A DNA stretch of 64,000 bases from a bacterium (GCA_963675295.2 CAXXKJ010000002.1:640001-704000); one strand, 5' to 3'. Shown: positions 1 through 64,000, counted from the stretch's first letter. The notes: generated by a model from the sequence alone, not told the origin. Made by a program: numbers and translations.

Positions 1-1722
1 CGCACCCTTCACCTTTTCATCAAATGCTGTGAACCAAGCTATGTGTAATGACTCATCAGCCTGAAATGGGATGTGTGCAGCAGCCACTGATTCAGCCAAC
101 TCGACAACATCCGTGAATTGATTGCCAGGCGTTCCTGCAAGCCCATCGAGGTATCGAGCTTCAGCCTTAAGCCGCTGATGTCTTCTTGCATCATCCTGAA
201 TCTCACTACGAGCCTTCCATTGTCGATCGAGTTCTTGTAGCTCTTGCTCAAGCCGATTCTGGTCTTTCTCGAGCACCATTGCTTTATTTAGATTCGAAAA
301 AGCTTCCATTACTTTGAGCTTAAGTCTGCGTTCACGATCTGCAAGCTCATCCAATTCCTTCCTGCTGAATCCGTCGATCAATTCCAGTAGACGTTGTGCT
401 TGTCGAACACTACCCTCTGCAGCTTTTGATTCAGTTAGTTGGTTGAGCTGTTGCTGACTGTAGAAGCGCAGCGGCAAGTTATTGAAGAAGGTCTCCGGAT
501 CAGCCAAGTCACGATCCTGCACTTTCGGGTAGCCATTTTGCCAGAGAATTTGATCTTCCACTCCATCCATACTTGCCCAGCGCACTTCAATTTCTGCACC
601 CGACTCATTAAGAGTATTTCTAATTCGTTCGATCCGCACTTTGGTCCCGGAATCAATGTCCTTGGAATTATCTTTGCCGAGGATAATTCTCAGGTACTCA
701 AGCAGGGTGGATTTCCCACTTCCCCGGCCGCCAATAATACAGTTCATGTTTGGAGAAAAATGAAGCTCCTGGTCAGCGAGGTATGCTACGTTCCTAATTG
801 AAATTGACTTAATGGTAGCTTGCGGAGAGCGATGTGCGGGATGAGTGTCTGTAAGCACATCTTCAGGCAGGATAATTCGAGATTCGTGATCAAGGAATGC
901 CTGTCGAAGTGACTCAATAGAGGGTTTCGATATTTTCAGCCAAGAATACCTGAAGCCTATACTGTTTGGATTCGGTTTTCCAGTTACGTCGAGATCTATC
1001 AACTTCTTGTTATCAGATGACATGACAGTAGCAATGGGTCGAATTCGCTTCCATTCTTCTTGACAATCATCACCGTTACGGAAGAGCTTTTGAAACCCGT
1101 CGCTCATTTGACTGACGGGTTTAGGTACCTCAACAGCCAACAGATCAGGATTTTGGTATTCCACACGCTGAAGCCATTCACTGATCTTATCATTGTCGAA
1201 TAGACTGTCGTGAAAAACATGGGGGACGATAACAATACCCCGCCAGGAACCGTCTGTATTGGGTTTCTGGACAATCTTAAGGATCTCGGGTAGGCGCTGT
1301 GTTGACTTGGCAAGCTGACCTGCTTCAATTCGCGGTCTACCGACGCCACATTCGGTTACAATGTGGTCAATGTCATCCGCACTTGTTCCTGGTTCGAAGA
1401 GACATAGCACGTGCATCCCTTTTCCAACATCTGCTTCTATCTCGAAGCCTGGAAACAGGGTAATTTTGTGTTTGTGTCTTTTCTCGATTTCGTCGAACTC
1501 AGATTGGAGGTGAGTAATAAAGTCCTTGCTGAGATAGTTGTGATCGGTAATACCAACAACGTCTAGTCGCTGTTCATAGCAAGCCTCAGCAAACGCTTTC
1601 GCAGCGACAGCATCTTGTCCACGTTCAAGGCGATCGCCTGACCAGTGCTTCACATCTGCGGGCGTGTGCATGTGCAGGTCACACTTCAACCAGCGCATTC
1701 CTTGGTATTCTGAGTCTATCAT
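1..1722 (-). CDS. PHP-domain + ABC/SMC-type ATPase (TrlF-family AAA-like / Ppl-like defence protein), runs off the left edge
   Basis: Manual translation from ATG 1722 (SD GAGGAG) is open to base 1: MIDSEYQGMRWLKCDLHMHTP, GITDHN, LFPGFE, HVLCLF, PH, SSDNK (PHP motifs), then NCIIGGRGSGKST (Walker A), FYSQQQL and a coiled coil. Absent from the ORF track, probably because there is no stop in the window. Confidence 0.88.
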   Translation of the reverse strand, partial: MIDSEYQGMRWLKCDLHMHTPADVKHWSGDRLERGQDAVAAKAFAEACYEQRLDVVGITDHNYLSKDFITHLQSEFDEIEKRHKHKITLFPGFEIEADVGKGMHVLCLFEPGTSADDIDHIVTECGVGRPRIEAGQLAKSTQRLPEILKIVQKPNTDGSWRGIVIVPHVFHDSLFDNDKISEWLQRVEYQNPDLLAVEVPKPVSQMSDGFQKLFRNGDDCQEEWKRIRPIATVMSSDNKKLIDLDVTGKPNPNSIGFRYSWLKISKPSIESLRQAFLDHESRIILPEDVLTDTHPAHRSPQATIKSISIRNVAYLADQELHFSPNMNCIIGGRGSGKSTLLEYLRIILGKDNSKDIDSGTKVRIERIRNTLNESGAEIEVRWASMDGVEDQILWQNGYPKVQDRDLADPETFFNNLPLRFYSQQQLNQLTESKAAEGSVRQAQRLLELIDGFSRKELDELADRERRLKLKVMEAFSNLNKAMVLEKDQNRLEQELQELDRQWKARSEIQDDARRHQRLKAEARYLDGLAGTPGNQFTDVVELAESVAAAHIPFQADESLHIAWFTAFDEKVKGA

Positions 1723-1764
1723 TTTCTCCTCACAAGCCTCTTTTCCTCGCCACAACAACCTATT

Positions 1765-4700
1765 CTATCCCCGAGTTTGGTCCCTGTATTTCTTGAAATT
1801 CTGGGCCTGTTCAAAGATTTCCTTGTACACTTCGTCATGCGTAATTGGCGGATATCCATTGTCCGCCAGCAACATGATCAGATGGACCTTCAACTCCGCC
1901 TTGATGTCCTCGCGATTGTCCCAGTCGGTGTATCGGGTCTTGTCGTCCACCACTTCCTTTACAGCTTTCGAGAGGGGAATCAGCTTTTCGTCGGGATACT
2001 CGAAATCGAACTTCTTCGCAATGGCCTTCAGGATGTCATAGAAGGCCTTCTCCTCGAAGTCGATGCCCAGATCAGCGAACGACTCTTTCTCCTTCTTTAG
2101 TGCCCCGTACAGACCGATGATCTCGTCAGTGAATTCCTCCAGAACGTTACTCACCAAGACGTCCTGTTCCTTCCGCTCGTTGTACTTATCAACCAATGCT
2201 CGGAACATCTTGGCGAAGTCCGCCCCCTTGGCCTTATTGACCTTGCGGAAGTCGTCGATGGCACGCTTCAGCATCTTCTGAAGCAGTTTCAGCTTAGTGT
2301 TTGGCAGCTTGATCTTCTTGATCTTTTCGAGGAACTCTTCGTCGAATAAATCGATCTTGCTTTCCTTGCTGTCACCCAGCTTAAACACCTCTTCCACACC
2401 TTCTGCCTTGATCGCTTCCTCGATCATCTCTCGCACGCGGGCATTCATCTGTGCCAGGTCGGGGGCGTCACCTTTGGTCAGCTTGAATACGATCGACCGA
2501 ATGGCGATGTAGAAGTGAATGGTATCCCGTTCCAACTGGGTGAACGCATCGCTGTTGCAGCAGATGTCGTATGACAACTTCATCCGTTTCACCAGATACA
2601 TGAACCGCTTCTCTTGTTTCTCCGTCAATTGGATAAATTCTGCAGCCATGTTCAGACAGTGAAGCTGCTTCAGTGCATCCCCTGTGAAGTATGGGCCGGA
2701 ATCAAACTTGTGAAACATTTTGCCCAACAGGTCGAGGTGGTCCTTCACAACCACAACAGCCTGCTGAATCTCCTCGATCGTCACCCCATCACCCAGGTTG
2801 CCGTATTGGGCGAGGGCAAGATTCATCTGCTTCTTGATCCCGATGTAATCGACGACCAGACCCTTGTCTTTTCCGGCGTAACGTCGGTTCACGCGTGAAA
2901 TGGTCTGGATCAGGCTGTGCCGTTGGATGGGCTTGTCGATGTAAATCGTATCCAGGAAGGGCACGTCGAATCCCGTCAACCACATGTCTACAACAATGGC
3001 TATCTTGAAATTCGACTTCGCATTCTTGAATTGCCGGTCAAGCTCCTTCCGGTGGTCGTTCGTCCCAAGCAAATTGTACAGGGCTTCCTCATCATCCTTG
3101 CCGCGCGTCATTACCATATTGATCCGCGCCATCGGCTTGATCTTGCGCTTTTCTGCGTCGGTCAGAATTGCGCCTTCTTCACAAACCTTCACCTCGGTCC
3201 ATTCCGGGCGCAAAGCAATGATTTCCTGGTACAACCTGTAGGCAATCTCGCGGTTGCTGCACACGAACATCGCCTTGCCCTTGACCGTTGCACCTTCGAT
3301 CACCCGTGTTTCGTAGTGCTTAACGAAATCTTCGGCCACTGCCCTGATTCTGTCGGGATCCCCAATGATCGAATTCATTTGCGTATTCGCACGCTTGCTT
3401 TCCTCGATCGCGTAGTCGCTAGCGCCTTCATCCGCGCATCGGGCGTAATAGTCTTCGATCTCCTGTAGTTTCGAATTGTCCAACAGAACCTTCGCGGCCC
3501 GGCCTTCATACACGATGCGCACGGTGATCTCGTCCCTAACAGACTCTTCCATCGTATAAGCATCGACCGGTGGCCCGAACACGTCCAGCGTCGCGTCAAT
3601 GGGTGTCCCTGTGAAACCGACATAGGTCGCATTCGGCAGGGAATCGTGCAGGTACTTCGCGAAGCCATACGTCCGCTTCACGCCTTCGTCGGTTACTTTG
3701 ATCTTCTGGTCCAGATTTACCTGGCTACGGTGGGCTTCATCAGAAATGCAGATCACATTGTCACGCCGTGTCAGCAGCTTTGTGTCTTCGGTGAACTTGT
3801 GGATTGTGGTTAGGAAGACCCCGCCACTCACACGTCCATGCAGCGTTGCTACTTCTGCCCGATCGCCGTCTTCGGTTTCATCATCTAGGGCATGCCGTTG
3901 ATGGTCAGCTAATGCCTCGTCCGGCCCGCGCAGACGTTCCCTCAGCTCATCTCGGCTTTCAACGCTGATGATCTCTTCATCGCCGATGTATCCCTTCGCT
4001 GATGTGAACTGCCGCGATAGCTGGTCGTCCAGATCGGTCCTATCCGTAATCAGGACAAGCGTCGGACTGGCGAAGTCTTCACTCTTCATCAGCAGCCGCG
4101 ACAGGAACAGCATTGTGAAACTCTTCCCGCATCCGGTCGCGCCGAAGTACGTGCCCCCCTTGCCGTCACCCTGTGGACGTCGGTGTTCCTGGATGTTCGC
4201 GAAGAGCTTGCGTGCCGCGTAATACTGGGGATAGCGGCAGACGATCTTCTCTTCCTTCCGTGAGCTGTCCGGGAAGAAGATGAAATTGTGGATCACATCC
4301 CGTAGACGGGCCTTGTCGAACAACCCGTGGATCATCGTGAACAGCGAGTCGATCCCGTCCTTTTCGATCTTTTCGTCGCCTGTGACCTTGCGCCAAGTAT
4401 AGTAGAACTCATAGTCAGCGAACAGGGAACCCATCTTGTTGTTCACGCCGTCGCTGATCACGCACAGCGCATTGTACTTCAGCAGTTCAGGAATGTCCCG
4501 TCGATAGCGCGTGGTCAATTGGATGTAGGCATCGTGGATGGTTGCTTCTTCCCGGATAGCACTCTTGAATTCGAACACAACCAGCGGCAGGCCGTTGATG
4601 TAGAGAATCCCGTCTGGTATTCGCTTCTCGAATCCCTGAATCTCCAACTGATTGACGATCTTGTAGATGTTGCTGTCTGAAGGGAAGTAGTCGATCAGGT

Positions 4701-5013
4701 GGATGAACAGGTCTTTCTGGCTACGGTCCTCGCGCTTCAGCAGGAAACCATCAGACACCATCTTCATGAAGGCCTTGTTGCTTCCGTACAAATCCGACGC
4801 CGGCAGCCGTTCGATCTTTTTTACAATAAACTCGATTTCACCGTTCGTTATACCGTCATTGGTATACAGTTCTCGCAGGTACTCGCGCAGGTCATCCTTG
4901 ATCAGGACCACCTCAGGGCTGCGCAAAATTATATCGCCCAATACGTGTGGATAGCCCTGTTCGCCCAGTAGCTTGATGATCGCTTTCTCGAGCTGTTCTT
5001 CGGTGAATTTCAT
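1765..5013 (-). CDS. hsdR: Type I restriction endonuclease subunit R
   Basis: PD...FEFK nuclease motif (RIPDGILYINGLPLVVFEFKS), Walker A GATGCGKS, DEAH box, FTGTP, MWLTGFD, QTISRVNR. Confidence 0.96.
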   Translation of the reverse strand: MKFTEEQLEKAIIKLLGEQGYPHVLGDIILRSPEVVLIKDDLREYLRELYTNDGITNGEIEFIVKKIERLPASDLYGSNKAFMKMVSDGFLLKREDRSQKDLFIHLIDYFPSDSNIYKIVNQLEIQGFEKRIPDGILYINGLPLVVFEFKSAIREEATIHDAYIQLTTRYRRDIPELLKYNALCVISDGVNNKMGSLFADYEFYYTWRKVTGDEKIEKDGIDSLFTMIHGLFDKARLRDVIHNFIFFPDSSRKEEKIVCRYPQYYAARKLFANIQEHRRPQGDGKGGTYFGATGCGKSFTMLFLSRLLMKSEDFASPTLVLITDRTDLDDQLSRQFTSAKGYIGDEEIISVESRDELRERLRGPDEALADHQRHALDDETEDGDRAEVATLHGRVSGGVFLTTIHKFTEDTKLLTRRDNVICISDEAHRSQVNLDQKIKVTDEGVKRTYGFAKYLHDSLPNATYVGFTGTPIDATLDVFGPPVDAYTMEESVRDEITVRIVYEGRAAKVLLDNSKLQEIEDYYARCADEGASDYAIEESKRANTQMNSIIGDPDRIRAVAEDFVKHYETRVIEGATVKGKAMFVCSNREIAYRLYQEIIALRPEWTEVKVCEEGAILTDAEKRKIKPMARINMVMTRGKDDEEALYNLLGTNDHRKELDRQFKNAKSNFKIAIVVDMWLTGFDVPFLDTIYIDKPIQRHSLIQTISRVNRRYAGKDKGLVVDYIGIKKQMNLALAQYGNLGDGVTIEEIQQAVVVVKDHLDLLGKMFHKFDSGPYFTGDALKQLHCLNMAAEFIQLTEKQEKRFMYLVKRMKLSYDICCNSDAFTQLERDTIHFYIAIRSIVFKLTKGDAPDLAQMNARVREMIEEAIKAEGVEEVFKLGDSKESKIDLFDEEFLEKIKKIKLPNTKLKLLQKMLKRAIDDFRKVNKAKGADFAKMFRALVDKYNERKEQDVLVSNVLEEFTDEIIGLYGALKKEKESFADLGIDFEEKAFYDILKAIAKKFDFEYPDEKLIPLSKAVKEVVDDKTRYTDWDNREDIKAELKVHLIMLLADNGYPPITHDEVYKEIFEQAQNFKKYRDQTRG

Positions 5014-6284
5014 GTTTTTCCACCCAAAGTGGGCATTCTAGCAAGTAGGATGTCGGTAGTCCGAGCCAGACAGGCACTTTCTTCAGCGATGATCTGTTGT
5101 TGTTTGTTGATTACTCCAGCCAGGGAATCATATGCAGCAACCACTTGATCAGCCGGAACAGGAACCAAAATCGTACGCAGGTCGCCTAGATTGATCACTT
5201 GCTGGACCGAACCAGAAGTTTCATCGGTCAAAGCATTCTTGCCTGCCCTTGACTCAAGGAAGCCCCTGACGTATAGCGTGCTGAATGATTCATTAACACG
5301 AATGAGTCCTACTTGCCTAGCAATATTCGCGCCGCGAAGACTAGTAGGCGCTATCGCCACTGCACCAGGATTGCCAACAAGCGACATAAGGATCTCACCA
5401 CCCCGAAGAAGTGTACGAGAATACTGCTCCGAGATAGCTTGGGTGATAGTGCGTAAAGCGGGAATATCCACCTTTCCATCTTTGATGTCGCCACCTCGGA
5501 CAAACCGGACTCCGTCATTGTCCAAGTCCCCTGGTTTTACTACACCGTAAGTGATCGATGATTCCTTGTCGACTAACTCCTCTAAGTGGTTGACCTTCCA
5601 CTCCTTCGGAATCTCCTGCTCGAGGATTTTGTTGTATTCCATCTCACCACCGCTGGACTTGTACGGCTGGCCTGCCAATTCTGGCTTGCCGATCGACTCC
5701 GCGTACTCGGCGGTCATCGGGAAATCGAATTCAACGAACCACTGCTTGTAGATCGCCTGTGCGGCTTCTTCCAGCTTTTCGTTGAGCCGTTCGTTCAGAC
5801 GAATACGGTCCACGACCGTCTGGTATTCTTTCACGATCTCCCGCTGCTTTGCGATGGATGGAACGGGAAGCTCAACATCACACATCTCCTCCCAACCAAA
5901 CATCTCCCGCACGCTTCCATGGGACATATATCGCGCATACCGATCAAATTCCGGTCGCCGGAACCACATCATCAGATATTCGGGTAACAGCTGGTCATGG
6001 TCGATGATCTCAAAAACGGTGTAAGACGTCGAGATGATGCACTCGGGCTCGGACAGCAAGGCTAGCGAAATCTTGTCACTGTTCCTGGAGGTAACAGGGC
6101 CGTAGGCGAACTGGTTTTCTCGCACAACTTTGTAGCGAGACATGTCAGTACCAATTGTGTTGGCAATTGACGGGATAAACTCCTTGGAAATGCTAACTCC
6201 AAGCAGCAAGTCAACTTCCAGGTCTGTGTTCCGGTACATCACCTCCCGGATGTGCGGACCGAGTTTCTTATACGTCGATTTCAT
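5010..6284 (-). CDS. hsdS: Type I R-M specificity subunit S
   Basis: Two TRDs separated by conserved helical spacers (LPVPSIAKQREIV...LEEAAQAIYKQWF; EIPKEW); lies between and overlaps hsdM and hsdR. Confidence 0.94.
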   Translation of the reverse strand: MKSTYKKLGPHIREVMYRNTDLEVDLLLGVSISKEFIPSIANTIGTDMSRYKVVRENQFAYGPVTSRNSDKISLALLSEPECIISTSYTVFEIIDHDQLLPEYLMMWFRRPEFDRYARYMSHGSVREMFGWEEMCDVELPVPSIAKQREIVKEYQTVVDRIRLNERLNEKLEEAAQAIYKQWFVEFDFPMTAEYAESIGKPELAGQPYKSSGGEMEYNKILEQEIPKEWKVNHLEELVDKESSITYGVVKPGDLDNDGVRFVRGGDIKDGKVDIPALRTITQAISEQYSRTLLRGGEILMSLVGNPGAVAIAPTSLRGANIARQVGLIRVNESFSTLYVRGFLESRAGKNALTDETSGSVQQVINLGDLRTILVPVPADQVVAAYDSLAGVINKQQQIIAEESACLARTTDILLARMPTLGGKT

Positions 6285-7845
6285 AGCCCAGATCCTTGAA
6301 GACGTTCAGCAGTTCAGCTTTCGATTGGGCTTCGGCTCGTAGCAGTTCACCAAACTCAGTCTGTAGCACCGCCATCTTTTCATCGAAGTCGATGTTCTCG
6401 TCACGGTTGACGAATTCGATGTACTTACCCGGGACCAGGGAGTAGTCTTTGGCACGTATCTCGTCAATACCCGCCGAATAGCAGTACTCCGGTATGTCTT
6501 CATACTCATCGACAGCGCGTTCTTCCTGCCAGGTGTGAAACGTATCTGTGATCTTGGCACGGTCCTCGTCCGAAAACTGGATGTACTTCTTTTCGAACGG
6601 TTCACCCCACTGCCGCAGGTCCATGAACAGTATCTCGTCTTCCCTGTTTCGGTAGTGACGGGTCTGATCACCGCGATCTGCTGTTCGGGCTTTCTTGTTC
6701 TTGTTGATGATCCAAAGCGTTACGCTGATGTCTGTTGTATAGAACATGCTGCGGGGAAGAATCAGAACTGCCTCAACCAGTCTGTTCTCGATCAGCTTTG
6801 CACGAATCGCTTTCTCTCCTCCGTCCCCCGATAGTGCGCCGTTGGCCAGAAGAAAGCCTGCGGTACCGTTCACGGATAGTTTAGACACCATGTGAAGGAT
6901 CCAGCCGTAATTCGCGTTGCCGGTGGGTGGTACTTCGTACCCCGACCAACGGGGATCTTCGGTCAATTCATCTGCAGCGCGCCATTGTTTCAGGTTGAAT
7001 GGCGGGTTGGCCATGATGTAGTCGGCTTTCAGATCCGGATGCTGGTCGTTGGCGAACGTGTCATCAGCCTTGACGCCCAGGTTGGCCGATATACCACGAA
7101 TGGCAAGGTTCATCTTGGCCAGCTTCATCGTCGTAGTGGTGCCTTCCTGCCCGTATATGGCGACGTTCTTCGTGTTGCCCTGGTGGGTCTCAACAAACTT
7201 GACAGACTGCACGAACATACCGCCAGAACCGCAGCAGGGGTCGTAGATCTTTCCTTTATACGGCTCAATCAATTCAGCGATCAGGTTGACGATGCTCTTC
7301 GGTGTGTAGAATTCGCCTTTACCCTTACCCTCAGCCAAGGCGAACTTCTGCAGGAAGTACTCGTATACCCGACCCACAACATCCTGTGATTTGTCGGCGA
7401 GCGTGTTGATGTTGCTGATGGTATCGATCAACGCTGCCAGCTTGCTCCGATCAAGGTCAAGCCGGGAGAAGTAGTTGTCCGGCAACGCCCCCGCCAGCGA
7501 CTTGTTGTTCTTCTCGATGGTGTGCAACGCCGTGTCGATTTTCAGTGCTAGATCGTCCTGCTTGGCGTTTGCCTGGATATACGACCAGCGCGATTCTTCC
7601 GGCAGATAGAAGACGTTCTTCATGGTGTAGAATTCCACCATGTCCACGTATTGCCCCTTGCCCTCGTCGATGATTTCTTTCCGGCGTTCTTCGAACTTGT
7701 CGGAAGCGAACTTCAGGAAGATCAGGCTCAGCACAACATGCTTGTACTCAGCTGGTTCGACCGATCCGCGCAACCTGTTCGCCGATTCCCAAAGGGTTTC
7801 CTCGAAGCTCTTGCTGTTCTTCTTCGCCGTCTTCTTGTTTGCCAT
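6268..7845 (-). CDS. hsdM: Type I R-M N6-adenine methyltransferase subunit M
   Basis: LWESANRLRG, GEFYTP, DPCCGSGG (SAM binding), NPPF. Start set to ATG 7845 (MANKKT) after GGAAGG. Confidence 0.96.
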   Translation of the reverse strand: MANKKTAKKNSKSFEETLWESANRLRGSVEPAEYKHVVLSLIFLKFASDKFEERRKEIIDEGKGQYVDMVEFYTMKNVFYLPEESRWSYIQANAKQDDLALKIDTALHTIEKNNKSLAGALPDNYFSRLDLDRSKLAALIDTISNINTLADKSQDVVGRVYEYFLQKFALAEGKGKGEFYTPKSIVNLIAELIEPYKGKIYDPCCGSGGMFVQSVKFVETHQGNTKNVAIYGQEGTTTTMKLAKMNLAIRGISANLGVKADDTFANDQHPDLKADYIMANPPFNLKQWRAADELTEDPRWSGYEVPPTGNANYGWILHMVSKLSVNGTAGFLLANGALSGDGGEKAIRAKLIENRLVEAVLILPRSMFYTTDISVTLWIINKNKKARTADRGDQTRHYRNREDEILFMDLRQWGEPFEKKYIQFSDEDRAKITDTFHTWQEERAVDEYEDIPEYCYSAGIDEIRAKDYSLVPGKYIEFVNRDENIDFDEKMAVLQTEFGELLRAEAQSKAELLNVFKDLGYEIDV

Positions 7846-8149
7846 CGATTTCCTTCCAGAGCCGCGATGCGGGCGTTGGTGAAAAAAGAGAATGAGTGTG
7901 ACTTGCCTTTCGGGCGAAATTGGTTCTACACGACTTACCGAAAGGAACATTTCTCACGACGAGAAAATACGGTGCTGGTTGGGAACTGTCAAACAATGAC
8001 TTAGCATCGACACTTGCGAAGCTACGCCCCTTGAACCTGCCCAACGGAATCTATTTCGTGCATGCCCGGGTCACTGATCAGCGGTGTTATGTGAAACGAG
8101 GATGGTGGTCCGAAAGGGGGTAATCGTGGAAATAATATTCCGATGGGCT

Positions 8150-8178
8150 AAAAAGGGGGCGACGATGATCGTCCCCTT
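8150..8178 (-). terminator. Intrinsic terminator of the DUF932 operon
   Basis: Hairpin AAGGGGGCGACGAT-G-ATCGTCCCCTT followed by a T-run on the minus strand, just after the stop of the 33-aa ORF. Confidence 0.65.
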
Positions 8179-8184
8179 GCTAGT

Positions 8185-8286
8185 TTACCACTTTGACTTG
8201 ATCCACTTCATCAGGACCGTTGCACCTTCAATGGCTGCTTCTGCAGCTTTACCGATTTCGCGCCAGGGGATACGTGCAATGATCAT
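8185..8286 (-). CDS. Unannotated 33-aa amphipathic Trp/Lys peptide
   Basis: MIIARIPWREIGKAAEAAIEGATVLMKWIKSKW; TGATG stop/start overlap with the upstream gene, SD GGGGAGG, terminator immediately downstream. Confidence 0.65.
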   Translation of the reverse strand: MIIARIPWREIGKAAEAAIEGATVLMKWIKSKW

Positions 8287-9035
8287 CAGTTGTCCTCCCC
8301 GGATACACGGTCGCCCGGATCATCGAAATCCTGTTCCTGAATCACGCCAAACGCTTGACGACATTCTTCGCGAAGTTGCATGGCCACATCCAATTCCTGC
8401 TGCGTCACTACCCGGTCAATGCTGCACTGAACTTCCGCCCAGCGATAACCATTGCGTTGAATATCGGACAGGCTGAATCGTGTGATGACTGCAATGGCTG
8501 GCACTTTCGATCTGGCAAGCCGTTGTAGGTGATTTCGCCAGTGCTTGATACTGGTTGGACTCAAGCTGAAGACGACCAACTGTGGCTTGGTTTCCAGGTA
8601 CGTCAACACGAACAAACGTACTTTGTCCTTGGCCTGTGAAGCCAGGTGAATGGAATCGTTGCCACTGGTGATCTTGCCATCAATGGCGCTGTAGCGAGGC
8701 ACTTGTTCACCTTCTACCCACAAGGCGCTGACTGTCTGGCTGAAAACGACGATTCCGCTGAAGACGTTGTTTGGTACATCGATCTGGTCTTCCTGGTTTT
8801 CGTCGTAGGATTCGCCATTGTCGATGAACATGCGATGCCGACCGGAAGGACTGTGGTCAATGCGGACACGAACCAACGACGGTGGGATGTTTTCCATCAT
8901 CGCAGCCACTTCAGTTTCGATATCGATACTGTCCAACTGGTTAATGGCATCCAAGACAACAACGCCCGATTCATCTGAACCGGGCTTCTGTCGAGCAGGC
9001 GTACCGTTACGTGTTTTTGTGTTTTGTTGTGTCAT
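8286..9035 (-). CDS. Phage-type hypothetical protein, putative ssDNA-binding/recombination protein
   Basis: beta-rich core with LSPTSIKHW...VITRFSL, acidic C-tail (EQDFDDPGD...GEDN); translationally coupled to the nuclease gene. Confidence 0.5.
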   Translation of the reverse strand: MTQQNTKTRNGTPARQKPGSDESGVVVLDAINQLDSIDIETEVAAMMENIPPSLVRVRIDHSPSGRHRMFIDNGESYDENQEDQIDVPNNVFSGIVVFSQTVSALWVEGEQVPRYSAIDGKITSGNDSIHLASQAKDKVRLFVLTYLETKPQLVVFSLSPTSIKHWRNHLQRLARSKVPAIAVITRFSLSDIQRNGYRWAEVQCSIDRVVTQQELDVAMQLREECRQAFGVIQEQDFDDPGDRVSGEDN

Positions 9036-9940
9036 GCAGCTTCTCCCGCTATGGTCAAGGATTCAATGGATCGTACCTGCCGGGATGACAGACCTTCACC
9101 TTGCGCATCTGTCAAGCAGATGTCGGCGAATGCACAGGCTGGACAGTTAATCATCCCTGGGTTACGTGGAAATACACCACGGCTGATGTTGCTGGCTATC
9201 GCAGCCAGATCCCGCTTCAGCGAAATCAGCTGCTTCCGTGAACGGCTGGTGAAACGACGCGGGTTGCCTCTTTCGGCGCCAACAGAAAAGCCGTTGCCGT
9301 TTCGCTTGTACGGGATATGGTCACGAAGCTGGTAGTAAACGATGTCCAGCTTTTCAGGTGGGATTTCCAACATTCGCATCGTACCGTCTGGCATCTTGAA
9401 AACACCACGCCAGCAAGCCAGTGCGTATAAGCCAAGCTGGTAATCCAGATCAAGGAACTGCTGGTTTGGTGGGAACTTGGATGACTTGAAGTCGAGTAGC
9501 GTGTAGCTGCCGTCTTCGTTCTGGCGTAGCTGGTCAATCGTCCCGCTGAATACGTTCCTACCCACCTTCAGCATGAACGTGGCTTCGGACAGGATCACGT
9601 TTACACGCCGATTCCAGCCCTTCTTGCGGTAGTTCGCAAGCATTTCGGTAGCTTCACCTACCAGTTCACCGATTGACGCGTCACGGTCGTTTTTCCAGAA
9701 GACGGGTGTGTCGGATTCATCCCCACTGAATTCCTCGTGGTCGAACCGTTCCCGATACCGTTTCGCAATGTCCAGATCCCAGTTGACCAGGTGCAGTTCT
9801 TCGATAAGCTGATGAAGAACACGGCCATGCAGTGCAGCTAGTGATCGGAATGCCGAAGGAATCTGATCGATGTATCGGTACTTGAAGCTGGCAGGACACC
9901 ACAGGTAGGACTTGATGAGGGACTGACGTAGAACGTCGAT
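9032..9940 (-). CDS. PD-(D/E)XK exonuclease, Cas4/AddB/RecB-like with four-Cys Fe-S staple
   Basis: The frame extends without a stop upstream of the listed ORF (9643) to an ATC at 9940 behind SD AAAGGGGGTG. Motifs: SLIKSYLWCP, HGRVLH, SGTIDQL, LLDFKS, YQLGLY, CPACAFADIC. Confidence 0.85.
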   Translation of the reverse strand: MDVLRQSLIKSYLWCPASFKYRYIDQIPSAFRSLAALHGRVLHQLIEELHLVNWDLDIAKRYRERFDHEEFSGDESDTPVFWKNDRDASIGELVGEATEMLANYRKKGWNRRVNVILSEATFMLKVGRNVFSGTIDQLRQNEDGSYTLLDFKSSKFPPNQQFLDLDYQLGLYALACWRGVFKMPDGTMRMLEIPPEKLDIVYYQLRDHIPYKRNGNGFSVGAERGNPRRFTSRSRKQLISLKRDLAAIASNISRGVFPRNPGMINCPACAFADICLTDAQGEGLSSRQVRSIESLTIAGEAA

Positions 9941-9960
9941 AAATGACCACCCCCTTTCGA

Positions 9961-10719
9961 TCAGTTTGGCGACAGGAAGTACTGCGACACACGACGGTTC
10001 AGGTTTTCAGCGCTGAAACGTTCCTGCTTGGTAAGCACGTCAGTTGCTGCGTTGTACACACCCCAAGCCGTATCATCTTCGATACCGTTGAACACCTTCG
10101 CCTGGGTGGTGATCGGCAGGTTGGTTTCGCGGAAGAACTTCTGGATGTCAGCGCGGCGCATCCGCTTATGGGTAAGATCGACCAACATCGGCAGCACCAT
10201 GTGCAGACGATTACCAACACGATCCAACTGACGAGCTGCCACACGCATTTCGCGGTCGAAGTTCTGGCTACCCCAGTGTTTGAAGCGGAATCCGCCAAGC
10301 ATGAACGACAGCATCATGCCATTGCTGCAGACCAGTCGAACGGCGTTGAATTCCAACCCGAAGGTTGTACTACCGTCGTAGGAATTGACCGCATCCAGCG
10401 TACACGCGACAACATCACCCACCTTGACTTCACCCGTGGTCTGTGTCAGCAGATACCGCTGCCGAAGCTTCTTCCCATTCCACAACGTCTGATGTTCTTC
10501 GACGGGCATTCCCGTTCGGTTCAACAGGTCTTCTGCGACTTGCACAACCTCGCTGTTTTTCACGAGCTTGTACTCGGGGGAAACAACACCCACTTCCGTG
10601 GCATCAGCATTGGGATTCAACACTACAGCCAAACGGCTGCTGTGATCCCCGTTCGCCCTGCGAAGTGGTTGAAGTTCAACTGGTGCAAACGGCGATAGCG
10701 CCGTCTTTGAATCGGTCAT
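9961..10719 (-). CDS. DUF932/DUF945 family phage/plasmid protein
   Basis: VGVVSPEYKLVKN, NSYDGS, RLVCSNGM, TAWGVYNAATD motifs; SD AGGAGG. Confidence 0.85.
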   Translation of the reverse strand: MTDSKTALSPFAPVELQPLRRANGDHSSRLAVVLNPNADATEVGVVSPEYKLVKNSEVVQVAEDLLNRTGMPVEEHQTLWNGKKLRQRYLLTQTTGEVKVGDVVACTLDAVNSYDGSTTFGLEFNAVRLVCSNGMMLSFMLGGFRFKHWGSQNFDREMRVAARQLDRVGNRLHMVLPMLVDLTHKRMRRADIQKFFRETNLPITTQAKVFNGIEDDTAWGVYNAATDVLTKQERFSAENLNRRVSQYFLSPN

Positions 10720-10756
10720 ACGTCCTCCTGTTTGCTTTGTTCGGGTTCACGTTCTT

Positions 10757-11428
10757 ATGCCGGAAAACAGAACGATGATGCACTACCACTACATCGACGC
10801 TCCCGATTCGCCACACCGAAGTGTGATCGAAATGGATCCGTCGAACATGCCGGGGATGCCGTATGGCGCCATCGAATGGGTGTACGATCCGGAATCCACC
10901 GATGCGGACTTCATTTCGAACCGGCTTGAGGAAATTCAACCGTTCGTGCGGAATGGAATCTTGGTCATGCAGGGCGTGTTTGATCCAGGGACTGTTATCA
11001 CCGTCGCGCTTCGTAAGGATCACGTACTGGAAGATGTTGTCCTGGATAAAGTGCATAGCCTGCATGAACTCGCGAATGAAAATGGGATGCTGTACTGGAT
11101 TCTGGTTGGTCGAACAGGGGCGTTTGACCTTAAGGCGCATGTGGAAAGTGACACGGAAGGTAGGATTGCGAAAATACGGTCAATACTTCAAGATCTGGAT
11201 GTGCGCGACTATCTGACCAACGAACTGCGGATAGAACACCAAGCTCCGCCTGTTCGGGAAGAAGACTATCCACCGGTGATGGATCTGGAAATGGCGGCGA
11301 GGTATCTTTCGATCAGCGAATCGACGCTGTACAAGATAGACAAGATGCTGTTACCCCGGACCGCGCAGGGTCGATTTCGGAAATCGGACCTGGATGCGTA
11401 TCTTGAAAAGACGATGAGGCGCCGATGA
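10757..11428 (+). CDS. Protein with C-terminal Xis/HTH_17-like DNA-binding domain
   Basis: C-terminus MDLEMAARYLSISESTLYK...GRFRKSDLDAYL; adjacent to the att site. Start uncertain. Confidence 0.7.
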   Translation: MPENRTMMHYHYIDAPDSPHRSVIEMDPSNMPGMPYGAIEWVYDPESTDADFISNRLEEIQPFVRNGILVMQGVFDPGTVITVALRKDHVLEDVVLDKVHSLHELANENGMLYWILVGRTGAFDLKAHVESDTEGRIAKIRSILQDLDVRDYLTNELRIEHQAPPVREEDYPPVMDLEMAARYLSISESTLYKIDKMLLPRTAQGRFRKSDLDAYLEKTMRRR

Positions 11429-11475
11429 CTATCTGCTGTGAAGCCAGTGTTGATGCCCCCGAGAGGCTCGGGAGA

Positions 11476-11530
11476 TTTGCCAAATATGTGCCAAGTCCGC
11501 CGAAAAATCAGGCAAAATCAGGAAAATCTG
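11476..11530 (+). repeat. Short direct repeats, probable integrase arm / Xis binding sites
   Basis: TGCCAA x2 and AAAATCAGG / AAAATCAGG / AAAATCTGG about 100-150 bp inside the att core. Confidence 0.45.
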
Positions 11531-11624
11531 GTCGGAATAATCGGATGTCTGAAACGTCGTAACTAGTAGCTATTTTTGTTTTTGTGTGGTTATTACTGCA
11601 CATCCAGACGAGCCGGAAAACTGC

Positions 11625-11652
11625 CGGGGTTCGACTCCCTGATCCCCAGCCA
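11625..11652 (+). other. Duplicated tRNA-Gln 3' fragment (att site, right junction)
   Basis: CGGGG-TTCGACT-CCCTG-ATCCCCA-G-CCA = T-arm, acceptor strand and CCA. The CCCCAGCCA end is typical of bacterial tRNA-Gln. No 5' half is present upstream. Confidence 0.8.
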
Positions 11653-11657
11653 CTATT

Positions 11658-11690
11658 GAGGGCTCACGCAGAAGCGTGAGCCCTTTTCTC
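11658..11690 (+). terminator. Intrinsic terminator (native tRNA terminator)
   Basis: GAGGGCTCACGC-AGAA-GCGTGAGCCCTT followed by TTCTC, directly after the tRNA fragment. Confidence 0.8.
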
Positions 11691-12195
11691 TTGCGCTGCG
11701 CTAGTATCTGACAAGCAGTCCATCAATCACTTAACGTGTCACCGCTTCAGTATACGCTTGAAGGCAGTGCCACGAACGCATTTGCCCACCTTTCATTGCC
11801 TGGTTTATAGCTGCAATGTAAGACTCTCCTAACTCCAGGTTGTTATAATAACATCACGAGGTTAGCTAAAGTATCGTGTCTCTAGATTAGATTAATATCT
11901 GAAGCAAGATAGAACATTTACAACTATTTCATTTTCATATTAAAACGCTTTCCCCCACATCAACTTCCGCAAACAGATGATCGACACGTCTTCCTGCACA
12001 GAAGATGGTCGATTTCATCATTGTCGTTCCTGTTAACAAGCTTCACGCAAGCTTTGATCGAATGAATCAGGTCGTATTACGCCTGAGACGATCGAATTTT
12101 CACGTTCAGCAAAGCAAGCAGGGACAGTTGCGCGACGTACTCGCCGTCGTGCTGGTGAAATACCTCAGGGTACCATCCTTGGGGGGAAAAGAGTG

Positions 12196-12336
12196 ATGTG
12201 AATTGCGATTGTAGTGCTGTTGATGGCGTTACTACCAGCCATGGCGTTCAGCCAGGCTTGGATTGAACATACCGTAGATGGTGAGTTTGAGGGGGCACGT
12301 TGCGCGTATGTGGCGATTGTTACGTCGTGCCAGTGA
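12196..12336 (+). pseudogene. Truncated 5' remnant of an FG-GAP secreted-protein paralog
   Basis: ATG TGA ATT GCG ATT GTA GTG CTG TTG gives M*IAIVVLLMALLPAMAFSQAWIEHTVDGEFEGARC, matching the next gene's MRIASVVLLVGLLP...WNEHTVVGDFNGATC. Confidence 0.7.
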
Positions 12337-12406
12337 AGCGTCTCAAACGAGTGAAAGCGGAGATCTGGTTTTTGCTCTGTGCGAGGCAACCAAGGGGGGT
12401 AGAACG

Positions 12407-14221
12407 ATGCGTATTGCAAGTGTAGTGCTGTTGGTTGGTTTGCTGCCGTGTCTGGTGATGGGTGAGCTCTGGAACGAACACACCGTGGTTGGTGACTTCA
12501 ACGGTGCCACTTGTGTTTGCGCGGCAGACGTGGATGGCGACGGCGACATGGACGTAATCGGTGTCGCATATGTAGGCGCGGATATCACTTGGTGGGAGAA
12601 TGCGGATGGCACAGGTTCCAACTGGATTGAACACGTGGTGGATTATGGTTTCGTTGGTGCACGAAGCGTTTATACAACCGATCTGGATGGTGACGGTGAT
12701 TTGGATATACTTGGCGCAGCGAGCGTGGATGACTTCAGTTGGTGGGAGAACCTGGATGGCACAGGCCTGAACTGGTCTGAACACGTGGTGTATAATCCGG
12801 TGCCAAATGCACTCGGAGTCAGTGTATATGCCGAAGATCTGGACAACGATGGTGACATGGACATACTCGGCGCGGAAAGTGGCACCGACCACATCACCTG
12901 GTGGGAGAACGTGGATGGTACAGGTTTAACCTTGTCTGCACACACAGTGGACGGAGAATTTGATGGAGCAAATTCTGTTTATGCCGAAGATGTGGATGGT
13001 GATGGCGACATGGACGTGCTCGGTGCAGCCTTCAGTGAGGATCAAATCGCCTGGTGGGAAAACACGGATGGTACAGGTATGAACTGGTCTGAACACATCG
13101 TGAGAACTTCCTTCGATGGTGCCGTCAATGTTTATGCCGAAGACTTGGATGGCGACGGCGACATGGATGTACTCAGCGGCGCATACAATGATTCTGAAAT
13201 TAGCTGGTGGGAGAATACGAATGGCACGGGCCTGACTTGGTCTGAACACGATGTGGCACCCATGTACCATGTAAATCATGTCTGTTCCGAAGACATTGAT
13301 GGTGACGGTGATATGGATCTGCTCGCTGTGGCGGGAGAAGGGGCAGATTTTCTGTCCTGGTGGGAGAACCTGGATGGCACAGGTCTGAATTGGACAGAAC
13401 ATTTGGTTGATAGCGATTTTACCAACGGTTTTTATACGTGCTCAGCCGATGTGGATGCCGATGGTTTAATGGACATTTTGGGTGCTGCCAGGGATGATGA
13501 CGACATCTCCTGGTGGGAGCAATATTTTCCAGTCGAGGTATCGCTTTCCGCCATCAGCTATCCAGTCTTGATCCCGTCGGTTGGCGGTCCTTTCTGGTAT
13601 TCGATTGAGCTCACAAACCAGATGAATACTATTGTCCAGGGTGTTTTCATCACCGAAGCCATACTACCCAGCGGCTATACGTACGGCCCGATGCTGAGCT
13701 TCAACCTGGCACTCGCGGGTGGACAGGTGCTTCCATCACCGTTACTGCAAGTGGATGTACCGGCGTTTGCGCCGGTCGGGGTGTATGAGTTTCACGCCAT
13801 CTTCTCTCCATTCGTACCAAGTGGATATGAACACAGCGATTTCTTTGAATTTGAGAAGCTGTCCGCTCCGTCGGCGGCTCCAGTCGTGAGTGAGTGGGGT
13901 TACACGCCTTGGGCGGAAATGGAAACGGTGGTTTCATCCAATCCGGAACTGCCGGATGAGTTCACTGTTTCGCAGGCCTGTCCGAATCCGTTTAACCCGT
14001 CGACGGTGATCTCGGTATCTCTGCCGGAGACGGCGGATCTGACGGTGATCGCGTACAACGTCGCGGGGCAACAAGTCGCTGAACTCGCAGCTGGTCAGTA
14101 TGCTGCGGGAACGCATTTGCTTACATTCGACGCTTCCAGCCTCGCCGGTGGACTGTACTTCATTCGTGCGACAGTTCCCGGCAAGCTCGATCAGGTGCAG
14201 AAGGTGATGCTGGTGAAGTAA
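12407..14221 (+). CDS. Secreted FG-GAP/VCBS repeat beta-propeller protein with T9SS type A / FlgD-like CTD
   Basis: Signal peptide, about 7 repeats DxDGDGDMD...WWEN spaced about 150-159 nt, Ig-like domain, CTD PNPFNP...GLYFIRATVPG...KVMLVK. Confidence 0.9.
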   Translation: MRIASVVLLVGLLPCLVMGELWNEHTVVGDFNGATCVCAADVDGDGDMDVIGVAYVGADITWWENADGTGSNWIEHVVDYGFVGARSVYTTDLDGDGDLDILGAASVDDFSWWENLDGTGLNWSEHVVYNPVPNALGVSVYAEDLDNDGDMDILGAESGTDHITWWENVDGTGLTLSAHTVDGEFDGANSVYAEDVDGDGDMDVLGAAFSEDQIAWWENTDGTGMNWSEHIVRTSFDGAVNVYAEDLDGDGDMDVLSGAYNDSEISWWENTNGTGLTWSEHDVAPMYHVNHVCSEDIDGDGDMDLLAVAGEGADFLSWWENLDGTGLNWTEHLVDSDFTNGFYTCSADVDADGLMDILGAARDDDDISWWEQYFPVEVSLSAISYPVLIPSVGGPFWYSIELTNQMNTIVQGVFITEAILPSGYTYGPMLSFNLALAGGQVLPSPLLQVDVPAFAPVGVYEFHAIFSPFVPSGYEHSDFFEFEKLSAPSAAPVVSEWGYTPWAEMETVVSSNPELPDEFTVSQACPNPFNPSTVISVSLPETADLTVIAYNVAGQQVAELAAGQYAAGTHLLTFDASSLAGGLYFIRATVPGKLDQVQKVMLVK

Positions 14222-14257
14222 AACGGTCGAAAGGAGAGGGGATCAGTAACATTGACT

Positions 14258-14292
14258 ACGGCCGCGTCCATCTGTTTATAGATGCGGCCGTA
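14258..14292. terminator. Hairpin / probable terminator
   Basis: TACGGCCGCGTC...GATGCGGCCGTA inverted repeat after the stop codon. Confidence 0.5.
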
Positions 14293-14432
14293 ATGACTCC
14301 ATGACGACGGGCGAACCGGAGACGTCCCTGCTGGTTTTTCATCCAATCTGCGCCCGGGAGCTGCCCACCAGCATCTTTCTTCCCGTATACTTAGAGCAGG
14401 CCTCGTTCGCAGACCTCATTTGTGGAGACCCC

Positions 14433-17400
14433 ATGTTTCGTATGCGCGTTGCTGCATACGGTTTGATCGTGTTTGCCCTGCTCCAGACTGCCCAACTTCA
14501 CGCACAGATCACCGAAACCGGCTCGTTCCGGTCGTTCATCCTCGGCAACGAACCCGCCGCCGCGTACGACAACTGGATTTCGCACACGGTGGAAGGGCTG
14601 GCCGTGCCTGGCGGCTACAACCACCACATGCCGCCGCAATTTGACCGGCAGACGACCGGTTTCGGCAGTTTCGAGCTGATCAGCGACGACGACGCGCCCG
14701 CCGAAAGCCTGTTCTGGCGGCAGGTTTTCACCCACATGTGGAACGATGACCTTGCGGCCGCGCAGGCGTTGTTCAGTTCGCAGGGGCGTCCGTTCGATGC
14801 GGTTTATTTCAACGACACCGAGACTGGCCGTACGTTCCGCATGGTGCGTGAGCAGCTCAACGAAAGCTATGTCGATACCGGGTTTTTCGCCGGACCGGAC
14901 GATGACGTGATCGGCAGTTTCGACAAGGGCTGGGGGCTGTTTGTCTTCAATCCGGAAGCGGCGATTCCGTGGGCGCACGCGCAAGTGGTACACATCAACG
15001 ACGACTTCATCGCGCCGCCGTTAACTACAGATCTGTTCCTCGACGGCGACCTCGGGGTTTTATCGATGAACGGGACCGGTCGTGAAGTGCGTTGGGTGGA
15101 CGGCGAAGACTACAACAACTCGCGGTCGTTGTCGGATCCGTCCCGTAACGGACGCCTGCCGGTGCAGTGGTTCACGCAGTTTGTCATCGACACGTTGCGC
15201 GCCCAGGGGATGACCGACCTCACCATCCAGTTTCACAGCTACGACAGTGAATCGCACCTGACAGAACCGACGATCCAGATCAGCGGCGGCCCGTTGGACG
15301 CTTTCCCCAATCGTGGCGCGCGAGATATCTCCGGACAGGGGTATGACTGGGTGAATTTCGCTCCGACCGTCGTTGTTCCAGCGGATTATTCGATGCCGGG
15401 GCAGGCGGAAGTACTGGTGCAGAATTACTTCGCAGTCTGGCGCGGGTTTGGCTTGATGCACCTCGAGAGCGGGGTGGAGATCCCGCGGAACGTACAGCTG
15501 ACTGGGTACGGCGACAGCCCGCAGATGGCGTCAGCGTGGGAGGGGGTCAACCGCTACGAAACGTTTGACCGCTGGCTGCACGTCGAGTTCGACGAACTCC
15601 CAAACCCGATCGCGGCGGCGGAATACACCGAGCTGGATTTCTTCATGGGCACCGCACCGCCGACCGAGGAAAACTGGGACGCGTTGCTGCGGTACTATGA
15701 AGCGTCGAACGATGCTTTGGTCGCGTACCTGCATGACGTCGAGAACACGCAGGACACGACTCCGCCCTCGACGGCGGCCGGGTTGTCGGTGTACTACGTG
15801 GCGGACGATTTCGTTGAGCTGACTTGGTCGCAGGCGTCACTCGATCCGAATTTCGCGACGTACGAGATCTATTACGGCACCGCGGACGAGATCGACACGA
15901 CAAACACGTTGTGGAATTTCAGCAACGACCCGGATCTCGTCGGGCAGAACATTCGGTTCACCAGCGTCAACGGTCTGGATTTCAACCAGGACTATGGTTT
16001 CCGAGTTCGTGGGCTGGACCTGTTCGGGCTGGCAGGACCGTTGACGGAAACTGTCCGCGCGATCACCGTTGAGGGCGATCAGGCTCCATTGCCTTTCTCG
16101 CTGATCTCGCCGCTGGACGCCGACACCTGCTTCACGCTCGACACGACGCTGGTCTGGCAGTCGACCACTGATCCCGACCTGTACGACGTCCCGCATTACG
16201 ATGTTTGGATGGACACGTTGCCGGACCTTTCCACCGCGTGGCAACTCGAGGACGCCGACAGCCTAGCCGACACGACCTTCGCCGTCGAAGATCTGATGAA
16301 CCGGCGCACGCTGTTCTGGTCAGTGCGTGCCACGGACCGTAATACGGAGGGGACGTGGGCCAACGAAATCAACTCGCTGGTGACATGGATGCCGCTGCCG
16401 CCGGCTGATTTCACACTCAAGTATCCGCGTGATCGGGAAACGCTGTACGACGTTACTTCGACGCCAATCCGCTGGCGTTCGACGGTGAGCCAGAATGATC
16501 CGGACTGGGAGATCACCTACCGGCTGATATTCGGGCGTGATGCGGCCTTTGCGGACGCCGACACGTTCCAGACGCAGGACACGACGTGGACGGTGGACGA
16601 TCTGGAATTGAACCACACCTACTGGTACAATGTGTACGCCCACGATCAGATCGACACGGTGCGTTGCGAGTCGGTGTGGCGGTTTTACGTCTGGAGCCAT
16701 CCGATCCCGAACTTCAGCCTCGTGTTGCCGGAGCTTGGCGCACGTGTCGGCAGCGGCGAGGTGACGGTCACGTGGGAAGAACCGGCCCCGGCGCGGGTTG
16801 ACGCCACGCAAACCCATCATCGGCAGATGCAAACGGACTCCATCACTCCGGCGGTCGAAGGGCGAGTGACCCGTCTGTCGAAGCAACGCAAGCACAGCGG
16901 CAAGGGGATTCCGTTTGACGGCGGGCAGGGCTGGGCGTCTATTGATGCCCAGGGCGGACCGGACGATTTCGGCCACCTGTGGATCGACAACGGCGATTAC
17001 GGCGGCCCGCTGTTCGACTGGATAGAGATCAGTGAGACCGGCACCCTGTCGTCAGTGTCCGACACCGACGACGGCACCGAATCGGTCGAGTTGCCGTTCA
17101 CCTTCCCGTATTACGGCGGCGAGTACGACACGCTGGTGATCAGCAGCAACGGGAACGCACATTTCGGCACGCCGGACGATGGCTGGCAACATTACACCAT
17201 TCCGAGCGCGGATGGTCCGGCGGGCATCCTCGCGCCGTGGTGGATGGACCTGCGGCCGAATGTGCGCGGAACGATTTTCTATCAGGCGTTTGACGACTAT
17301 TTCGTCGTGCAGTGGGACAACTGCCAGGAGTACAGCCACCCGTTGTGGTCGTATACCTTCCAGCTGATACTCTACCCCAACGGCCGGATCAAATTCCAGT

Positions 17401-18923
17401 ACGAGCACATGTTCGGCGGGTTGGCAGATGCGACCATCGGCATCGAAAACCTCGCCGAGGATGACGGTCTGCTGGTCGCGTTTGACGCGCCGTACATCGA
17501 CAACCATTTCGCCATCCTGTTCACGTTCGAGGACTGGCTGTACGATGTTGAATGGGCAGCCGATCCAGCGTTCATGAACCCTCTGTCCACCTGGACCTTC
17601 GACACCGAATACACCATTGACGAAGTGATCCTGCTGCGCTTGTTCAACGCCGGCGAGCTGGATGAACTCCCGGACGATCTGACCGTGTTCTGGCGAGTCA
17701 ACACGATGAACTTGTACAGCCAGATGGCGTGGGCGGATCCGGGCGTGATGGGGCGCAGCTTCATGGTCTACATCCAGGAACCGCCGGACACGTTCGAGCT
17801 GATTCAACCGCCGGATGAGGCCGTGGTGGAACAGGATACGGTGACCGTCTGGTGGCATTCGACCACCGATCCAGACCCGTTGGACACACTAAGCTACGTT
17901 GTCGAATGGTCGGCTGTCGAGGACGAGTTCCTGCCGGAGAACAGCGCAGTTGTCAGCGACACGTTCTTCACCATTACCGAGCTGCAGCAGTTGGTTCAGA
18001 CGCCGCGTCACGGTGGGGCGGAGGCGAAGGTTCAGGCGGATGTGGTCGAGCTGCCGCGGGGTAAACGGGACAAGGTGCGGGGCAAGGCGGGTGCGTCCGT
18101 GGCGGCGGTGAATCCGTCGGAACAGAACGGTCTGCCGGTAGAACCAGGCGAGAACGAGATCGACGAACTCCCGGACGATTCGTATCTCTACTGGCGTGTG
18201 CGCGCGCGGGATCAGGCGGGGAACGAAACGTGGCCCGCGCATGGCGAGACGCCGTGGCGGTTCTACGTGCAGGTGCCGGAACCGCCGGACCCGTTCGTTT
18301 TGCTGGCGCCGGAAGACGGCGACACGCTGTCCGAGCTGGAGGTGAGCGCGTTGACGTTTTCGTGGGAGGAGTCGGTCGATCCCGACCCGGACGAGGAGGT
18401 GGTGTACGGTCTGCGGGTGCAGGTGCAGGTGGGAACGAGCATCGACACGACGCTGCTGTACACCGGCTTGACTGAACCGTCATATACGTTGAACCTCGCG
18501 GACACGCTGGGTATCGGCGAGTGGGAGGACTGGTGGACGGTCGGCTGGGTTGTTGGCGCGGTGTCGGCAGGGGATACGACGCTCTGCGATGATCCGTTCG
18601 GCTTCCTCGTCGCGCCGTACCTGTCGGTGTATGACAGCGAGTTTACTGGCATCCCGGACGAGTTCTCGATCGCGCGGATCTACCCGAACCCGTTCAACCC
18701 GGTGACCAATGTGGTGGTCGGTATTCCGCACGCCAGTGACGTCCGTGTCGCGGTGTACAACGTGCTCGGACGGCGGGTGCAGACGGTTCGGCTGGATCGT
18801 GCAACGCCCGGCTATCACACGATCTCGCTGGACGGCCACACGCTCGCAAGTGGCATCTACTTCGTGCAGGTGACCGTTCCCGGCCAACTCAACGAGGTGC
18901 GCAAGGTTGTGCTGGTGAGATAG
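14433..18923 (+). CDS. Large multidomain surface protein (uncharacterised N-domain, FN3/Ig repeats, NIDO-like domain, T9SS-type CTD)
   Basis: Signal peptide from ATG 14433; FN3 (DTTPP...LTW...YGFRVRGLD); repeated P.F.L..P...W..STDPD units; GGPDDFG..WID domain; YPNPFNP CTD. Confidence 0.85.
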   Translation: MFRMRVAAYGLIVFALLQTAQLHAQITETGSFRSFILGNEPAAAYDNWISHTVEGLAVPGGYNHHMPPQFDRQTTGFGSFELISDDDAPAESLFWRQVFTHMWNDDLAAAQALFSSQGRPFDAVYFNDTETGRTFRMVREQLNESYVDTGFFAGPDDDVIGSFDKGWGLFVFNPEAAIPWAHAQVVHINDDFIAPPLTTDLFLDGDLGVLSMNGTGREVRWVDGEDYNNSRSLSDPSRNGRLPVQWFTQFVIDTLRAQGMTDLTIQFHSYDSESHLTEPTIQISGGPLDAFPNRGARDISGQGYDWVNFAPTVVVPADYSMPGQAEVLVQNYFAVWRGFGLMHLESGVEIPRNVQLTGYGDSPQMASAWEGVNRYETFDRWLHVEFDELPNPIAAAEYTELDFFMGTAPPTEENWDALLRYYEASNDALVAYLHDVENTQDTTPPSTAAGLSVYYVADDFVELTWSQASLDPNFATYEIYYGTADEIDTTNTLWNFSNDPDLVGQNIRFTSVNGLDFNQDYGFRVRGLDLFGLAGPLTETVRAITVEGDQAPLPFSLISPLDADTCFTLDTTLVWQSTTDPDLYDVPHYDVWMDTLPDLSTAWQLEDADSLADTTFAVEDLMNRRTLFWSVRATDRNTEGTWANEINSLVTWMPLPPADFTLKYPRDRETLYDVTSTPIRWRSTVSQNDPDWEITYRLIFGRDAAFADADTFQTQDTTWTVDDLELNHTYWYNVYAHDQIDTVRCESVWRFYVWSHPIPNFSLVLPELGARVGSGEVTVTWEEPAPARVDATQTHHRQMQTDSITPAVEGRVTRLSKQRKHSGKGIPFDGGQGWASIDAQGGPDDFGHLWIDNGDYGGPLFDWIEISETGTLSSVSDTDDGTESVELPFTFPYYGGEYDTLVISSNGNAHFGTPDDGWQHYTIPSADGPAGILAPWWMDLRPNVRGTIFYQAFDDYFVVQWDNCQEYSHPLWSYTFQLILYPNGRIKFQYEHMFGGLADATIGIENLAEDDGLLVAFDAPYIDNHFAILFTFEDWLYDVEWAADPAFMNPLSTWTFDTEYTIDEVILLRLFNAGELDELPDDLTVFWRVNTMNLYSQMAWADPGVMGRSFMVYIQEPPDTFELIQPPDEAVVEQDTVTVWWHSTTDPDPLDTLSYVVEWSAVEDEFLPENSAVVSDTFFTITELQQLVQTPRHGGAEAKVQADVVELPRGKRDKVRGKAGASVAAVNPSEQNGLPVEPGENEIDELPDDSYLYWRVRARDQAGNETWPAHGETPWRFYVQVPEPPDPFVLLAPEDGDTLSELEVSALTFSWEESVDPDPDEEVVYGLRVQVQVGTSIDTTLLYTGLTEPSYTLNLADTLGIGEWEDWWTVGWVVGAVSAGDTTLCDDPFGFLVAPYLSVYDSEFTGIPDEFSIARIYPNPFNPVTNVVVGIPHASDVRVAVYNVLGRRVQTVRLDRATPGYHTISLDGHTLASGIYFVQVTVPGQLNEVRKVVLVR

Positions 18924-18979
18924 CTTCGAGTTCCATGGCTGGTGAGTTGTGGTTTCCAGCTGTGCAGACTGTGAAAGAC

Positions 18980-19011
18980 AACCCGCCGAGTTTCTAAGTT
19001 CGGCGGGTTTC
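18980..19011. terminator. Bidirectional terminator between convergent genes
   Basis: AACCCGCCGAG...TTCGGCGGGTTT hairpin. Confidence 0.6.
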
Positions 19012-19048
19012 CTCGCACAGAAACTTCCCGTGTACCCCACTGTCCGGG

Positions 19049-19669
19049 TTACAGCTGAGGCACAACCCCCTGTGCAAGCAGAAGTTGATAATGCCCGTTC
19101 GCTGGAAATTCTGGAAGTGCGAAATCCAAGAGCAAGGTGAAGGTATGGAATCCCGGAGAAAAGTTAACGGAAAGTTGGCCATCCAAGTCAGGAAGTAACG
19201 GTTGAAATGCTTCTCCATCAATGCTGATGTGCCACATAATTGAATAATCGATATTCACATAGGTGTTGTTGTACACATCACTCACGTAATGAAGTGTTGG
19301 TGCGCCTTCGGCACCTGCAAACCCCTCGCAAAGTTTCCATATCATGGATTCTGATCCTTCAATCGTGCCGCAAAACTCAACGGAAAGAGGTTCTGTCATT
19401 TGACTTAGATGGACATTTGCGGCGGTCCAGTCCAATGTGAGTCGCATGGAGATTTCTGTTGTGTCTTCATCCGTAATGGAACGCGCGCCAAATTTCCGTC
19501 GATCCGCTGCCTTGCCAATGGAGATATAATGCGGTTTTCCATAGGGTTGAATTGAACGTGGTGGGTTCTTTGTTTCTGGTGTCCGCGGGGGTGGAGGTGT
19601 AGCTGCCAGCGATGATGCCGCAAGCAGCAATAACAAACTAAAAACGAGGTATACGTATATGACACGCAT
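19049..19669 (-). CDS. Secreted pilin-like protein (minor subunit candidate)
   Basis: Sec signal, Pro-rich N-extension, beta-rich body, C-terminus ANGHYQLLLAQGVVPQL paralogous to 21448-22149. Confidence 0.6.
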   Translation of the reverse strand: MRVIYVYLVFSLLLLLAASSLAATPPPPRTPETKNPPRSIQPYGKPHYISIGKAADRRKFGARSITDEDTTEISMRLTLDWTAANVHLSQMTEPLSVEFCGTIEGSESMIWKLCEGFAGAEGAPTLHYVSDVYNNTYVNIDYSIMWHISIDGEAFQPLLPDLDGQLSVNFSPGFHTFTLLLDFALPEFPANGHYQLLLAQGVVPQL

Positions 19670-19699
19670 GGTCTTGCCACGGTTAATGGCTTCAAAAAA

Positions 19700-21355
19700 C
19701 TAAATCACAAAAACTCTTGTCTTACGATACAACGATCCTTCATCAGAATCATACGTTATATAAAAAGTAGCTCTATATTTGCCATCTTTCAGCTCAGGAA
19801 TATTTAATGAGTAATTACGACGGCCATTCGGAAGTATGATTTGATCGCGTCCACCAAATTCAACACGGTCTGATATTATATCATAAGCTCCTGGATTGTT
19901 CTCTCGTTCGAGTGCAAAGATACCGGAAACAAAGCAGTATTTCGTTCCGTTATTTTCGACACTAAGGTCAAAGATGCATTTTTGGGTGTCTGGATCTTTG
20001 TGGACATAGATTGTGTCGATTGAAACCTCGGATTCTCCTGTTTCCGGTCCGGTCAGGATGATTAATTGCGTGCGTGCGCCACGAAACTCTTCCGCCAACG
20101 CAGGTTCCAGGCCCTTAGGTATCAGACTCAGCGCGGCATAATACTCGCCGTCCAACGTTTCAGGTGCCTCTACGCGTAGCTTTACCGTTGTGGAATGACG
20201 GGGAGGAAGCACGATCTCGTCGTCGACCTGTTCCAGCCAGGAAAGCGCAGACCGGCCGTGGTCAACGCCCGCCGGGCTGAAATAGGAGTTTCCCCGTGGA
20301 TCGATTGACCAGTCAATAGTTTCCGGTTGCAGCCAGATTGTGTCCAGGGCGATGCTTTGCAGGTTGGCAACGATGTAGGTTGATCCACCGGGAGTTACGG
20401 TTTTCCGCAACACGGGATCCCGGAACCGGAAGGCGGGCCGGGCTGCCCACCGAACCTGGGCCGTTTCATCCACCAGCACGTTCGGGATGGTTTGGCCGTC
20501 ACGGATTTCAAACGGGAATTCTTCCGAGATATTCCGGCCCTCGCGAGTCTGCAACGCGATACTCAGCAGGTAGTACCCGTCAACCAGCGCACCGACTCCC
20601 GTCGCTTTGAAATCCCGGGCACGGTTGGGAATGATATAGCCTTTTCCGGCGGTCAGCGGCAGGGTTTCCAGCCGCATGCCCGAGCCGCTCCACAGGCCCA
20701 CCGATCCCCGGACCATGGTGTGCGTATTCCCCGAATTTCGGATCGGAATCTTTAATTCCCAGCCCTTGCTTTGTTCAGAACGAGCGAGCAGGGATTGATT
20801 TTCGAGCTCTGCCTTTTCACCGTTCGGATAGACGATAATCGTGTCAGGATAGAGAACCGCTGCATTCCGCCTTGATTCGACGGTGAACATGAGCAGCACG
20901 GCGACCTGCAATTTCATTTCGAGGCCGGTTTCACCCTGATCCGTACTGATGTCAATCGGCATATCCTTGCTGCCGGCGGTGACTTTCAGCATGGCATAGT
21001 AGCCACCTTCGGCGTCGCGGGGAACGGTCACGGTTCCACTGAGCACCATTCCTTGAACCGGTCCGATATGTGCTGATTCCTGTTCAAGCGTAATCCAGTT
21101 CGCCGCACCGCGTGCGTAGGTCGAATCGTTGGCAACAAAGGGCTTGCCGGTTTCATCGATATCCATGTCATGGACGGAAAAAACAGCCAGCACCTCTTCA
21201 TCGCCATCGTTGTACACATTGAACTCGAAGGTGGTCGATCGTCCGCGTTTGACATCCAGTTCCTGGATCGGAGGGCTCAGCTGCAGCGCTGCTACTCCGA
21301 GCGATGGAAGCAGAATGGACAGGCAGATCGCGATGAGGCATGCTTTGGTGTTCAT
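19700..21355 (-). CDS. Periplasmic tandem PapD/WxLIP(DUF916)-like chaperone
   Basis: Signal peptide then LQLSPPIQELDV...FNVYNDG, VTVP...GGYYA, IRNSGNTH, IIPN..R, DGYY; the whole unit repeats in the C-terminal half. Confidence 0.7.
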   Translation of the reverse strand: MNTKACLIAICLSILLPSLGVAALQLSPPIQELDVKRGRSTTFEFNVYNDGDEEVLAVFSVHDMDIDETGKPFVANDSTYARGAANWITLEQESAHIGPVQGMVLSGTVTVPRDAEGGYYAMLKVTAGSKDMPIDISTDQGETGLEMKLQVAVLLMFTVESRRNAAVLYPDTIIVYPNGEKAELENQSLLARSEQSKGWELKIPIRNSGNTHTMVRGSVGLWSGSGMRLETLPLTAGKGYIIPNRARDFKATGVGALVDGYYLLSIALQTREGRNISEEFPFEIRDGQTIPNVLVDETAQVRWAARPAFRFRDPVLRKTVTPGGSTYIVANLQSIALDTIWLQPETIDWSIDPRGNSYFSPAGVDHGRSALSWLEQVDDEIVLPPRHSTTVKLRVEAPETLDGEYYAALSLIPKGLEPALAEEFRGARTQLIILTGPETGESEVSIDTIYVHKDPDTQKCIFDLSVENNGTKYCFVSGIFALERENNPGAYDIISDRVEFGGRDQIILPNGRRNYSLNIPELKDGKYRATFYITYDSDEGSLYRKTRVFVI

Positions 21356-21400
21356 AACCTACTCCACGGAAATCGGGCGAAACCGCACAGATCAAAAGCA

Positions 21401-21435
21401 ATGCGCCCGGCCGGCCGGGCTCCGGCCGGACGCAT
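21401..21435 (-). terminator. Intergenic hairpin after the putative major pilin gene
   Basis: ATGCG-C-CCGGCCGG...CCGGCCGG-A-CGCAT followed by TGCTTTT on the minus strand. Confidence 0.6.
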
Positions 21436-21447
21436 CTGCATGTTGGA

Positions 21448-22149
21448 TCAGGTTGTCGGAACCGGGCACCCAGCGATAACCAGCTGGTAGTGACCATCCG
21501 CCTGGTGTTCGATCAACAGGAAGGAACCCCACCACTGGAACCAGTGGTTACATGGCGCAACATTCCAGTTCAGCACCAGGTCGCCGTTGCCGTTCGGGGT
21601 ACAAGTCGCCCAGTCGTGGGTCACGTTCGACCCGATCGACAGGCCATTGCCCATGCGGCACTGCCATGCGATCGGAATGTCGCCGGCGGATCCGAACGGA
21701 GCTTCGATGAAGTGAAGCTTGTCGAGGTCCTGAGACAACTTGTCAAGGCTGACCCGGAGCGTTTCGTTCGAACGCACGGTTCCGCTGATGTAGAAGTTGA
21801 TCGTTTCGGCGCCTGTGAGCGCGTTGACACGATGCCAGTCGTAATCGGTGTACTGGTAGGTGCAAACCATGCTCAGTTCAATCCACAGATCGAGGGTGAT
21901 CGGATCATACTGAATGATCTGGCTCTCCCACTGATCCCCAACCAGATAGAACTGATGGAAGTTTCCACCGGCGTACAGGCACAGGCCACTGTCGTAGCTG
22001 CCGGTAGCGGTTTCCCAGTTGATCGGGCAGTTGCCCCACCCCTCAGCGAACGTCTGGCCGGTGAGCTGGTTCGTGTACTCCGGCGGACCTGAAGCGATCG
22101 CCGCTCCCGCGATCAAGCTCAGGACAATGATGAACGTTAACGGTTTCAT
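21448..22149 (-). CDS. Secreted pilin-like protein (major subunit candidate)
   Basis: Sec signal, strong SD GGAGGAG, several Cys, beta-rich, C-terminus ADGHYQLVIAGCPVPTT. Confidence 0.62.
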   Translation of the reverse strand: MKPLTFIIVLSLIAGAAIASGPPEYTNQLTGQTFAEGWGNCPINWETATGSYDSGLCLYAGGNFHQFYLVGDQWESQIIQYDPITLDLWIELSMVCTYQYTDYDWHRVNALTGAETINFYISGTVRSNETLRVSLDKLSQDLDKLHFIEAPFGSAGDIPIAWQCRMGNGLSIGSNVTHDWATCTPNGNGDLVLNWNVAPCNHWFQWWGSFLLIEHQADGHYQLVIAGCPVPTT

Positions 22150-22421
22150 GATACATCTCCTCCGCTTTGCACCTTATATTGGTGCAGTTAAGCCGTTCCG
22201 TGAGAAATCACGGATTTCGGCTTCGCGCGGCCGTCCGGAAGCTTCCCCAAGCGTTTGACCGGACGGCCATTTTTTACTGCCTACCTGGATTACTGCGTTT
22301 ATGCCCGAGTGGGCTGTTATGGGATGGAGGTGTGACCAATCGCCCGGTTAGGTGGCACACTCTCCTTTTCCCGAGACTGACTGACGAATCCGCGGTGCTG
22401 TTTCCCCGTCGTTTGTGTTGA

Positions 22422-24029
22422 CTATCCCTCAAGCACGTGAGGGGTTACAAAGATCACAATCTCCGAGTCGCGTGTGTTATCCTGCGTATAGCGAAAGAAG
22501 TAGCCGAGAAACGGTATACTTCCCAGGAGAGGGATCTTTCGTTGCTGTTTGTCTTCCACTTCCAGGCTCAATCCACCGATGGTGAAGGTGTCGCCATCGT
22601 TGATGCGAACCGTCGTTTCGGCTGCACGTGTGTTGATCTGCGGAAGACCTTCACTGTCCTCACCGATCACATCCCCAACTTGTGGCCTGAGATAGAGCGT
22701 AATCTCCTTTGTATCGGAGACAAGCGGGGTTATTTCTAGAATAATGCCAGATGTAATCGATTGTAAGGTATTTTGCGCATAATATTGATTTTGACTTGTC
22801 TGAATAATAAAATATTCGTCTCGTATCAATCGTATGCTTGCAGTCCTGCCATTCATGGTTGTGATCCGTGGATTCGCACGGATGCGAGCGTCCCCGGACG
22901 CCAGCAAGGCATTCAGCGAAACGCTTACATCCACCAATTCACCTCCAACCGACCCGCCAAGTTCAACAATTTCGAGAGTCGAGGATGGGGTGTCGATCTG
23001 GGGAGAACTGGTTGAGAACAATCGCGCATGGTTCGGATCCCGATTGCTCGCGGACCAGTCCACTCCCAGCTGCAATTGGCCGGTGTGCGTAATCTCGGCG
23101 ACAATGACTTCGATGGACACCTGAACCGGTGGTTCATCCATGGCGAGAATGTCTGCTTTGATTCGCTTGACAAGCGATTCGGGAGCGGTAATGAACACCT
23201 TGTTGCCAGTGTCTGAAGCCTTTACATAGTCTGAATAAATGTCTGGCAATGTATTTACCGCCGCACTCGCCTTGATATTTGTCAACTGAACAACATCCGT
23301 AATTGATATCAGCGTAAACGACGGATCCGTAGGATCAAGGCTGCCAATGATATATTTGTCATCCGTAAATACATAAGCATACCCCAGTGGCAATAAGATT
23401 GAATTCAGCAATTTGTCAATCGGCTGATCATTGGCTTCATAGGTGACCAGACCCTCTACCATCGGGCTCCAGAAGATGGGAATGCCTGTTTCGATGGAAA
23501 GGTCACTGAGAATCATGCCCAGATCAGTCTCATAGTAGGTGTTTGTAATTCTGAGATCCTGATGCGGGGAGGGATCGGCTGCCTCGTGGTTGAGTGTGTC
23601 TGAACGTGTATCGCTTGCTCGTGGTGTGTCACGGTACGATTGCTGGTTTATGACCATCGCGGAGTGACGCAATTTGCCGATCCGAGTGCTGTCTCGTTCG
23701 GAATCAGCCCACCGGTAGGCATCGTTGATCGTATTCAAGGCAGCTGCAGCGTCTTCGACTTCGAGTTGTGTTTCGGTCAGGAGCAGCAGGAAGGGAAGAC
23801 GGTCAGAAGAAAGGGGCAGGAATTGGAGTTTGTTCGTGAGGTAAACCTCAGCTTCCTGGTAGCGGTGTTCGTGGACCAGTTGCCTGGCAAACTCGTAGGC
23901 TTGAGCTGCGCCGTAGTCTGCAGGTCGTTCGGCTTTCGCGGCATTTGCCAGCAGGGACACAATCAGGAAGATCCATAGATACTTCAACCGACTTCGCCCC
24001 GGAAAATCTGAAGCCGTGATAAGACTCAT
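22422..24029 (-). CDS. Secretin (GspD/PilQ superfamily) with N-terminal TPR-like region
   Basis: N0 and N3 domains, QVSIEVIVAEI, ANPRITTMNG, GIILEITP, GDTFTIGGL, KIPLLGSIPFLGYFFR, IVIFVTP; ends without an S-domain. Confidence 0.93.
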   Translation of the reverse strand: MSLITASDFPGRSRLKYLWIFLIVSLLANAAKAERPADYGAAQAYEFARQLVHEHRYQEAEVYLTNKLQFLPLSSDRLPFLLLLTETQLEVEDAAAALNTINDAYRWADSERDSTRIGKLRHSAMVINQQSYRDTPRASDTRSDTLNHEAADPSPHQDLRITNTYYETDLGMILSDLSIETGIPIFWSPMVEGLVTYEANDQPIDKLLNSILLPLGYAYVFTDDKYIIGSLDPTDPSFTLISITDVVQLTNIKASAAVNTLPDIYSDYVKASDTGNKVFITAPESLVKRIKADILAMDEPPVQVSIEVIVAEITHTGQLQLGVDWSASNRDPNHARLFSTSSPQIDTPSSTLEIVELGGSVGGELVDVSVSLNALLASGDARIRANPRITTMNGRTASIRLIRDEYFIIQTSQNQYYAQNTLQSITSGIILEITPLVSDTKEITLYLRPQVGDVIGEDSEGLPQINTRAAETTVRINDGDTFTIGGLSLEVEDKQQRKIPLLGSIPFLGYFFRYTQDNTRDSEIVIFVTPHVLEG

Positions 24030-24749
24030 TTACCCCTCATAAACAAGTCACTATGTCAATGAAATAGCTGCGCCGAAGCACGTAGAATCATAGTACTCGG
24101 CTGCATGCCATCAAGCAATCGAGATCAAATAACGTATACAAACAAGCTTATTAACACTAAATGAAGTCGATAATCATTTACATATAACAGGACAATCGGA
24201 CAGCTGTGACAAAATCCTTGTCCGAGCAAACATCTTCTATTACTGGAGAAAGCTGACCCCCCCTGGGATGGTACCAGTATACTAACACAATTTTGGAATT
24301 GCGAGCTTGTGCGCAATTTTCTTATTTGGATATTGCTCCGAGAGACTATAAGATAATTATATATCAGGATCAATAATAAAAAGAAATAGTGCTAGATAAA
24401 GTCCTGATAAATTTAAAACTCCGCAGAAATGATTTATAATAATTAAGAAGATGATTTGAAAAAATTCCTTGCTGGCGAGCTATTTTTTGTCTCACGATAC
24501 AAGGAAATCACTCAGTCTCGTCCTTAGGTAACAACAGGGTAGGCATTAACACTCCCGAGTTATCATTGATATGTTTGGCACGCATAACAAAGGCTTAAAC
24601 TGGAACAAGAACAAAACATTATATTTAATAATGTTATAAAAGAGGATAGGGGCCTTCTTCGTGGGTACACGAGTCGGAAAGGGAGGATATCACCATTCTT
24701 CTATCTTAACAGAAACCAGGATGATAACATCGATATCAATGGTACTTGT

Positions 24750-25928
24750 TTAAAAATAGACATTTAATCGCGCAAATCCGGACAGCAGGCCGCTTGGAAA
24801 CGCTCCATCTTCTTCACCCAGCGTATAGCCCGCGAAGAGGGTCGCGTCGGCGTTCTGCGCGATGGAAATGGTCAGTCTCGGGTTGATCATGTAGGTTTCG
24901 TCGGGCGAAACGAACGCATACAGCGAGGCGGTTGTCAGCATGGTGATGTCGTAGCGTGTGCCGAGCATCAGCCACCCTGGCCCGACCGGTTCGCCGTACA
25001 GCAGGTTGGCCAGCCAGTCGCTGATCGGGTAGGGGGTTTCTTCTTCCGCGCGACCGTTGTAGAACCCTTCCGCCATGACATACAGCCCATTCTCGAAAGT
25101 GTAGTCGAAGCCACCAACGACACGGGCGAAATCGTCCTCGGATTCCATCCAGTTGTAGTTGCCTTCCATCCAGATACCGAGTCCGAGCAGCGAGCCGGTA
25201 AACTCGAGGCCGAGCGCTTCCCGTCGTTGCGTGCGCGGCATCAGGAATGTTGGATCGAGCGAGGTCGAGTCGGTGACCGAGTGCGCGGTGACGGCGACAT
25301 CGTAGCCGATCGCGGAGAGGTAGGTCGCAAGGCGCAGGGCGTAGCCGGACTGGTCGAAGTTCGGCCCAGGGGCCATGATCGCGGCGATCTGTCCGCCGAT
25401 ACCCCAGCGGTAGTCGAGCCGGATCGCGCCGACGCCTTCCTTTTCGTAGGTCGGGTCGATCAGCGATTTCTTGTGGAACAGGTCGGTGGGGTTGATGCTG
25501 TAGCCGGGTCCCCAGGACAGTTGCTGCTTCCCGGCGCGCAGGGTGAAGCCGTGCGTGTTCCAGGTGAGGAACGCGTTATCGAGATAGATCCGGCTGCGAT
25601 CGAGGTTGACCACCGGCTGCTGGCCGAACTGGCGCATCACACGCACGATATCCGGCGGCAGGTACGGTTCAGCATTGATCGCGAGATCGCTGTGGTAATA
25701 GAGGAAGTTGACATTGCCCCGAAAACCCAGCTCGCCGTCCTCACCGCCGGATTGCACGTCAAGCCGCACTTTTGACGCGCTGACCAGGGTTTCGTCGCCC
25801 TTTTCCGGCTGATCAATCTGGGTCGTATTTTCGTAGTAGCCGGAGAAGTCCGGTTGCGCGTGGCTGATGCCCGTAAGAAAGACCAGTGCCGCCACAGCCA
25901 GTATCCAGCGAAGTTGTTGTGCATTCAT
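24750..25928 (-). CDS. Outer-membrane beta-barrel (porin-like) of the MMPL operon
   Basis: Signal peptide from ATG 25928, LRAGKQQLSWG..NPTD, terminal YF. Confidence 0.8.
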   Translation of the reverse strand: MNAQQLRWILAVAALVFLTGISHAQPDFSGYYENTTQIDQPEKGDETLVSASKVRLDVQSGGEDGELGFRGNVNFLYYHSDLAINAEPYLPPDIVRVMRQFGQQPVVNLDRSRIYLDNAFLTWNTHGFTLRAGKQQLSWGPGYSINPTDLFHKKSLIDPTYEKEGVGAIRLDYRWGIGGQIAAIMAPGPNFDQSGYALRLATYLSAIGYDVAVTAHSVTDSTSLDPTFLMPRTQRREALGLEFTGSLLGLGIWMEGNYNWMESEDDFARVVGGFDYTFENGLYVMAEGFYNGRAEEETPYPISDWLANLLYGEPVGPGWLMLGTRYDITMLTTASLYAFVSPDETYMINPRLTISIAQNADATLFAGYTLGEEDGAFPSGLLSGFARLNVYF

Positions 25929-26141
25929 CGTATCGATTTCCTCATGCCCCAGACAGTCATCTCCGGGATGATCAACCGTTTCCCACGGGTCCCTGCTTTC
26001 AAGGTGCCTTCTACATCCAGGTGCCCCTGATGGCTCCGCCAACAGGGATCATCAGCCGTCTCCGGGTCCGCGTCCGCATTTTCTGCGTCACGAGTACTTC
26101 ACCACCTCATCACTCGATTACTTCACCACTCCACAGTGCTA

Positions 26142-26173
26142 TTCTTACCACGGACTTAAGTCCGTGGTAAGAA
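26142..26173. repeat. Perfect 32-bp REP-like palindrome
   Basis: TTCTTACCACGGACTTAAGTCCGTGGTAAGAA inside the operon's intergenic region. Confidence 0.75.
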
Positions 26174-26205
26174 GAATGGTACGCAGACACGGGCTAAGGC
26201 CGAAA

Positions 26206-26964
26206 TCATTCAATCGGCTCGCTCAGTGCGCCCTTGGTGAACAGGCGCGCGTCCGGTTCTTCGTTGTAGTGGATCTCGATGGTGTTCATCACCGTGTGCG
26301 AATTCCGCCGGTGGTTGTCCATCCGCATCGAGAACGCGGTCTTGCGGCCGTCCACGGTGCGAAAGTCGGACAGGACCAGGGTCTTCTCCAACCCTTCCTC
26401 GTCATAGTACTCGATCTTTCGCGAGAGGTGGTCGTTGGTTGAGGCCCAGATGATGAGGTGGTCGTAGGACGGTCCGTCCGGAGTCGGTGTCGCCTTCAGT
26501 TTGATCACCGGTTCGCCCTCGAGGGTTTCCTCGCCGAGGACTTCCGCCGTGTAATCTTCCCGCATGTCGCCGGTGGACAGGTCTTCGTAAGAGAAATCGC
26601 TGCCCATCGCGGACTGTTTCAGCGTGTGCCCGGCGTAATGGCGGGTCACATCCCGGCGTTTCATGTAGTACCACACCTGGTCGCCGCCGTCCAGCAGCAG
26701 GATTTTGTCGCCGGCGACGCGGGACGGGTCGGTGTACGCCATCAGCGACACATCTCCGCTGTCCGCGCTGAACGATTCGAAGGTGAAGGTGCGTTCGTCG
26801 CCGGAGGTGGTGGTGATGGTCTGCGTCATCGTGCCAATGGACCACGGTACCGACTCGGCGTCGTCAATCTTGCTCAGCCACCGCTGCCCGGCTTCGTCGG
26901 CGAAGGCGCAGCAAGTGATCAGTAGTATGGCAAATACTGTATGGAAGAAGACTCGTAGCTTCAT
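26206..26964 (-). CDS. LolA-like outer-membrane lipoprotein-sorting family protein
   Basis: Signal peptide; MGSDFSYEDL, KIEYYD, FT...L motifs. Confidence 0.85.
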   Translation of the reverse strand: MKLRVFFHTVFAILLITCCAFADEAGQRWLSKIDDAESVPWSIGTMTQTITTTSGDERTFTFESFSADSGDVSLMAYTDPSRVAGDKILLLDGGDQVWYYMKRRDVTRHYAGHTLKQSAMGSDFSYEDLSTGDMREDYTAEVLGEETLEGEPVIKLKATPTPDGPSYDHLIIWASTNDHLSRKIEYYDEEGLEKTLVLSDFRTVDGRKTAFSMRMDNHRRNSHTVMNTIEIHYNEEPDARLFTKGALSEPIE

Positions 26965-26995
26965 GGTTCTATCCTCAATCTGGTCGTGAACTCTA

Positions 26996-29686
26996 TCAGT
27001 TATTGTCCCGCACAAACACCCGCACCACGGCCGGCAGCACGAACACGGTCGAGAGGAAGCAGAAGCCGACGCCGAGAAACAGCACCATCCCGAAGCTGGC
27101 CATGCCGCGCATGGTGTAAAACGCGATCGAACCGAAGCCGATCATGGTGGTGACGCTGGTCAGCAGGATAGCGCGTCCGACGCGGCTGAACGCGGTTCGG
27201 ATACGGTCCAGAGCGCTGCCGCTCAGTTCACGGAAGCGGTGCAAGGCGTGGACGCCATCATCGATTCCAATTCCGAGAATCACCGGCACTGCGATCAGGT
27301 TGATGTAATTGTATTTCATCCCGGTGACGTACATCAGGCCGAGCATCAGCAGCGCGCCACTCAGAAGCGGAATGACCGCCATCAGGCCGAAGGTGCCACG
27401 GAAGTGGAATAGTAGCAGGATGAAGATAACGCCCAGCGCGAGCAGCGATCCGGTACGTCCGTCACGAAGTGTTTCGACCGTCATCACGATGAACAGTTCC
27501 GCCGTGCTCAGGTGATTCCCGGCGACATCTTCCACCTGCTGGTCGAATCGGTCGAGCTTGTCCTTTTCCCAGATGCTTTCACGTGGCGAAACACGCAGCA
27601 GGTATTCGGCCGAGCCATCCATCGGCAGCAGCGACTTGCGAACCGTTTCGGGCAAATTGTCGAGGGTGCCCGGGGTCGAGTTGGCCATCTGCGGCATGCG
27701 TTCGGCGAGGGACGCATTCCACGCCGCCGCGACTGCCTGCACCCGTGCCCGGCCGGCGTCATCCTCAAACAGTGCCTGCAGCGAGGGAAATACGGCGGTG
27801 GTGTCGGTTTCGTTGGTCTCGGTATCGTACCCGGTGAGGATATCGATAACCGGCCACACCCGGTCGACACCAGCCATGTACGCCTGGTTGCTCATGGTGT
27901 CGAGGTTGTCCCACAGGCGGCTGATCTGTTCGTACAGCTCATCAGTATCGGTGCTCGGATCGGAGTTGGACGCGATCCGTTCGCGCAAGGTCGCGAGTTG
28001 CGGGGCGTACTCGTCAACCCACGCCGGTTTGGTAACATAGTCGCTGACCGAGCTGACCGAACCGACTGCGGGCTTATCATCAAGGGTGTCCTTGAGGACA
28101 CGTGCGCGCTCGATGTCGGTGACGGTGATCCAGCCTGATTGATCGGACATCCCGAACCGATCCGGGATTCCCTGCTGCATCTCGACCGAGGTTAGTCCTT
28201 CAGGCTCGAGATTGAGGAAATTGTATTCAAACGGGATGTCGGTCCAGGCGACGTAGAAACACGCCCCGCCGAGCAGCACCATCACGATCAGCACCAACGC
28301 GGGCCGTTTGAACGACCAAACCGCGATGCTGCCGAGCAACGGCCAGCCTTCCTCAGCATCCGGTGGCAACGGTGCGACGCGTCCCTTGCGGGTGTACCGC
28401 TTCTCCCGCAGCACGAGCAGCGGCGGCAGGGTGAGGAATACCGCGACCAGAGTCAGCAATACGCCCGCACCAGCGGAGAAGCCGAATTCGAACACGCCGC
28501 GCGTGTCGGCGATCATCAGTGCGAAGAACGCCGCCGCGGTGGTCAGTCCGCCGGTGAGCACGCCCCGTCCCGTGCCGCCGATGGTGATCGCGAGCGCATC
28601 CTCGAGGCTGTGACCGGTGCCGCGTTCCTCGCAGAAACGGGTGACGAGGTGCAGCGTGAAGTCGATCCCAAGTCCGATCAATACCAGGCCGAGCATCACG
28701 GTCATGATGTTGATCGAGCCGAACACGACCGCCATCAGGCCCAGCGCCCAGATGATTCCCACCGCCAGCGGCAACATCGCCAGCCACGGCAATCCCCAAC
28801 TGCGGAAATTGCGCACCAGCAGCAAGTAAACGAGAATCCACGCCGCCAGCGTCAACAGCTGGGTGTAGGTGCCGACGCTGTTCATTTCGTCGACGCCGAT
28901 CGGTCCCATGCCGGTGAAGCTGACCTTGACTTCGGGATGTTCCGCGGCAAGCTCACTGACGTACTCTTCCACCTGAGTCGTTAATTCCAGCGCGGCCTCG
29001 GATGCCGACCACATCGGTTCCTTCGGTGTGATCGCGACCAGCAGCATCTTGCGGTCGAGACTCAGCATCCACGGTTCCCCGGCGAGCAAGGCGCGTACGC
29101 CTTCGTCCGCGTTGGCCTCATCGCCGGACAAGCCCTGTTCGAGACGATCGAGGGCGAGACCCATGCCGAGCAGGCCGCGCGCGACCATCAGTTCGTCGTC
29201 GCGCAAGTTGTCGTCGTTGTCCGTGTACTCGCGTTCGAAGTCGTCGTTGATACCGCGCAATACACCGGTCAGACTGGGGTCGTCGTACATCCGCAGCCAG
29301 CGGTCGAAATCTTTCGGTTTCTGCAGCATGAAGCCGTGGTCGAGGAAATACTCCTGCGGCTGCGCACCTTCGACGTGGTAAACACCGTCCATCTCGCGCA
29401 GGGTGGGCACGATTTCTTCCGCGAACGCGACCATGTCGTCACGTTCGCCCTCGATGGCGATGATGATCGACTGTTCGCCGTACTCGTCCACGATCTGCTT
29501 GTAGCCGACGGCGTCCGGATGGTGTTCCGGCAGCAGGTCGATGAAGTTCATCCGGAGTTGCAGTGTTCCCGCCTGCCAGAATGCGGCAAATGTCACAAGC
29601 AGCAGCGCGATCAACATCAGCACCGGACGGTTGACACTGAGCCGCGCAAGACCGCGCGCCCAGCCGGGGATGGTTTCCCGTTTCAT
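26996..29686 (-). CDS. MMPL/RND family transporter (HpnN-like)
   Basis: Two repeats of TM1 + periplasmic domain + 5 TM; GLGIDF and GIGIDDGVH motifs. Confidence 0.92.
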   Translation of the reverse strand: MKRETIPGWARGLARLSVNRPVLMLIALLLVTFAAFWQAGTLQLRMNFIDLLPEHHPDAVGYKQIVDEYGEQSIIIAIEGERDDMVAFAEEIVPTLREMDGVYHVEGAQPQEYFLDHGFMLQKPKDFDRWLRMYDDPSLTGVLRGINDDFEREYTDNDDNLRDDELMVARGLLGMGLALDRLEQGLSGDEANADEGVRALLAGEPWMLSLDRKMLLVAITPKEPMWSASEAALELTTQVEEYVSELAAEHPEVKVSFTGMGPIGVDEMNSVGTYTQLLTLAAWILVYLLLVRNFRSWGLPWLAMLPLAVGIIWALGLMAVVFGSINIMTVMLGLVLIGLGIDFTLHLVTRFCEERGTGHSLEDALAITIGGTGRGVLTGGLTTAAAFFALMIADTRGVFEFGFSAGAGVLLTLVAVFLTLPPLLVLREKRYTRKGRVAPLPPDAEEGWPLLGSIAVWSFKRPALVLIVMVLLGGACFYVAWTDIPFEYNFLNLEPEGLTSVEMQQGIPDRFGMSDQSGWITVTDIERARVLKDTLDDKPAVGSVSSVSDYVTKPAWVDEYAPQLATLRERIASNSDPSTDTDELYEQISRLWDNLDTMSNQAYMAGVDRVWPVIDILTGYDTETNETDTTAVFPSLQALFEDDAGRARVQAVAAAWNASLAERMPQMANSTPGTLDNLPETVRKSLLPMDGSAEYLLRVSPRESIWEKDKLDRFDQQVEDVAGNHLSTAELFIVMTVETLRDGRTGSLLALGVIFILLLFHFRGTFGLMAVIPLLSGALLMLGLMYVTGMKYNYINLIAVPVILGIGIDDGVHALHRFRELSGSALDRIRTAFSRVGRAILLTSVTTMIGFGSIAFYTMRGMASFGMVLFLGVGFCFLSTVFVLPAVVRVFVRDNN

Positions 29687-30348
29687 GCGTTCATTCCCCT
29701 ATATGATTCGTTCGGATGCGGTAGCAAACCGTGGACGATGAACTCGGTGGTTTCGTGGACCAGCGATTCGACATCCATCTGAATGGCAACCGCGTCCGGG
29801 TTCATCAGGAAAATGTGTACGGTGTCGAGCAAGGTCTGAATGATCCAGGTAGCCATTTCCGGATCGAGTTTGCGGAATTCACCGCTTTCGACGCCTTCCC
29901 GCAGAAAGCTCGACAACAGGTTGATCACCGAATACAATTCGGTGTTGGTGGGGGCGATGTGGGTCATGGTGCGCATCAACTCGGCGTCCTCCAGCAACAC
30001 CTGAAACAACGGATGCTCCTGCACCACGGCGAAGTAGGTGGTGAGGTAATGCCGCACCTTGCCGGTCGCCGAAGCACCTTCGGGCAGGGTGGCCATCACC
30101 TGGTCGGTCAGGTCCTGCGCCAGCGCGCTGTGCATCTGCACCAGCAGGTCGAGCTTGTCATTGAATAGTTCGTAGAAGGTGCGTTTCGACATCTTCGCCG
30201 CCTTGCACACCTCCTCGATGGTGGTTTTCTTGAAGCCGAAGCGAACGAACAGCGGCTCGGCCGCGGTGAAAAGCTGCCGGCGTTTCGCGCGTTCCGGATC
30301 GCTGGTGGTGCGATTATCGGTTTCGTTTTGTGGTGGTTGCATTGTCAT
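29683..30348 (-). CDS. TetR/AcrR family regulator
   Basis: FVRFGFKKTTIEEVCKAAKMSKRTFYELF HTH. Confidence 0.93.
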   Translation of the reverse strand: MTMQPPQNETDNRTTSDPERAKRRQLFTAAEPLFVRFGFKKTTIEEVCKAAKMSKRTFYELFNDKLDLLVQMHSALAQDLTDQVMATLPEGASATGKVRHYLTTYFAVVQEHPLFQVLLEDAELMRTMTHIAPTNTELYSVINLLSSFLREGVESGEFRKLDPEMATWIIQTLLDTVHIFLMNPDAVAIQMDVESLVHETTEFIVHGLLPHPNESYRGMNA

Positions 30349-30407
30349 GGTTTGCCTCGATACGTCCAGGCCGCCTGATGATTCCGGCTAACCTGGCTGC
30401 TTCGGAA

Positions 30408-30476
30408 ACGAGAAAACGATACAACGAACATCGTTTTCTCGTGTCGGAAGATATCGGCGGAAGCAGGGCAAGTCAA
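30408..30476 (-). promoter_or_regulatory. sigma70 promoter plus TetR operator
   Basis: TTGACT(30476-71)-17 bp-TATCTT(30453-48), followed by the 13-bp perfect inverted repeat ACGAGAAAACGAT-N9-ATCGTTTTCTCGT (30408-30442). Confidence 0.75.
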
Positions 30477-31023
30477 GGGGGAATGGAGAGACCTCCCTCT
30501 CCCTGCAGTTTTCGAGCAATTTTCGAGGATTGGCGTAGGGTTCCGGGTATGGGGTTTTGTATGTTACAGCAATGAGAAACGGGGCGTCGGCAGGAGACAT
30601 GGTCTCGGTTGGGTAGGCTAAATCAGCGATTGGAGTGATGATTTGGGGCAATTTAAGAAGCCAACCTGTTGATACAACGGTAGTTCTGTTCAAGTCCAGG
30701 GAGAGGCAGGACAGTGCGGGAGTCGGGTGCGAGCCTGTGACAGCCGTCATCGGGGGAGGCCTGTGCGGCGGTTAGATTAGGTGCGCCAAACTATTGCTGC
30801 TTGGTTGAGATACGTTGGACAAAACTTGGTGTTTTCGAAGATTGGAGGATACTTATCCGATTCTTCGTACAATTGTTGAATGTTTGCCGGTACGTTTCGC
30901 GTGGGCATGCGGAACGTGGGCTTGGTACGATACAGTGAGAATCAAGCGAATTGGTGAGTGGGAGAGTTCGCCAAAAATTCGCTCAGGGCACGAGCCACGA
31001 TGGAGAATGCAGGAGTGACCCAC

Positions 31024-32583
31024 GTGAAAGATATTCGAAATAAGACAGGTCTGCGCAGCATCGCCACAGGTATGGCCGCTGTGTTGCTGGTGATGATGGT
31101 GGTGTTCTCCGCCAACGCACAGCTGACTGCGAGTTGGTTCCATGTCTATGGCGGTGCGAGCGAGGACTATGGCAAGGATGTGATCGCGACGGCTGATGGT
31201 GGTTTCGCGGCGGTCGGCATCACGAAATCATTCGCCGAACCGACCGGCGACATCGCGGTGCTTAAGGTTGGCGACATTGGTCAGTACGAATGGGGCCGAA
31301 CCTTTGGCCGCAACTCGCTGGACAACGGCAAGGAGCTGGTGCAGACTGCGGACGGCGGGTTTGTCGTTTGTGGCTATGCGTTTTCGTTCGGCACCGGCCC
31401 GGGCGATCGTGAAGCGGTCGTGTTCAAGGTCGACGCCAGTGGCGAACGTGTCTGGGGTAACGCGTATGGCGGTCCCGGAACCGATACGGCGTTCGACCTG
31501 GTCGCGATGGAAGGCGGCGGTTTCTACTCGGCAGGCGATTACGAATTTACCAGCACCGGCGCGCGCAGCACGTATCTGCACCGTCTTGACGATGATGGCA
31601 CCACGATCTGGGAAGTGATCATCGGCGATGACACCATCGACGAACGCACCTTCACCGGCTGCCAACTGACCAACAGCGATCTGGTGTATGCCGGATGGCG
31701 ACGGGTTCAGGTTGGACAGGTCCCGGACTTTGTCTTTGGCGCGGTGGATACTTCCGGCAACGAATTGTGGGACACGTCCTTCGGTTCAGACGGGCTGGAC
31801 ATCATTCGTCGTGTGCGTCCTCTGCCGACAGGTGGTTTCATCGCCATCGGCGAGACGGATTTGCTGTACGGCACTGAGAACGAGCACACAGATCTCTTCA
31901 TCGCCAAGTTCACGGAAACTGGCGACACCAGTTGGACGCGTCAGGTCGGCACCTCCGGCGACGAAGACTGCAACTCGCTTGAAATCACCAGCGAAGGCGA
32001 CATCCTGATCGGTGGTTCAACCCGTGGTGGCTACAGCGACTCGTGGGATGTGTACGTCGTCAAGATGGACACGCTCGGCAACCTGATCTATGACTGGTCG
32101 CATTACACCCCGGATCTCGAGTTTGGCCGTGGAATCTGTGAACACGCGCCGGGCGACTATGTCATCACCGGCAAGACGACGCACAACACGGACGCGGCGG
32201 GATCGTTGTTCCTGTTCCGTGTCTTCGAGCCCGAACCGGACCCGGCCGATCATCCCGCCCAGAAGCAGGCCACGGGCGATAACCTGATCGCGGGCCAGTC
32301 GGACGAATCAGGAATGCCGCGGTACACGTTGAAGCCGGTGACACCGAACCCGACTAACGCCGGCGCGGTGGTGACGTTGCAGCTGCCGGAAGCGGGCCAT
32401 GTCAACGCGGTGGTGTACAATTCGCTGGGGCGTGAGGTGATGGTGCTGAATAACGGCATGATGACCGCCGGCACGCATCAATTCGCGTTGGTGGGCGAGA
32501 CCCTCGCCAGCGGGGTGTATTTCGTTCGAGCTGTGGTGCCGGGCCAGCTGGACGCTGTTCAGCGGGTAACCATCGTGCGCTAA
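31024..32583 (+). CDS. Secreted beta-propeller repeat protein with T9SS-type CTD
   Basis: Repeats W..xYGG..D.....TADGGF; CTD PNPTN...SGVYFVRAVVPGQL. Start uncertain. Confidence 0.85.
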   Translation: MKDIRNKTGLRSIATGMAAVLLVMMVVFSANAQLTASWFHVYGGASEDYGKDVIATADGGFAAVGITKSFAEPTGDIAVLKVGDIGQYEWGRTFGRNSLDNGKELVQTADGGFVVCGYAFSFGTGPGDREAVVFKVDASGERVWGNAYGGPGTDTAFDLVAMEGGGFYSAGDYEFTSTGARSTYLHRLDDDGTTIWEVIIGDDTIDERTFTGCQLTNSDLVYAGWRRVQVGQVPDFVFGAVDTSGNELWDTSFGSDGLDIIRRVRPLPTGGFIAIGETDLLYGTENEHTDLFIAKFTETGDTSWTRQVGTSGDEDCNSLEITSEGDILIGGSTRGGYSDSWDVYVVKMDTLGNLIYDWSHYTPDLEFGRGICEHAPGDYVITGKTTHNTDAAGSLFLFRVFEPEPDPADHPAQKQATGDNLIAGQSDESGMPRYTLKPVTPNPTNAGAVVTLQLPEAGHVNAVVYNSLGREVMVLNNGMMTAGTHQFALVGETLASGVYFVRAVVPGQLDAVQRVTIVR

Positions 32584-32613
32584 CACGATGCTTACATTCT
32601 GATGCGAATCTTC

Positions 32614-32642
32614 AAGCCGTCCTCCGGGGCGGCTTTTCTTTA
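32614..32642 (+). terminator. Intrinsic terminator
   Basis: AAGCCGTCC-TCCG-GGGCGGCTT followed by TTCTTT. Confidence 0.7.
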
Positions 32643-32710
32643 TATGGGAGCGGCGCGGAGTGTATCTTCGCCGGATGCGGAACAACAACGATTTTGCGGG
32701 GGAGCGGACG

Positions 32711-33838
32711 ATGCGGCGTGTTGTGGTGGTGATGTTGACGATACTGGCGATGGTTGGCGTGGGGCAGGTTGGCGCGGCGATCATCACGATGCCCGGCGGA
32801 GCGCCGACGATTCAGCAGGCGGTGGAATCAGCCGCGCCCGGAGACACGATCCTGCTCGGCAAGGGGATCTACCAGCAGTTGATCCGTGTTGACAACAAGC
32901 CGTTGACGATTGCCTCCCACTTCCTGACCACCGGCGATTCCAGCGCGATCCGTGCGACCATCCTGCACGGTGGCGGCATCAAGAACGACTCGGCGGTGGT
33001 GACCACCACCGGCACCGAGACCGTCACCCTGGTCGGCCTGACGATCACCGCCAGCGACGACGGCATTTATCCGACCTCACCGATGGACATCCGGCACTGT
33101 GTCATTTACGGCACCAAGGACGGGATCGACTACGAATCCGGCAGCGGTGGGTACCTCGGCGACTGCATTATTGAGCGCAATGTGGATGATGCGGTCGACC
33201 TGGACGAAGACACGCAGGTTGTGATCGAGCGTTGCATCCTCCGTGACAACGATGACGACGGCATCGAGATCCGGCTGCAGAACTGGACCGGACACACGTT
33301 GAACGTGGTCATTCGTGACAACGTGATCAGCGGGAACGGCGAGGACGGCATCCAGTTCATCAGCTACAACGAAGACACGCACCGCCATTTCCGGATCGAG
33401 AACAATCTGTTCGCCGACAACGAAATGAGCGCGATTGCGTGTATGGATGATTCCACCACCCGCGAGGATTACCGTGGCGCGCAGATCCCGGAACGGATCG
33501 ACGTGATCGGGAATACGTTCGTCAACAACCCGTATTGCATCGTGGGTGGCGCGAAGCTGCGGGTGAAGGATAACCTGTTTATCGGCAGCTCGGCGGCGGT
33601 GTTCCGGCGTGTTGGCGACGGCGCGAAAATGCGCGGCAACATCGCGTGGGAGTGCCGGATGCTGACCGAGGAAATGGGTGGTGTGAAGCGCGGCTTCAAG
33701 CGGATTGTGCCGCCGTCCGAAGGACGGTTGGGTGAAAAATGGCCGTTGATTCCGAGCGTGGATACCGCGAAGCGGATGCGCTGGATGCCCGCCGCTCCCG
33801 CCAAGCCGCAGGAAGACCAGATGGATTCGGTGCATTAA
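32711..33838 (+). CDS. Secreted right-handed parallel beta-helix protein
   Basis: Signal peptide, PTIQQAVESAAPGDTILL, repeated N.DDGI PbH1 turns. Confidence 0.85.
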   Translation: MRRVVVVMLTILAMVGVGQVGAAIITMPGGAPTIQQAVESAAPGDTILLGKGIYQQLIRVDNKPLTIASHFLTTGDSSAIRATILHGGGIKNDSAVVTTTGTETVTLVGLTITASDDGIYPTSPMDIRHCVIYGTKDGIDYESGSGGYLGDCIIERNVDDAVDLDEDTQVVIERCILRDNDDDGIEIRLQNWTGHTLNVVIRDNVISGNGEDGIQFISYNEDTHRHFRIENNLFADNEMSAIACMDDSTTREDYRGAQIPERIDVIGNTFVNNPYCIVGGAKLRVKDNLFIGSSAAVFRRVGDGAKMRGNIAWECRMLTEEMGGVKRGFKRIVPPSEGRLGEKWPLIPSVDTAKRMRWMPAAPAKPQEDQMDSVH

Positions 33839-33839
33839 C

Positions 33840-33970
33840 TCGAGCTCTGAGCTCTGAGCTCTGAGCTTTGAGCTGTGAGCCTTGAGCCGTGAGATACAGC
33901 AGATAAAACCGGACAAAACCAGATAAAACCAGAGAAAACCGGGGACACTTACTCCGCTAAGTGTCCCCGA
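33840..33970. repeat. Heptamer (GAGCTCT)n, decamer (AGATAAAACC)n and REP-like hairpin
   Basis: Degenerate tandem repeats followed by GGGGACACTTA-CTCCGC-TAAGTGTCCCC. Confidence 0.7.
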
Positions 33971-34057
33971 GCTCGTTTATCCGAAAGCAACATGGCCGTG
34001 TCTGAAAACAGATACGGCCACGTGGTTTTGCTCAGGACTCAGGTCTAAAGACTCACA

Positions 34058-36877
34058 CTAGAATTCGTACTTCACGCCCATGTGTCCCCAGAACGAGTAC
34101 AGCTCCCGTTCGATCGGGTGGCTGTCGTCGCCGACGTAGCGCGTTTGCGCTTCGTTGGTGATGTTGTTCAAGTCGAGATAGACGCTGACCGAATTCCACA
34201 CCCGCTGGCTGGCGGTGAAGTCGAGCTGCATGTGGTTGTCCCAGTACTCGTCGCTGCGTTCATCAACACCGACTTCGTTGATGTGCGAGCCGGTGTAGCT
34301 GAGGCTGAGTCGTCCGGAGAAGCCGTATTTCTCGTAGCTCAGGGCGAAGTTGGCGACGGATTCCGCCTGTCCCGGGACGGGGATGGTGCGGTTGCCGACT
34401 TCCGGCGAGCGCAGGTCGAGCTCGGAATCGGTCCAGGTGTAGTTGAAGTACACGCCGAAGCCGTTCCAGAATCCCGGCAGGAAGCTGAGTTGCTGCGCCC
34501 ACGCCAGTTCGATGCCCATCAGATTGGCGGCTTCGCCAGCGTTCCACGGCTTCACGACTTCAAAGTCGACGCTGTTCAGCGTGCGCTCGTAGGTGCGGTA
34601 GTAGATGTAATCGTTGATCGTCTTGTAGAAGAAGCCGACCGACGCGACACCCAGCGACCGGTAGTAATGCGCGACCATCAGGTCGATATTGGTCGACAGT
34701 GCCGGATCCAGTTCCGGGTTGCCGAGTTCCAGCTCTTCGTCCTCACGGTTGCGCAGCGTATACGGCACGAGATCGTAGTAGTCCGGCCGAGCGATCGACT
34801 GGCTGAACGCGAAGCGGAAGTTGGTGCGGTCGTTGTAGCGGTAGATCAGGTGCAGCGCGGGCAGCACGTTGGCGTAATCGTTGCTCTCCGTCGCATTGCG
34901 AGCTCCGACGAAATCGCCGTCCGCATCCCACAGCAGCTTGTTACCAGTGTACTCGATGTCAGTCATTTCGACACGGGCGCCACCGAGTAGCGTGAACTGC
35001 GGGCTGAAGTTGGTCGATGCCATCAGGTACCCAGCGTAAATCGTTTCGCTGGCTTCGTAGCTCTCGCCGAGGATCGCTTCGATGTCCTCTTCGCTGTCCA
35101 TCGAATGCTGGTTGGCTTCCCAGTAATCGTCAGACTGGTCCGGATCGGGGGTCAGACCGACATCAAACGAGTCGTATTCGTTGTCGAAAATGTCGCCGGT
35201 ATCGTAGTCATCGACAAACATGGACAGGTCGGCTTCGAAGTCGTCGCTGTTCTCGTATTCCTTCGCGTATGCTTCCCGGTCCTTGTTCTTCGACCGCATC
35301 TTGAAGCCGGTCTTAAGGAAGGACGGCTTATCCAGGAAGTCCAGATGGTACTTCAGATTGGTCTGGAACGACAGCTCATCGTCGGTGGTCAGGTTGTCTT
35401 CGTAGGTAAACTTGTCCAGCTCATAACCGCTGACATCGTTGATGTTGATGTCGTCGAGCACCGTCATCGTTGGGAAGTTGGCGTCGGAATGGTTGTAGCG
35501 CGCGCTGAAATCGTCGTCGAGCGCGATCTCGGTGTCGAGACGGTCCGGCTCTTCCTCTTCGGCATACGAGTACGCGGCGTAGTAGTCGAGTTCGAGCTGA
35601 TCGTTGGCGAGCAGGAATTCACCGCCCTGGCCGAGGGTCCAGATGCGCTGCACTTCGTAGCGGTTCTTCAGCTCACGGGTGACTTCGACTTCGTCTACCG
35701 TGCCATCATCGTAGTAATTGCCGTATTCAACGTTGAACGCGCGGCGGTTCTCGTCGTCACCATACTGGTTCCAGAGACCGTTGAAGAACAAGCGTGACTT
35801 GGGATTCAGCTGGTAGTCGATGTTGGCGCCGACACTCGCCCGTTCGCGGGTTAGGATGTAGTCACGCACGGTCCAGTCTTCGATGTCATAGCGTTCCGCG
35901 ACAACGTCTTCGTCGTCCGGGTCTGAACCAGCGGCAAGCACATCGACGTCATCGTAGCCGGCTTCCATGTTGTCGCTGCCGCGGCGTGTGATGTAGTAGC
36001 TCGCACCGAACATCACGCCGATGTTTTTGTCGTCGCCGAGCTGGGTGCCGTAGCTGAGGGCGCCCTGGCCGATGCCGCCGCCCTTGACGTTGTAGCCACC
36101 GCCAAAGGTGAGGCTGCCCATCGGACGGTCATAATCCAGCGCGCTGCGGGTGGTCAGGTTGACCAGGCCGCCAATCCCGTCCATGTCCATGTCCGGGGTG
36201 AAGGTCTTGTTGACTTCGATCGCACCGAGTTGATCGGCGGGGATCACGTCCAGCGCCACCGAACGCACATCGCCTTCCGGGGACGGCACACGCTGGCCGT
36301 TAATCATAACGTTGTTGACGCTTGGGTCGGTGCCGCGAATCGTGATGTAGCGGCCTTCGCCCTGGTCGCGCTGCAGACCGACGCCGGGGATACGTTGCAG
36401 GGATTCCGCGACGTTCGGATCGGGGAAGCTGCCGATCTGGTCGGAGGCGACGATATTGACGATGTTCGGCGAGGTGCGCTGCTGGTTCAACGCCGCGGCC
36501 TGGCCGGTACGCTGGCCGCCGACAAAAGTGACTTCTTCGCCGGTGACAAACGCGCTCATCAGTTCGATCTTCAACGTGGTCGTCTGACGCCCTCGCACCT
36601 CGACGGTTTCGTGATACTCTTCATAGCCGAGGTAGCTGACGATCAGGGTGTAGTCGCCGTCCGGCACGTTGGCGATGCGGAACGAACCGCCACGGTCGGT
36701 TGCGGAACCGTAGCTGGTACCCTCAAGCATCAGGTTCGCGCCCGGCAACGGCTCGCCGGTCGTCTTGTCCAGAATGTTTCCCGCGATGGTGCCGGTCGCG
36801 GCAAACGCACTCGCACCAAACATCACAAAGATGGCCACAAACAACAGCCAGACGCCCAACCTCGCCCATTGAGACAT
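34058..36877 (-). CDS. TonB-dependent receptor
   Basis: Carboxypeptidase-regulatory-like N-domain, plug FPDPNVAESLQRIPGV...DQGEGRYITIRG, GNPELDP, NNITNE, terminal F. Confidence 0.94.
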   Translation of the reverse strand: MSQWARLGVWLLFVAIFVMFGASAFAATGTIAGNILDKTTGEPLPGANLMLEGTSYGSATDRGGSFRIANVPDGDYTLIVSYLGYEEYHETVEVRGRQTTTLKIELMSAFVTGEEVTFVGGQRTGQAAALNQQRTSPNIVNIVASDQIGSFPDPNVAESLQRIPGVGLQRDQGEGRYITIRGTDPSVNNVMINGQRVPSPEGDVRSVALDVIPADQLGAIEVNKTFTPDMDMDGIGGLVNLTTRSALDYDRPMGSLTFGGGYNVKGGGIGQGALSYGTQLGDDKNIGVMFGASYYITRRGSDNMEAGYDDVDVLAAGSDPDDEDVVAERYDIEDWTVRDYILTRERASVGANIDYQLNPKSRLFFNGLWNQYGDDENRRAFNVEYGNYYDDGTVDEVEVTRELKNRYEVQRIWTLGQGGEFLLANDQLELDYYAAYSYAEEEEPDRLDTEIALDDDFSARYNHSDANFPTMTVLDDININDVSGYELDKFTYEDNLTTDDELSFQTNLKYHLDFLDKPSFLKTGFKMRSKNKDREAYAKEYENSDDFEADLSMFVDDYDTGDIFDNEYDSFDVGLTPDPDQSDDYWEANQHSMDSEEDIEAILGESYEASETIYAGYLMASTNFSPQFTLLGGARVEMTDIEYTGNKLLWDADGDFVGARNATESNDYANVLPALHLIYRYNDRTNFRFAFSQSIARPDYYDLVPYTLRNREDEELELGNPELDPALSTNIDLMVAHYYRSLGVASVGFFYKTINDYIYYRTYERTLNSVDFEVVKPWNAGEAANLMGIELAWAQQLSFLPGFWNGFGVYFNYTWTDSELDLRSPEVGNRTIPVPGQAESVANFALSYEKYGFSGRLSLSYTGSHINEVGVDERSDEYWDNHMQLDFTASQRVWNSVSVYLDLNNITNEAQTRYVGDDSHPIERELYSFWGHMGVKYEF

Positions 36878-37071
36878 GATCCCCTCCGTTGACGCGTTAA
36901 CACTTTTTCCCTCGAGATGCACGGAAGGTGAACTCAGTCTGTTCAGGTTTTGTTAGGGCTTGGCGATGAACTCGTTAACAATTCAGCGTAATGCTAGAAT
37001 AAACAAACTCTTGTGATGATAAGGAAAGAATGAGGATTTTAGGCTGAGGTCGACGCGAAACGAGAGCAAAA

Positions 37072-38811
37072 TCACTTCAGCAGAAGGATTTTCTGTCGAG
37101 CCAGCGTCCGGTCTGGTGTGGTGACACGAACGAGATAAATCCCGGCAGCATGGTTGTGAAGATTAAGTGTGATGGGGAGCGTTCCGGCGGGACAGAAACG
37201 ATGGATCGGTTCTGCGACGGTTCGCCCGAGGATGTCGGTGACGGTCACAGTCAATTCAGACGCCGCCGGAAGCGAGACGTGTAGCGTGGTGCTCCCGTTG
37301 AACGGGTTGGGGTACGCGGGCGAGACGGAGAATGAACGCGGCTGCCCGGTGGCGTCCTCGAGCACGGACTCATCGAAATCCTTCGTGAACAGCAGTGAAT
37401 CGGCAACATAGGAAAGATCCAGACTTTCACCGATGGTGATCAGCAACGTGTACTCGCCCGCGTCAAGGTCGCCATCCACGATGAAGTCTGAATCAAAGGT
37501 GTTGTCGCCGGTCACCACGTTCACCGTGTCCTTATCGTCCACGTGGATCAGCTCGCCGTCGGGGTCGCGCAGATCTTTCCAGACGTAGGTCTCGAGCGGA
37601 GCGTTGAGGATCGAGTTTACCTCCAGCTCGAACGACAGCGTATCGCCCTCAGGCGGTACGATGATCGTGTCCTGCTCGGGAATCACGGTCAGGGTCAGTG
37701 GATCCAGCGGTTCGTTTTCCCACCAGACGACTTGTTGCAGGTGCGCGCAGGCGGAAATGATGTCATTGTCGTTGTCACCGTCGAGGTCGGCGACAAACAC
37801 CGAGCGTGTGCCCTTGGCGCGTTCGGAGATCAGGTGTTCGATCCAGGTTCCGTCACGGTCAACGTTTTCCCACCACAGCAGGCTGTCGCTGGAATAGGTG
37901 CCGCCGACGATATCGAGGTCGCCGTCCCCGTCCATGTCGCCGGTGTAGACATCATTGGCGAATTCGACGCTGTCGGCGAAGACGGTGCTGATCCAGTCGC
38001 CGTTGCTGTCCTGCGACCAGTAGACGAACAAGTCGAAGCGCGAGGTGGCGGCGATGATCTCGAGACGATTGTCGCCGACGATGTCCGCCGCATGCACCGA
38101 CCGTGTGCCCCACAAAAGTTCGGGCATCTGGTGGCGGGTCCACATGTGCCCGTTATCGTCATTTTCCCAGAACCAAACCCCGGCGGAATCGGCTCCGGCG
38201 AGAATGTCGGTGTCGCCGTCCTGATCGATGTCGGCGGCGTAGACGGTTCGGGCACCGTAAAAATTGTTCGTCAGGACGTGTTCATCCCAGCCGCTGCCAT
38301 TTTCGAACCACGACACGCGGTCGTAGCCGTACGAGCAGGCGAGGATGTCATTGTCGCCGTCGAGATCAAAGTCGGCGGAGGTGATGCCCTTGGAATAGGG
38401 GAACCAGTCGCTGATCGAGTGTTCGGTCCAGGGTCCGTTTTCCCACACGGCGACTCGTCCCGCGGTCATCGCGGCGCCGAGGATCTCGGGGTAGCCGTCT
38501 CCGTTCAAGTCGCCCGCGCTGACATCCCACGCACCCTCGAAAACATCCGCGACAATGTGTTCCGTCCAGTTGGCGGAGCCGTCGTTTTCCCACCAGCCGA
38601 CGGTGTTTTCGTAGCGGAATACGCCGAGCACGTCAATGTCGCCGTCCAGGTCCATGTCGGTGGCGTACACCGCGCGTGTGCCCTGATGGCCTTCCACCAG
38701 CACGTGCGGGTAAAATCCGGCCCGCGCCGCCGGAACACACAGCAGCATTGTCAGCAACGCGAGTGTGACGGCCAGTGTACGGATCGAGCGGGGTATGATG
38801 TAAACGGGCAT
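37072..38811 (-). CDS. Secreted FG-GAP repeat protein with T9SS-type CTD
   Basis: DxDxDGDxD...WWEN repeats, Ig-like domain, YPNPFN...KILLLK. Confidence 0.9.
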   Translation of the reverse strand: MPVYIIPRSIRTLAVTLALLTMLLCVPAARAGFYPHVLVEGHQGTRAVYATDMDLDGDIDVLGVFRYENTVGWWENDGSANWTEHIVADVFEGAWDVSAGDLNGDGYPEILGAAMTAGRVAVWENGPWTEHSISDWFPYSKGITSADFDLDGDNDILACSYGYDRVSWFENGSGWDEHVLTNNFYGARTVYAADIDQDGDTDILAGADSAGVWFWENDDNGHMWTRHQMPELLWGTRSVHAADIVGDNRLEIIAATSRFDLFVYWSQDSNGDWISTVFADSVEFANDVYTGDMDGDGDLDIVGGTYSSDSLLWWENVDRDGTWIEHLISERAKGTRSVFVADLDGDNDNDIISACAHLQQVVWWENEPLDPLTLTVIPEQDTIIVPPEGDTLSFELEVNSILNAPLETYVWKDLRDPDGELIHVDDKDTVNVVTGDNTFDSDFIVDGDLDAGEYTLLITIGESLDLSYVADSLLFTKDFDESVLEDATGQPRSFSVSPAYPNPFNGSTTLHVSLPAASELTVTVTDILGRTVAEPIHRFCPAGTLPITLNLHNHAAGIYLVRVTTPDRTLARQKILLLK

Positions 38812-38900
38812 CGTGAATCGTGTCAGTGATTGTGAACCCAGGAGTGTAATGTCTCATCTCAAGGGGGAGGGGCACAACTTGTGCTCGCTCATCGGAGGAG

Positions 38901-38937
38901 AAAAAACGGGACCCGCGCGGCAGCGCTGGGTCCCGTT
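38901..38937 (-). terminator. Intrinsic terminator of the first MCP gene
   Basis: AACGGGACCC...GGGTCCCGTT hairpin with a T6 tail on the minus strand. Confidence 0.75.
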
Positions 38938-38959
38938 GCAGATGACGATGTGGAATGGA

Positions 38960-41900
38960 TCAGAAGTCGCCGAACTCACTGTCGTCGAGTTGGATCACGT
39001 CTTCCGGCTGAATCAGGTGGCCGTTTCCGTTCCCACTGGTTCTGCGGTGACCATTCCCATTGCCGTGATGGGCGGTCACAATCTGTTCCGGGTTATCCGC
39101 GGAAATCTCCTCGCCGTCCCAGAGGTGCCGGGGCCGGCTGGCTCCGCCACTGTCCCGCAGGTTGAAGCGTCCGATCATCTCGCGCAGCAACGTTGCCTGG
39201 TTCGACAGCTGTTCAGCGGTCGCCGCACCTTCTTCGGCGTTGGCGGAATTCTGCTGGGTGATGGCGTCGACGGTACCCATCGCGCCGGAAATCTGGGCGA
39301 TGCCCTGGGTCTGTTCCCGGCTGGAGGCGTGGATCTCGTTGGCCAGCTCGGAGACGTCGTTAATACCCTTGACGATCTCCTTCAACGCTTCGGCGGTCTC
39401 GTTGGCGATGCTGACACCGGCCTTTGTTTTGTCCGTCGATTGACTGATCAGCTCGGTGGTTTCGTTTGCCGCCCGGGCGGATCGTTGTGCGAGGTTGCGC
39501 ACTTCTTCCGCGACGACGGCGAAGCCCTTGCCGTGCACACCGGCGCGCGCGGCTTCGACGGCCGCGTTCAACGCCAGCAGATTCGTCTGGAAGGCGATTT
39601 CGTCGATCACCTTGATAATCTTGGCGACCTCCAGCGACGATTCGTTAATCAGGCCCATCGCCTCGAGCATTTGGGTCATGCGTGAATCGCCGGTTTCGGC
39701 GGCTCTGCGCACCGCGGACGCATGCTGCGCGGCCTGGGCGGCGTTGTCTTCGTTCTGGCGGGTCTGGCTTTCCACCTGGGTGATGGAGGAGCTGATTTCC
39801 TCCAGCGATGCCGCCTGCTGGTTCGCGCCGTCGGATAGAGACTGGCTCGATTCGGACAGCTGCTGTGCGCCTTCGTTAACCTGATCAATCGCGACCAGGG
39901 TTTGCGACAGCAGATCGTTCAAGGATGCCAGTGTGTCGTTCAATGAGGTCTGGATGGTGGCGTGATCGCCCTGGAAGTCACCGTCAACCAGTAATGAGAG
40001 GTCCCCGTTCGCCATGGCGGACAACACCTCGGACGCCTTGTTGATCGGCTCGAGGACACGATCGAGGGTTTCGTTGAAGCCGGCGATGATGCTCTGGTAA
40101 TCACCGTTGTGGACGTCCACATCGGCACGCTGCTTGAGCTCGCCCTTGACGGCGGCGTTGACCATCGACTTGCTGTCGGCTACGAGGGTGTCGATCGCAC
40201 GGATGCAGGCGTTCAGGTTGTCGCGAATTTCCTGGAAGTCGCCACGGTAGTCATCGGTGACAGCGTCCGGAACATCTCCTTCCGCCATACGCTTCAAGTT
40301 GTTCTGGATCATGTTCAACGGCTGCACGAACGCAGTCACGAGGTCGTTAAGGCCACCGACGAGATCCGACCAGCCGCCCTTGAACCGGGTGGCGTTACCC
40401 CGGGTGTCGAGGTTGCCGTCGCGGATACCGTCGATAATGGTCTGTACCTCGCCCTGCAGATCGCGGATGGAATCTTTCATCTGCTGCATCGCGAGGCCGA
40501 GCTCGTCGTCGTTGGATGCGAGGGTCACGTTGACATTGAGGTCGCCCTCCGCGATCTGACGAGCGACGGTTGCCTTTTCACGCAGGCCGGACTGCATCGA
40601 CCGGAACGCGTCCGCCAGCTCACCGATTTCGTCGTCGCGCTCGATGCTGATATCCTCATCGAGACGTCCCAGCGCGATGTCTTCGGCGTGTTGTTTCAGC
40701 CGGACCATCGGGCGGGCCAGGGTGTTCGCGAGCAAGAAGGCGGCGACACCGATGATGGCGATGATCACCAGTCCCCAGATCAGAATTTTCATCGCCAGCG
40801 CGTTGATCGGGGCGAACGCTTCCGCCTTGTCGATCTCAGACAGAATGACCCATTCGAAGCCGGGGATGTTCAACGGACGGTAGGAGGACAACACCGGCAC
40901 GTTGCGGTAGTCGGCGATGATTTCCTCGCCGGTCTGGCCGGCGAGTGCCTTGTCCACACCGACGGTGTTGATATCCTGAAACAGGATCGAGGTGTTCTGA
41001 TTGCGGATCCGGTCAACCGTCTCGCTGGAATACCCACTTTTCCGGAGTGCGGTGAAGTAGCCGTCCGGATCCTGGATCAGGAATCGTGACATGGAGCGCA
41101 TGGTGCGGTCGCCAGCGACGAGATAGGTTTCGCCGCTTTCACCAAGACCATCCTGTTCCCAGCCTTCGTTCCCGGTCATTACGCCGTTGATGATATCGAT
41201 CGGGATCTGGAAGATGAGCACCCCGATCTTTTCGTTGCCGTCATATACCGGCGAGGCGATGAACGAGGCCGGCGCGCCGTAGGAGGGATCGTAGCCCTCG
41301 AACTCAACGGTCGTGACGTAGTCCGGGCTGCTGGCGTCCCGGGCCTTGGCAAATGCCTGGCCGAAATTGGTGCCGGCGTACGGTCCGCTCGACAGGCTGG
41401 TGCCGTAATCGACTTCCTTGAACACGCTGTAGACAATGTGACCGGTGTCGATGTCAACGAGGAAAATGTCGTAGTAGCTGAATTTCTTCAGGAAACTTCG
41501 AATTACCGGGTGGTACTTGCGATGCGCGGCTGCGTAGCGGGTGCCATCCTCGGCGGCGGTGAGATTATCCTTTTCCCCGACCGCGTTGCTGTTGGTGTAG
41601 ATGTAATTGTACTGCAGGTACAGCGTTTCGTCGTCCGGCGGCAGGTAGGTACTGGCGCTGTAGGATTCGCTGGTATTTGCCGCCAGCCGCGTGAGGTATT
41701 CCTGCTGGTAGAACTTGCGCATCGAATCGCGGTACAGGTCAACATCACGGTCGTTGTAACGCACCTCCGAACGAACCCCGTGGAACGCGGCCCGAAAGTC
41801 ACGCATCGCGTTGACGATCATGTAGTTCTCGGACATCGTCAACATCTGGTCGGTGACGGTCTGGAAGTAGGTTTCAATCTGCCGGGCCTTGGTTTCGCGG

Positions 41901-42061
41901 ACCGACGTCAAATGGTCAAAAGACGATTGCTGCAGCGCCTTTTTCCCGCTGTAGAACGACTGCAGGCCAATGATGACCGTGCTGGCGATCCCGATCACCA
42001 TGAAGGCGAGGACCAGTTTGGCGCGGATGTTCAGCCGGAACGGAAAGATGGACTTGTTCAC
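38960..42061 (-). CDS. Methyl-accepting chemotaxis protein (dCache-like sensor, poly-HAMP)
   Basis: 2 TM, HAMP domains, [20 protein letters not shown] signalling motif, C-terminal EFGDF. Confidence 0.95.
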
Positions 42062-42735
42062 GGTCGGTTCCCCCGGTGTGGTTAACTGCACCGTGTTATG
42101 CTATGATCCATAAGATTGTTCGATGCATCAGGATCGTGTGTTACGATCCAGGTTGCTACGCAGAACGTGTCCCAGCCGGAAGACGATTTTTGTGGTCTAC
42201 CGTGTTTATCGACAAAACCGAAAAACAGCGCGTTCGATATTGTCCCTGGACGCCGTTCTGGTTTGCAAACACGCGGGCGGGTGTCAACAAAAACTCAGCA
42301 GGGCGTTACCAATGTTCGGAAATGAATATAGATTTCGGGTTCTCGCCAGTCAATACTTTAGACGAAGAAATGATAATACTGCTTAAAATCCTCGCCTGGA
42401 CTCAGTTTGTCGGGATTGCATTTTCTTTCACAGCACTCGGATAAGTCCTTATTATTTCTGAACTAATTTTTCATGGAAGCTGTTGCGGAGCTCAGCGAAG
42501 AAGGAGAGAGCTCCGAGAGGAAAACAGGGTGGTTTCTCCGGTTACGTGGTGAAATCGACAGAGTTTAGTGAACATCTGTCTCAAGCTTGCTGATCCTCAA
42601 AACCGAGTGCTGTATTGGGCTCGTTGTTGATATTTAGGATTTTTTGTTATTAATTGATGGCAGATAACACAAAACAGGCCGCGCGGTTACCCACGCGGCC
42701 GGGAAAGGTCCAGCGGTTCTGATCAAAAGCCGGGA

Positions 42736-45639
42736 TCAGAATTCACCGAACTCGTCGTCGTCCAGCTGGATCACATCTTCCGGCTGCCGGTAGGATCCGT
42801 TCTGCTTCGGCTTGGCTTTGACCACGGTTTCCGGATTGTCGGCGAGGTTGTCGTCCGCCTTGCGAGATGCGGTTTTGCCGTTTCCATGGCCATTGGAAGC
42901 GTTCGCCGCGTGTTTCTTGTGCAGGCGGAAGCGGGAGATCATGTCACGCAGCAGCGAAGCCTGGTTCGACAGTTCTTCCGCGGTCGCGGCGCCTTCTTCG
43001 GCGTTGGCGGAATTTTGTTGCGTGATGCCGTCCACGGTGCCGACCGCCTCGGAAATCTGTGAGATGCCCTGGGACTGCTCCCGGCTTGACGCGTGGATTT
43101 CGTTGGCCAGTTCGGCGACGTCGTTGATACCCTTGACGATCTCCTTCAACGCTTCAGCGGTTTCGTTGGCGATGACGACACCGTTCTCGGTCTTCTTCGT
43201 GGACAGGCTGATCAGCTCGGTGGTTTCGTTGGCAGCACGCGCGGACCGTTGCGCGAGGTTCCGCACCTCTTCCGCGACGACCGCGAAGCCCTTGCCGTGC
43301 ACGCCGGCGCGTGCGGCTTCGACGGCGGCGTTCAGCGCCAGCAGGTTGGTCTGGAAGGCGATTTCGTCGATCACCTTGATGATCTTGGCGACTTCCTGTG
43401 ACGATTCGTTGATGTGGCCCATCGCCTCAAGCATCTGCCCCATGCGGGAGTCGCCGGTTTCGGCGGCCTTGCGCACGGCGGTTGCGTGCTGTGCGGCCTG
43501 GGATGCGTTATCCTCGTTCAGCTTGGTCTGGCTTTCGACCTCGGTGATTGACGACGAAATCTCTTCCATCGCCGCGGCCTGCTGGTTGGCGCCATCGGAC
43601 AGGGACTGGCTCGATTCGGCCAGCTGCTGCGCGCCCTCGTTAACCTGTTCGATCGCGAGCAGGGTCTGGGACAGCAGGTCGTTGAGGGATTCCAGCGTGG
43701 CGTTCAGCGAGTTCTGAATGGTGGCGTGATCGCCCTTGAAGTCACCTTCGACCATCTTCGACAGGTCGCCGTTGGCCATCGATTCCAGAACCTCGGACGC
43801 CTTGTTAATCGGCTCGAGAATCCGGTCGAGGGTTTCGTTAAAGCCGCCGATGATGCGCTGGTAGTCACCCTGGTGTACGTCAATGTTCGCACGCTTCTTG
43901 AGTTCGCCTTCGACGGCGGCGTTGACCATCACTTTGCTGTCATTGACGAGGGTGTCGACGGCAACGATGCAGGCGTTCAAGCTGTCCTGGATGTCCTGGA
44001 AATCACCCTGGTAGTCTTCGTGGATCTGATCCGGAACATCGCCAGCCGCCATCAGGCGCAGGTTTTTCTGCACCACGAGCATCGGGGCGATGAAAGCTTC
44101 GACGAGACGGTTGAGGCCGCCCACGAGTTCCGCCCAACCACCCTTGAACTGGTCCGCATCGCCGCGAGTCTTCAGGTTACCGACATTGACGCTGTCGATG
44201 ATCTTCTGAATCTCACCGTGCAGCTTGGCGATGGTACCATTCATCTCGCGCATCGCGAGACCGAGCTCATCCTGATCGGACGCGAGCGTGACATCGATGT
44301 CCAGCTCACCGCCGGCGATACGGCGGGCGATGTCGGCCTTGTCGCGCAGGCTGCCCTGCATGTCGCGGAAGGCGTCCGCCAGTTCACCGACTTCGTCCGC
44401 GCTTTCGACGTCGATATTGCCGTCCAGCGCGCCCTTGGAAATCTTGATTGCCTGGTCCTTGAGGAACAGGATCGGGTTGGCGATGCGCCCGCCGATGATA
44501 AAGGCAAGGATGCCGAACGCGGCGAGGATGATGACACCGATCAGCACGGTGGTCATCGCAAGGCTACCCAGCGAGGCGTTGACTTCTTCCTTGACTGCGG
44601 CATACTCATCCGCGTACACACTGGCACCGATCACCCAGTCCCACGGCTCATAGTAGGCCATCATCGCGTATTTCTGGCGGCCCTGGAAGTTGTAGTCGTA
44701 GCGACCGAACTGTCCATCAACCTGCTGCTTGCCAAACTCGATCATGTCACGGGTGATGTCGTCACCAGCATCATTAACGACTGTCGCAATGGTGCCTTCC
44801 TTGCTCGCATCCGGGGCGACGTAGAACTTGGCGAAATCGTCACCCTGGCTGCCCAGTACGAACACGTACCCTGTTGCGCCGAGTTCGTAGGCACGAATGG
44901 CTTTCTTCACTTCGGCCAGCGAATTCAGCGGAATGCCGACATAGAGAATGCCGACGATGTTACGGGAATTGTCGTAAACAGGTTCGTACGCGGTGAGATA
45001 CCACTGATTCACCACAAACGCACGGCCACGATACGTTTCACCGCGCATGATGGCGGAGATGACGGGGTTCGACTTGCCGTCGGGGTTGACAGCGGGGATG
45101 TAAGTTCCGACCGCACGCGTGTCATCCAGCTTGCGGACGTTGGTCGCGACACGCAGCATGTCGCCTTCCGGGTTCATGCGCTGGAACACGGTGCAGGTGA
45201 CATCGCCCAGCTCGGAGACCTTGTCGACCAGCGGTACGTTCTGGTTGAACGACGTCGCCTGTCCGAGCCATTGCGACCCGACCATCAACCGCGGCAGCTG
45301 CACCATCTTCGAAGCCTTGGTGTACTGATTGACCGCTGTCCAGGTCACGGCTCGTGCGGACGATTCGTAGACGCCTCCGGCCTGATCCATCAGGTAGCTG
45401 GCCAGGGTCAACTTGTCGTCAATCGCCTTTTGGACCAAGGCGTCATTCGACGCGCACATTTCCACGACGCCCTTGGCGACCTGGGTCAACTCCTTGTTGA
45501 TCAGGATATCCAGGTTGTCTTCGACGTGGTGCTCGATATCCTTTTTCATCACGCTGACAGTGATCAGAATCGCGCTGACGGCAATCAGAACACCGAGGAT
45601 GGACGTACCGACAATTTTCTGCTTCAGGCCCAGCTTCAT
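42736..45639 (-). CDS. Methyl-accepting chemotaxis protein (Cache_3/Cache_2 sensor, poly-HAMP)
   Basis: [19 protein letters not shown]...[11 protein letters not shown] signalling domain, C-terminal EFGEF. Confidence 0.95.
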
Positions 45640-46169
45640 GACCCACTCCTTTTTGTAGTCGCAACGCATGGCGAACTGCAGGTACTCAGGTTCACCTTTC
45701 CCCTTGGCGATTCCAGATGCGTTGCGTTCAACCCCGTGTCAGCTTCATGGGACAGATTCAGATTGACGACGACAATGAGAAGCTGACTGGTTTGAGCCTG
45801 AGCAAACATAATACCAAAAACGCCAGTTATTATAAGATTATTATAAGTATTTGTGCAAGCTGTTGTATATACAGAGGTAAAGCTTGGAGTTTAATCGCTG
45901 GAGACAGGAGACGGGTTCTCTATCCGGTTGAGAATGGGCGGTTGGACTTAGGAAAAGTGTTTCAAATTATTCTATGCGAACTATCAGAATTGGGGGGTGT
46001 GACTCAGATTGCGTCATGCTGAAACGGTCACAGTGTTTCGGAGAAGTGAGAAGGCGTTGCTTACGCGGCAGCGTGTCTCGGGGTGAAAAGATGTTCTGTA
46101 CGCGTTTCCGATCCGGGGTGCAGGATGTATATTGGCCGGACGATCACCGGGAGTTCAGAGGAACCCTCC

Positions 46170-48095
46170 ATGTCCTATCTCGTAATGGCTCGCCGTTGGC
46201 GTCCGCAACGTTTTGCGGATGTTGTCGGCCAGGAACACGTCACACGCACCCTGCAGCGCGCGATTGAGCGCAAACGGGTCGCGCACGCCTATCTCTTCAC
46301 CGGTCCGCGTGGCGTCGGAAAGACGACCACCGCCCGCTTGCTGGCGATGGCGGTGAACGATCCGAATCCGATCCGTGACGATCTCGGTTTGCCGGATCTC
46401 GACCCGAACAATGAGATGAATAAAGACATCGCGGCCGGCAATGCGTTGGACGTAATTGAAATTGACGGCGCGTCCAACAACAAGGTGGACGATGTCCGTC
46501 AGCTGCGCGAGACGATCAAGTACGCGCCGACGTCGCTTGAGAAGAAGGTGTACATCATCGACGAAGTGCACATGCTGAGCGTGGCGGCGTTCAACGCGTT
46601 GTTGAAGACGCTGGAGGAGCCGCCGGAACACGCGATGTTCATCTTCGCGACGACGGAGGCGCACAAGGTTCCGGCGACGGTGCTCAGCCGTTGCCAGCGG
46701 TATGACTTCAAGCGTATTTCGACGAAGGAAATCCGCGAGCAGCTGAGCAAGATTGTCACGGCGGACGAGATCAACATCGACGAAGACGCGTTGACCGCGA
46801 TCGCGGTGAAGGCGGACGGCGCATTGCGTGATGCATTGTCAATTCTCGACCAGCTGGTGGCGTACCAGGGCGGCGACGCGATCACGGAGGATGTTGTCCG
46901 CCAGGCGTTGGGCTTGATCGGCGGCGAAATCTATTTCCGGACGACAGACATCGCGGCGACCGGGGATGTGGCGGGCGCGTTGGCGATTGCGAACGATCTC
47001 ACCGCCGGCGGGCATGATCCGCGCGAATATTTGCGTGGGTTGCAGCAGCATGTGTTGCGGTATTTGTTCCTCAAGGCGGGCGGCGGCTCGGATGAGCTGG
47101 CGGTGTCGGAGGAGGATCGGGACCGGTACACGAACACGCTGGATGAGTTCGCGGACGAAGACCTGTTGCGGATCGGCGAGTGGGCGGCGGAATCGGAAGA
47201 TCTGCTCCGCGACGCGTTGGATCCGGTGTTGCGTCTCGAGTTGCTGCTGGTGCGCATCGCCAAAATGGACCGCGCGGTGGATGTCGGGGCGTTGCTGCAA
47301 CGGATGGGTGTCGAACCGGGCTCGTTCCGGCAGGCGCGGACACGTCCGGCGGCAGAGAAGTCGACACAAACCCAGGCAAAACAGGCGGAGACGGAATCAG
47401 CGTCCAAACCGGCGGCAGAAGCTGAACCACAGACACAAGTGTCACCGGCGGCAAAGACCACCGTTGAAGAAGTACCGGAAGCCAGTCCGGAAAACCGGCA
47501 GCAATCTGACCCGGAAACAGACCCCGAACCGGCACCACAGCCGGAGAAGGTCGCAGCCACGCTGGACCCTCCCGCGCCGGCTCCTGAACCTGAGGTAGCG
47601 CGTTCAGTCGCGCCGGAACCGATCAGTGAGGCGGCGGAAGCGGACGCCGACGACACCGACCTGACCAATGATGACGACGAAGAGGCCGCGACCGACTTGG
47701 CCGAGGCGGAATCGGAAACGATCGGCGTGGACCAGATCCGCAAAGCGTGGGTTCAGTTCTGCGACCGGGTTGAGGACATGAAACGGCTGCTCGGGTCGCA
47801 CTTGGAAAAGGGCGCGCCGACGGGCTTTGAGGACGGTGCGTTGGAGATTACGTTTGATCCGACGTGCAATTTTGAGTACGAGAACGTGTTTCGCAACCGG
47901 GATGATGTCGCGCGTGGCTTCCGCTCGCATTTCGGTGTCGCCGCTCGTGTGATCGCGAAGAAGGGCACGATTCCGGAACAGTTGCGTCCGCCCAAGCGTC
48001 TCACGGAAGGGGAAAAGCGGCGCATGCAGTTTGACGAGATCCGCCGCAAGCATCCGGTCTGGAACGAGATGGTGGAACGGTTTTCGTTGAGGTAG
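46170..48095 (+). CDS. dnaX: DNA polymerase III subunit gamma/tau
   Basis: ARRWRPQRF, GPRGVGKTT, EIDGASN, IIDEVHML, LKTLEEP, SRCQ; upstream of ybaB-recR. Confidence 0.96.
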   Translation: MSYLVMARRWRPQRFADVVGQEHVTRTLQRAIERKRVAHAYLFTGPRGVGKTTTARLLAMAVNDPNPIRDDLGLPDLDPNNEMNKDIAAGNALDVIEIDGASNNKVDDVRQLRETIKYAPTSLEKKVYIIDEVHMLSVAAFNALLKTLEEPPEHAMFIFATTEAHKVPATVLSRCQRYDFKRISTKEIREQLSKIVTADEINIDEDALTAIAVKADGALRDALSILDQLVAYQGGDAITEDVVRQALGLIGGEIYFRTTDIAATGDVAGALAIANDLTAGGHDPREYLRGLQQHVLRYLFLKAGGGSDELAVSEEDRDRYTNTLDEFADEDLLRIGEWAAESEDLLRDALDPVLRLELLLVRIAKMDRAVDVGALLQRMGVEPGSFRQARTRPAAEKSTQTQAKQAETESASKPAAEAEPQTQVSPAAKTTVEEVPEASPENRQQSDPETDPEPAPQPEKVAATLDPPAPAPEPEVARSVAPEPISEAAEADADDTDLTNDDDEEAATDLAEAESETIGVDQIRKAWVQFCDRVEDMKRLLGSHLEKGAPTGFEDGALEITFDPTCNFEYENVFRNRDDVARGFRSHFGVAARVIAKKGTIPEQLRPPKRLTEGEKRRMQFDEIRRKHPVWNEMVERFSLR

Positions 48096-48245
48096 GAAAA
48101 GAAGCAACAGATGCAAAACAAGCAAAAGATGCAGAGTACGCGGACCACACGTTGAAGTACCGGCAGGATTTGTCTTTGGCATATGTTGCGTCTTTGACGG
48201 CTTTTGCTGATAGCAGGCTTGAACGATTCACAGGAGTATAAAAGG

Positions 48246-48578
48246 ATGAAGAACATGGGCAACATGTCCGGCATGATGAAGCAGGTGAAGAAGATGCAGC
48301 AGGACATGGCACGGGCGCAGGAGGAACTGGCCGAACTTGAAGTCAGCGCCAGCTCGGGCGGCGGGATGGTGACCGTCACCGCGAACGGCAAGCAGGAGCT
48401 GCTGGCTATCGAGATCAAGCCGGATGCGGTCGATCCGGACGACGTCGAGATGCTGGAAGACCTGGTGTTGGCCGCGACGAACGAAGCGCTGCGCAAGGCG
48501 TCCGACGCCGCCAGCGAACACATGGCGAAGGTGACTGGTCCGTTGCAGGGCATGCTCCCGCCGGGAATGGGATTCTAA
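48246..48578 (+). CDS. ybaB: YbaB/EbfC nucleoid-associated protein
   Basis: MMKQVKKMQ...SGGGMVTV...DPDDVEMLEDLV; conserved synteny. Confidence 0.95.
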   Translation: MKNMGNMSGMMKQVKKMQQDMARAQEELAELEVSASSGGGMVTVTANGKQELLAIEIKPDAVDPDDVEMLEDLVLAATNEALRKASDAASEHMAKVTGPLQGMLPPGMGF

Positions 48579-48706
48579 GAGCAGCTGTGAGCAATGAGCT
48601 CAGAGCTGTGAGCATCACATGATGCCCGCGCAGCAGATTTGCTGACGCGGATGACCCACGACATACATGTCGTGGCATGACAGAACGTTGAAACACTCGA
48701 GGTCTT

Positions 48707-49312
48707 GTGGCTTCTTCGTTACCCCCGGCGGTGATCGCGTTGCAGACCGAACTGTCGAAGATGCCTGGTGTCGGCAAGAAATCGGCACTGCGGATGGCGA
48801 TGCATCTGCTCAAGTCGCAGCGTGACGATGTCGCGCGGCTGGCGCGTGCGGTGATTGACGTCAAGGACAAGGTCAAGATCTGTTCGACTTGCGGCTTTAT
48901 CAGCGACACCGACCCGTGCCACATCTGTAACGACCGCAAACGGCCGGGCAAGGTGGTGTGTGTCGTCGAACAGCCAACGGACGTCATCGCGCTGGAAAAG
49001 GGCGGGGTGTTTTCGGGAAAATACCACGTGCTCGGGGGTGTGCTCGCGCCGTTGGAAGGTGTCGGGCCGGAGGACATCAACATCGGCGGCCTCGTCGCAC
49101 GGCTTGAGCCGGAAGGGATCGAGGAGGTTGTGGTCGCGACCAACCCGACGCCCGAGGGTGAACAGACCGCGTACTACCTTGCCAAGATCCTGCAGCCGAA
49201 AGGGGTCAATGTCACCCGGATCGCGCGTGGCATCCCGGTCGGTGCGGATCTTGAGAACGCGGACGATCTGACCCTGACCCGTGCCCTTGAGGGGCGGGTC
49301 CGGTTGGACTGA
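48707..49312 (+). CDS. recR: Recombination mediator RecR
   Basis: PGVGKKSA HhH, CxxC...CxxC, YHVLGG, TOPRIM ATNPTPEGE. Confidence 0.97.
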   Translation: MASSLPPAVIALQTELSKMPGVGKKSALRMAMHLLKSQRDDVARLARAVIDVKDKVKICSTCGFISDTDPCHICNDRKRPGKVVCVVEQPTDVIALEKGGVFSGKYHVLGGVLAPLEGVGPEDINIGGLVARLEPEGIEEVVVATNPTPEGEQTAYYLAKILQPKGVNVTRIARGIPVGADLENADDLTLTRALEGRVRLD

Positions 49313-49452
49313 AGTACAACAGTCCGAAGTCGAAAGCATCAGGTCAAAGGACGGCGTACCGGGCAGTGTGAGTCGCGACAAGACAGCCAGATCGGCCTGT
49401 CAGGCATAGCTGTCCGTTTCTTCCGTGTATTCCGTGGTTGCAAAGGTGTTTC

Positions 49453-49836
49453 ATGACCATCGGCCTCGATATCGTGCATATGAATCGGTTTACGGATCAC
49501 ATCAGCGACGACGATCCGTTCCTGCGCCGTATCTTTACCGAGCAGGAACTGGCCTTGGTTCCGGCGGGGCCGAGGCGTGCGTTACGGCTGGCCGGCCGTT
49601 GGGCGGCAAAGGAAGCTGTCGCCAAGGCGCTGGGCTGCGGGTTCGGCGAACAGTTGACCTTCCGCGAGGTCGAGATTCTGCGCAACGACAAGGGCGCGCC
49701 GACGGTTCAGCTTGCCGATGCCGCCGCCACCCGTCACAACCATCCTACCCTGCAGGTATCCATCACGCATGACGGCGACTACGCCGCTGCGGTCGCGGTT
49801 TGTATGACTTCCGGATCGCTTGGTGTGCCTTCATGA
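49453..49836 (+). CDS. acpS: Holo-ACP synthase
   Basis: IGLDIV, LAGRWAAKEAVAKALG, VSITHD. Confidence 0.92.
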   Translation: MTIGLDIVHMNRFTDHISDDDPFLRRIFTEQELALVPAGPRRALRLAGRWAAKEAVAKALGCGFGEQLTFREVEILRNDKGAPTVQLADAAATRHNHPTLQVSITHDGDYAAAVAVCMTSGSLGVPS

Positions 49837-49876
49837 GCGCCTGATCTGTCCTGAGTAGCTTGGCAACCACTGGGTG

Positions 49877-49992
49877 TGTCATCCTGAACGCAGTGAAGGA
49901 TCCGGTCGGATAGCCGGTGTCGACGCAACAATTTAAAATTCGCGTATCTTCAAGCAGATTCTTCACTTCTCTTCGTTCCGTTCAGAATGACA
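49877..49992. repeat. Long palindromic extragenic element (GTCAT...ATGAC type)
   Basis: TGTCATCCTGAACGCAGTGAAGGATC ... GATTCTTCACT...CGTTCAGAATGACA inverted ends. Confidence 0.7.
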
Positions 49993-50193
49993 CCCACCCC
50001 CGACCACCACTTACCAAGCACCGACCACCAATCACCGACTACCGCTACCCCTTCCGAGCGCTCGCTGGCAACTTCATCGCTGGGCCAGGCGTATATTCTA
50101 CAACACTCAGGGGTCCACCCAATCGTCCACCAGCCCAGGATCACCACCGTGCGCGCATCGAATTCTGGTTCTGTCCGTCGTCTACCCTCCGTT

Positions 50194-51684
50194 ATGCTAT
50201 TTCTGCTGCTTGCCATCGTTTTGACCGCGTTTGCGCCGGAGGCATGCGCCCGGCAGCGCTTCATGGAAGATGACTGGGTGGCGTGGCCAGATCTGCGCAC
50301 CTATGTCGACTTCGATCTGGGCAAGAACACGGTGTACATCGCGACGACGGAGGGCATTCTGCGTTGGAGCCGCACGAAGGAAACCTGGCTCGATCCGTGG
50401 TTCAGCGTGCCGGGTCCGTTGACCGAGGCGATTTTCCTGAACAATCCAACGAAGGTACGGGAAGATCCGTTGACGCAGGATGTCTGGGTGTTGTTGCCGG
50501 ATGGTTGGGTGGTGCGTGATACCGGTGTCGATTACTGGGAGTACAAGTCGCCGGACGGGACCACCATGGAGCGGATGGAGCGGAAATCCCGCAAACGTGT
50601 CGACCCGGATCCGGGTCTGATCACACCGTACCAGTACATCCTCGACATTAACGATTATTCGCTCAGCTACCGGAATAAGGAGTGGAAGTACGACGGCGGC
50701 ATTGCGACCGATTGGAACAAGGAGTTGTACGCGTGGCTGGGTCTCGGTGTCGGTATCATCGACAAATACTCGCCGACGTTGCAGCTGTACCCGCAGGGAG
50801 TCGGGCCGAGTCCGGGGCTGGTGGTGACCGATTCCACGATCTGGGCGGCGGGTCAGTTGAGTTATGACGGCGGCTGGTTGTGGAAACGGACACGCGGCGA
50901 GAAGAACGAGAAGTGGTATTTCTACGATCCCGCGATCGCATGGGGACTGGAGGAGGGTGATGTCCAGTCGATGCAGGTGGACAAGGACGGCACGCTCTGG
51001 ATCGCGACCAACCACGGGCTGATGTTCGGCGATGGCAAACGGTTCCGCTTGTTGCGCAAGACGGATGGCCTCCCCAGCGAACGGATCAAGGACGTACAGC
51101 CGATGAAAGGCGGCGCGTGGGTCGCGACTCGGTACGGCATGGCGTTCGTCAACAAGAAGACCGCCGAGGTTATCCGTCCGGACAAGGAAACCGAGCAGCC
51201 GTTCGCGGTGGGTATGTGGAGTCAGCTCGCGGCGTTCGGGGATACGTTGTACGCGTCCGGCCCAAGTTTCCTGGTCAAGAAGGCGAAAAACGGTCCTTGG
51301 ACTGAGATCGATGTCACGACCACCGTCGGCGCCGGCACCGATCCGTTGGCATTGTGGGCGGAGCAGGGCTTTGTCGCGATTGGCGACAAGCAGGGGATCG
51401 CGTGGGGCACCCCGAACGGTACGTGGCAGCAGGCGTTCAATCACCTTTGGAATGATGGCTACGTCTTCTCCATCGACTTTCACGGCGGCTATTTCTGGTT
51501 GGGGACGGATCGTGGACTGGTCAAGTTCGACCCGACACAGGGTGACGCGATTGTGTACACGACGAAAGAAGGCCTGCCGGGGAACAAGGTGTTTGAGGTG
51601 ATCGGCGAGGGCGATTATTTGTGGCTCGGCACCGATGTCGCGTTGGCGAAATTTCACTGGAACGTGCCAGGGCGGTTGGATTAA
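50194..51684 (+). CDS. Secreted beta-propeller protein (two-component regulator propeller-like repeats)
   Basis: Signal peptide; LWIATNHGL, DGLPS, FWLGTDRGL, EGLPGN repeats. Start uncertain. Confidence 0.75.
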   Translation: MLFLLLAIVLTAFAPEACARQRFMEDDWVAWPDLRTYVDFDLGKNTVYIATTEGILRWSRTKETWLDPWFSVPGPLTEAIFLNNPTKVREDPLTQDVWVLLPDGWVVRDTGVDYWEYKSPDGTTMERMERKSRKRVDPDPGLITPYQYILDINDYSLSYRNKEWKYDGGIATDWNKELYAWLGLGVGIIDKYSPTLQLYPQGVGPSPGLVVTDSTIWAAGQLSYDGGWLWKRTRGEKNEKWYFYDPAIAWGLEEGDVQSMQVDKDGTLWIATNHGLMFGDGKRFRLLRKTDGLPSERIKDVQPMKGGAWVATRYGMAFVNKKTAEVIRPDKETEQPFAVGMWSQLAAFGDTLYASGPSFLVKKAKNGPWTEIDVTTTVGAGTDPLALWAEQGFVAIGDKQGIAWGTPNGTWQQAFNHLWNDGYVFSIDFHGGYFWLGTDRGLVKFDPTQGDAIVYTTKEGLPGNKVFEVIGEGDYLWLGTDVALAKFHWNVPGRLD

Positions 51685-51853
51685 GGAAGTGGCAGCGGAC
51701 TACGGACCGCCGACCGTAGTCCCCCGCCTGTAGTCACTGAGTACTGCGAACTGACCACTGACCACTGATGACTGGCGTCCACGTTCCCCATCTCACCCCT
51801 CGGACCCGGTTCCGGGGGTTCCATCTCGTTCGGCAAGCATTATCTTCACGCCC

Positions 51854-52981
51854 ATGAAACGAATCCTGACACGTATCCTGCTGATCCTGCCGCTACTGGT
51901 GTTGTTGTTGCTCGGTGTGGCGGCGGCGACACAGTCCGCTGAAAAAACCTGGACCGGCGACACCGAGGACGACTCGGTGCTGGTCGCGCCGGAACCGACC
52001 GCGGTGCTGATGGAATTCCACAACGCGCTGGCGCGGGAGGAGTACGCCGAAGCGCGGGCGGTGGTGGACCGGTTGAAGGCGATGGACGACCTCACATTCC
52101 GGCCGTGGATGCGCATGCTGCGTGCGAGCCTGACGGTGACCGCCGCGATCGACTTCGGCGTCGAGGAGAAGGAGAACCTCTTTCACAGTGACGTGAAGAT
52201 CGCGACGAAAGCGTTCGAGTGGACGTTGAAGCAGGAAGAGGACGACGCCGACGACAAACGGCTAGCGTCGTTGTACGCCGCACTGGGCACATTGATGCTG
52301 CTGAACGCCCAGTGGGAGAACGAGATCGACGGCGACCTGCTGAAGTCGGCGACGATGGCGAGCGACGGCTACACCCGGATGAAGAAGGCGTACCGGCTGG
52401 ACGAGACCCGTATGGACGCGCTACTCGGCACCGCGGCCTATCGTTTCTTCCGCAGCCACACGTTGAAGTTCATCACCTGGATGCCATTCATCAAGGATGA
52501 CCGTGAGGATGCGCTCGTGGACATGCGGCGCGTGGTGCAGACCCCCGGCCCGGCGCAGCCCGGTGCGGCGACGACGCTGGCGTGGTCGCTGATCGAGATG
52601 GATCGGCCTGAAGAGGCGGTGACGGCGTGCGAACCGTGGCTGATGGTGCTGAACAACCCGCGTCACCTGCTCGAGCCATATGCCAAGGCACAGTTCGTCG
52701 CCGAGAACTGGGCGGACGCGAAGGCGGCGTACGATCTGTACATCGCGAAGATCAAGGATGCGCCGGTATTGAACACCGAACGGTTGCTCGGCGCGTTGAG
52801 CCGTGCGCTGCAGTCGTCGAAACCGCTGAACGATTGGGAGGCGGTGGCGGCGTACGCGGATGAGGCGTTGAGCCTGCCGCTCAGCGAGGACGAATGGCGC
52901 GAGTACGACGATTTCCGTGACGGATTCGAGGAGTACAAGGCGAAGGCGGCGGAACGGCTGGGTGGTGAAACTGGTGAGTGA
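51854..52981 (+). CDS. Exported TPR-like helical protein
   Basis: Signal peptide; all-alpha composition with TPR-like pattern. Confidence 0.65.
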   Translation: MKRILTRILLILPLLVLLLLGVAAATQSAEKTWTGDTEDDSVLVAPEPTAVLMEFHNALAREEYAEARAVVDRLKAMDDLTFRPWMRMLRASLTVTAAIDFGVEEKENLFHSDVKIATKAFEWTLKQEEDDADDKRLASLYAALGTLMLLNAQWENEIDGDLLKSATMASDGYTRMKKAYRLDETRMDALLGTAAYRFFRSHTLKFITWMPFIKDDREDALVDMRRVVQTPGPAQPGAATTLAWSLIEMDRPEEAVTACEPWLMVLNNPRHLLEPYAKAQFVAENWADAKAAYDLYIAKIKDAPVLNTERLLGALSRALQSSKPLNDWEAVAAYADEALSLPLSEDEWREYDDFRDGFEEYKAKAAERLGGETGE

Positions 52982-54449
52982 TGCGACCGCACTTGAGTTG
53001 ATCCGCCGGGCGGGTGAGGTTGCCGCCGAGCGTGGTGTCGACGTGTACGCCGTCGGTGGGTATGTCCGTGACAAGCTGCTCGGATTGCCGTTCCGGGGCG
53101 AGGTGGACTTCTCGGTCGTCGGGGACGGCCCGGCGTTCGCGCGGGCGTTCGCGAAAGCGTTGGGCGACACCAGCAAAGTGACGGTCTACAAGCGCTTCGG
53201 TACAGCCTCGTTTGTGCGCAAGGGTATCCGTCTCGAATTCGCCACCTCCCGCCGTGAATCCTACAGCGAAGACTCCCGCAATCCTGATGTTGAACCGGCA
53301 CCGTTCGGAGAAGATCTCGCCCGTCGCGATTTCACCGTCAACGCAATGGCGGTTGACTGCCGCAACCCGGATGAAATCGTCGATCCGTTCGGCGGCCGGG
53401 ATGATCTCGCCAGTAAAATCCTGCGCACGCCACTTGACCCGCAACGCACCTTCAGCGACGATCCATTGCGCATTCTTCGCGCAGTGCGTTTCGCGGCACG
53501 GCTGAACTTCACCATCGACCCGGACACGTGGGCCGGGATGGTCCGTGAGGTGAAGCGTCTGCAAATTGTGGCCAAGGAACGGGTCAACGACGAGTTCTTC
53601 CAGATTCTCGCAACTGATCCGCCGTCCCGGGGGCTGATGCTGCTGCACGAGTGCGGCGCGTTGGGCGTGATTTTCCCGGAAATCGAGGAGCTGTCCGGGG
53701 TGGATCGGGTGGGCCGCCACGCGCACAAGGACAATCTCCTGCACACGTTCAAGGTGGTCGACAAGGTGGCGCAGAAGACGCAGAATGTCGGCCTGCGGTT
53801 CGCGGCGTTGCTGCACGATGTCGGCAAGCCGCGCACGAAGCGGTTTGAACAGGGGCAAGGCTGGACATTTCACGGGCATGAGCATGTCGGCGAGCGGATG
53901 GTCCGCAGGATGGGCCGCAACTACAAGTGGCCGGACGATCTGACGCAGAAGACCAGCAAGCTGGTGCGACTGCACATGCGCCCGATGAACTTGCAGGACG
54001 AAGGCGTCTCGGACAGCGCGATACGGCGGCTCGTGGTGCAGGCGGGCGAGGAGATCGACGATCTGCTCACCCTCTGCCGTGCCGACATCACCAGCGGTAA
54101 CGAGCAGAAGGTGAAGCGGTACCTCAACGCGTTCGATTCGATGGTCGACCGCATGGGCGAGATCGAGGCGAAGGACGCGCTGAAGGCGTTCCAGTCGCCG
54201 ATCCGTGGCGAGGAGATCATGGAGCGCACCGGCCTGCCGCAATCGCCGCGTGTCGGGTTGATCAAGACGTTGATCGAGGAGGAGATCCTCGACGGCCGCA
54301 TCGCGAACACCCGTGAGGGCGCGGAGCAGGTGTTCGACCGGATCGCGGAGCACGTTCAGTCGCTGGAAGAAGCGGTTGTGCTGAAACGGTTGCGTGACCT
54401 GTCCAAAGCCCGCGCGGAAGGAACCGCCCTGCCGCCGGACGCGGAGTAA
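52974..54449 (+). CDS. cca: Class II tRNA nucleotidyltransferase (CCA-adding) with HD domain
   Basis: VGGYVRD, EDLARRDFTVNAM, DDPLRILRAVRF, ALLHDVGK. Start uncertain. Confidence 0.88.
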   Translation: MSDATALELIRRAGEVAAERGVDVYAVGGYVRDKLLGLPFRGEVDFSVVGDGPAFARAFAKALGDTSKVTVYKRFGTASFVRKGIRLEFATSRRESYSEDSRNPDVEPAPFGEDLARRDFTVNAMAVDCRNPDEIVDPFGGRDDLASKILRTPLDPQRTFSDDPLRILRAVRFAARLNFTIDPDTWAGMVREVKRLQIVAKERVNDEFFQILATDPPSRGLMLLHECGALGVIFPEIEELSGVDRVGRHAHKDNLLHTFKVVDKVAQKTQNVGLRFAALLHDVGKPRTKRFEQGQGWTFHGHEHVGERMVRRMGRNYKWPDDLTQKTSKLVRLHMRPMNLQDEGVSDSAIRRLVVQAGEEIDDLLTLCRADITSGNEQKVKRYLNAFDSMVDRMGEIEAKDALKAFQSPIRGEEIMERTGLPQSPRVGLIKTLIEEEILDGRIANTREGAEQVFDRIAEHVQSLEEAVVLKRLRDLSKARAEGTALPPDAE

Positions 54450-54559
54450 TTCTCCGCGGAATCGTTCCATACATCGTATTCAAGCACAAAATGAGTGGTT
54501 CCTTAGCTTTCCTGCCTGCTTATCTTCCGCAATCTGGACGTGTACGAGGATGAAGCTGC

Positions 54560-55390
<831 letters not shown>

Positions 55391-55601
55391 AGACGGTAAT
55401 CGGTACTCGGTTGTCGGTGATCGGAAGTTGGTTTTCGGTAGACGGTTGTCGGTAATCGGTAACAGAAGACCCTTGGCGGTGGGTTGTTACAGGTGCGGTT
55501 GATCCCAGACATAAATGTCTGGGGCATGAGAGCTTCATCGAGGACATAGGTTCATCGTAAACAATATTTTCGACCACTGACCACTGACCACTGACCACTG
55601 A

Positions 55602-56486
55602 TTACCGATCTCCCACCACCACTTTCTTCGTTGAGTCGAACTTCTCCGGCACTTCCGCGGTGACGTAATACACTCCACCGGCCAGACGATGGGCATCGAA
55701 GGTTAACGTAAGCTCGCCAGCCGGGAAACGCCCCCGGGCGAGATCGGTAACTACCTGGCCGGTGGTATCGTAGACGCGTACCGTCAGATCAGATTCCTTC
55801 GGCAACGTGACGGTGAAGTCCTGGTTCTGTTCGTCTGGATTCGGGTACGGACCGTGCAGAGCGTAACTGCTCGGACGTTCGGTGCCGGTGTCCAGCGGGT
55901 TGAATTGGATCGAGGACGCAGACTCCTTCCAGTCGTCGAGATCGGGCGGATTTGCAGCTCCGGGCACGCCGGTCTTGATGAACAGGAAGCTGTCTTCGAC
56001 CGTTCGCTCACCCAGCCGCAGTTGCACAATGAACTCGTACAGTCCCGCCGGTGCGGACTGGGGCACGTCCTGCGTCAGGCCGGAAAAGAGCTGGTCCATG
56101 CCCGGCACCAGGGGCAGGGTTTCTACCGAAGTCGGTCCAAACAGGCTACCGCTGGGCAGACGGACATAGGTCGAATATTCGACGGTCAGCACACGGTAGG
56201 ACGAATTGGTGACATGCACGCTGAAGCTGAGTGTGCCGCCGTGCGGGGGAATGGTCCGTGAATTCAGGTCGGGGATCAGCTCGACGGTCACCGGGGAATC
56301 GGTCTCGTCCGGGTCATCATCAAGAAAGGTGTCTTCAAGGGGCTGGACAGGTTGCGTCGTCCGGGGTCGCTCGAGGGCCAGAGTAGTCGCTCCGTCCGCC
56401 GCGCTGGTGGTTTCAGCATTCGCCAGCGCGACGAACAGGCAGCCCATGGTACCCAGCAGTGTCCAGAACAAACGGGCTTGCTTCAT
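55602..56486 (-). CDS. Small secreted Ig-like + T9SS-type CTD protein
   Basis: Signal peptide, acidic linker, IPPHGG...APAGLY...DSFLFIK domain, YPNP CTD. Confidence 0.8.
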   Translation of the reverse strand: MKQARLFWTLLGTMGCLFVALANAETTSAADGATTLALERPRTTQPVQPLEDTFLDDDPDETDSPVTVELIPDLNSRTIPPHGGTLSFSVHVTNSSYRVLTVEYSTYVRLPSGSLFGPTSVETLPLVPGMDQLFSGLTQDVPQSAPAGLYEFIVQLRLGERTVEDSFLFIKTGVPGAANPPDLDDWKESASSIQFNPLDTGTERPSSYALHGPYPNPDEQNQDFTVTLPKESDLTVRVYDTTGQVVTDLARGRFPAGELTLTFDAHRLAGGVYYVTAEVPEKFDSTKKVVVGDR

Positions 56487-56763
56487 TGGATTCTCCAGCA
56501 CATCGGAACAGCAACTGATTGACGACTTCGCTGCGAGCATTTGGCGGTGACTGGCCGCCGTTTTCGGTTCACTCAGGGATAAAGCAAGAAGCGTTCCGGA
56601 ATTGATAACGTGGCCCCGTGGGCTGCGTAAAAGGCTGCATATCAGGTAATAAAAAGAAGATCAGGTGTGGAGTGCGGGCAAACACCCCACTAGCAAAGCC
56701 ATGCGGATTGCGCATGGCTTGCACGTCGGGTTGCAAAATGTTCGGATGGTTGCGCTGGCCGGG

Positions 56764-58518
56764 TTATTTCAGCAGAACCACCTTGCGGATATCGTCCAGT
56801 TGGCCAGGAACCGTTGCCCGCACGAAGTACACACCACTCGCCATTGTCGATCCGTCGAGCACGAACTCATGTGTTCCTGCCGCTGCCGGTCCACGATGCA
56901 GCTCCGCAACCTGCTGTCCCGTCATGTTGTAGACCATAACGGTCAAGTCCGCCGTTTCCGGCAGGCTCACCGAAATTGTCGTGCTCGGGTTGAAAGGGTT
57001 CGGCGATGGGTCACAAAGCGCGAACCGAGTCGGGAGGTCGTTCTCCGCGGGCACTTCCGGATTCTCGGGAACATCCAGGTACGACCACAACAACTCCGTT
57101 TCATTCCCGGCTTTATGGAAGGGGAACGAGTCGCTGACGGTGAAATCGGATGTCACGATCTCACCGATAAACTGGTAGTCGCCGGGCGGGAGGCCGCCCG
57201 GGATCGGGGTTCCGAGGCTGATGAAGCTGAGGCCGGAATGCGGAGCGAGCGCAACGCCGATGGATGACAACGGCCCGTACGAAGCTCCGTTCGGCAGTTC
57301 CAGCATGGTGCGGAAGATGCCGCTGTAACTCTGGTCGGAGGTGTTGCTCATGTGGACATCGCAGATCACCACGCCCCCGCCGGCGGGGATGTGGATCGGC
57401 GTATTGTGTGGAATCAATTCGATTTCAAGCGGAGCGGACGGGCTGCCGTTTTGTTCGACCCACATCAACCGGCCTTGGAAGTGGCTGGCGGTGGCGATGT
57501 CGATGTCGCCGTCCTGGTCGAAATCCTCCGCCACGACATACGATGCACCCAGCATCGGCGCGATCTCGTGTTCAGTCCACAGATCGCCGCCATCGTCCGA
57601 CCACCACGAGATGCCCGTGGTGTATTTCGCGCAAACGATATCCAGCTGGTTGTCACCGTCCACATCGGCCACGGCGACTTCATGCGGCTGCCAGCAGTAG
57701 CCGACGGTGTGGCGGATGACGCCGGTCTGCGTGTTCTCAAACCAATCGATGGTGTGGTGTCGTTCGGATGTCGCGAGGATGTCAAGCCAGCCGTCACCAT
57801 TGAAGTCGTGGAACTGGACATCGTAGGCACCATCGTAATTGACGGCGATCGGAAATGCGGTCCAAGGCTGCCCAGCTCCGGGATTGCGCGCGATCATGAT
57901 CTTACCATCGTCGGTGGCGTACTGCGAATAGACGAGGTCGAGGTCGCCATCGTTGTCTACGTCGCCCGCATCAAGCCGGATAACAAAGTCAGGGAGGTTA
58001 GGCAGTAGGGTGTGTACTGTAAAATCAGTTCCGAGATTTTCGATCCACTTGATCGCGTTCGGGTACTGGAAGATCGCGAGCAGATCGGTGTCGCCGTCCT
58101 GATCGAAATCCACAGCTTTGACATAGTAGGCGACCCCGGACACCTGAAACTGCAGATCCAGACCGGATCCCGTGGTTCTGTAGATGCGGACGCCATTGTC
58201 GAGACGCGAGGCGGTGGTGAGGTCCGTGATGCCGTCCTGGTCGAAATCGGCGACCTCGACATCGTGGCAGTCGTAGTCACTCGTCAACGTGTGCCGGGTA
58301 ATGTCACCGAGTGACACTTCCCACCAGTCGCTGCCTTCGTACCCTTGGTTGCCGGTGATCAGGTCGGTATCGCCGTCGTTGTCGACGTCCACGGCACGCA
58401 TCGCACGGATGCCATCGACGAACGCGACGGTGTGTTGCGTCCATTGCGGCTGGCTGAATGCAGGAACGGATAGCGACAGGATCAACAGGCAGGCAAACAA
58501 CAGGCATGTACGGTGCAT
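56764..58518 (-). CDS. Secreted FG-GAP repeat protein with T9SS-type CTD
   Basis: DxDxDGDxD repeats, Ig-like domain, PNPFNP...SGVYFVRATVPGQL. Confidence 0.9.
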   Translation of the reverse strand: MHRTCLLFACLLILSLSVPAFSQPQWTQHTVAFVDGIRAMRAVDVDNDGDTDLITGNQGYEGSDWWEVSLGDITRHTLTSDYDCHDVEVADFDQDGITDLTTASRLDNGVRIYRTTGSGLDLQFQVSGVAYYVKAVDFDQDGDTDLLAIFQYPNAIKWIENLGTDFTVHTLLPNLPDFVIRLDAGDVDNDGDLDLVYSQYATDDGKIMIARNPGAGQPWTAFPIAVNYDGAYDVQFHDFNGDGWLDILATSERHHTIDWFENTQTGVIRHTVGYCWQPHEVAVADVDGDNQLDIVCAKYTTGISWWSDDGGDLWTEHEIAPMLGASYVVAEDFDQDGDIDIATASHFQGRLMWVEQNGSPSAPLEIELIPHNTPIHIPAGGGVVICDVHMSNTSDQSYSGIFRTMLELPNGASYGPLSSIGVALAPHSGLSFISLGTPIPGGLPPGDYQFIGEIVTSDFTVSDSFPFHKAGNETELLWSYLDVPENPEVPAENDLPTRFALCDPSPNPFNPSTTISVSLPETADLTVMVYNMTGQQVAELHRGPAAAGTHEFVLDGSTMASGVYFVRATVPGQLDDIRKVVLLK

Positions 58519-58655
58519 GGTGTCCCCCGGGTATCATAACGAGCGTGATAGAAAGCGATTTTGCAGATCCACAGAAACTAGGAACGCGTATTCTTGCTTT
58601 GCAATGGTGGGGGACGGGAAATTGACGAAACCTCGCAACGCGACCTCTCGAACGA

Positions 58656-59330
58656 TCAGTCCGCAGCTGTTGAATCGCTCTCTGCATCCGTTTCCCGCGC
58701 AGGGATTTCGATGTCGAGACCGTAGGTGTCGTTGAGCAAGGCAAGCACCTCACGGGTTTCATTGGCGTAGTACGTTTCGCTGCCATAAATGTTCTGGAAG
58801 ACCAGTGTCAGCGCCCTGATCTGCGGCTTGGCCTCGTCCTGCTTGAACATGTCGGCGTCCCGGATGAATTCGCCAATCGCGGTGATGCTGATCCCGAACG
58901 CGGCGCTCTGCGCGTTGTACAGATGGCTGATCCTCGCGAGAACCTCATAGTCGAATTGCTGCACCGCTCCGGACGCGATCGCGGCGTCAAACGCGGATCG
59001 TTCGAGGAGCGGAATCCTGGGTGAATCGTACTCGAGCAGTTCTATGAAGATTGTGAACGCGTCCTTGCCCGCAAAGGCGCTGTCCGGCAGATGCCGCATC
59101 GCGGGTACGAGATCCTTGTGCAGCGAGATGGAATCGTCGACCTGGATCAGGTTGGCGTGGATCTCGTGAGCAATGTTGTGGATCGCGACTTCGGCGAGCT
59201 GGCGGTCACGGCGTGTTTCCTGCCACTGGCTGACGGAAAACGCGAGGAAGACGGAGACGAAGATCAGCACCAGCTCGAGCAGGAAATAGCCGAACGGGCG
59301 GTTGCCGGACCCACCGAATCGCGCCATCAT
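58656..59330 (-). CDS. Membrane-anchored helical hypothetical protein (DUF6090-like)
   Basis: YFLLELVLIFVSVFLAFSVSQWQE N-terminal motif; coupled to the ABC-F gene. Confidence 0.65.
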   Translation of the reverse strand: MMARFGGSGNRPFGYFLLELVLIFVSVFLAFSVSQWQETRRDRQLAEVAIHNIAHEIHANLIQVDDSISLHKDLVPAMRHLPDSAFAGKDAFTIFIELLEYDSPRIPLLERSAFDAAIASGAVQQFDYEVLARISHLYNAQSAAFGISITAIGEFIRDADMFKQDEAKPQIRALTLVFQNIYGSETYYANETREVLALLNDTYGLDIEIPARETDAESDSTAAD

Positions 59331-61273
59331 AACAGCTCCTTCTTCTTGTCACCGAGCACGAACCACTCTTCGTAAATCTCTTCGAGCTGCGCGCGGATCT
59401 TGTCGAGCCGTTCCTGCTTTTGCAGCTCACGCTTGGTGTTGCCCTTGTCCCGTTCGCGTTCGATCTCGGCATTCAGACGCTCGATCTGTTCCTCGAGGCG
59501 GTGGATTTCCGCTTCCAGTTCGGCGAACCGTTTCGGGTCGAACTTCATCCGCTTGAGGCGGTTTTCGCGCTTGTTGAGCCGCTTTTCCTTCTCCTTGATC
59601 TTCTTTTGGTCGCGTTTGGCCTGTTCGGCGTCCCGGCGTTCACTCCACTCGACCCAGAAGTCGGAAAAATTGCCCTCAAACTCTTCCACCGCCGCATGGT
59701 TCAGGTAGAACACCTCCTCGGCCAGCTTGTCGAGGAAATAGCGGTCGTGGCTAACGACCAGCAGCGTTCCGGGGAACTGCTCGAGCGCGTCCTCGACCGC
59801 CTCCCGGCTGAATACGTCCAGGTGGTTCGTCGGTTCGTCCAGCAGCAGGAAGTTGTAATTACCGGTCATCAGCGCGGCCAGTTGCAGCCGGACTCGTTCG
59901 CCGCCGGAGAGCACGCTGACCGGTTTCGTCAGATCGTCCCGGCTGAACAGGAAGCGGTGCAGCAACGCTTCGGCTTCATTGCGGCGCAGGCCGGTGAGAC
60001 GCAGGCACTCGTGGACGAGATCGTTCTTCGGGTCGAGTTCGTCGCCCATCTGCGAGAGGTAGCCCATCTTCATCGCGGGGCCGACACGCAGGGTTTCGTT
60101 CTCCCATCGTCCGGTTTTGTACACGTCGCGCAGGAAGGTGGTTTTACCGGTGCCGTTGGGTCCGACCAGCGCGGCACGTTGGCCCTGTTCGATGCGGAAC
60201 CAGACGTTGTCGAACAGCGGCGGCGCATCGTCGTAAGACCGAGTGTAGCCTCGCACGTCAATCGCGATCGTGCCCTTGGTGCGTTCGCCGCCGAAACGCA
60301 GCGCGATCGAGCGGGTGTCGTCACGCGGGCCGGTGTCGGTGCTGCGCAGTTCTTCGATGCGTTTTTCGAACCGTTTTGCGGTGCGGGCGAGTTTCGGGTT
60401 GTCGTAGACGCTGGCCCAGCTCTTCAGCCGCTGGACCTGGAACGAGAGCCGGTCAGCTTCCCGTTCGGCGCGTTTTTTCTCGGACGCCGCCCGTTCCATC
60501 CGCAACAGCTTTTCGGCACGGTAGGCGGAATAGTTGCCAGAGTAATGTTCGATCCGCCCGTCCTGCAGCTCCCACGTTTCGCGCGTGACGCTATCGAGCA
60601 GATAGCGGTTGTGGCTGACGAGGACCACCGCGCCGGAGAAGCGCTTAAGTTCGCCTTCGAGCCAGTCCAATCCTTCGAAGTCGAGGTGGTTGCCAGGTTC
60701 GTCGAGCAGCATCACGTCCGGATCGACGACCAGCACACGTGCGAGGCCGATGATGTTGCGTTCGCCGCCGGAGAAGGTGGCGGCTTCACGTCCCCAGTCA
60801 CGCCTCGGCATACCGAGCCCGTCGAGGATCGCTTCGACGCGTCCGTCGATGCGGTAGCCGTCCGCCATCTCGAACCGTTCCTGTGCTTTTGCGTAACGGT
60901 CGAGCACGCTCTGGTAGTCGTCCTCCCGCGCCTGTAAGCTGGGATCGGCGAGGGCGGTTTCCAGCTCACGCATCTCGGTCTCAATGGCCTCAACTCCGGC
61001 GAGACCCTCGCGGACTTCGTCGAACAGGGTGCGTCCAGCGGGATACTTAGGGTCCTGGGCGAGGTACGAGACACGCAGGTCCGGCAATTTGTTGAAATGG
61101 CCGGAGGACGGCTGGTCGAGTCCGGCGATCAACTTGAGCAGTGTGGTTTTGCCGGAGCCGTTCCGTCCGACCAGACCGACCGCCTTGCCGGCGTTGATCT
61201 CGAGGTTGATGCCGGCGAGGACATCCTGCGAACCGAAACTGCGTCCGATGTTGTTGAGCGTGATCAGTGACAT
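59327..61273 (-). CDS. ABC-F family ATPase
   Basis: Two NBDs (GRNGSGKT/FSGGE/LDEP; GPNGTGKT/LSGGE/LDEPTNHLD), no TM, C-terminal coiled coil. Confidence 0.93.
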   Translation of the reverse strand: MSLITLNNIGRSFGSQDVLAGINLEINAGKAVGLVGRNGSGKTTLLKLIAGLDQPSSGHFNKLPDLRVSYLAQDPKYPAGRTLFDEVREGLAGVEAIETEMRELETALADPSLQAREDDYQSVLDRYAKAQERFEMADGYRIDGRVEAILDGLGMPRRDWGREAATFSGGERNIIGLARVLVVDPDVMLLDEPGNHLDFEGLDWLEGELKRFSGAVVLVSHNRYLLDSVTRETWELQDGRIEHYSGNYSAYRAEKLLRMERAASEKKRAEREADRLSFQVQRLKSWASVYDNPKLARTAKRFEKRIEELRSTDTGPRDDTRSIALRFGGERTKGTIAIDVRGYTRSYDDAPPLFDNVWFRIEQGQRAALVGPNGTGKTTFLRDVYKTGRWENETLRVGPAMKMGYLSQMGDELDPKNDLVHECLRLTGLRRNEAEALLHRFLFSRDDLTKPVSVLSGGERVRLQLAALMTGNYNFLLLDEPTNHLDVFSREAVEDALEQFPGTLLVVSHDRYFLDKLAEEVFYLNHAAVEEFEGNFSDFWVEWSERRDAEQAKRDQKKIKEKEKRLNKRENRLKRMKFDPKRFAELEAEIHRLEEQIERLNAEIERERDKGNTKRELQKQERLDKIRAQLEEIYEEWFVLGDKKKELL

Positions 61274-61483
61274 GGTGCGGGAGTATACGAAACGGGGATG
61301 TGAGATACGAGATGTGAGATGTGAGTGTGAGGTGGAATGTGTTGTGAGGTGGATAAGGTGAGGTAGGTGCCCGTGTTTGCTTGCAAACGCGTACGAACCG
61401 AATCTGAATACAGATGACGGTTGGAGAGTTACTGGGCGGATGATCCACGACATAAATGTCGTGGGCACGTCAGTTATTTACTT

Positions 61484-61595
61484 TCAGGACTCAGGACTCA
61501 GGACTCAGGACTCAGGACTCAGGACTCAGGACTCAGGACTCAGGACTCAGGACTCAGGACTCAGGACTCAGGACTCAGGACTCAGGACTCAGGAC
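61484..61595. repeat. Perfect tandem heptamer (TCAGGAC)16
   Basis: 112 bp = 16 exact copies. Confidence 0.97.
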
Positions 61596-61633
61596 AAAAA
61601 AAGGGGCAACCACCTGATGGCGGCTGCCCCTGT
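61596..61633 (-). terminator. Intrinsic terminator
   Basis: AGGGGCAACC...GGCTGCCCCT hairpin with a T-run on the minus strand. Confidence 0.7.
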
Positions 61634-61671
61634 TGTTGCTCACAACTCATCACTCACAACTCACAACTGTT

Positions 61672-62415
61672 TTACTTCACCAGCGTCACCCGTTGCGCGA
61701 GCTGTTGCTGTCCGGCCTGCAGACGGAGCAGGTAGGTTCCGCTCGGCAAATCCCGGGCGTTCAGGCTGAGCTGGTGTGTCCCGGCGCTGTGGAAGCCGTC
61801 GCTGAGGATCTGGACTTCACGGCCCATCACGTCGAACAGCGCGATGGTGGCGTCGCCCGGCGCGGGGAGGGTGAAGTTGACCGTCGCCTGCGCGTTGAAC
61901 GGGTTCGGGTACACCGGCGCGAGGCTGTACTCGAGCGGACGGGTGGTCTCGCCTTCGTCCACATTCGAGCCTTCGCCGATGATCAGGATGAACTGGGTTT
62001 CGACGTAGTCGTTCGGAAATTCTTCGTCATATGCACGGGTGTTGATGTACAGCGTCGTATCCGGCACTTCCGGGTAGTCGAGGAACAACCAGCCGACCTG
62101 GATGTGACAGTCAGGATCGGATTCCATAGCACCCAGGGTGTCCGGAATCTGCTGGAAGAACGGGGCATAACAGAAGCCATGGGTGCACCATGAACGTGAC
62201 CAATCCAGGTTGTTCGGCGTGTCGTCGAGGAACTCGAGCATGTAGACGCGTTCTTCATTCGTGGTGTTGGCGATTTCGATACCGAAGGCACACTCGAGGT
62301 CATCCGGATCGACCATCAGAAGAGTGTCGTGCGGATCCCAGCTGAACGTGCTTTGAGCGAAAGTTGGAACGACTGCCACGGCGAGCAGGGCCAGAGCCAA
62401 TAGCATGCGAGTCAT
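61672..62415 (-). CDS. Small secreted Ig-like protein with T9SS-type CTD
   Basis: Signal peptide, WSRSWCTHGFCYAP domain, YPNPFN...SGTYLLRL. Confidence 0.85.
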   Translation of the reverse strand: MTRMLLALALLAVAVVPTFAQSTFSWDPHDTLLMVDPDDLECAFGIEIANTTNEERVYMLEFLDDTPNNLDWSRSWCTHGFCYAPFFQQIPDTLGAMESDPDCHIQVGWLFLDYPEVPDTTLYINTRAYDEEFPNDYVETQFILIIGEGSNVDEGETTRPLEYSLAPVYPNPFNAQATVNFTLPAPGDATIALFDVMGREVQILSDGFHSAGTHQLSLNARDLPSGTYLLRLQAGQQQLAQRVTLVK

Positions 62416-62751
62416 CGTATACCCTCTTTTTTCGTGCGTGTTTCGCCTGCCGCGTGGCAGGAATGTACCTTCCCCCGTGTAAGTATACACAGGGGTGAGG
62501 AGGATTTCCAAGCCGGTGTCACGTCTCGGGTTACACAGGTTACGGACTCGGTATTTGGGGTTCTCCCGGAGCCGTTTTCGCTTTAGCCGGAGCACTGAAA
62601 GCGCTATACTAGGCCAGCTTCGTCCTTATGTTACAAGCAGAAACCGCGAGTGTTGAACTTGTGTGGGGTCCGGACGAGGTCTATATTTCTTGGACGTACC
62701 GGTCTGACATTCCAGACCGTTCCATTTCCAGCATCAGGAATGAGGGGCGCA

Positions 62752-63702
62752 ATGTCGCAGGGACGAGGACTGTATGGCATACTTGCCGTACTGATGAGTG
62801 GGTTGCTGTTGCTGCTGGCCGTTGGCTGCAACGAGAGTACTGACTTCGATCCGGAATCGTTGTTCAGTCTCGAAGATTACGCACAGGACCAGGACTACTC
62901 GCTGAATTTCATCAGAATGATGAATTCGTGGCGTTTGTCGACACAGGACGCGAAGCAGTTTCTCGACACCAACGTGGAGGGATTGACCTTCCTGGAGTCG
63001 GTGCCGGCGGGTTGGGAGCAGGTGAATCCGTCGCTTCGCAGCTATCCGTGGTCGGCGCTGTTCATCGTGGATCCCAATGATCCGACGAACTACCTGGAAG
63101 CGTCGGATGATGACCAGTGGCTCGATTCCACGTGGTATTACTCGTCGTTCCAGGATGCGACGTACCAGTTGGCTGCGATTGACCGTGGTGTGCCGGAGAC
63201 AACTTCCCTCGCACCCGCCAAGGTTGAATACATGCGGCTTTCTTTCCTGGCCAGCCCGTTTGGTGGCACGTTCGGCATCGGCGACTCGGTGAGCGTTGGC
63301 TACACCAATAATTTCCAGAATCCAAGCATGGTCGAGGGTACGGGCATGTTCTGGAATTCGGACGTGGTGCAGGCCTCGACGGCTCCGACAGACATCGCGT
63401 CGTACGCGGCGATGACGAACGCGTGGGGCGGTGCGATGACCAACATGGCGGCCGATCCCTCCAACCCGCAGGGTGAGTTCGAGATTCGCGGCCAAACGAT
63501 CCTGGTGCGTGCCGACCTGGTTGAGACGACGACGCTGGCGGTGAATATTGACGCATCAATCCGTTCAAACGGCAAAGGCGACGCGGTTATCACGGTTGCT
63601 GGCGAGAAGCGCGCCGAAGTGTTCTTCGAGTACTATGACACGTCGTTCCACGGCTACTACAAGCTGCGTTCGTCGGACTTCGAGGAAGCCATCCGCTTCT
63701 AA
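62752..63702 (+). CDS. Lipoprotein of unknown function
   Basis: Lipobox LAVGC after a hydrophobic stretch. Confidence 0.75.
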   Translation: MSQGRGLYGILAVLMSGLLLLLAVGCNESTDFDPESLFSLEDYAQDQDYSLNFIRMMNSWRLSTQDAKQFLDTNVEGLTFLESVPAGWEQVNPSLRSYPWSALFIVDPNDPTNYLEASDDDQWLDSTWYYSSFQDATYQLAAIDRGVPETTSLAPAKVEYMRLSFLASPFGGTFGIGDSVSVGYTNNFQNPSMVEGTGMFWNSDVVQASTAPTDIASYAAMTNAWGGAMTNMAADPSNPQGEFEIRGQTILVRADLVETTTLAVNIDASIRSNGKGDAVITVAGEKRAEVFFEYYDTSFHGYYKLRSSDFEEAIRF

Positions 63703-63730
63703 GCAAGTGAGTGTCCAGACAGACTTTTTC

Positions 63731-63760
63731 AAGGCCGGGCTGCTGCAGCCCGGCTTTTTT
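63731..63760 (+). terminator. Intrinsic terminator
   Basis: AAGGCCGGGCTGC-T-GCAGCCCGGC-TTTTTT. Confidence 0.85.
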
Positions 63761-63943
63761 CATGTCCATTGCCGCAGATTTTGGAGGCAACGAGAGTCGG
63801 ATTGGCATGAATCTCCGGAACGATATTGATTTAGTTTAAATAATGATTATATTGCTATCGAATTTTGGGGATCGGTTTGTCTGCGCGGAGGCTGCACAAA
63901 CCGGGAGCGCAGTCAGGACAACAACCGAGTGGGAGAAGCACGA

Positions 63944-64000
63944 ATGACGGACACTCAGGCACAGACCGGCGTCCTTGCTGAAGGTGCGGACGATACGCTG
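63944..64000 (+). CDS. 5' start of a gene truncated by the window edge
   Basis: SD GGGAG then ATG ACG GAC ACT... open to the end of the window. Confidence 0.5.
   Translation, partial: MTDTQAQTGVLAEGADDTL

Follow-up and report, generated by a model that had tools for sequence, protein, structure and literature searches.

A conserved four-gene cassette with a secretin and a WxLIP-like protein as a candidate export route for a surface fibre or adhesin in diderm bacteria

Results

A cassette of four genes, encoding a secretin, two small secreted proteins (A and B) and a tandem Ig-domain protein of 551 aa (C551), was detected in the window, i.e. the whole 64-kb stretch of bacterial DNA that was analysed, and was found to be a conserved unit in related loci. 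We interpret it as an envelope module of diderm bacteria in FCB-related candidate phyla that is self-contained and horizontally mobile, and that most likely serves to assemble a surface fibre or adhesin and to export it. In our best reading, to which we give not quite an even chance, a surface structure is built with the help of a chaperone and is exported through a secretin of its own.

Organization of the cassette

Four co-oriented ORFs, in the order secretin, A, C551 and B, occupied the minus strand of 19049-24029 (Table 1), which confirmed the four-gene cassette of the initial annotation. None of the four proteins carried a lipobox. The recurrence in 11 loci of other phyla placed this arrangement far beyond chance. 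The GC3 of the cassette genes was 0.44-0.58 except for gene A (0.76), compared with 0.74-0.80 in the flanks of the window, and in locus L004 the cassette had a GC3 of 0.33-0.34 compared with 0.62 in the flanks. The low GC3 in these two genomes therefore points to transfer as a unit. The raised GC3 of gene A was seen in the window only and was absent in the other loci, which counts against our best reading.

Table 1. Genes and non-coding elements of the cassette, listed in the direction of transcription.
Feature	Position	Strand	Description
AT-rich non-coding region	24030..24749	(-)	Precedes the secretin gene; presumed to contain the promoter of the cassette
Secretin	22422-24029	(-)	535 aa
A-run followed by 10-bp GC-rich hairpin	22229..22276	(-)	~100 nt ahead of the start of gene A
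Protein A	21448-22149	(-)	233 aa; Sec-type signal peptide, then beta-sandwich
Conserved GC-rich hairpin	21400..21436	(-)	Directly 3' of the gene A stop codon
C551	19700-21355	(-)	551 aa; signal peptide, then two tandem modules
Protein B	19049-19669	(-)	206 aa; proline-rich N-terminal stretch between the signal peptide and a beta-sandwich core as in A
GC-rich hairpin	18980..19009	(-)	~40 nt past the B stop codon; presumed end of the transcription unit

The secretin

The identity of the secretin was borne out by Pfam, in which the C-terminal domain (residues 375-533) matched Secretin (PF00263) with an E-value of 6.7e-41 and 140.1 bits, compared with a gathering cut-off of 27.5. The gathering score was also passed by the 8 secretins of the related loci. 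The protein was composed of a signal peptide, a helical-looking N-terminal region of ~90 aa, a low-complexity linker, an N0/STN-like domain, one Secretin_N-like domain as the single N1-type domain, and the secretin domain; the matches to Secretin_N (9.3e-4) and STN (0.015) were both under the Pfam threshold. The extra helical region was common to the near-clade secretins in an alignment of 9 secretins, and the TPR formerly assigned to the protein was not recovered, with no TPR match at E <= 1 in Pfam. None of the NCBIfam equivalog cut-offs tested was reached, including those of GspD (149 bits vs 351), MshL (141.6 vs 250), PilQ (131.9 vs 284) and SctC (120.8 vs 238), and the PDB sequence matches (GspD, RcpA, PilQ and pIV) covered the C-terminal half only.

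The WxLIP-like protein C551

C551 contained two modules of ~265 aa with two Ig-like domains in each, and its tandem nature, already noticed in the initial annotation, was verified by alignment of the two halves with BLASTP (E 4e-5) and hhalign (probability 98.2, E 5e-14, 212 columns). The AF2 model based on 17 sequences was all-beta (pLDDT 78.6, pTM 0.58), and its only moderate quality counts against the best reading. In the Foldseek search against the PDB, the best whole-target fold matches were the WxLIP entries of E. faecium, 9i1y_A (E 3.4e-10, TMt 0.57) and 9i25_C (E 6e-10, TMt 0.61), with structural alignments of 260-268 columns, and one of them was solved with a WxL protein bound. Among the 41 matches listed, TMt above 0.3 was obtained for these 2 WxLIP rows only, while the top 22 ranks were generic multi-Ig chains. 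The model thus predicts a WxLIP-like fold for C551.

At the sequence level, WxLIP_PGBD (PF06030) was found below threshold in 7 of the 17 family members (best 6.3e-4), with 14.2 bits compared with a threshold of 27.3 in the C551 of the window, and weak signals of this domain were also present in 2 of the 3 half-size paralogues. WxLIP_HBD (PF11797) was listed for none of the 17 members, and no match to PapD_N or PapD_C (PF00345/PF02753) was obtained at E <= 1 in C551 and its 16 homologues. The proposed PapD-like chaperone was not sustained at the sequence level, with the best whole-target fold being that of the Gram-positive WxLIP; C551 was above the Pfam threshold for neither WxLIP nor PapD, which also counts against the best reading. 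Weak matches to ASH-type Ig families, which we take to be linked to the PapD-like fold, were seen for OCRL-like_ASH (5/17) and HYDIN_VesB_CFA65-like_Ig (2/17), together with Cep192_D3 (7/17). Against PDB sequences, C551 had no match at E <= 10. All 17 family members possessed a signal peptide and lacked a C-terminal membrane helix, with no hydrophobic C-terminal stretch. We propose C551 as a putative periplasmic WxLIP-like chaperone.

Proteins A and B

No match at E <= 1 was found for A or B in Pfam, including WxL (PF13731), or in NCBIfam, and neither protein had an LPxTG motif. The paralogy suggested for the two proteins held: they aligned by BLASTP across the C-terminal 47 residues (E 1e-6), had invariant columns in common, belonged to one HMM family (229 representatives at E <= 1e-3) and formed separate supported clades in the tree (B-type clade, 23 rows, SH-aLRT 99). 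Nearly all family members had a single domain and were either roughly 200-250 aa long or shorter fragments. The profile ended with the protein in most representatives, and a conserved ...DGYYxL....P.L strand formed the terminus of most full-length members. Both A and B contained the invariant histidines H106 and H202 (A numbering). The conserved mature N-terminus, PPxxG..GWG..P.NW, was Gly- and Pro-rich; that of A did not show the alternation of hydrophobic residues that a donor strand would be expected to have, which counts against the best reading.

The AF2 model of A (77 sequences, pLDDT 93.0, pTM 0.78) was a confident beta-sandwich throughout, and the confidence at residues 20-56 is likewise counted against the best reading. 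Chaperone-usher pilus entries made up 22 of the 38 PDB matches listed by Foldseek for A, all of them weak (E 1.3e-3 to 3e-2), and no WxL chain was among the 38. As a further point against the best reading, no PDB match was at E <= 1e-3, with TMq <= 0.34 and TMt <= 0.44. Of the earlier claim of pilin-like subunits, the beta-sandwich was retained, whereas the pilin likeness of A is only suggested because every fold score was weak. In the fold search against viral structures, A had no usable match (TM <= 0.41). A and B are proposed as the putative major and minor subunits, respectively.

Conservation of the cassette and its neighbourhood

For comparison, 11 related loci with ~10 kb on each side were taken from bins assigned to Zixibacteria, Zhuqueibacterota and KSB1, among others. 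In 11/11 loci, the C551 homologue was immediately preceded by an A-like gene; 9 of these genes were found by tblastn, and the 228-aa ORFs of L009 and L010 were assigned by alignment and tree. The secretin gene was present in 8/11 loci and the other three (L002, L008 and L010) were cut by contig ends, in line with the expected co-occurrence of chaperone-like and subunit genes with this secretin. Gene B was detected by tblastn in 6/11 loci, and each near-clade locus had one A and one B. The gene order was changed in L001 (A-C-B-secretin), L009 and L011 with the genes still together, while the flanking genes were different in every locus. The four genes were intact ORFs across phyla at 22-48% identity. 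Additionally, the pairwise identities of secretin and C551 were correlated (r 0.65, Mantel p 0.005, 9 taxa); in the near clade alone the correlation was not significant (r 0.36, p 0.15), which counts against the best reading. A transposase fragment was observed ~700 nt upstream of the secretin gene in L007.

The usher (PF00577), the PapD-type chaperone and the T2SS/T4P ATPase, platform protein and prepilin peptidase were found in none of the 130 ORFs of the 11 loci and in none of the 38 window ORFs scanned with Pfam, and the class III prepilin motif, searched by a regex written from a consensus, had 0 matches. The absence of this machinery noted for the window was thus reproduced there and extended to ~10 kb per side of each homologous locus. 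No phage genes (Zot-like ATPase, coat protein or replication protein) were found in the window or the loci. These results cover 64 kb of the 4.5-Mb genome and ~10 kb to either side of the related loci; since the survey was of local neighbourhoods, a T2SS/T4P core could be located at a distance, and this too is weighed against the best reading.

Non-coding elements

The AT-rich region reported upstream of the cassette was verified, with a GC of 0.366 at 24000-24499 compared with ~0.6 in the flanks. It contained two sigma-70-like sites on the minus strand (24373-24345 and 24114-24087, as consensus matches only), and an 82-aa ORF at 24125-24373 had no Pfam match and no relative in the 11 loci. 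No match was obtained in the Rfam search of 18000-25000.

The A-run and hairpin upstream of gene A, which may be a 5' element of the A mRNA, were similarly placed in the window, L001, L003, L004 and L007 according to a by-eye reading of the folds. In L001, where gene A is the first of the cassette, the element was still upstream, and in L005 the hairpin came after TTTGAAT. Read on the opposite strand, the element resembles a terminator.

The hairpin after gene A resembled a terminator: its 15-bp stem contained 11 G-C pairs and was followed by the tail GCTTTTGATC. A hairpin was found in 12/12 spacers between A and C551 (z -1.7 to -5.1). In 7 near-clade sequences, the 9-bp stem was paired in 93.7% of cells, 5 of the 9 pairs were changed on both sides with a covariation score that was equalled in 1/500 shuffles, and the loop CCC was invariant. 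This hairpin is proposed to be an intra-operon attenuator or 3' stabiliser. Regarding the terminator claimed after B, a hairpin does exist, with a 10-bp stem inside a 91-nt fold (-35.6 kcal/mol, z -2.73), but its T-run was poor and it was not called in the terminator scan.

Discussion

The hybrid pathway suggested in the initial annotation was upheld in part: the co-occurrence with the secretin and the lack of a nearby usher or T2SS/T4P core were retained, whereas C551 did not match PapD by sequence and the TPR was not recovered. In Bacillota, the WxL pilus system is represented by elrABCDE of Enterococcus faecalis, with WxLIP as the DUF916/DUF3324 chaperone (bioRxiv 10.64898/2026.10.17.759780; PMC10599100). 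The former report describes WxLIP (ElrE) as the donor-strand chaperone of the pilus, with a C-terminal membrane helix on 96.7% of WxL chaperones, and reports the system to be confined to Bacillota in a survey of RefSeq proteomes by Pfam gathering thresholds (bioRxiv 10.64898/2026.10.17.759780), thresholds of a kind that the C551 family does not reach. The cassette resembles this system in the best whole-target fold match of C551, which includes the WxL-bound complex, in the two-Ig-domain module adjoining genes for small exported beta-sandwich proteins, and in the lack of an usher or ATPase, none being encoded near the cassette. Differently, C551 is a tandem of two modules without the C-terminal membrane helix, A and B have neither a WxL Pfam match nor an LPxTG anchor, and the host of the cassette is diderm, with a secretin included.

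Chaperone-usher pili (Pap, Fim, Csu and CFA/I) also combine a periplasmic Ig-fold protein with adjoining genes for small exported beta-sandwich subunits, and account for 22 of the 38 PDB matches listed for A, all of them weak. No ATPase is involved in these pili, as would hold for the cassette, and a stem-loop follows the major-subunit gene papA, in parallel to the hairpin after the putative major-subunit gene here. Unlike these pili, the cassette has a secretin as its outer-membrane component and lacks an usher among the 130 locus ORFs and 38 window ORFs scanned; C551 had no PapD_N/PapD_C match at E <= 1 and no classical chaperone among the 41 fold matches listed. The secretin shares a true secretin domain and N0/STN-like and N1-like domains with those of the known machines (T2SS GspD, T4P PilQ/MshL, Tad RcpA, T3SS SctC and phage pIV), but it stays under every equivalog cut-off tested, has a single N1-type domain, gains a helical N-terminal region in the near clade, and is accompanied by no ATPase, platform, prepilin peptidase or class III pilin in the window and 11 loci. 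Type V pili of Bacteroidota (FimA/Mfa), from the same superphylum as the cassette hosts, are strand-exchange fibres formed without usher or ATPase from lipoprotein precursors matured by proteolysis. A and B differ from them in having no lipobox, and we know of no secretin or WxLIP-like gene in type V loci.

Given that no characterised secretin is known to function without an inner-membrane machine and an ATPase, which counts against our best reading, the secretin could be the outer-membrane part of a T2SS, T4P or Tad machine encoded elsewhere, with A, B and C551 as cargo or accessory proteins. We regard this as rather unlikely. The similar scores of the secretin domain with the GspD, MshL and PilQ models, its matches to GspD, RcpA and PilQ chains in the PDB and the local scope of the survey agree with it, while the failure to reach any equivalog cut-off tested, the lack of core genes among the 130 ORFs of the 11 loci and in the window, and the lack of a prepilin motif argue against it. 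Moreover, the cassette is transferred between phyla as a whole and has a foreign composition in several genomes; such transfer is easier for a module needing only general host machinery. It is highly improbable that a filamentous phage or other mobile element left the cassette behind as a remnant, with a pIV-like secretin and no cellular assembly function: the GC3 below that of the flanks (window and L004), the weak sequence similarity of the secretin to 7ofh, a phage virion export protein (E 5.4e-11), and the transposase fragment in L007 are set against the absence of phage genes from the window and the loci, the stronger match to GspD than to pIV, the unusable viral fold search for A and four genes kept intact across phyla.

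A different question is the role of C551, which might be a structural Ig-repeat protein, either a secretin-attached scaffold spanning the periplasm or an exported adhesin, with A and B as soluble cargo or accessory proteins and no fibre. The generic multi-Ig chains in its top fold ranks, the weak Pfam signals of NPCBM_assoc, Big_14, fn3_5 and CARDB in its family and its Atlas neighbours, mostly unnamed clusters of this kind, are consistent with such a role, as are the invariant histidines of A and B, which could indicate ligand or metal binding. In addition, the role originally put forward for WxLIP was that of a surface-binding protein (PMC10599100). Nevertheless, WxLIP provided the only whole-target matches among those listed, the duplicated module fits two paralogous small partners per near-clade locus, and most full-length A/B members stop at the conserved C-terminal strand, as for a terminus recognised by a partner, so that we consider the structural role unlikely. 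In chaperone-usher pilins, the C-terminus is recognised by the partner in this way.

In our best reading of a chaperone-assisted structure, all four proteins would be exported by Sec, as indicated by their signal peptides, and the secretin, a family member by its domain, would serve as the outer-membrane channel. C551, with a WxLIP-like fold and no membrane anchor, would be soluble in the periplasm and act as a double chaperone, the two modules of which may hold the beta-sandwich subunits A and B. The subunits would be linked through strand complementation and would pass out via the secretin, with folding and polymerisation, rather than a dedicated ATPase, as the driving force. The conserved 3' hairpin may raise the output of A, the putative major subunit, over the downstream genes, and B could be a minor subunit, possibly with a role in initiation, termination or anchoring. 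In this way, a cassette shared by several little-known bacterial phyla could form a surface fibre along a hitherto undescribed route.

Organisation of the secretin cassette

The four co-oriented genes proposed in the initial annotation were confirmed as four minus-strand ORFs at 19049-24029, which encode the secretin, the small beta-protein A, the 551-aa tandem-repeat protein C551 and B, a paralogue of A. A hydrophobic, signal-peptide-like N-terminus was present on all four proteins, and a lipobox or LPxTG motif was found in none of the four. The AT-rich upstream region of that annotation was also present (a 720-bp gap; GC 0.366 at 24000-24499 against ~0.6 around). As for its terminator, a GC-rich hairpin with a 10-bp stem was found 3' of B, but this hairpin was not called by the terminator scan.

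The secretin assignment was solid (Pfam Secretin, E 6.7e-41), and the protein stayed below every NCBIfam equivalog cut-off tried (GspD, MshL, PilQ and SctC). By alignment, a conserved, helical-looking N-terminal region of ~90 aa was confined to the secretins of the near clade (the window and the related loci L001-L007 from other genomes); the secretins of the distant clade (loci L008-L011) were without it. No Pfam TPR match was obtained in the secretin N-terminal region at E <= 1.

In the loci, 141 ORFs of at least 90 aa were called by a greedy method and 130 were scanned; ten C551 homologues and a spurious antisense ORF made up the other 11. None of these 130 ORFs and none of the 38 window ORFs scanned encodes an usher, PapD-type chaperone, T2SS/T4P ATPase, platform protein or prepilin peptidase, so that the lack of usher, ATPase, platform protein and prepilin peptidase noted at the outset holds locally. 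Class III prepilin leaders were also absent from the window and the loci, as judged by a regular expression built on the leader consensus.

Coordinates of the cassette, its hairpins and other features (window positions unless a locus is named)
Feature	Position	Strand	Remark
Secretin	22422-24029	-	535 aa
Protein A	21448-22149	-	233 aa
C551	19700-21355	-	551 aa
Protein B	19049-19669	-	206 aa
Hairpin after A	21400-21436	-	15-bp stem, tail GCTTTTGATC
A-run and hairpin upstream of A	22229-22276	-	
Hairpin after A, near-clade loci	L001:3595-3640, L002:1082-1135, L003:9878-9930, L004:9894-9945, L005:9849-9900, L006:9905-9973, L007:9839-9895		
Cassette of L004	L004:7366-12342		
Tandem A genes	L002:1-1081		
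ECF sigma factor and zf-HC2 anti-sigma genes	L002:3811-4939		
Distant-clade version	L008:44-3449, L009:6686-14315, L010:327-6397, L011:6735-14117		extra genes
Apparent TetR/MMPL/LolA-like/Wzi-like operon	24750-30348	-	
T9SS sorting-domain proteins	12278-18923, 30958-32583, 37072-38811, 55602-58518, 61672-62595		
HsdR	1765-5013	-	type I restriction-modification
HsdS	5010-6284	-	type I restriction-modification
HsdM	6268-7950	-	type I restriction-modification
AAA/SMC-like ATPase	1-1758	-	open-ended
PD-(D/E)XK nuclease	9032-9643	-	
Putative defence island	1-9643	-	

Conservation of the cassette among genomes

Sixteen C551 homologues at 34-40% identity were retrieved from the word-indexed collection, the only two named ones being labelled Zixibacteria and Zhuqueibacterota, and a scan of GTDB species genomes gave the 11 loci, whose bins were labelled Zixiibacteriota, Zhuqueibacterota, Ignavibacteria, KSB1, UBA2214, 'Cytophagia', 'Alphaproteobacteria' or unclassified. 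Gene content was determined by tblastn and alignment. The order secretin-A-C551-B was found in L003, L004, L005 and L007, and secretin-A-C551 in L006, whose contig stops just 3' of C551; the order was A-C551-B-secretin in L001 and A-A-C551-B in L002, which begins within an A gene. In the distant clade, at 24-28% identity, the genes run from a half-size paralogue of C551 through an A-like gene to C551 itself; in L009 and L011 a gene for a protein with a T9SS sorting tail comes next, and the secretin after it. An A-like gene lay immediately upstream of C551 in all 11 loci, B was found in six, and the secretin was found in eight, the three exceptions being truncated by contig ends. Flanking genes were unrelated between loci. 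The pairwise identities of secretin and C551 were correlated across 9 taxa (r 0.65, Mantel p 0.005), but not in the near clade alone (r 0.36, p 0.15).

The GC3 of the window cassette was 0.44-0.58, against 0.74-0.80 in the flanks; A alone among the cassette genes had a host-like value (0.76). The contrast was strong for L004 (0.33-0.34 against 0.62), and the cassettes of L003 and L011 were mildly below their flanks. The low values fit transfer of the cassette as a unit, and the composition suggests that the whole cassette was acquired horizontally. An expression-type codon bias of A in all loci was rejected, as it was true of the window only.

Several additional genes were observed in the loci. 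The distant-clade version includes a protein of ~425 aa with no Pfam match, and its half-size C551 paralogue consists of a single module of ~265 aa. A lamin-tail-domain protein follows C551 in both L010 and L011; the L011 protein carries the T9SS sorting tail and precedes the secretin. In L009, a T9SS-tail-like stretch was detected by tblastn between C551 and the secretin. In L002, two A genes stand in tandem, and genes for an ECF sigma factor and a zf-HC2 anti-sigma factor lie directly 3' of B, which hints at regulation of the envelope-stress type.

C551 is a duplicated protein with a WxLIP-like fold

C551 was found to be a tandem duplication of a module of ~265 aa, the halves of which matched each other by BLASTP (E 4e-5) and, as family profiles, by hhalign (probability 98.2, E 5e-14, 212 columns). 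The only Pfam match of C551 was a sub-threshold one (E 0.046) to WxLIP_PGBD, a domain of WxLIP, the chaperone of the enterococcal WxL pilus. Sub-threshold matches to this domain were obtained for 7 of the 17 family members (best E 6.3e-4), beside generic Ig families and ASH-type domains, and for two of three half-size paralogues. These paralogues were present in L008-L011 by tblastn, and no half-length relative was found in the protein collection at E <= 1e-3.

The AF2 model of C551 (17 sequences; pLDDT 78.6, pTM 0.58) was all-beta and contained two repeats, each made up of two Ig-like domains, and a long hairpin of strands 117-133 and 144-159 with a disordered tip. In the Foldseek search of the PDB, the top ranks were occupied by very long multi-Ig chains with a target-normalised TM of at most 0.29. 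The whole target was covered in only two of the 41 listed matches, 9i1y_A ('WxLIP from Enterococcus faecium'; E 3.4e-10, TMt 0.57) and 9i25_C ('WxLIP ... bound to long WxL'; E 6e-10, TMt 0.61), and no classical chaperone-usher chaperone was among the 41. A PDB sequence search with the family profile gave no match at E <= 10. The Atlas search, which provided leads only, returned mostly unnamed clusters, one cluster with the automatic name PapD chaperone (0.94) and some in which WxLIP had a small share.

WxLIP is defined in PMC10599100. In the WxL preprint of 17 October 2026 (bioRxiv 10.64898/2026.10.17.759780), the DUF916/DUF3324 protein ElrE, a WxLIP, is described as a membrane-anchored chaperone, a C-terminal membrane helix is reported on 96.7% of such chaperones, and the WxL system is stated to be confined to Bacillota at Pfam gathering thresholds with one RefSeq proteome per genus; by term search, 'secretin' and 'diderm' do not occur in its text. 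Whereas the chaperone of WxL pili is thus anchored in the membrane, a C-terminal hydrophobic helix was found in none of the 17 members of the C551 family.

Proteins A and B belong to one family

No Pfam or NCBIfam match was obtained for A or B at E <= 1. The two proteins are old paralogues with a common C-terminal core, in which T101, H106, G123, L145, H202, G219, Y221 and P231 (A numbering) are invariant. A word-indexed search with A retrieved two relatives only, and the full family was revealed by exhaustive profile search (229 representative clusters at E <= 1e-3, 169 of these at E <= 1e-10). Almost all listed matches were single-domain proteins of ~200-250 aa or shorter fragments, and most stopped exactly at the profile end. 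In a quick maximum-likelihood tree of 92 rows, separate clades were formed by A-type (34 rows, SH-aLRT 97), B-type (23 rows, SH-aLRT 99) and distant A-like proteins (17 rows, SH-aLRT 99). H106 and H202, as well as T101, G219, Y221 and P231, are invariant in both the A and the B types, and a Cys pair in PxCDH and CPxP motifs is present in A-type and missing from B-type proteins; these residues could form a disulfide or bind a metal or ligand.

The AF2 model of A (77 sequences) was confident (pLDDT 93.0, pTM 0.78), and its PDB fold matches were weak, none of the 38 listed reaching E <= 1e-3 and TM being at most 0.44. Chaperone-usher pilus entries (PapE, CsuE, CsuA/B, CfaB, FimA/F/G and CS20) accounted for 22 of these 38, the rest were mostly MSCRAMM adhesins and lectins, and no WxL chain was among them. 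The A/B family profile gave no PDB sequence match at E <= 10, and the Atlas search with A returned nothing usable.

A conserved hairpin follows gene A

A strong hairpin was found immediately 3' of the A stop codon, and a hairpin was present at this place in all 12 A-to-C551 spacers (z -1.7 to -5.1; 0-10 of 200 shuffles folded as well). The eight near-clade hairpins have the motif CAGCCGG-AGCCCGG-CCGGCTG in common, with the stem CAGCCGG/CCGGCTG and a 7-nt loop in which CCC is invariant. In seven aligned near-clade hairpins, 93.7% of cells pair and both sides have changed in 5 of 9 pairs; the score was reached by 1 of 500 shuffles, and slid controls were much lower. Sequence and structure are kept across phyla with compensatory changes, and a different hairpin occupies the same position in the distant clade. 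Rfam gave no match at E <= 1 in window 18000-25000. The conserved loop may be bound by a partner. In pilus operons, subunit excess is set by a stem-loop that follows the major pilin gene, papA for example, and the hairpin after the first small-subunit gene resembles this arrangement.

A second element, ~100-120 nt before the start of A, consists of an A-run and, 3' of it, a GC-rich hairpin. It was observed at similar positions in L001, whose cassette begins with A, and in L003, L004, L005 (hairpin after TTTGAAT) and L007; seen from the opposite strand, it has the form of an intrinsic terminator. The aligned secretin-to-A spacers showed no overall conservation, and no small ORF was conserved in the intergenic parts.

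Other genes in the window

An apparent operon adjoins the cassette upstream, with genes for a TetR regulator, an MMPL/RND-like transporter, a LolA-like protein and a protein of 430 aa weakly similar to Wzi. These genes were rejected as cassette parts, since they are not kept beside it in other loci; T9SS-tail proteins were rejected for the same reason, except the T9SS-tail gene inside the distant-clade version. Seven window proteins matched the T9SS C-terminal sorting domain, with five matches exceeding the gathering score, and several also contain FG-GAP repeats; a type IX secretion system is therefore probably present in this organism too. The type I restriction-modification genes adjoin those of an AAA/SMC-like ATPase and a PD-(D/E)XK nuclease, and this region looks like a defence island.

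Discussion

No described system matches the cassette in composition, and a literature search at title and abstract level found no report of a secretin with partners of this kind. In the mechanism proposed here, all four proteins would cross the inner membrane by Sec, and the secretin would provide the outer-membrane channel. Within the periplasm, soluble C551 would act as a doubled WxLIP-like chaperone holding A and B. We infer that A, the abundant subunit, and B, the minor one, would join by strand complementation and leave through the secretin, driven by folding and not by ATP. We hold this whole mechanism tentatively, at a little under an even chance. It is weakened by the weak fold matches of A, by the complete and confident look of the A monomer model, by a conserved A N-terminus (PPxxG..GWG..P.NW) that is not a typical donor strand, and by the failure of C551 to reach any family threshold. 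The 'chaperone-secretin' fimbrial pathway read from the sequence in the initial annotation is partly supported. The protein families, the C551 duplication, the A/B paralogy, the synteny, the local absence of other machinery, the WxLIP fold match of C551, its missing anchor and the conserved hairpin were observed; subunit binding and polymerisation, passage through the secretin and operation without an ATPase are proposed.

To our knowledge, no secretin works without an inner-membrane motor, and the machinery search covered the window and the local neighbourhoods of the loci; both points also weaken the mechanism. The secretin might instead belong to a T2SS, T4P or Tad machine encoded elsewhere, which we consider unlikely; it fell below the GspD and PilQ cut-offs, and it accompanies C551 in every locus not truncated by a contig end. 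That C551 is a structural or adhesive Ig-repeat protein with A and B as cargo appears less likely again; long multi-Ig chains head its fold matches, and WxLIP chains are those covered in full. A phage remnant is highly improbable, as there are no phage genes in the window or the loci and the fold search of A against viral structures gave no meaningful match.

A stronger form of the chaperone-secretin mechanism, in which a duplicated soluble WxLIP-type chaperone, two paralogous beta-sandwich pilins and a dedicated secretin would constitute the third donor-strand pathway guided by a chaperone and the first secretin system to lack an inner-membrane ATPase, run on folding and polymerisation energy alone, is rather doubtful. 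If it were true, WxLIP-type chaperones would not be restricted to Bacillota, and secretins could be opened by a fibre growing in the periplasm. The cassette is small (four genes, ~5 kb) and apparently needs general host machinery only, which makes a direct expression test in a laboratory strain feasible.

Should the proposed function hold, the short list of known outer-membrane assembly routes would grow by one, and a secretin could act without a piston-like ATPase machine. The C551 family and the A/B family, neither of which has a Pfam model, would gain their first functional lead. The cassette would also be a diderm counterpart to the Gram-positive WxL pili, described only in late 2026, and such a link would bear on the origin of donor-strand chaperones.
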